From positions 1 through 26,839 of the forward strand of contig JAYZAL010000020.1 in assembly GCA_036339735.1 (NCBI GenBank): a DNA stretch of 26,839 nucleotides, given 5' to 3'. Positions 1 through 26,839 of this stretch are shown here, piece by piece. Within the stretch, counting starts at the first letter, position 1. Each line of letters begins with the position of its first letter. A model generated the notes under the pieces. The model made no database searches. It was not told the origin of the DNA and was given only the letters and a program-made list of their open reading frames with translations. Position numbers and translations under genes: made by a program. The DNA is from Candidatus Poribacteria bacterium. GTDB lineage: Bacteria > Poribacteria > WGA-4E > UBA9662.

Positions 1-669
1 TATACCTAGCTGGAATCCACCACCAATTAAAACACCTATACCTAAACCTGTAGAGGGATGCCAACCCATCGAAGGAAACAAAAAAAAACCAGTTAGTGAA
101 ATGATAATGGTAGAAATATTAAAAAAGGAAGACGCTAGAGCAGGAATACCAAAGAAGCCCCGACTATTTAGTAACCCCATAGCAATTGCTGCTAGCGACA
201 CCAATAGCAAAAAGGGAAACATAATTCTGGTGAGGTAAACCGTTAGTTCACGTTTACTGGAAAAACCGAAATTCTGGGTTGAATCCAAGGGTAAGTCAAA
301 CCCTGACCCCTGATAAATTAGGTCGACCAAATGTGGAGTAAAAAGCATACCCACCGAACATAAGGCAGTCAGTACAATTACGATTGCAGTGAAAGTTCGA
401 TTAGCCAAATTCCAAGCTGATTCTAGACCATCTTCAATTCTAGTGGCTGTGAAAGTTGTGACAAAAGATTTACTGAGAATGCCTTCGCCAAATAGATCAC
501 GCATGAGGTTAGGGATTTGAAAAGCTGCGTAGAAAGCATCAGTAACAGGAGTAGATCCGAACAGATAAGCGATGGTCTGTTCCCGGACAAGTCCCAGTAC
601 TCGAGAGATCATCACTGCGAGGCTGACCACACCAGCCGAACGAATAGTTCGTGTATTATCAGCAACCAT
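1..669 (-). CDS. murJ: Lipid II flippase MurJ/MviN, N-terminal part (runs off the left edge)
   Basis: Not in the ORF track. Translated by hand from ATG at 669: MVADNTRTIRSAGVVSLAVMISRVLGLVREQTIAYLFGSTPVTDAFYAAFQIPNLMRDLFGEGILSKSFV... The SRVLGLVRE, DAF and PNLMRDLFGEG motifs are MurJ hallmarks. The same frame reads ...GIGVLIGGGFQLGI at the window edge. Confidence 0.93.
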   Translation of the reverse strand, partial: MVADNTRTIRSAGVVSLAVMISRVLGLVREQTIAYLFGSTPVTDAFYAAFQIPNLMRDLFGEGILSKSFVTTFTATRIEDGLESAWNLANRTFTAIVIVLTALCSVGMLFTPHLVDLIYQGSGFDLPLDSTQNFGFSSKRELTVYLTRIMFPFLLLVSLAAIAMGLLNSRGFFGIPALASSFFNISTIIISLTGFFLFPSMGWHPSTGLGIGVLIGGGFQLGI

Positions 670-694
670 TAACTTATACTTTTGCGATTGAATT

Positions 695-1756
695 TTAAAG
701 AGGTAAAGAAATTGCTCGGCCGCTGTCAATCGAATCATAAGCTGCCAGTGCAATTTCTGTGGCAGCCCGACCATCAATACCCGTTACTGGGACCGATCTG
801 TTTTCCAGAATGGCTTCAATGAAGGCCTGGATTTCGGCTTTTACGGGGGACTCGATCAGAATATCTTTCGCTAAAATTGTTTCGCTGTGAGAATCAAAAG
901 TACGAATTTCAATTGCTGAATTAGCCCCCCAAATATTTGGAAAATGAATCGATGCTTGTTCACAATCGACTGAACCACCATACCCGCCCGCCGCAGAGAC
1001 CTGGCCAGCATGCAGAAATCCTGTGGTTCCATTTGAAAGGGTCATATTCAGAAAAACCAAATCTGCATAATCGCTATTTTCTTGCAGATAGCGGCCACCT
1101 GAAGCATAAACACGTGTTATATGGTCGAAGTCATTAAGACTTAAAGTCCAACGCATGAAATCAATTTCATGTGCATTGACTTCCATCAGAAAACCACCAC
1201 ACTCTTCTCGCTTCATCCTCCAGTGTCCTAGCTCACCTGGCCAAGGCCCACCAGTTCGGTGAACTTTCATGCTAATTGGCCGACCGTATTGACCACTGTG
1301 AACCAACTCACGAACTTTCGAGTGAACTGCATGAAATCGACAAACCAGCCCCACACCTAATTGTATACCGTTCGATTGAGCTGCCTGAATCATGTGATCA
1401 CAATCTACTAGACTGGTAGCCATCGGTTTTTCGGTGAAAACATGCTTACCTGCAGCGGCGGAATCAACGGCGATTGATTTATGGAGAAAAGGAGGTGTAG
1501 CAATCAATATAGCATTAATCCGACTGTCCTCCAGCAAGTCAAGATAGTTTATCGTCATTTCTGAATCGATATCTTGAGATAACTTTTTACTTAAAGATGG
1601 GTTGGTATCACAGACCGAAATAACTTTTACGGCAACAGAAGTGTCATCTGTTTTTTCATTTGTATTAAGTTCCAATGTTCCGATTTGGTTAGCACTTACA
1701 GCTAAACTTCGTCCCATTCCACCACATCCAACAAGTCCTAATCCGAATGTTTTCAT
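695..1756 (-). CDS. Gfo/Idh/MocA family NAD(P)-dependent oxidoreductase
   Basis: Rossmann GLVGCGGMG, ATPPFLH, AGKHVFTEKP and GGFLMEVNAHEID motifs. Confidence 0.92.
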   Translation of the reverse strand: MKTFGLGLVGCGGMGRSLAVSANQIGTLELNTNEKTDDTSVAVKVISVCDTNPSLSKKLSQDIDSEMTINYLDLLEDSRINAILIATPPFLHKSIAVDSAAAGKHVFTEKPMATSLVDCDHMIQAAQSNGIQLGVGLVCRFHAVHSKVRELVHSGQYGRPISMKVHRTGGPWPGELGHWRMKREECGGFLMEVNAHEIDFMRWTLSLNDFDHITRVYASGGRYLQENSDYADLVFLNMTLSNGTTGFLHAGQVSAAGGYGGSVDCEQASIHFPNIWGANSAIEIRTFDSHSETILAKDILIESPVKAEIQAFIEAILENRSVPVTGIDGRAATEIALAAYDSIDSGRAISLPL

Positions 1757-1954
1757 ATCGTTTTTATTTTTGGGTATTTTTTACAAAGAGGTTAACAATT
1801 TGAAGGAGCAACTAGAAATTCATGACCGAATCAATATCCTCGACCTAAGTGATGAGATACCATCATACACTATTAGATCCATTAATGTGGACAGAAAATC
1901 CAACTCACCTTATATTTACTTCTAGGAAACAGTCACTCACATCTTGTTGTTTCG

Positions 1955-4507
1955 TTAGTTTTTAACAACTCTAATACGATTGAGTAGGCTGGTCATATTC
2001 TGTCCTAAACCATTGGCTAAAATAGAATGCTGCTCCGCCAAATCGTATTGTTTCTCGTTAAAATAAGCAACTGCCAAATTATTATGAGCAACTCCATTTT
2101 TTGGATTAATTTCAACGGATTTTTGATAAGACTGAAGCGATTGATCATGAAATCCAAGGCTTTTCTGTAAAACTCCCAAGTAATGATAAGCTTGATCATT
2201 ATCGGGTTCAATCTCAATAGCTTTTCGGTATGCTGATGTTGCTTTGGCCATGTCGCTCTGATAATAATAAACCTCGCCCATCAAAAGGTAGATTTCTGCC
2301 CTCATAGGTTCTAATTTTAGAGCATTTTGGAACATAACCAAAGCTAACTCAAATTTGCTAATGGACCGATACAATTTACCTAATGACAAAAGTAAGCCAA
2401 TGTCTGTTGGGCTCAGTTGATTCGCTTTTCCATAATGTTCGATAGCCGAAACATAGCGTGATTGCGTCTCAAACAGTCGACCTAACTCTTTATGGGCTTC
2501 TAGATGATCAGGAGATATTGCGATAACACGTTCAAAAGCCTCAATAACAGTTTCTATCAACTGGCCCTGAGCCATATAAGATTGGGCTAAATAAAAGAGT
2601 GAATCTACAGAGTCCGGGGCAAGCTCGAGTGATCGTAATAGATATACAATTGCCAATTTATATTGATTTGTATGATAGAAAGCAATACCAGCCTTGGTGT
2701 TCAGGTCAGCAGAATCGGGATTGGCATCGGCACCAGTTTGTAAAAACTCGACAGCTTCCTTATATTCACCTCTTCTAAAATGAAAATTGCCGATTTGATC
2801 AGCCACATTTGCGCTAGTAGTCCCAAGTTCGATGGCTTTTCGATAGTGATTGATAGCTAATTGTATATCATCAACCGACTCACACACGGAAGCTAAGTGC
2901 TCGTGGACATTGGCATCACTTGGGTTTAAGTCCAAAGATCTTTGAAAATGCGTGATAGCTAGGTCAAACTGTTGATTCATTGTGTAAGCCAAACCTATAT
3001 CCGTATGAAATTTAGCTCGATCAGGTTCCAACTCCAGCGCTTTTTGATGAGCCAAAATAGCCTCTTCGAACATGAAGTACTTGGAATGAGTTAAGCCTAT
3101 GTTATTATGGCTATCGGCAAATTCTGCGCTCACTGTCAACGCTTTTTCAAAGGATTGTAATGCTTCGTCTGGTTGGTCTTTATCCAGATAAGCAACTCCC
3201 AAGTTATTATGCCCGACTGGGTCCTTGGGATTTAACAGGATTGCTCGCTGGTAATAGGATTCAGCATCTGCAAAATTACCCAATAAGTTTGAAGTAAGAC
3301 CTAAATTATTTAGAATTGGTGGGTAGTTAGGTTTTAGATTGTCGGCTTTCTGAAAGCTTTTGAGTGCAACTGCATAGTTTCCAGATTGATAATAACTTTT
3401 ACCCATATGGAATGGAATATGCCAATTTTCTCTGTGATATTGGGCCGCCTTCTGGTAAGCGTCAATAGCCAAAATATGTTGACCATCTTGATGGTAAGCC
3501 AATCCAAGATAAAAGTACAGGATCATCCATTTGCTAACTGAAGATGATTCTCTTACGGTCAACAAAAGCCGATTATATGACCTGATAGCATCTTTGGGCC
3601 GATCGACTTGCTGATAGGCCAAACCTAAATTGTATTGCATCTCTATCTTTTTTTGACGACTTAGTGAGCCCTGTCCTATCTCAATATTTTCTAGGTGGAC
3701 AATTGCTTGTTGATAGTTCTTCTGTCGAATATACAACTTACTGAGATGGAAATGGGTTTGTATAGCTACATTTTGCACATTATTTGACAACGCTTGTTTC
3801 TCCAAATCAATTGATTCTAGGATTCCCAATACTTGCTGATAAGATTCTAAGGCTAGAGCAGTCTTAGCTAATCCATCATCTCTTTCAACGTCGTCTTGAT
3901 CCTCTGACATTGATTGGAATTGGATTTTCTGTCGATGGATACCTGCTAATTGATAATGGGCTTGGTACAACTGAGGAGCAAGTCGAATAGTGGTTTCATA
4001 TGCTGTTTGAGCTGAAGATAAATCTTGCCGTTTTTCGTATAAACGGCCAATATTGTAGTGAGCCAAGGCTAAATCGGGATTAAATTTCAAGGCTTGGCGA
4101 TATGCATTGAATGCTCGGTAGGTTTGGCCTAATCGATCATAAACGGCACCCAAATTGTTATAGGCTCGATCATAGTCATATTTTAATTTGATGGCTCGAT
4201 TGAAACAGGTAATAGCATCCTGATAGGAATTTTGATAGAAATAAGCTGACCCCAAATTATAGAAAGCGACAGGGTTATCGATATCCTGACGAGCCGCACG
4301 CTTGTTAGTCGAAATTACCAACTCTAGATCAGTTTGATTTTTAGTGGTAAATGGAACAATAGACCTCTGATTCTCATCTCCGGTGGTAATCAGGGCAGAA
4401 CTCTCAGCTAACTCATCGTTTGTACCGGCAGAGGCTGCCTCTGTTGTGAGTTCAGTATCAGGCTGAAAGTTATCTAAATTATCAAAGTCTTCTGTTGTTT
4501 CAACCAT
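1955..4507 (-). CDS. Long tetratricopeptide-repeat (TPR) protein with acidic N-terminal leader
   Basis: Tandem 34-aa TPR units (AYNNLGAVY, AHYNIGRLY, GHNNLGVAY, SHNNIGLTH) run to the C-terminus. No catalytic domain or signal peptide is seen. ATG at 4507 is preferred over the TTG at 4513. Confidence 0.9.
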   Translation of the reverse strand: MVETTEDFDNLDNFQPDTELTTEAASAGTNDELAESSALITTGDENQRSIVPFTTKNQTDLELVISTNKRAARQDIDNPVAFYNLGSAYFYQNSYQDAITCFNRAIKLKYDYDRAYNNLGAVYDRLGQTYRAFNAYRQALKFNPDLALAHYNIGRLYEKRQDLSSAQTAYETTIRLAPQLYQAHYQLAGIHRQKIQFQSMSEDQDDVERDDGLAKTALALESYQQVLGILESIDLEKQALSNNVQNVAIQTHFHLSKLYIRQKNYQQAIVHLENIEIGQGSLSRQKKIEMQYNLGLAYQQVDRPKDAIRSYNRLLLTVRESSSVSKWMILYFYLGLAYHQDGQHILAIDAYQKAAQYHRENWHIPFHMGKSYYQSGNYAVALKSFQKADNLKPNYPPILNNLGLTSNLLGNFADAESYYQRAILLNPKDPVGHNNLGVAYLDKDQPDEALQSFEKALTVSAEFADSHNNIGLTHSKYFMFEEAILAHQKALELEPDRAKFHTDIGLAYTMNQQFDLAITHFQRSLDLNPSDANVHEHLASVCESVDDIQLAINHYRKAIELGTTSANVADQIGNFHFRRGEYKEAVEFLQTGADANPDSADLNTKAGIAFYHTNQYKLAIVYLLRSLELAPDSVDSLFYLAQSYMAQGQLIETVIEAFERVIAISPDHLEAHKELGRLFETQSRYVSAIEHYGKANQLSPTDIGLLLSLGKLYRSISKFELALVMFQNALKLEPMRAEIYLLMGEVYYYQSDMAKATSAYRKAIEIEPDNDQAYHYLGVLQKSLGFHDQSLQSYQKSVEINPKNGVAHNNLAVAYFNEKQYDLAEQHSILANGLGQNMTSLLNRIRVVKN

Positions 4508-4529
4508 TCTCAATTAATTTGTAATATGA

Positions 4530-7394
4530 TTAGTCGAGCGTAGAACCAAGTTGACGTAAATGATCTTTGGCTTCTTCTCGCCACGACTCTGGTGGGTTCA
4601 GTTGTAAAAACTTTTTCCAGCGAAAGATGGCCAGCTGTCGTTTCTGAGCATATTCATACATTAAGGCTAGATTGTAATTAGCCGTCAGGTCTGAGGGATC
4701 TAATTTGAGAGCTTTTTCAAATTGCTCAGTAGCTTGCCCTAACTGATCTAAATTGAAGAGAGTATTGCCATAATTCAGAAGAGTAGGTACGTGATTAGGT
4801 GCTAATTTAATGGCTCTTTCTAATGTTTTTTTTGCTCGACCAAAATCCATTCTCGAACTACGATATAAATCACCTAGTCGTTGCAAAGAACGAATAGAGT
4901 TAGGGTGAATCTCCAGTTCTTTTTCGTAGTACTCAATTGCTACTCGATAGTTTTGCAACCACTCTTCGATTAACCCAATTTCTAAGTTAGCTCCCACATA
5001 TTTAGAATCAATCTTTAGAGCTTTGACAAAATACTGTCGTGCCATATCACGGTTATCCATATCCAGATATGTTAGACCAAGAAAATAATGTGCTTTTGCA
5101 TTATCAGCTTCCATTTCGATTACAGCCTCAAAATCGTTGGCAGCTTCGCTGGATAGGTAAAGAGTACTTCCAATTTGGCGGTATCTTCGGATGAGCAATC
5201 CCCGAAAAAAGTAAGCTGAAGCGTACGGTTTTAGCTGAATCGTTGCTGTATAGGCTTCCATTGCCATGCCGGCATGCTGATTGTAATCTTCGACTGTCTG
5301 AGCGTGTCGATCCAGTAATCGTGCATAGCGAAATTGCCAATCGTAATTTGAAGGATCGTACTGATTAGCAAGGCCAAAATGCTTAATAGCTTGTACTCTT
5401 CGGTCCCGATTTTCGAAAATGGCCCCTAATTTATATTGTTTTTTGGGATGGTTAGGGGACAAGGCTAACCCTGGCACCCAAACCCGAATCACGTTATCAT
5501 CCTCATTTCGATCATGATAAATTTTTCCCAATCTGAGGAATGGTTCTGCCTGCGTTTGATCAAGAGAAATTACTGTTTCATATCGTTCTATTGCTAAATC
5601 AATTTGATCCTTTTGTTCATAAATTAAACCTGCCTGATAGTGACTGTCTACATGATTTGGATCTAACCGACTGCTTTCCAGAAAAGCAACCAGAGCTTCC
5701 TCCGTTTCCAACAACTGAAGGTGAGTGAGCCCCAGCAAGTAGTGGGCTTCCACATTTTCTGGACTGGCTTGGATAAGCTTGTTCAGCATTCCTAGAGCAA
5801 GCCTCGGTTGATCATTGGCTCGATAAATAACTGCTGAACGATACAATGCTTCGGTGTGAGTAGGATCTAGTTCAACAGTACGGACGAAAAAGACTAGTGC
5901 TTGTTCTACATCTCCGATTTCTTCATGGCTTCGACCCAATAAATAGGTAGAGGCCACATTTTCAGGTTCAATCAAAATGGTTTTATCTAGAGAAATGACA
6001 GCTTCAACATAGTTTTGGCTTGCAAACTCAGTTTTACCTTTTTCAAAAAAGTGTGTTTTTAGCTCAGGGTCTAATTCAATCGCTTGTAAGTAGACTTCTC
6101 TAGCTCTCTGACGATTGCCTATCTGATAATACAAATCACCCAAGGGGAAATAAACATCGGCGTACTCTGGGTCTAGTTCAATAGCTTTTTCATAGTTCTG
6201 TATTGCTAATTCGTTATTACCTTCACTGACTTCGATTTGTGCTAAGTAAAAGTAGGCTAGAGGTTGGTCAGAGTCAAACAATAACGATTTATCTATTAAT
6301 AAACGAGCCTGCTCCGATGTCAATTGCCCTGAATAGTAGGCTGGCACTTGATCGATGAAAAAATTTACTAATTCTGGTTCGTAGACTACGGCTTGCTTGT
6401 AATGGTACTTCGCTAGTTCCTTGTCGATAGAGTATAACAACTCACCCAACTGGAAATGAGATTGTGCGTGTTGTGGTTCTAGCGCTAGTGCTTTCTGGAA
6501 TAAGTCGATTGTCGTCTGAGTTATCTGCTCTGAAAGATTTCTATTGGCCTCAGCGAAGCAGATAGCCAACTGAAACCAAAGTTCAGCTGTAGTCGGTTGA
6601 TATTTCCCAGCTGTTTCATATTCTAACAATGCATCATCAAAAAAATTATCTTTAGCCAACACTTGGGCCAGCTTATAACGGGCTGGTGCAAATTTCTTGT
6701 CGTGACTTAATGAGGTGTCGAATGCCTCGCGGGCAAAGTTGAGATTGCCTTGAGCAAAATGAACTAAACCTAACCCGTAATGAGCACGTTCGGATTTGGG
6801 ATTGATGTTTACAGTGGCCTCAAAAGCCCGTAATGCCGAATTGTAATCCGACTGAGCCAGAAAAATTTCACCTCTTTTCTGTTGAGCAACGTGGTATTCG
6901 GGGTTGATAATCAAACAACGTTCAAATGCAGACAAAGCTTGGTCGTAATCTTCTTGTCGCTGATATGATCTTCCTAGATCATAGTGAGCTAGAAGATGAT
7001 CAATGTCTAATTGAGTTGCTTTTTCAAATTGTTGGATGGCAAGGATTAAAAAATCTCGGCCGTTCGAGACTCCGCCTACAGAAGATAGATACGCATAACC
7101 CAAACCATAATGTAAATGAGGTGCTTGAAAGGAATCTATACGAACTGGGTTTTCAATGTCGGATTCATAAAAACGAATTAGGTAATCCAAAAGATCTTTC
7201 TTTTTCCACTTGGCGACTAAGCCTCGATGTCGTTCAGCATGCTTAGTCTTTGATCGAATTGTTTTTCCATAGTCCTTAACAATAGCTTTTTTATCTTTTT
7301 TAGATAAATCTTCGATACTGATATCAGAAGAAAAACCAGTAAGTAACGCCAATCCAAAACAATAAAGAAAAAAGGAGAATTTGCGTGTTTTCAT
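4530..7394 (-). CDS. Exported long TPR protein
   Basis: Basic plus hydrophobic N-terminus (MKTRKFSFFLYCFGLALLTG) followed by TPR units throughout (AHYDLGRSY, AHYGLGLVH, AHYFLGLTY, ANYNLALMY). Start overlaps the sulfatase stop (ATGA, 7391-7394). Confidence 0.9.
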   Translation of the reverse strand: MKTRKFSFFLYCFGLALLTGFSSDISIEDLSKKDKKAIVKDYGKTIRSKTKHAERHRGLVAKWKKKDLLDYLIRFYESDIENPVRIDSFQAPHLHYGLGYAYLSSVGGVSNGRDFLILAIQQFEKATQLDIDHLLAHYDLGRSYQRQEDYDQALSAFERCLIINPEYHVAQQKRGEIFLAQSDYNSALRAFEATVNINPKSERAHYGLGLVHFAQGNLNFAREAFDTSLSHDKKFAPARYKLAQVLAKDNFFDDALLEYETAGKYQPTTAELWFQLAICFAEANRNLSEQITQTTIDLFQKALALEPQHAQSHFQLGELLYSIDKELAKYHYKQAVVYEPELVNFFIDQVPAYYSGQLTSEQARLLIDKSLLFDSDQPLAYFYLAQIEVSEGNNELAIQNYEKAIELDPEYADVYFPLGDLYYQIGNRQRAREVYLQAIELDPELKTHFFEKGKTEFASQNYVEAVISLDKTILIEPENVASTYLLGRSHEEIGDVEQALVFFVRTVELDPTHTEALYRSAVIYRANDQPRLALGMLNKLIQASPENVEAHYLLGLTHLQLLETEEALVAFLESSRLDPNHVDSHYQAGLIYEQKDQIDLAIERYETVISLDQTQAEPFLRLGKIYHDRNEDDNVIRVWVPGLALSPNHPKKQYKLGAIFENRDRRVQAIKHFGLANQYDPSNYDWQFRYARLLDRHAQTVEDYNQHAGMAMEAYTATIQLKPYASAYFFRGLLIRRYRQIGSTLYLSSEAANDFEAVIEMEADNAKAHYFLGLTYLDMDNRDMARQYFVKALKIDSKYVGANLEIGLIEEWLQNYRVAIEYYEKELEIHPNSIRSLQRLGDLYRSSRMDFGRAKKTLERAIKLAPNHVPTLLNYGNTLFNLDQLGQATEQFEKALKLDPSDLTANYNLALMYEYAQKRQLAIFRWKKFLQLNPPESWREEAKDHLRQLGSTLD

Positions 7395-8773
7395 CTTTTC
7401 GTCCGTGCACTCATTAACCGCTCAAGTATTTTTAGCCTTAAATGAATAACTATATTTCTGTGTTCTCTGTTTACTACTAAATTGTTAATCTCATTAGGAT
7501 CTTTTTGGACATCGAATAATAGGTATGGTTCACCATTTTTGTTAAGAACGATCTTCCACTCCTGGTCTAATAACATGATTTCACCATCCAGTTCCGAAAT
7601 TGCTGTGGATCGATGTTCTACATCAGGGTTGCTAAGACTTGTCATTAGTGACTTACCATGTTGATGATAGTTTATACTACCACCAGCTAATTCGACTAAA
7701 GTTGGACCAATATCAATCCATTCAACTGGACTATGGTTAACTCTTTGAGAGGTCTTTTTCTCAACTGTTTTCGGTGTTCGAACAATTAATGGTACACGTA
7801 CTGCGCCATTCAAAAAATTACTCTTGTAAATCAGTCCAAAGTCGCCGTTCATTTCGCCATGATCAGAAACAAAAACGATAACAGTACTCTCTAATTCACC
7901 TCTTAATCTGATTGTTTCTAGGATTTGACCAATTTGGTCGTCAATTAATTTTATATTACCAGCATAATCTGCTCGCAGGCGTTGAGCTTCCTCCGCGGAA
8001 ATCGGCGTATTACGCTGAATTTTTTTTTGTAATTCGTTAGTTGGCAGGCTCAAATTATCCATCTTTGGAGGTTGGATAGCCGGGGGCATATCTTCAGGTT
8101 TGTACATACTGGCATATGGTTCAGGTGTGTCCCAAGGCTCATGTGGTCCACCAAAGCTGACCCAGCAAAACCAAGGTTGCTGGTACTGGTAATCGGCCAA
8201 ATATTTTTTTGCCTGTTGGCCAACATATACATCGGCATAATTATCTAACCCTACTACAGAAGGACGTACCACATGTGGACAATTGCTGAACCGTTCAGCA
8301 TAGTCAGCCTGATACTCTTTCCATACCCCTTTCTGTTGCCAGTCAGCAGTCATATGGGACAGAACTCTGGCACTAGCACGTGGGCCACCTATTTCATTAA
8401 CATCATCTAGTCCGTAAGAATTCATTAAACCTTCACGATCTCTCAAGTCTCCATGATGAGGATGTAAATGTGTTTTACCGAAAAGACTAGTTCGGTAACC
8501 TACTGAACGGATGACTTGCATCCAAGTTGGTGTATCTACTGGCATGGTATGATTCATATTATTCCAAATACCAGTATTGTGTGGATAAAGTCCTGTGGCT
8601 AAACTCAGTCGGGCGGGGATACAAACTGGTGAAGTCGTCACACAGTTAGCAAAGCGTACACCCTCCTTCGCAATTTGGTCGAGGTTAGGTGTGTTGACCC
8701 ACCCCCCTGAACAACCGAGTGCATCCCATCGTAGCTGATCAGTCATCAAGAATAGTATATTAGGTCGTAACAT
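7391..8773 (-). CDS. Cys-type (formylglycine-dependent) sulfatase, family S1; no signal peptide
   Basis: PNILFLMTDQ, CIPARLSLATG (CxPxR), GYRTSLFGKTH, PHEP, SDHGEM and final DPNEINNL motifs. Confidence 0.95.
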   Translation of the reverse strand: MLRPNILFLMTDQLRWDALGCSGGWVNTPNLDQIAKEGVRFANCVTTSPVCIPARLSLATGLYPHNTGIWNNMNHTMPVDTPTWMQVIRSVGYRTSLFGKTHLHPHHGDLRDREGLMNSYGLDDVNEIGGPRASARVLSHMTADWQQKGVWKEYQADYAERFSNCPHVVRPSVVGLDNYADVYVGQQAKKYLADYQYQQPWFCWVSFGGPHEPWDTPEPYASMYKPEDMPPAIQPPKMDNLSLPTNELQKKIQRNTPISAEEAQRLRADYAGNIKLIDDQIGQILETIRLRGELESTVIVFVSDHGEMNGDFGLIYKSNFLNGAVRVPLIVRTPKTVEKKTSQRVNHSPVEWIDIGPTLVELAGGSINYHQHGKSLMTSLSNPDVEHRSTAISELDGEIMLLDQEWKIVLNKNGEPYLLFDVQKDPNEINNLVVNREHRNIVIHLRLKILERLMSARTKR

Positions 8774-8791
8774 TTTTTCTAAACCTTGATA

Positions 8792-9841
8792 TTATTGGGG
8801 TTGTAGGGCTCCACTTTCTACCATTTCTACGAGGGGATTATCGTCTATATCAAGTGGTAGATCAATACGGCTTCGTCTCCGACTAGATTCGTAGATAGAA
8901 AAAATAATTTCAGTAGCGTTGAGAGCTCGCCGGCCACTTAGTTCTGGCTCAGTACCATCATGAAGAGAGTTAATCAAATCGGCAATGCCACGTTCGATAA
9001 ATCCTGGCCCGTGTAGATGCTCCCCCTGAGTGTCGATGGTCTCCCAACTTTTACCATTTCGTTGAATCCTCAAATGTACATTATCAGTACCAACTTCGAT
9101 GACGCCTTCGGTCCCGACTAACCGATTATGCACCCCAACTGAACGACTACCTAGCCCAGTAGCTATAAACCCAAAAACACCGTTTTGGTATTCCCATAGC
9201 GCTGTCGCTTGATTTTCGACCATTGCACCAAACACTAGGTTTTTAGTTCTGTAGTCAATTTGACCTTGTACCCACTTAGCAGGCAAATCTTGGTTATAGA
9301 AACCAAACATATCAATATAATGTGTTCCATAATCATAGATGTCTCCGCAGGCAGCCTCCAAACGTAGGAGATCCCCAATCTGACCGGATTTGAGAAGATC
9401 TTTGGCCATAGAGAACGGTTTCCCAAACCGACGTTGATGATTAAAGGTCAGTTGTACCGAATTTTTCTCTGCTGTCAGTACCATCCGCTTGGCATCACCC
9501 CAAGTATCGGCCATCGGTTTTTCGCTGTGGATGGCGCGTACACCAGCATCAATGGAATCTAAAACTAGTCGAGCGTGTAGATGTGGCCAGACGCAGATAG
9601 AAACAATATCCAAATCTTCTTGAGCTAACATTTCCTGATGCGACAGATAGAAATTTGGGAGCTGATAGTGCTCAGCAAAAGCTTCTGCGTTTTCTTGCTT
9701 GATATCAGCACAAGCAACCAACTGACAATTATCCAGTGCTGCGTATGCGTTAGCATGTTGATAAGCCATCGCATAACCCATTCGGCTGGCCCCCTTAGCA
9801 GGGTTACCAGTCCCAATTACACCGACTCTTAGTTGTGTCAT
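8792..9841 (-). CDS. Gfo/Idh/MocA family oxidoreductase
   Basis: LRVGVIGTG, DIVSICVWPHLH, SEKPMA, NHQRRF and DYGTH motifs. Confidence 0.92.
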   Translation of the reverse strand: MTQLRVGVIGTGNPAKGASRMGYAMAYQHANAYAALDNCQLVACADIKQENAEAFAEHYQLPNFYLSHQEMLAQEDLDIVSICVWPHLHARLVLDSIDAGVRAIHSEKPMADTWGDAKRMVLTAEKNSVQLTFNHQRRFGKPFSMAKDLLKSGQIGDLLRLEAACGDIYDYGTHYIDMFGFYNQDLPAKWVQGQIDYRTKNLVFGAMVENQATALWEYQNGVFGFIATGLGSRSVGVHNRLVGTEGVIEVGTDNVHLRIQRNGKSWETIDTQGEHLHGPGFIERGIADLINSLHDGTEPELSGRRALNATEIIFSIYESSRRRSRIDLPLDIDDNPLVEMVESGALQPQ

Positions 9842-9874
9842 TTTTCACCTACTGTTATTATATTTATTGTTGTC

Positions 9875-11428
9875 TTAACCGATATGTATTCGACGACTTT
9901 CCTGAGGGGATAAATCCACTGCTTGCCACTCTTGGGTTCCTGTTTTTCGCCATTGATAAAGTAAAGCCTTCGAACTCGCATTGTAAAAAATTACTTCGGT
10001 ATCATCCTCATTCGGCATTATTCGTACCAAGGACATCAAACCAGCTGGAACCGCACCGGACGAAAATTCAACCGAGGATACCATTTCACTTTTTACTTGT
10101 TTAAGGCCAACAAGCAGTGGCCCATAACAACCTGTAACTGAACCCGTCCCCCAATTTCGCCCATGACCCGCAGCAATAGAACAGATAGCCCCCCCCATAT
10201 CAGCATGCTCACGTCCTCCTCTTAACACTCGTCGAGCCATCATCAGGCGAGTAGACGCTCCTTTCAGCGCACGCTCAGCATAAACTGGATCACCGGTTAC
10301 TTGGAATGCCAAGGTCAATGTAGCTGGTGAAGGCTCACGAATCGGCTTAATTATACCATCTTCTGACCACTCACCCCATCTGGCCATATCAGCGCGTTTA
10401 CCGACACCACCTTCTCGAATAGCATAGGTTTCGGGAAATACCAAGGCCAGTTCGGCTGGTGTATGTCTGGGCAAATCAGCTAGTTGCAAAATAATCGAAT
10501 TGTCCAAGCTATTGTCAGAAAATGCAGAGCGGTAGTAGCTAAGTGCGGCAGCTGCTGGTTCATTGTAAGGGTCATTAAGTGTTTTGACTAAGGGTTTCAC
10601 AATTTTGTAGGCTGCAGATTTGAAAATTGTTTCACCTGATGAGAGGTATAAGTCGCCAAAGGCGTATACCGTACCAGAAGCCAATAGATTTTCGATTCCA
10701 CTAAGAGAATCACCTGACTGATGATGTTTGGTATTAGCTAGTTGGTGTAGGTTCATTCTTTTGATTTCAGCTTCATCAACCGGGGTACCGTTTAAATCCC
10801 AAAGCCGCGGGATTGTATCTTGCGCTAAAATTCTTTTGGCCCGTTTTAGGCCATAACGAATTGACCAGTCTAAATATCTTTGTTGTCCTGAAACCCGATA
10901 AGCTGCTAAAGCTATAAGAATAAAGCGGAAATGTTCACCTAATTCATACAAATCGCGAGCTTCTCGCCGAACTAATTTAGAACCTAGATGGAAACTGTGG
11001 AACACGTCCCGATCATAGTCGTACCAATCCTCAACTGCTGAATGCCAGTTACCAATATGCTCAGACGCATCTAGTAGGGTATCGATGGCCTTTTGGTCAT
11101 TTGGTTTTAAGCCAAGATATCGAGGCAGAAAAAGTGCGAACGGCTCAGTTCCGTGGTGAGCTTCAGCTTCTGGCTCATAACCATGATAACACTCCCGATC
11201 AACCCAATCGATTAAGGCTGTACGCAAGCGATAGAAGTGTTCCAAAACCATTGGGCTTTCTGTGATAGTATAATGGTCAAACCAAGCTAGCGCATAATTG
11301 GCTTCGTCTTCTCCACCTCGATTCCGCCCCGGTGGATCCATCCACATGCTTTGTTTAAGCCAGCGGTCCATTTCTTGACGTAGATTGTTGTAATACTGAT
11401 AAGCCGATTGAAGTATTTGATTTGACAT
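9875..11428 (-). CDS. Hypothetical protein, possibly an (alpha/alpha)-toroid sugar-active enzyme
   Basis: 517-aa ORF heading the minus-strand run. It has repeated helical-hairpin motifs (AYRVSGQQRYLDW, LYLSSGETIFKSAA, AFQVTGDPVYAERA). The fold call is inference. Confidence 0.6.
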   Translation of the reverse strand: MSNQILQSAYQYYNNLRQEMDRWLKQSMWMDPPGRNRGGEDEANYALAWFDHYTITESPMVLEHFYRLRTALIDWVDRECYHGYEPEAEAHHGTEPFALFLPRYLGLKPNDQKAIDTLLDASEHIGNWHSAVEDWYDYDRDVFHSFHLGSKLVRREARDLYELGEHFRFILIALAAYRVSGQQRYLDWSIRYGLKRAKRILAQDTIPRLWDLNGTPVDEAEIKRMNLHQLANTKHHQSGDSLSGIENLLASGTVYAFGDLYLSSGETIFKSAAYKIVKPLVKTLNDPYNEPAAAALSYYRSAFSDNSLDNSIILQLADLPRHTPAELALVFPETYAIREGGVGKRADMARWGEWSEDGIIKPIREPSPATLTLAFQVTGDPVYAERALKGASTRLMMARRVLRGGREHADMGGAICSIAAGHGRNWGTGSVTGCYGPLLVGLKQVKSEMVSSVEFSSGAVPAGLMSLVRIMPNEDDTEVIFYNASSKALLYQWRKTGTQEWQAVDLSPQESRRIHIG

Positions 11429-11575
11429 TAAAAAATCCCTGAAACTGGTGTACTAATCAAACTAACTAGATAAAGTAAATTACGATGCTTTTACTTGCTT
11501 TGGGTATGGCTTTCCTAAACCCCTTGAGATAATAACGGTCTAATAACGCATTGGGCTACAACTTGGAGGATAACC

Positions 11576-13792
11576 TTGCGCCGCAAATTACTACTTGGCA
11601 AAAAATACAGCTGGATACCTTTCATCCTGACTTTTGGTTTATTAATCTTACAACCGGCTTTCACCGCTGATGAAAGGATCTATCAAATTGTGGCCAACCG
11701 AACCCATAATCAGATCGAAATTGATGGTAATTTTAATGAATCTGACTGGCAGTCAGCACAAAAGGTTAGTAATTTCGTTCAAGTTGAGCCTAATCCGGGC
11801 CAAGAGTCTACTCAAAGAACTGAGGTCCGTATATTGTACGACACAAATAATATTTATTTTGGCTTTACTTGTTATGATACTGATGTTTCCAAGCTAGTAG
11901 CTAACGAGATGCGTCGAGACGCCCGTAATTTACACGAAAATGATAATGTTTTTCTGATCCTAGATACTTATGACGATCGACGTAATGGGGTTGCTTTTCG
12001 ATTTAATGCACTGAGTGCTATACAAGACATGGCTGTCACCAATAGTGGTGATAGTTTAAATAGAGACTGGGACGCAGTCGTTGATTGCCAAAGTCAGGTT
12101 GAAACTGACCGATGGTTATGTGAAATCTCTATTCCTTTTAGTCAGCTACGCTTCAGAAAGAGCGATGAGATGATATGGGGCATTAATTTGGCCCGCAAAT
12201 TAAGCCGAAATGACGAAGAATCGACTTGGGTGCCTGTTCCATCGTCCTATGGCGGTCGAGCTAAGTACCGGACTGAAAATCTAGGGCGTCTAGTTGGTAT
12301 AACTGGCATTAGTCCAAACCGGAATTTGGAGATACTGCCTTATTTTCTGCCGGGGTTAAGTCACATTAACGACCAACTTAAACCTAAACAAAAGGTTGGG
12401 CTAGACATTAAATACGGATTGACTACTAATCTTACCACAGACTTGACTATTAATACCGACTTTGCCCAAGTTGAGGCTGACGATGAACAGGTCAACCTAA
12501 CTCGATTTAGCCTGTTTTATCCAGAGAAACGCCCTTTTTTTCTAGAAGGTGCAGGTCTTTTTGATGTTGGAATCCCACGCACTAGTTATCGGCGCCCACC
12601 TCCTCTACTTCTTTTTTATAGCCGTCGGATTGGCATTGAAGATGGCGATTCGATTCCAATTTTAGCGGGCGGCAAAGTTACTGGAAAGATAGGTTCTTAT
12701 AGTGTTGGAATGCTGAACGCGCATACACAAGAATATGATAATAAAGAACAGCAAGAGTTGGATACAGATGTGGACCCTTTATATGTACCCTCAACTAATT
12801 TTTCAGTTGTCCGAGTAAATCGTGATATATCGAGTGGTTCCAATATAGGTATGATAGCAGTCAACAAGCAGGACGACGAATCGGCCAATCGTACCGGTGG
12901 CTTAGATTTCGCTTATCGACCTAATGAGAACCTACAGGTGCGAGGTCTGTGGGCAATGACAACCTCATCGTCTAAACTAGAGCAGTCTAGTCAGGCTTGG
13001 TACATGGGTTCGGAATGGCGAGGGGACCTATTTCAAGTTGATGGATCATTTTCTAGTATTGGACAAGATTTCAATCCGGAAGTCGGTTTTGTTAGGCAGA
13101 CCGGTATCCGCCGATTAACGGGAGAATTAGATTTTACACCTTGGGTACGCCGAGCAGGTATTCGCCGTATTTGGGCAGGGCCAGAGTTTGATTTAATTCT
13201 AAACCAAGAAAACCAATTGGTAACTCGAGATCTTTCGTTTGGTGGACGATTAGAATTTAGCACCGGAGGCTGGTCTGGATTTCAAATTCAAAATACGACT
13301 GAGGTGTTAGAAGAACCATTTGAGATTCGTTCAGATGTTATCATCCCAGTAGATGAATACAATTTCACCAGTTTTCGAGCGATGGTTGACACCCCCGAAA
13401 GTCGAATGATTTCAGGAGGTATAGGGGGGAGTATTGGCCAATTTTATAATGGTTCTCGGTATGGTATTAGGATGGGTGCAAATCTTAAAACCGACGGCCA
13501 TTTAATTTTAGAGTCCGATTATGAATTCAATCGGATCCACCTTCCTGCAGGAAATTTTAATGTTAGCTTAATCTCCTCACGCCTCGTCTATTCAGTAACA
13601 ACAACTCTGTTTACCAAGATTTTCTTTCAATGGAACAGCGACACTCATACTTACAACTACAATTGTCTACTGAACTGGATTTATCGGCCTGGTAGTGATC
13701 TATTTCTAGTATTGAATCATATTGTCCCACCCAAGGGTGAATCGACTTCTTCGGCAGTTTTAGCCAAATTCACCTATTGGTGGAGTCGGTGA
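11576..13792 (+). CDS. Outer-membrane protein with N-terminal CBM9-like domain and DUF5916-like region
   Basis: GGAGG RBS before the TTG start and a signal-peptide-like N-terminus. It has IEIDG..NESDW and EISIPFSQLRF (CBM9-like) and TINTDFAQVEAD..NLTRFSLFYPEKRPFFLEG (DUF5916-like) motifs. The amphipathic beta-strand C-terminus ends in AKFTYWWSR. Confidence 0.82.
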   Translation: MRRKLLLGKKYSWIPFILTFGLLILQPAFTADERIYQIVANRTHNQIEIDGNFNESDWQSAQKVSNFVQVEPNPGQESTQRTEVRILYDTNNIYFGFTCYDTDVSKLVANEMRRDARNLHENDNVFLILDTYDDRRNGVAFRFNALSAIQDMAVTNSGDSLNRDWDAVVDCQSQVETDRWLCEISIPFSQLRFRKSDEMIWGINLARKLSRNDEESTWVPVPSSYGGRAKYRTENLGRLVGITGISPNRNLEILPYFLPGLSHINDQLKPKQKVGLDIKYGLTTNLTTDLTINTDFAQVEADDEQVNLTRFSLFYPEKRPFFLEGAGLFDVGIPRTSYRRPPPLLLFYSRRIGIEDGDSIPILAGGKVTGKIGSYSVGMLNAHTQEYDNKEQQELDTDVDPLYVPSTNFSVVRVNRDISSGSNIGMIAVNKQDDESANRTGGLDFAYRPNENLQVRGLWAMTTSSSKLEQSSQAWYMGSEWRGDLFQVDGSFSSIGQDFNPEVGFVRQTGIRRLTGELDFTPWVRRAGIRRIWAGPEFDLILNQENQLVTRDLSFGGRLEFSTGGWSGFQIQNTTEVLEEPFEIRSDVIIPVDEYNFTSFRAMVDTPESRMISGGIGGSIGQFYNGSRYGIRMGANLKTDGHLILESDYEFNRIHLPAGNFNVSLISSRLVYSVTTTLFTKIFFQWNSDTHTYNYNCLLNWIYRPGSDLFLVLNHIVPPKGESTSSAVLAKFTYWWSR

Positions 13793-13807
13793 AATTCAGC
13801 CAGAATT

Positions 13808-14716
13808 TTGAAAACTAACACACCGATCAAAATTCCGTTTCGTATCGTAATGGCTGTTTTATTTTTAGCCTTTATGTGGGGCGGTAACGCTGCGGCTATC
13901 AAAATGAGCCTAACGGCATTCCAACCAATCGCAGTAGCTGGAATTCGATTCACCTTTGGTTTGATAGTCATTATCAGTTGGGCTTATCTGAACAAAATTC
14001 CCTTCTTACCTAGGCGTTGCCACTGGCCTCGACTTTTCTTGTTGGGTACAGTCTTTGTTATCCAAATTTTGTCTTTTAACTGGGGAACTAAGCTAACTGA
14101 CGCCGGCCGAGCTTCCCTCCTATTAAACACTCACCCACTATTGATTGCTTTGATTTCACACTTTTTCATAGCCGGCGACCGCTTAAATATTGTGAAGTCG
14201 ATTGGCCTAATAATCGCCTTTGTAGGTGTCTCGTTTGTATTCATCGGTCGTGTTTCTTCGACTCAGGTGAGAATTGGTGATGCTATGGTATTAACTAGTT
14301 CTTGTGGGTTGGCAGTGATTAATATCTTGCTCAGGCGATACATGGTACCTCAAGGTAATCCCCCAATCGAAGCAATGAACCAATTTCAGATCCTATTTGG
14401 TCAGATGGTGTTTGGTGTACCTATCTATTATGTTCTGAGTTGGTTTCTTGAAGGTCAGGCTGCTGCATACGGCTTCTGGTCATTGTCGGCTTGGATAGGT
14501 TTGATCTTTCAAGGGGTGATTATTGCCGGTTTCTGCTTCATTGCTTGGTCTTCGATCGTTAAGCGCTACCCACCAGGACGACTCTCTTCTTTATTTTTTA
14601 CCACACCAATCTGGGGAATTGCCTTTGGCCACCTACTTTTTCAGGAGGAGATCACTGGATCTTTGGTTGGTGGGGCCGGTTTAGTCGCTGTAGGCATCTA
14701 TTTAGTAAATCGATGA
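13808..14716 (+). CDS. DMT/EamA family transporter
   Basis: About ten hydrophobic segments, with WGGN..AIK, AGIRF, GRASLLLNTHP and FGHLLFQEEI motifs. The start may be the TTG at 13808 or a slightly later ATG. Confidence 0.9.
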   Translation: MKTNTPIKIPFRIVMAVLFLAFMWGGNAAAIKMSLTAFQPIAVAGIRFTFGLIVIISWAYLNKIPFLPRRCHWPRLFLLGTVFVIQILSFNWGTKLTDAGRASLLLNTHPLLIALISHFFIAGDRLNIVKSIGLIIAFVGVSFVFIGRVSSTQVRIGDAMVLTSSCGLAVINILLRRYMVPQGNPPIEAMNQFQILFGQMVFGVPIYYVLSWFLEGQAAAYGFWSLSAWIGLIFQGVIIAGFCFIAWSSIVKRYPPGRLSSLFFTTPIWGIAFGHLLFQEEITGSLVGGAGLVAVGIYLVNR

Positions 14717-14730
14717 GTAATCGGTGTGCT

Positions 14731-14777
14731 AAAAGAAAAACGCCGATTCAAACCGAAGGGAATTGGCTAAACCGGCG
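14731..14777 (-). terminator. Intrinsic terminator of the S55/beta-propeller operon
   Basis: Minus strand reads CGCCGGTTTAGCC...GGTTTGAATCGGCG-TTTTTCTTTT, a stem with G-U pairs followed by a U tract. It lies between convergent genes. Confidence 0.7.
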
Positions 14778-14819
14778 CAGAGGCTTATGCTGAAACAACT
14801 TTCGAATCAATAGATGAGT

Positions 14820-16946
14820 CTAAAAATTTGTTCCTTTAATGGCTTCGTTTCCAGCAGAATCAACGACACGAATCGCGATCGTGTGTGTACTGATAACTTT
14901 TTCGATCAGTTTAGTTGTTAGGACCAATTCTTCTCTTCGAGAGTCAAAAATCATGTCGGCTGGAAAAATCACCTTCCAATTTTCATCATTATCGATTTTG
15001 TATACTGCAGACTTAATTGGACTAATTTCATCCTCTACAACACAACTGATTTGGTAGGTACCGTCGTCTCTTCTTTCCCCTTTAATCTGACCTATAACTG
15101 GTTGTGTATTATCAATTTCGAAGGATTTACTAATCTTCTCGGTGTGCAAACTGGTCGTGGGTTGATTGCTCAATTGATCGCTGATAAATATTTTCAGGTG
15201 GTATATACCGTCTGGCATTGCGGTTGAGTCCCAAGTATAAATTGGCTTTTTAAGCTCATCTTTTAGTAATTGCCAGGTTTCGTCTGTTTCTATTTTGTAA
15301 TAGAGTGTGTATTCCAACCGATCTCCGTTAGGGTCACTTACTTCCCATTTTGCTGTGCGCCTTTTATCCATTTTAGCGTCGTTCCCATTTCGTTGGGGCG
15401 GACCATTCCGGTTTTCACGCTCTTTGGGAGCACCAATATGGATTTGGAAATCATCGATTCGAGGCTCAACGTTCAGTTGCACGGAACCAAATCGGACCTT
15501 CTTTAAGGTTGGTGTCCCCGAATCAGATTTGAGTTTGGCTTTCCACTGTAGAAACCGAGCATGCGGGCTGGTTATTTGCTCTCCTTCCGATGAAGTTATA
15601 GGTTCGGACCAATCGCTCCATGTGTTATCGGGTTGACTCGTATTACCAGAGCGAGTTGAAAACGACACACTATTTCCAATCGCATTCCATGACAATTTAC
15701 CCCATTGAGACGTTAAATCGGCATCGTATGCCTTCGACTCAAGCGTCCCTTCATCGACATAGTCATTTGAGAGCTGAAAAATCTTTCCTTGATTACCGGT
15801 TGCTACCCAGGTCTGTTTTGAATGCTTGGCATTCAAAAGGGCCAAAACCTGTTTTGCTTTGCAGTTAACAAGCTCGACTGATTCTCCATCTAGAGTTACT
15901 CGATATATTTTACCGTCATCTCCAGTCCCAACAATAAGATAATCTTGATGAGTTTCAATCGTCAGGATCAGCGGCTCAGGTGAGTTCCAGATACTTCGAA
16001 TAGTACCATTTGGTCGTACTTGATAGATTTGTGATTTGTTGATTTCTGCTGGCCTCCCGTCAGGAGAAGGTGGACCACTTGGTCTTTGGCCAGGCTTAGG
16101 TGGAACTGTGGTTACTGTTCCAGCAAAAACGCTACCATCAGCAGAACCGACCAAAGTCTTGACCTCTTTTTGGCCAGTTTGATGGATAACTTCAGCTTTT
16201 CCGTCCAAACTGATTTTGAAAATGATTGCTTTCCCATCACTACCAGCGTAAAGGTACCCCTGATGGAATAGTAAACTAACAATGTTAGTTTCATCGGAAT
16301 CGAACAACACTGTAGGGCTATTCTCCTCAGTATTTTCTGACTCTGTTTCAACACTGTTCGTCAAATCGGTGGTTGGTATTTTATATATTTTCCCTTCTGT
16401 TCCTGTTGCCGCATAAAGATTAGCGTCGTCGTCAAAAACCAAATCCCAAACATAATTTTCTTCAGCAGCAAGAATCGTGATAGGCGGTGTTTTGTTATTG
16501 TCTATTCTATAGACTAAACCACTGGGGGCTGTACCTGCATAGATACGGTCTTGTTCATCAATAGCTAGGCTGAGAATAGATACTTCCGGCGAATCATAAA
16601 AAAGCTTTGTTTCTCCAGTAGGCGAAATTTGATAAATTTTTCCACTGTTTCCGGTACCTGCATAGATGTTTCCAACTGAATCCTCAGCTAAGCACCAGAT
16701 ATAAACCTCGTTTGATTTGTCAAAAACAGTTTCTAGCTTTTGCTGTAAAATAACGTCCCCTTGACTGGATATTGCCACAGATTTAGGTGCGCCTTCACGA
16801 AAATCAACATGCTCTTTTTGTTCCCATATTTTTGTTTTAACTGCATCAACTGGTGTCGGAAAGAGGCTAAGAGCCATCAGAAACAAACCGAACCAAGTAA
16901 TTAGGCTATTTCTGTTCACGATTAACTTTGTTTTAAGGTAAGCCAA
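14820..16946 (-). CDS. Secreted beta-propeller protein with C-terminal Ig/FN3-like domains
   Basis: Signal peptide ending PVDA and ~42-aa blades (DSVGNIYAGTGNSGKIYQI, DEQDRIYAGTAPSGLVYRI, DDDANLYAATGTEGKIYKI). C-terminal DPNGDRLEY and WDSTAMPDGIYHLKI motifs. The TTG at 16946 follows a GAGGAG that overlaps the upstream stop; the ORF track start is 16967. Confidence 0.8.
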   Translation of the reverse strand: MAYLKTKLIVNRNSLITWFGLFLMALSLFPTPVDAVKTKIWEQKEHVDFREGAPKSVAISSQGDVILQQKLETVFDKSNEVYIWCLAEDSVGNIYAGTGNSGKIYQISPTGETKLFYDSPEVSILSLAIDEQDRIYAGTAPSGLVYRIDNNKTPPITILAAEENYVWDLVFDDDANLYAATGTEGKIYKIPTTDLTNSVETESENTEENSPTVLFDSDETNIVSLLFHQGYLYAGSDGKAIIFKISLDGKAEVIHQTGQKEVKTLVGSADGSVFAGTVTTVPPKPGQRPSGPPSPDGRPAEINKSQIYQVRPNGTIRSIWNSPEPLILTIETHQDYLIVGTGDDGKIYRVTLDGESVELVNCKAKQVLALLNAKHSKQTWVATGNQGKIFQLSNDYVDEGTLESKAYDADLTSQWGKLSWNAIGNSVSFSTRSGNTSQPDNTWSDWSEPITSSEGEQITSPHARFLQWKAKLKSDSGTPTLKKVRFGSVQLNVEPRIDDFQIHIGAPKERENRNGPPQRNGNDAKMDKRRTAKWEVSDPNGDRLEYTLYYKIETDETWQLLKDELKKPIYTWDSTAMPDGIYHLKIFISDQLSNQPTTSLHTEKISKSFEIDNTQPVIGQIKGERRDDGTYQISCVVEDEISPIKSAVYKIDNDENWKVIFPADMIFDSRREELVLTTKLIEKVISTHTIAIRVVDSAGNEAIKGTNF

Positions 16947-16956
16947 ACTTTTCTCC

Positions 16957-18882
16957 TCACTTGGCACGACGATTAACGCTAAGACGCAAGAATCGGCTGC
17001 CTGAAATCACATAATCGGTATTGTTTTTTTCAACGTGCAAGGTTCGTCCTTTTGTATATCCACCTTCACCTAATTGTGTCTGCGTATTCATAACAGATAG
17101 CATGGAAACTGGCAATTCAGGAAACTCTTCACCTTGCACTGTCATTCCAACTTTAGGAATGTAAATTTCCAAAATCAAGTCTAGATTACTTTCACCTCTT
17201 TGCAATAGCTTCAACATCTGGTTCAAATTTCTAGGTTGAAAATTCAGGGGGGCTCTTTGGCGCTGCCAACCATCATAAGACTGGCCACTAGAAACAAGTA
17301 GGATAACTTGCCCTTCAGGTGTTTTCTTCGGAATGGTAATCCGTGCTTTATGCACAATGGGATTTTCTAAATAGGGCCGCAAAACAACCGATACATCAAT
17401 AGTCTCACCCGGCCGATATTCACTTTTTTCGATTCTTAGTCCTTCGATAGTAGCAGTGTTTCGTTTATCCTTGATTTTGACATTAACCGTTATGTCTTCG
17501 ACTTTTAAGCGGCCGAATGGGTTTTGCATCAAGTTTTGCATTGCACTCAAAGAACGAAATGCCGCAAATCCTGGTGAGCCACTAGTGGAAAAAACATTTT
17601 TGTAGGTAAGTTCGTTCACGTCCAATTCTGGATGATCAGCAATTCGAATTCTGGTATCGATGGCGACAGTGTGTTCAGACCATGAAGATTCTAGCCCGTC
17701 TATTATATTCCGAGTACCAAACATCGCCATTGAAGCTGACATAAAACGATCTCGAGACACTTCAAAATACCGATCATGTGACTCGCCATCCATAGTCTGA
17801 ATCTTAGCTTTAATTGGAATATAGCTCGGTGATTCACCTATCGTACCTGCTATGGCCCCCATCCTATCTTGGACTAATGTACCAATAGGCTGGGTCGCAG
17901 ATGCCATCTTACTTGATCGATTGGTACTGGGCAAAATAAAGTGCACATATCCGCCTGATAGCGGAACATTGACATTTCCTTCTCCATACATATCGTGGCC
18001 AAAAGCAAGAAGTTGCTGTTTCTGTTGGTCAATATAAGTAATTGTGCCGTAACTGAAAGCGTTATAGTCTCCACGAGCAAACTCAACGCCAACCATTTGG
18101 CCTTGGGCTACAGGGGAATTTTCTACTGGTGCGCCGCCAGCTGAGGCCTGAATCGGCTCAATGTTATGGGGGGCAAATAACTGTCGCAACTGTGCCAAAT
18201 CTCCAACATTTCTCGTCGATACGGCCAAAGGCATGCTAACTAAGGAAGAACTTTTGCCTTGATGGATTTTGGGATCATTGAACTCGGGTATAGGCGCTGA
18301 TCCAAGATCACCAAACATCAGGTCTGTTGTGGATTGACCTGCAAATATGTGTGTCAGATCCAAAAATTTTGCGCCGGCATATTCAAGATTAGGTCGCATC
18401 CCACGTTGAGTAGCCTTGATCATCAGCTCGATAGAAGTAATACCGAATAGATTAGCGTGCTCCCTCTGATAATAAAATCCAAGCGACAGAGCACCAACTA
18501 ACTTTCCATCAATATAACAAGGGCTACCACTCATCCCACCAGCGACCCCCGTCTCCTTGAAATTATCACTCAACCCTTTGGCCCAGATAACATGCCAGCC
18601 AGGGACGTAATTGCGCTCGATACTTACAACAACGAAATCGAATGGCTCCACAACAGTTCCCTGAAAAACGGTGTGGCCTACGCCTTGAGCCCCAATCTTG
18701 ACTTGATCCAGTGGCATGAACTTACTGCTGTCCCAGCCAATTTGTGCTTGAGCGCAAAAGAGAAATAAGTCAGTAATCACTAAAAGCGTAGTTAGTAAGC
18801 TCAGGTAAAAGAATGTGGATATCTTCAAGTGTTTGCTTCTGGTTTTGGATAGCATCCTATCAACCACCCTATTGTATGTCAA
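16957..18882 (-). CDS. Exported SpoIVB-like peptidase S55 domain protein
   Basis: GVAGGMSGSPCYIDGKLVGALS (S55 catalytic Ser motif), GTITYID..LLAFGH (His motif) and an N-terminal hydrophobic segment. The exact start is uncertain. Confidence 0.85.
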   Translation of the reverse strand: MTYNRVVDRMLSKTRSKHLKISTFFYLSLLTTLLVITDLFLFCAQAQIGWDSSKFMPLDQVKIGAQGVGHTVFQGTVVEPFDFVVVSIERNYVPGWHVIWAKGLSDNFKETGVAGGMSGSPCYIDGKLVGALSLGFYYQREHANLFGITSIELMIKATQRGMRPNLEYAGAKFLDLTHIFAGQSTTDLMFGDLGSAPIPEFNDPKIHQGKSSSLVSMPLAVSTRNVGDLAQLRQLFAPHNIEPIQASAGGAPVENSPVAQGQMVGVEFARGDYNAFSYGTITYIDQQKQQLLAFGHDMYGEGNVNVPLSGGYVHFILPSTNRSSKMASATQPIGTLVQDRMGAIAGTIGESPSYIPIKAKIQTMDGESHDRYFEVSRDRFMSASMAMFGTRNIIDGLESSWSEHTVAIDTRIRIADHPELDVNELTYKNVFSTSGSPGFAAFRSLSAMQNLMQNPFGRLKVEDITVNVKIKDKRNTATIEGLRIEKSEYRPGETIDVSVVLRPYLENPIVHKARITIPKKTPEGQVILLVSSGQSYDGWQRQRAPLNFQPRNLNQMLKLLQRGESNLDLILEIYIPKVGMTVQGEEFPELPVSMLSVMNTQTQLGEGGYTKGRTLHVEKNNTDYVISGSRFLRLSVNRRAK

Positions 18883-18921
18883 TTTACTTTACTTGTATTC
18901 TTACGATGAATTTTATTTTGA

Positions 18922-19317
18922 TTACTCAGCTGATGACTTGCTCCCAGTAGATTTACCACTGTCCGATTTGCCACTGTCCGATTTACCACTGTCCGATTTA
19001 CCACTGTCTGATTTACCACTGTCTGATTTACCACTGTCTGATTTGCCACTGTCTGATTTGCCACTGTCCGATTTACCACTGTCCGATTTGCCATTATCTT
19101 TATCTTTCTTGGCGGCTTCACTATAAGAATCATCACGATAGTCAGTAATGTAAAAGCCTGACCCTTTGAATATTAACCCTGCGCCACCACTCATTAAGCG
19201 TTTAACTTGTCCTTCACAATTCTCGGTTGGGCAATCTTTCACTGGCTCAGCACTCATCGAGTGAAAAGCTTCAAATCTAGTATCGCAACCACTACAATGA
19301 TACTCGTAAGTTGGCAT
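18922..19317 (-). CDS. FmdB-family zinc-ribbon protein with low-complexity tail
   Basis: MPTYEYHCSGC...CPTENC...FKGSGFYITDY signature and a GGGAG RBS upstream. Confidence 0.9.
   Translation of the reverse strand: MPTYEYHCSGCDTRFEAFHSMSAEPVKDCPTENCEGQVKRLMSGGAGLIFKGSGFYITDYRDDSYSEAAKKDKDNGKSDSGKSDSGKSDSGKSDSGKSDSGKSDSGKSDSGKSDSGKSDSGKSTGSKSSAE
18950..19099. repeat. 15-bp tandem repeat GATTTRCCACTGTCY, nine copies plus one degenerate copy
   Basis: Read directly. It encodes DNGKS(DSGKS)9 in the FmdB protein. Confidence 0.97.
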
Positions 19318-19352
19318 GTTATGCTAGCTCCCTTAACTAGACTTAGTTGTTC

Positions 19353-19387
19353 AAAAACAAATAAAGCCTCGCAAAGATACGAGGCTT
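19353..19387 (-). terminator. Probable intrinsic terminator after rpoZ
   Basis: Minus strand reads AAGCCTCG-tatctttg-CGAGGCTT followed by TATTTGTTTTT. Confidence 0.6.
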
Positions 19388-19436
19388 ATAACGGTTCATA
19401 ACAAAGTATTTACCTATCTCTTTTTACAAACTATTT

Positions 19437-19796
19437 CTATAGACCTTCTTCTACTTCGTCGTCAGTTGCACCTGTATCTTCAAGGTAGATTTGGTCGAAT
19501 AAATCATCTGACTTATCAGTTGATTTCGTTTCATCAACTGACACATCATCATCATCGTTTTCGCTAAACAAAGAAAACGGATCTGACTGATCATTACTGG
19601 GTTGTTCTAAGCGTCGATATTCAATCTTATGTTCCACAACTTCTTCCAGCGCCTCAGTGACACACTTTTTGGAATTCGGATTCAAGAACTGAAGGTTGCG
19701 ATCATTAAGTACGCGAGCCCTTTGCGCTATCATGTTTACTGCTAGATACTTGTTACCAACCCGATCCGACAAATCTTCTAAATAAACTATGGCCAT
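19437..19796 (-). CDS. rpoZ: RNA polymerase omega subunit with acidic C-terminal extension
   Basis: LEDLSDRVGNKYLAVNMIAQRARVL...KCVTEALEEV matches omega. GGAGGA lies 4 nt before the ATG at 19796, so the ORF track start at 19862 is probably too far upstream. Confidence 0.82.
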   Translation of the reverse strand: MAIVYLEDLSDRVGNKYLAVNMIAQRARVLNDRNLQFLNPNSKKCVTEALEEVVEHKIEYRRLEQPSNDQSDPFSLFSENDDDDVSVDETKSTDKSDDLFDQIYLEDTGATDDEVEEGL

Positions 19797-19893
19797 TTCA
19801 TCCTCCAAAACCAAATAACGGGCAATCATAGCACAAAAAATTACAAATTGCAATATAACCAATCAATGATTCTAGCCTAATCAGCCATCTAAA

Positions 19894-21558
19894 TTAATAT
19901 TCTGATTGGTCTTTTTGTAATTCTACCAACCTCTGCTGAAAGACGGGGTTGTCAGGTGCAGATTCTATGGCTGACTGACAAGCTTTGAGTGCCAACTTTA
20001 TTTTTCCTGCCTGGTGATAAACTTGGGCAAGGATATCGAAGTATTCGGGAGCAGGTTGGAGTTGACAGGCCTGTTCAGCTAGTAAGCACGCTTGGTCATT
20101 TTCGGTATTCTTTTTAAGATAAACTTGGGCTAGACCAATCATAGCATAGTGGGCCTTGGAGTCAGAGGCCAGAGCTTTCTGGAAAGCCAAGATAGCTTTT
20201 TGATGATCTTTTTTTTGTAGATAAATTGTCCCTAAGCCTGCCTGAGCTAACGCCAAAGTTGGGTTCGTCTGACCAGTGATAGTTTGATTGGCCTCAGACT
20301 GTTGAAGTACTGCCCTATAATGCTTCTCGGCCAAATCCGATTTCTGTTGAAAGTGGAAAATCTTCGCTAAGCCAAGGTGAGGAGCGGCTGTTTGAGGAGA
20401 ATATTTCAAAGCAGTTTGGTAAGATTTTGTAGCTGCTATCAGCTGGCCACTCTGAAAATAGATACGACCCAGAGCGTAGTGGGCCTCAGAGTAATGGTTG
20501 CCAACAGCAACTGCTGATTGATAAGCAGAAAGAGCCAAGTCCATTTTATTATATTTTTCGTAGATTTTCCCCAATCGATAGTGGACAGCTGGGTTATTTG
20601 GTTCAATAGTAATGGCTCGCTCTCGGTCTTCAATTTCAGTTGCAATGGCTTTGAGCTGTCGGTAAACATCCATTGTTTGTCTTCCTTCACTCGTTCGCCT
20701 TAGTCTAAAGTAGCCCTGAGCCAGATTATAATGTGCACCAACATGATCTGCTTTCTGCTTAATAACAGTTTCAAAAGCACTGACAGCCGCGGGAAACTGC
20801 TTCTGTTTCATTAAAATCAAGCCTAGATGGTATCGGGCTTCAAAAAAACTTGGATCTACCTGAACTGCTTTCTCTAATAGTGGAAATGCTTGCTGAATAT
20901 TGCCTTTCCCTTGATAGATAGCGCCTAAATTACCCAATGCCATGGGGAGACTAGAATCAATTTCTAAGGCAGATTTATAGCTCTTTATCGCCTTATCCAG
21001 CTGGTTTATGGCCTCATAACAAGCGGCCAAATTTGTTATTACTGAAGGTGCAGAAGCCGAAATCTTCAGGGCTTTTTGGTAGGAAGTTATGGCTTTCGAA
21101 TAATCAGATCTTTTGTGATAAATGGTCGCGAGACCAATATAAGCACGATTTTGGCTGGTGGAACTAATGCCAACTGGTTGTTCTACTAAATGATTGTAGG
21201 TGGAAATTGCTAGATTGGTACGGTTGGTAGACTTATAAAGATGTGCCAAATTGAGCTGAGCCTGCTCCAAATAGCCATCTAATTCAACGGCTTTTAGTAA
21301 ATGCAGTTCGGCCAAGCCTAGCTCACCTGCTTGCAGATAGATCGTACCAATAGCTCCATGAGATTTGGCAAAATCATCATCTGCTTCGATGGATTGACGA
21401 AATAGATGGGTAGCAGATTCGGTGCGCCCACTTCGTAATTCTATTAGCCCTCGTTGGTACAATTGTTCAGGAAAATCGGTCTTCACTGAGTTAGCCGATT
21501 GCACCAGCACCAACCAGAAAATGAAACTAACAAGTAATCTGTGGTTTTCTATCCGCAT
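19894..21558 (-). CDS. Exported TPR protein
   Basis: N-terminal hydrophobic signal and TPR units (ALGNLGAIY, ARYHLGLIL, AHYALGRIY) to the end. Confidence 0.9.
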   Translation of the reverse strand: MRIENHRLLVSFIFWLVLVQSANSVKTDFPEQLYQRGLIELRSGRTESATHLFRQSIEADDDFAKSHGAIGTIYLQAGELGLAELHLLKAVELDGYLEQAQLNLAHLYKSTNRTNLAISTYNHLVEQPVGISSTSQNRAYIGLATIYHKRSDYSKAITSYQKALKISASAPSVITNLAACYEAINQLDKAIKSYKSALEIDSSLPMALGNLGAIYQGKGNIQQAFPLLEKAVQVDPSFFEARYHLGLILMKQKQFPAAVSAFETVIKQKADHVGAHYNLAQGYFRLRRTSEGRQTMDVYRQLKAIATEIEDRERAITIEPNNPAVHYRLGKIYEKYNKMDLALSAYQSAVAVGNHYSEAHYALGRIYFQSGQLIAATKSYQTALKYSPQTAAPHLGLAKIFHFQQKSDLAEKHYRAVLQQSEANQTITGQTNPTLALAQAGLGTIYLQKKDHQKAILAFQKALASDSKAHYAMIGLAQVYLKKNTENDQACLLAEQACQLQPAPEYFDILAQVYHQAGKIKLALKACQSAIESAPDNPVFQQRLVELQKDQSEY

Positions 21559-21564
21559 CTAATT

Positions 21565-22425
21565 CTATTTGTTGGTTATATCCATGGCACAGCGGAATCC
21601 ACGCAACATCGACCCAGGGTTTCCACCCAACCGACCAGCACAGCGAGTATAATCTTTATTGACTGACCAGTCCCCACCCTTGAGAACATGTCCATCACCA
21701 TCAACTGGCCCTTTAGGATTGGTTGATGGTGCCGTCAAGAAATAATCTACATCATACCAATCTGAAACCCATTCCCATAAATTCCCCGCCATGTCGAGTG
21801 CACCATACGGGCTCGCTCCTTGTGGAAATTGACCGACTGGTGCTGTTTGTTTGTAACCGTCTTTGTCGCCGGTACCATCATTACCACTTAACCGGGTATC
21901 ATCCCACTGACTTCCCCAAGGCCAAATTCGACCATCAGTACCACGAGCAGCTTTTTCCCACTCGGCTTCAGTTGGTAATCGCTTACCCACCCACTCCGCG
22001 TAGGCCATAGCGTCTTCCCATACCATTACCATAGCCGGGTAATCAGGGTTGTCGTGCGGTGGGATATGAACATAATCTTGAGGCTGATAACCGGTTTCAG
22101 CTAAAAATTTTTGATATTGACGATTAGTAACTTCATGTATATCGATCAAAAAAGCGTCAACGTAAACCGTCCTCTGTGGCATTTCATTGACATAACGTTC
22201 CGCTTTTCTTAACGGAAAAAGATCCTTGTAAACTTCCAAATCAGCTTGGCTGGTTCCCATTAGGAAATTACCAGCTGGCACATATACCATCTCCACACTA
22301 TCTCTAGGCTGAGCCTTAGTATCTCCGACACCCCAATGGGTTAGTTCACAAGCTGTCATACACCAGCTAACTACAGCCAAAATTAACATTGGAACGAGAT
22401 GGGTAATAGGTTTGGATGAATTCAT
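21565..22425 (-). CDS. Formylglycine-generating-enzyme-fold (SUMF1/EgtB/PvdO family) protein, possible lipoprotein
   Basis: VPAGNFLMG, EVTNRQY, RLPTEAEWEKAARG, YGALDMAGNLWEW and GFRCA motifs. Lipobox-like MTA-C follows a hydrophobic stretch. Confidence 0.88.
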   Translation of the reverse strand: MNSSKPITHLVPMLILAVVSWCMTACELTHWGVGDTKAQPRDSVEMVYVPAGNFLMGTSQADLEVYKDLFPLRKAERYVNEMPQRTVYVDAFLIDIHEVTNRQYQKFLAETGYQPQDYVHIPPHDNPDYPAMVMVWEDAMAYAEWVGKRLPTEAEWEKAARGTDGRIWPWGSQWDDTRLSGNDGTGDKDGYKQTAPVGQFPQGASPYGALDMAGNLWEWVSDWYDVDYFLTAPSTNPKGPVDGDGHVLKGGDWSVNKDYTRCAGRLGGNPGSMLRGFRCAMDITNK

Positions 22426-22502
22426 AGTCGATCAGGATTTGTATATCAGATAAAAATGGAGAGAGGTCAGACTGTTTTGAATAGTTAGAACTCCGATGAC
22501 CG

Positions 22503-22531
22503 ATTATACCACAACGAGGTAATTAGAGTAA
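22503..22531 (-). promoter_or_regulatory. Sigma70-type promoter with extended -10 for the FGE-fold/TPR genes
   Basis: Minus strand TGTGGTATAAT (TGnTATAAT) lies about 78 nt upstream of the 22425 start. A weak -35 (TTACTC) sits at 17 bp spacing. Confidence 0.55.
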
Positions 22532-22872
22532 TTGTGCGTTAGTGTAATCTTTTCAGAAAAACATACCCCATCAAAAAAATCTTGGTGCCAAAATTTAATC
22601 AGCTCACCTAGGTCAGGCAACAAGTATTAGATCCAATTACTTACCATCATCCCATCGCCATAAGGCTTGATTGACAAATACTTTCTTTTTTTACACTGAA
22701 AAAGGATCTTGTAAGCTTTTAGACTACGTTTTAACAACACTGGTATAAACTTCTGACCAAGAAGAAAATCAATTGATAGTCAAGTGGAAAGTAAGAGTTT
22801 GGTTATCCACTTTTCTATTGTTTTCTATTGGTAAAGTACATTAACTAGCTAGCGAAGCTTTAATAAAAATAC

Positions 22873-22911
22873 AAAAAAATAGGAGCTCGACCAATTCAAT
22901 AGCCGAGCTCC
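22873..22911 (-). terminator. Intrinsic terminator of the minus-strand paralog pair
   Basis: Minus strand reads GGAGCTCGGCTA-ttgaat-TGGTCGAGCTCC-TATTTTTTT. The G-U pairs form only on the minus strand. Confidence 0.8.
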
Positions 22912-22986
22912 CACCTTGTCTTAACTAATACTGACCGTAGGTTGTCAGCGGTCAGAATAGCATATTCATATTGTTACATACCGTAA

Positions 22987-23799
22987 TTATCGAGTTTTAA
23001 GACTGCCCCAAGTGACAGATAGTTTAGATGCCGGTTCGACAGGAGTATCAGTCTTATATAACCAGGTAATTATTTCAGTACCAATTTCCGCTAATGGTTC
23101 TGTAGGTCCATTAATCTGGACACAAGGAATCAAGCGTCCTTTGTCTCCGTCGCGAACAATAACGGGATCAGCACGCGTACCATCTTTGGCATCAGCTAAA
23201 GATGCTTCGACCTTCCAGGTTGAGCCTTCAATCTCATCAACGTGGAAAGGACGATCAGATTCAATTTTTCCGACTTTAGCTAATGCCGGAGAAATCTCTT
23301 TTCCTTTGGCGGTGACTTCACAAGGTGTGTTGTCATCCCACATAGTGATCTCCTTAATATCCATAATACTTCGAAGACCTGCTTCTTTATTCCGGCCAGC
23401 CAAGCCCCAGAACATATAATCAGCGTGGTTGATAAAAGCATTACCATCTGTTGTCTCAACGAATCCCTCAGCCGGTGTTCCATCTGACAGATCGGCGTTT
23501 CCGGTGTCAAAAATTTCTGGCGGAATGTCGCCGAAAAGAACAACAACATCAATGCCACCATCCTTAGTGGTTTTCTTCATCCAATCAGCTATCTGTTTCC
23601 CATCACCATCATTTTTGAACCAAGTATTCTTGATTCCAGCATCATCGAGCAATTTGGTATACTTGTCGGCTTGTTCATCTGCTACATCTTTGCCAATCCA
23701 CTGGGTAAGACCGGTGTAAATGGCAACTTCGCCGGCGGAGTAGGCCAAACTGACGGTGAGCACCATTAGTGCTAACGAAAGAGTAAAAAAGCGTTTCAA
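22987..23799 (-). CDS. Secreted protein of unknown function, paralog A2, with C-terminal VEPASKLSVTWGSLK tail
   Basis: Signal peptide (MKRFFTLSLALMVLTVSLAYS) and visible homology to the three neighbours. The TTG start has an AGGAGG RBS inside the last codons of the upstream gene. Confidence 0.88.
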   Translation of the reverse strand: MKRFFTLSLALMVLTVSLAYSAGEVAIYTGLTQWIGKDVADEQADKYTKLLDDAGIKNTWFKNDGDGKQIADWMKKTTKDGGIDVVVLFGDIPPEIFDTGNADLSDGTPAEGFVETTDGNAFINHADYMFWGLAGRNKEAGLRSIMDIKEITMWDDNTPCEVTAKGKEISPALAKVGKIESDRPFHVDEIEGSTWKVEASLADAKDGTRADPVIVRDGDKGRLIPCVQINGPTEPLAEIGTEIITWLYKTDTPVEPASKLSVTWGSLKTR

Positions 23800-23800
23800 G

Positions 23801-24634
23801 TTATTCTCCTCCTAACTTAATATCACCCCATGATAGGGATAGTTTTTGGTTAGCATCGACTGCTAGAGCACCAACAGCCTCTACATAATAGTTCAACAGA
23901 ATATCGGCGAGAATGTCTCCCACCGGCTCAGGACACCCTGATGTTTGGCAGACTTGAATTAACCTACCTTTATAATTCTTTTCGGTCAATATGCAAGGAT
24001 CGGCTCGGTCAGTCTTGGCATTACCTGATTTAGAAGCAAAAGCCACCTCGAGTTCCCACTTTTTATCTAGTTGGTCAACATGGAATGGGCGATCTGACTC
24101 GATAGCTTTCATCTTAGCTAAAGTCGGGGAATACTTCTTACCCTCAGCGGTTAATTTCATCGGGGTATTATCATCCCACTGAACAATACCCGGGATGTCC
24201 ATCATTGTCTGAATCCCACATTCTTTGTTCCGACCACCTTGGCCCCAAAAGAAATAGTCAGCACTGTTAGTGAAGGTATTACCAGCTTCTAAATATTTCT
24301 CCGCGACAGAGCCATCTTTTTTAGCACAACCACCAGGATAAATAGTCGTTGGTATATCTCCATACATTACGAAGACATGGTTACCGTTTTTCTTGGTATG
24401 AGCTTTCATCCATTCAGCTGCTGGTTTGGCATTCAAATTTTCAACTTTCCCTATACCAGGCTTACCTTTCAGTCGCTTCATTAGGATGTCAGCCTGTTTT
24501 TGGGCTGCCCCCTGAGCAATCCATTGTGTTGTTTCAGTATAAACACAAACATCAACGGCTCTGGCAAAGCTGGAAATTGGCAAAAATGACAACACTAACA
24601 AGCAACAGAAAGAGAAAATAGCTATTCTTTTCAT
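23801..24634 (-). CDS. Secreted protein of unknown function, paralog A1, with C-terminal VDANQKLSLSWGDIK tail
   Basis: Signal peptide. Shares GRNKE, WDDNTP and IESDRPFHVD with A2. Confidence 0.88.
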   Translation of the reverse strand: MKRIAIFSFCCLLVLSFLPISSFARAVDVCVYTETTQWIAQGAAQKQADILMKRLKGKPGIGKVENLNAKPAAEWMKAHTKKNGNHVFVMYGDIPTTIYPGGCAKKDGSVAEKYLEAGNTFTNSADYFFWGQGGRNKECGIQTMMDIPGIVQWDDNTPMKLTAEGKKYSPTLAKMKAIESDRPFHVDQLDKKWELEVAFASKSGNAKTDRADPCILTEKNYKGRLIQVCQTSGCPEPVGDILADILLNYYVEAVGALAVDANQKLSLSWGDIKLGGE

Positions 24635-24680
24635 CTGTTCCGATTTAACCTCTCTTAAGAACTAGTATTCAACTTTCATC

Positions 24681-24709
24681 ATTCTCTTACACTTAATCTT
24701 TATTGTCAA
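24681..24709 (-). promoter_or_regulatory. Candidate sigma70 promoter for the A1-A2 pair
   Basis: Minus strand TTGACA (24709-24704), 17 bp spacer, then GAGAAT. Confidence 0.45.
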
Positions 24710-24744
24710 GTTTTTGTCACTTTTTTAAGTTTTTATTGTTTTCC

Positions 24745-24775
24745 TTTTGTCTTTTTTTTAAAATAAAGGACAAAA
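24745..24775. promoter_or_regulatory. AT-rich imperfect palindrome in the divergent intergenic region
   Basis: TTTTGTC-N17-GACAAAA, with 13 of 15 arm positions complementary. Confidence 0.4.
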
Positions 24776-24798
24776 CAGATCATTTCCCCAATAGAAAC

Positions 24799-24828
24799 TT
24801 GCCCTCATTACGATGTATCAGATATATT
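24799..24828 (+). promoter_or_regulatory. Candidate sigma70 promoter for the B1-B2 pair
   Basis: TTGCCC, 18 bp spacer, then TATATT. Confidence 0.3.
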
Positions 24829-24903
24829 TTGGCGTTATTCTTTCATTGAAGATAGACTTCGATCATACGAGATTATCAAAAATAACCAAAATCTAAACTG
24901 AAG

Positions 24904-24918
24904 AATTGTAGTACAATT
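24904..24918. promoter_or_regulatory. Perfect palindrome, candidate GntR/FadR-type operator
   Basis: AATTGTA-G-TACAATT, just upstream of the RBS and GTG of 24936. Confidence 0.55.
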
Positions 24919-24935
24919 ATGGGGGGAATCCTGAA

Positions 24936-25751
24936 GTGCAAAAAATATTTGCGTTTATTCTTTCATTTTCGATTTTTGTTCTAGCTTTCGACGCTAAAAG
25001 TGAGAACAAACAAATGGGCGAAATAGCCATATTTAACGAATCGGTCGGTTGGACCGATGTCGGAGCCGCTAAAGAAGCTACCGAAAAAATTCTAAAAACA
25101 AAATTGGGGAAAGCTAAGGTCTACGGTGACAAAGCAATTGGCGATTTTGCCAAAAAAAGAACAGAAGATGGTGCGCTAGACATTATCATAACCTTTGGTT
25201 ATTTTCCGGTCAGCCTTTACAAGCCGGGTAATGCTGAAAAAGAAGATTCAATAGCTGAAAAATTCTTGGAAGGCGGGGACATGTTCATGAATGCGGCTGA
25301 TTATATTTTCTACGTTACTCAGGGCGGTGGTGCTAATGGTGAAAATGGTCTCAAGACTATTACTGATAGTAACTTCGACTGCTGGACGGATGGAAACAGT
25401 ATAAAGCCTACTCCGGAAGGCAAGAAGTTTACGCCTAGTCTGAAGCCAACGGCTTCTCAAAGATCTATGAAGAAAGACCAAATCGACGACGATAAGAACT
25501 GGGAAGTGGAAGTCGTTTTCGGTGATGACAAAGGTGGTAAAGGAAGTTTATTGGATCCGGTAATTATCCGTCAGAAGGAACATGGTGGACGAGTTTGTAT
25601 CGTAACACAGACTCCTGGGGCAGTAGCCTACAGAGGTGATGTCATGTTCGAAATTCTAGACAATTACATTAGAAAAGAAGTTGCCGCTGCCTTTTCCGTC
25701 GATCCTCAGTCTAAGCTAGCGACGACTTGGTCGGAAATAAAGAGTTTCTAA
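24936..25751 (+). CDS. Secreted protein of unknown function, paralog B1, with C-terminal VDPQSKLATTWSEIK tail
   Basis: Signal peptide. Shares MNAADYIFYVT.GGGANG..GLKTIT.SNFDCW with B2. Confidence 0.88.
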   Translation: MQKIFAFILSFSIFVLAFDAKSENKQMGEIAIFNESVGWTDVGAAKEATEKILKTKLGKAKVYGDKAIGDFAKKRTEDGALDIIITFGYFPVSLYKPGNAEKEDSIAEKFLEGGDMFMNAADYIFYVTQGGGANGENGLKTITDSNFDCWTDGNSIKPTPEGKKFTPSLKPTASQRSMKKDQIDDDKNWEVEVVFGDDKGGKGSLLDPVIIRQKEHGGRVCIVTQTPGAVAYRGDVMFEILDNYIRKEVAAAFSVDPQSKLATTWSEIKSF

Positions 25752-25843
25752 TTCACCTTCGATTTGCTTGCTTATAGCTTCCGCCAAGTCGAAATTTTAT
25801 CAACCTCCAACTAGTAGACAAAAAATTCCTATAGGAGAAATTA

Positions 25844-26656
25844 ATGTTAAAAAAGACTTTTATTCTTTTTGCCTTAACGGCGTTAACCTTGACTTCAGCC
25901 TTTGCTGGCATCGATGAAATCGCCATATTTAATGCAAACGTTGGCTGGACAACAGTAGACGCTGCCGCTGAAGCCACAGAACAGATTGTAGCAAATGTCA
26001 AAACTGCTGCAAGCGTTAACGTTGTAGATATGGACGCACTAGCTGACTGGATTGTCAAAACCCACGAAGATGGAACAACTGATGCAATTATCCTGTTTGG
26101 TTACCTTCCGGAAACAGTATATGAGCCAGGTAACAGTCAGGAAGACGATTCCTTAATCGAAAAATTCATCAATGGTGGAAATATTGTGATGAATGCGGCT
26201 GATTACATCTTCTACGTGACCAAGGGTGGTGGCGCTAATGGTGATAAAGGATTAAAAACAATTACCAATAGCAACTTTGACTGCTGGGGCGACGAAAGTC
26301 CGTTTGCACCAACCGCTGATGGTAAAAAGTATGTACCTAGCTTGCCAGCCGAATACATTTCCCAAAGACCTATGAAAAAATCGCAAATTGATGCTGATGA
26401 TAATTGGGAAGTCGAAATTAGCTTTGGTTCAAATGGTGATGACAACCACGATCCGGTCGTAGTAAAGAGTACGACACATGGTGGCCGATTTGTAATCGTC
26501 CGACAAACTCCTGCAGCTGCTCCTGATCGTGGAGCCGTATTCAGTGAAATCATCGACAACTATTTCAGCACTGCAGTTACTGGTTCAACAGCAGTAGATC
26601 CAGCTGAAAAAGTTTCAACCACTTGGGGTAACCTGAAAGCCCAAGCTATCAAGTAA
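25844..26656 (+). CDS. Secreted protein of unknown function, paralog B2, with C-terminal VDPAEKVSTTWGNLK tail
   Basis: AGGAG RBS, signal peptide ending AFA, and homology to the three neighbours. Confidence 0.9.
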   Translation: MLKKTFILFALTALTLTSAFAGIDEIAIFNANVGWTTVDAAAEATEQIVANVKTAASVNVVDMDALADWIVKTHEDGTTDAIILFGYLPETVYEPGNSQEDDSLIEKFINGGNIVMNAADYIFYVTKGGGANGDKGLKTITNSNFDCWGDESPFAPTADGKKYVPSLPAEYISQRPMKKSQIDADDNWEVEISFGSNGDDNHDPVVVKSTTHGGRFVIVRQTPAAAPDRGAVFSEIIDNYFSTAVTGSTAVDPAEKVSTTWGNLKAQAIK

Positions 26657-26679
26657 GTTTTTTACTACTTACTAGAAAT

Positions 26680-26714
26680 AAAAAAGGCATACTCTGAAGA
26701 GTATGCCTTTTTTT
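26680..26714 (+). terminator. Intrinsic, probably bidirectional, terminator
   Basis: AAAAAA-GGCATACTC-tgaa-GAGTATGCC-TTTTTTT. Confidence 0.92.
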
Positions 26715-26839
26715 GTCTCAAACCAATCGTCTGATGAAAGAAAATTGATCACCCTTGGTTTAAGCAAACATTCTGTTGGTCCCGACAATTAATCTTACTT
26801 CTGGGTTCGTTTGGGATTGGCCTGCATTAAATGGTACTC

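Follow-up and report, generated by a model that had tools for sequence, protein, structure and literature searches.

A family of predicted exported proteins with a ThuA-like predicted fold and a portable C-terminal tag, centred on Poribacteria

The levan-binding domain of Bt1761 from Bacteroides thetaiotaomicron (DUF4960, PF16324) is a close described counterpart of the proteins reported here. DUF4960 was shown to bind levan and has a flavodoxin-like fold (PMC10076258). The Bt1761 domain is structurally near the ThuA-like protein 1T0B and the homoserine succinyltransferase 7CBE, neighbours that it shares with the family described here. It is extracytoplasmic and non-catalytic, its binding depends on tryptophan, and Bt1761 itself, a lipoprotein, has two Ig-like domains and is located within a SusCD utilisome. 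ThuA-like proteins (PF06283; 1T0B, 4JQS) are thought to act in disaccharide oxidation. Similar folds occur as middle class I GATase-like domains inside large enzymes, i.e., GH42 (5xb7), GH164 (6t5o), a beta-1,2-glucosyltransferase (7vkw) and an alpha-L-fucosidase (6tvk), and in class I glutamine amidotransferases such as HisH (1kxj).

The window (the whole stretch of DNA analysed, 26,839 nucleotides) is a complete contig of a free-living marine Poribacterium. Between positions 22873 and 26714 the ORF listing holds exactly four frames, of 270–277 aa, with A2 and A1 running leftwards and B1 and B2 rightwards, as the preliminary description had proposed. The features of the region are as follows.

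21565–22425, minus strand: FGE-sulfatase-like gene downstream of A2; 286 aa, lipobox-like N-terminus; Pfam PF03781, 191.6 bits
22426–22986, minus strand: non-coding spacer from A2 to the FGE-like gene, containing the A2 terminator
22876–22917, minus strand: terminator-like hairpin after A2; 18-pair stem with 7 G-C pairs, T-run
22987–23799, minus strand: A2; 270 aa, TTG start; predicted signal peptide, predicted class I GATase-like domain of about 225 aa, TTWG tail
22990–23049, minus strand: C-terminal tag of A2, ...VEPASKLSVTWGSLKTR; matches the tag motif
23801–24634, minus strand: A1; 277 aa, immediately upstream of A2 with 1 nt between
24635–24935, no strand assigned: divergent intergenic region between A1 and B1; 301 bp
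24709–24681, minus strand: promoter-like site, TTGACA-17-GAGAAT; consensus match only
24799–24828, plus strand: promoter-like site; consensus match only
24936–25751, plus strand: B1; 271 aa, GTG start; TTWG-type tail KLATTWSEIKSF
25844–26656, plus strand: B2; 270 aa; TTWG tail KVSTTWGNLKAQAIK
26680–26713, no strand assigned: terminator-like hairpin after B2; 15 pairs, A-run on one side and T-run on the other

The GTG start of B1 is preceded by a G-run, Shine-Dalgarno-like site. Hairpins lie at both outer ends of the four genes, where terminators had been noted, and the one after A2 is kept in the aligned loci L021 and L022.

The four proteins align collinearly with 39 invariant columns, among which is every motif previously listed in support of paralogy: W34, G90/P93, N124-A126-D127-Y128-F130, N137/G141, W154/D156, T163-G166-K167-P171-L173, S181/R183, W195/E198, D211-P212 and G221-R222. 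Identity to A2, taken as the reference, is 45% for A1 and 32% for both B1 and B2, while B1 and B2 are 51% identical to each other. A profile built from the four scores each of them at 413–452 bits in their own genome and finds just two other related ORFs (332 and 122 bits), so their kinship is far beyond chance. One further member, a fifth paralogue, is located at the end of contig C25. By a simple heuristic for signal peptides, which asks for a basic n-region and a hydrophobic stretch of 9 residues or more, all four N-termini qualify, in keeping with the secretion first suggested for them.

It had also been stated that the proteins belong to no named family, and database searches bore this out. 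For the four proteins Pfam and NCBIfam gave nothing above noise at E ≤ 10, the domain bears no precomputed Pfam family in any of 120 near-length homologues, and no solved structure was detectable by sequence for the family. The model MJECL34 (PF27344, Pfam 38) is precomputed on 2 of 55 longer homologues and on 0 of the 120 near-length ones; its language-model similarity is 0.89 to B2 and 0.95 to A2. That profiles link the family to no characterised family also weighs against a glycan-binding reading. The domain of about 225 aa is present in 126 of the 151 genomes searched from the phylum Poribacteria, with 2–9 matches per genome, and in just 3 of 101 Planctomycetota genomes searched. A1, A2, B1 and B2 represent an uncatalogued family centred on Poribacteria.

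Structure prediction gave models of B2 (AlphaFold2; pLDDT 88.5, pTM 0.84) and A2 (pLDDT 88.1, pTM 0.85) that adopt the three-layered alpha/beta/alpha architecture typical of the class I GATase-like superfamily and a ThuA-like three-dimensional structure, the resemblance that had been guessed at earlier. The Foldseek matches listed at E ≤ 1e-3 comprise glutamine amidotransferases with their relatives (homoserine acyltransferases and gamma-glutamyl hydrolase), ThuA-like proteins, multidomain glycan enzymes and chain G of the levan utilisome 8aa2 (E 4.9e-4), which from its length of 435 residues we infer to be Bt1761. The modelled fold is that of the solved levan-binding domain of Bt1761, and some of the closest neighbours in structure have no catalytic role, i.e., this domain and domain B of GH42. 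By protein language model, clusters of DUF4960 are among the closest named ones (0.94–0.95). Like the Bt1761 domain, the four proteins are presumed to be extracytoplasmic and non-catalytic, and they have conserved Trp and Tyr; unlike Bt1761, they are single-domain proteins with a C-terminal tag. At the profile level the two remain apart: PF16324 has no match at E ≤ 10 in the four proteins or anywhere in the genome and none at E ≤ 1 in eight distant paralogues from relatives, and hhalign of the family against 12 Poribacterial ORFs matching PF16324 returned a probability of 0.9% (E 0.064).

The relationship to ThuA is similar. Structures are alike, but the PF06283 profile has no match at E ≤ 10 in the four proteins while matching in nine places elsewhere in the genome, and hhalign of the family against those nine genes gave a probability of 0.3% (E 0.2). 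In the glycan enzymes the comparable domains are internal to large proteins, whereas the family domain occurs alone or in tandem arrays. Class I glutamine amidotransferases have a fold like that of the family, whose members are predicted to be exported. Two assignments were rejected. The GH42 middle domain (Glyco_hydro_42M, PF08532) is by definition an internal domain of GH42 enzymes, and no Pfam match was found at E ≤ 10; for a catalytic class I glutamine amidotransferase, neither a conserved Cys/His/Glu triad nor a match to any GATase model of Pfam (E ≤ 10) was found.

The Cys-His-Glu triad was not found in the 106 non-redundant domain copies compared, the richest columns reaching 33% Cys and 49% His. 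Other positions are strongly conserved (B2 numbering): E106 and G112 at 100%, P89 and W188 at 99%, S103 at 96%, as well as W35, W69, Y93, N132, D142, T157 and R175. Asp120, Asp142, Asp203, Asn117, Asn132, Ser103 and Arg175 are each found in 86–96% of copies. The positions of these residues after predicted strands 1, 3 and 4 suggest that they may share one site. The conserved aromatics W35, W69, Y93 and W188 are only suggestive, as candidate surface residues contacting glycans. An invariant Glu with several near-invariant Asp and Asn would suit an enzyme as well as a binding protein. This is one reason for weighing an alternative that we regard as unlikely: the domain would be the catalytic part of a new enzyme family, carbohydrate-active or otherwise hydrolytic, with LamG, discoidin and PA14 as its substrate-binding appendages in other phyla. 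Many of the conserved residues, from Ser103 to Asn132, fall by the secondary-structure string of the B2 model in loops and a helix around strand 4, which we take to be the active-site place in enzymes of the same fold, and ThuA-like proteins, with their supposed oxidative role, are among the nearest structures. Set against this are the non-catalytic neighbours named above and the finding that, where known hydrolases of this fold have their nucleophile, no Cys, His or Ser-His pair is conserved.

The architectures of longer homologues bear on the same question. Outside Poribacteria the domain, often in tandem, forms part of fusions with LamG, discoidin, PA14, cohesin and dockerin domains and with sorting domains of type IX secretion. 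For the 51 multidomain relatives scanned, from 67 candidates, the partners were LamG_3 (17), FlgD_ig (15), dockerin (10), discoidin (8), cohesin (7), Por_Secre_tail (5) and PA14 (3); catalytic-type partners comprised one GH99 and three putative peptidases, and their occurrence in some fusions would be expected were the domain itself accessory. It is N-terminal in 45 of the 67, followed by lectin-like modules and a dockerin or type IX sorting domain, the usual layout of secreted glycan enzymes, and such an order is also typical of catalytic domains that carry appended binding modules. Two to eight tandem copies occur in 47 of 298 fetched homologues, with the conserved residues retained in every copy; this is unusual for catalytic domains and typical of binding modules. 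A ligand-binding or sugar-active role, as first proposed, is consistent with the fusion partners and, by analogy, with the levan-binding precedent of the fold.

Each of the four proteins ends in a tag occupying its last ~20 residues. We define it by the motif K-L-x-T-T-W-[GSA]-x-[ILV]-K, followed by no more than 8 residues before the stop codon. In A1 the motif is altered to SLSW (KLSLSWGDIK), whereas most of its orthologues read KLPxLWGDIK. The preliminary description overlooked the tag, and the shared C-terminal residues turn out to belong to it and not to a motif of the family: 46 ORFs of the genome carry the motif ending within 8 residues of the stop, and the 45 whose bodies have sufficient length for comparison divide by body sequence into 17 groups. 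These bodies represent at least seven Pfam families (LamG_3, 3-keto-disaccharide hydrolase-like, CBM9, PD40, HmuY, discoidin and cohesin), and 40 of the 46 pass the signal-peptide heuristic. With a looser motif, 47 of 55 matches in the genome are C-terminal, compared with ~3.3 expected by position. The tail lies outside the folded domain, with pLDDT below 50 for A2 residues 254–270 and, for B2, averages of 56 and 61 over residues 251–270 taken in two blocks of ten. Some homologues end without it, and in relatives from other phyla a dockerin-type segment or type IX secretion sorting domain (FlgD_ig/Por_Secre_tail) stands in its place. It is, then, a separate, portable tag on exported proteins of unrelated folds.

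In its placement at the extreme C-terminus of Sec-exported, unrelated proteins, the TTWG tail resembles the type IX C-terminal domain, dockerin and PEP-CTERM/LPXTG; it differs in being ~20 residues long and not a folded domain in the models. No NCBIfam sorting-signal model matches it in the four proteins, there is no hydrophobic or basic stretch in the at most 8 residues that follow the motif, and we found no printed description of it in the literature searched. A probable role for the tag is to sort proteins to the cell envelope or anchor them there.

The region had been described as a self-contained set of four, and here comparison of 51 related loci gave a different picture. In 49 of them the A2 orthologue comes immediately after an A1-like gene, and 47 of those 49 also have an FGE-like orthologue behind A2 and in the same orientation; the unit that the phylum conserves consists of A1-A2 and, next in line, the FGE-like lipoprotein gene. 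B1 and B2 were found next to A1-A2 in this genome and in its closest relative only. Past the B2 hairpin the contig runs on for 126 nt, with the fifth paralogue beyond, on contig C25; in the closest relative the corresponding gene lies ~230 bp past the point matching the window end. With this paralogue the related, predicted exported proteins of the cluster, four in the window, probably number five.

Conservation of the trio raises the idea that A1 and A2 are substrates or partners of the FGE-like protein and that the three form an envelope machine, e.g., for sorting or maturation, and not a set of nutrient-binding proteins. We consider this idea very improbable. In sponge-associated genomes the three frames often overlap or are less than 100 bp apart, and in L055 and L056 extra FGE-like genes adjoin extra paralogues of the family. 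Besides having a lipobox-like N-terminus, the FGE-like protein weakly resembles GldK/PorK, the ring lipoprotein of type IX secretion (72 bits, cut-off 350); its NCBIfam matches, to EgtB, SenA, PvdO and GldK, are all below cut-off. In this lineage, however, A2 and the FGE-like gene are parted by 561 bp with a terminator and a separate promoter-like site, an extended -10-like TGGTATAAT conserved in the alignment with L021 and L022; this spacer has no ORF of at least 40 aa and no Rfam match at E ≤ 1. Nor are the 37 FGE-family matches of the genome enriched near tagged genes in general (5 of 46 within 3 kb, where 2.4 ± 1.8 would be expected, with 5 attained in 243 of 2000 shuffles), and neighbourhood by itself is weak evidence for joint function.

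In four of four marine metatranscriptome runs, from four studies and chosen for holding this stretch, RNA-library contigs extend over all four genes and run across the junction between A2 and A1. These are assembled contigs in which DNA carry-over is possible; they are compatible with the divergent transcription originally suggested. Word depth, a poor measure of expression in assembled RNA contigs, was 15–224 for the cassette and 0–9 for the neighbouring FGE-like and TPR genes in all four runs. Such depths, the multi-copy spread through the phylum, and an A1-A2 pairing that would suit a hetero-oligomer could all be accommodated if the proteins were structural or coat components of the envelope (surface-layer-like or scaffold), using the fold for oligomerisation as in GH42 trimers. 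We judge this improbable, as surface-layer proteins are rarely so small or so conserved in polar and aromatic loop residues, and the lectin-like and dockerin fusions point to glycan capture and not to a lattice.

Our preferred reading, to which we give about an even chance, is that these are tagged, Sec-exported, non-catalytic glycan-binding modules of the cell surface. Each is a single-domain protein with a ~225-aa body of predicted ThuA-like alpha/beta/alpha fold, without the Cys-His-Glu triad, that may bind glycans, and a disordered, portable ~20-residue TTWG tail that probably sorts or anchors it in the envelope. The A1-A2 pair travels with the FGE-like lipoprotein gene across the phylum as a core and may act jointly with its product, B1, B2 and the fifth paralogue standing beside it only in this genome and the closest relative.

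A wider proposal, quite unlikely as it stands, is that Poribacteria assemble a modular coat for capturing glycans out of parts encoded separately, with the TTWG tag as docking handle and the highly conserved A1-A2-FGE-like trio as core unit. Planctomycetota and other phyla fuse the ThuA-fold domain, LamG, discoidin and cohesin into giant surface proteins ending in a dockerin or type IX domain, while in Poribacteria the same module types are stand-alone, predicted exported proteins, each ending in TTWG. On this view the tag, a minimal dockerin-like peptide, would be a short handle for non-covalent assembly or docking, recognised by an envelope receptor.

The genes A2, A1, B1 and B2 encode putatively exported proteins of an uncatalogued family that centres on Poribacteria and has a predicted ThuA-like/class I amidotransferase-like fold. 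The window, all of contig C20 in a 4.32 Mb assembly (107 contigs, 40.6% G+C), carries them together with an FGE-sulfatase-family lipoprotein-like gene (the FGE-like gene) downstream of A2. The features of this part of the window are:

21565-22425: FGE-like gene (PF03781, 191.6 bits)
22917-22876: terminator-like hairpin at the outer end past A2
22987-23799, minus strand: A2, ORF of 270 aa
23801-24634, minus strand: A1, ORF of 277 aa
Between A1 and B1: divergent spacer of 301 bp, with one promoter-like site per strand
24936-25751, plus strand: B1, ORF of 271 aa with a GTG start
25844-26656, plus strand: B2, ORF of 270 aa
26680-26713: terminator-like hairpin at the outer end past B2

The four proteins can be aligned end to end, with 39 invariant columns. 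A1 is 45% identical to A2, B1 and B2 are each 32% identical to it, and B1 and B2 share 51% identity. The preliminary description had noted four collinear paralogous ORFs with a set of shared motifs and a terminator at each outer end; all of those motifs fall within the invariant columns, and hairpins are found at both positions. It had also recognised no named family, and this was borne out by searches with the four proteins against Pfam and NCBIfam, which gave only noise at E ≤ 10, and by a 37-sequence profile that matched none of the PDB chains at E ≤ 10. The spacers gave no Rfam match at E ≤ 1, and complex prediction for the A1 and A2 mature domains, using orthologue alignments of 32 and 31 rows, returned an ipSAE of 0.00 in both runs, a value that speaks neither for nor against a heterodimer. 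Elsewhere in the window, the minus strand at 9875-11428 carries a 517-aa ORF without a Pfam or NCBIfam family, with GFO/IDH/MocA oxidoreductase and CBM9/DUF5916 genes on either side.

Confident AlphaFold2 models were obtained for B2 (pLDDT 88.5, pTM 0.84) and A2 (pLDDT 88.1, pTM 0.85). The Foldseek matches listed at E ≤ 1e-3 include homoserine acyltransferases, glutamine amidotransferases, gamma-glutamyl hydrolase and ThuA-like proteins, along with multidomain glycan enzymes (GH42 and others) and a chain of the levan utilisome, 8aa2_G. The VIA-align neighbours, with the two values returned for each, were:

GH42 domain B (5xb7): 12.2, 180
ThuA-like 1t0b: 11.5, 195
Beta-1,2-glucosyltransferase domain (7vkw): 10.9, 183
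ThuA-like 4jqs: 10.7, 199
8aa2_G: 10.2, 183
HisH (1kxj): 10.0, 173

A class I GATase-like/ThuA fold had been proposed from sequence alone; the models and both sets of structural matches agree with it, and that proposal was therefore correct. Membership of ThuA itself was rejected, as the ThuA model matches nine other genes in this genome and none of these, and a profile-profile comparison by hhalign gave a probability of 0.3%.

The nearest named clusters in a language-model search were MJECL34 (PF27344; 0.95) and DUF4960 (PF16324; 0.94-0.95), and others nearby were DUF2194, the beta-galactosidase trimerisation domain, LBP_M and ThuA. PF27344, a candidate family only, is listed on two of 55 longer homologues, and no literature was found under either of its names. 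DUF4960 is the levan-binding domain of Bt1761, a surface glycan-binding protein of Bacteroides thetaiotaomicron. Membership of this family was also rejected: PF16324 has no match in this genome at E ≤ 10 and none among eight distant paralogues at E ≤ 1, and an hhalign comparison with 12 Poribacterial ORFs in which the model does have a match gave a probability of 0.9%. In the ESM Atlas, PF16324 is found on 55% of one Poribacterial cluster, an entry that most likely represents a different family of ~290 aa that ends in the same ~20-residue C-terminal motif (the TTWG tail) as A1, A2, B1 and B2. That family, exported and seen at loci L081-L092 of other Poribacteria genomes, matches DUF4960 (up to 43.7 bits); of the 121 Poribacteria-phylum genomes searched, 89 have it, and no match to it was found in this one.

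DUF4960 nevertheless provides a functional precedent. One study reports levan binding by a DUF4960 clone with a flavodoxin-like fold (PMC10076258), and a preprint reports that a W297A/W359A mutant of Bt1761 loses binding (bioRxiv 10.1101/2022.08.15.503959). Two structural neighbours given for the Bt1761 domain in that preprint, ThuA-like 1T0B and homoserine succinyltransferase 7CBE, are also matched by the models here, as is 8aa2 chain G (435 residues), which we infer to be Bt1761. Given the negative PF16324 and hhalign results, this likeness bears on how the domain may work and not on family membership.

Searching 1.84 billion representative proteins with a profile built from the four gave 312 matches at E ≤ 1e-3, of which 140 reach E ≤ 1e-30. 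The conserved unit spans profile positions ~22-250, and the 298 fetched homologues that have a near-full copy divide into 251 with one domain and 47 with two to eight. No precomputed Pfam family covers the domain in any of 120 near-length homologues, and database names are either 'hypothetical' or refer only to a fused domain (discoidin, PA14). No description in print was found in a search limited to motif strings and database names, the family being nameless. Of the 151 Poribacteria-phylum genomes searched, 126 have the family (19 of 22 genera, 1-9 matches each), whereas only three do among 101 Planctomycetota genomes sampled around that of locus L070, a Planctomycetota MAG. The L070 MAG carries two adjacent giant genes (1191-5471 and 5812-9972; 1427 and 1387 aa) with four tandem domain copies each, and elsewhere a 692-aa protein with two. 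The family is new, but its predicted fold is a known one, and so is the kind of function proposed for it.

Conservation was assessed in a set of 106 domain copies, thinned so that identity stays <60%. Cys makes up at most 33% of any column and His at most 49%, and the amidotransferase triad is therefore absent. In B2 numbering, E106 and G112 are 100% conserved, P89 and W188 99%, and S103 96%; W35, W69, Y93, N117, D120, N132, D142, T157, R175, D203 and E235 are also conserved. By the secondary-structure string of the B2 model, many of these residues probably fall within the loops that follow strands 1, 3 and 4, where proteins of this fold usually have their functional edge. The chief alternative is an enzymatic role. 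Consistent with it are the invariant glutamate (E106) and the position of the domain, which is N-terminal in 45 of 67 multidomain representatives, ahead of lectin-like modules. Against this, the conserved residues are kept in every tandem copy, and fusions are mainly with lectin-like and anchoring modules: the partners in the 51 multidomain relatives scanned (of 67) were LamG_3 (17), FlgD_ig (15), dockerin (10), discoidin (8), cohesin (7), LRR (6), Por_Secre_tail (5) and PA14 (3), the only catalytic ones being GH99 (1) and putative peptidase (3). These two features favour a binding module, and an enzyme is the less likely of the two. The most likely reading, with in our estimate an even chance of being right, is that the proteins are non-catalytic glycan-binding modules displayed via the TTWG tag.

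The tail occupies the last ~20 residues and has the form v-[DE]-P-x-x-K-L-x-T-T-W-G-x-[IL]-K plus 0-8 residues. In A2, the pLDDT of residues 254-270 is under 50, and in B2 the two final blocks of ten residues have means of 56 and 61; homologues either lack the tail at their end or carry a dockerin-type segment instead. The tail is accordingly predicted to lie outside the fold. The motif closes 46 ORFs of this genome, and 47 of 55 matches to a loose version are C-terminal, against ~3.3 expected by position. Forty of the 46 tagged ORFs passed a signal-peptide heuristic. Comparison of the tagged bodies, possible for the 45 ORFs of sufficient length, gave 17 sequence groups. Pfam assigns LamG_3 to representatives of a group of 21; other bodies match 3-keto-disaccharide hydrolase-like, CBM9, PD40 propeller, HmuY, discoidin and cohesin families. 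Motif strings retrieved only unrelated papers, and the titles and abstract openings of the literature on C-terminal sorting in Poribacteria revealed no paper about a tag.

Related loci were sought with the four-row alignment among contigs of one genome per species. This gave 51 loci: 49 from Poribacteria records, one from an 'uncultured bacterium' and one from the Planctomycetota MAG. An A1-like gene lies directly upstream of the A2 orthologue at 49 of them, and in 47 of these 49 an FGE-sulfatase-family gene follows A2 on the same strand; of the exceptions, L068 is without such a gene and L069 is cut off. Open frames in these loci are mostly <100 bp apart. The spacer between A2 and the FGE-like gene is ~520-560 bp in this genome and its two closest relatives, and contains a terminator and a conserved TGGTATAAT. 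The FGE-like protein reached no NCBIfam equivalog, and its C-terminal region presumably lacks the paired cysteines of true formylglycine-generating enzymes. This genome has 37 FGE-family matches, one of which (contig C27, ~7728-8441) lies within an open frame of 3854 aa. A general link between FGE-like and tagged genes was not found, with 5 of the 46 tagged genes lying ≤3 kb from an FGE-like one against 2.4 ± 1.8 expected; in the absence of general enrichment, the link is therefore specific to A1-A2.

The closest relative, L021 (A2 protein identity 91%), has the same divergent layout and a fifth paralogue after B2. It aligns to window positions 26795-19556 at 88.9% identity and, ~231 bp further on, to the end of contig C25 of this genome at 87.4%. 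As L021 joins the two contig ends, the fifth paralogue lies just past the end of the window in this genome also:

Contig C25, ~7740-8756 (contig end), same strand as B1 and B2, outside the window: fifth paralogue, ~337 aa, 332 bits

Its N-terminus (LGC) resembles a lipobox, its linker is charged and probably coiled, and its tail is variant or degenerate (KLAIIWAETKKF). A sixth, more distant paralogue (122 bits) is found on contig C6. Among the related loci compared, B-type genes adjoin A1-A2 divergently only in the window and L021, and B1, B2 and the fifth gene stand beside the core only in these two genomes. The self-contained four-gene cassette initially proposed is thus better described as a conserved A1-A2(-FGE-like) core with B1, B2 and a fifth gene beside it. 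At six loci from several sponge-associated genomes (L028, L029, L034, L036, L041 and L046; ~3930-4920 in each), a third, very divergent paralogue precedes A1 in the same orientation, with ~200-400 bp between the two. It scores 63-67 bits with the family profile and is 27-28% identical to B2 where BLAST matched; the five copies scanned gave no Pfam family.

Six marine metatranscriptome runs contain 57-69% of the sampled words of the stretch, and contigs from four of these (four studies) were aligned to window positions 12000-26839. The runs were chosen for holding this stretch, and DNA carry-over into the assembled contigs is possible, so that the contigs show presence in RNA libraries and are not a measure of expression. 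All four genes are covered; the A2/A1 junction is bridged by one contig in each of the four runs, and B1-B2 by a contig in one. Summed word depth is 15-224 for the cassette and 0-9 for the FGE-like and TPR genes. The contigs are compatible with strong, divergent transcription. In run X12 the second-highest depth (168) is at a small zinc-ribbon gene beside rpoZ (18922-19317, minus strand). In X12 one contig stops at 24673, 8 nt downstream of a -10-like hexamer, and contig 3′ ends at 22908, 22922 and 22983 lie near the A2 terminator; these are weak hints of transcript ends. The B1 contigs of two studies (X11, X18) both start at 24934, 2 nt before the GTG start and just after a G-run Shine-Dalgarno-like site (~24922-24928), which probably reflects a break in the assembly rather than the start of a transcript. 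None of the contigs listed crosses 24674-24933 or links A2 to the FGE-like gene, although missing cover proves nothing. As the genes occur in contigs of several ocean metatranscriptomes, their products are probably made in nature.

Poribacteria are a major uncultivated phylum of sponge symbionts that also has free-living marine members, and the domain described here is nearly universal among them. The family represents a further well-defined cargo of the TTWG tag, and its good models and conserved gene partner make it well suited to experimental work on the tag. If the proteins bind glycans, they would follow DUF4960 as the second of two sequence-distinct families to use the GATase-like/ThuA fold as a carbohydrate-binding module, and the known means of polysaccharide capture in these bacteria, from marine or sponge sources, would grow by one.
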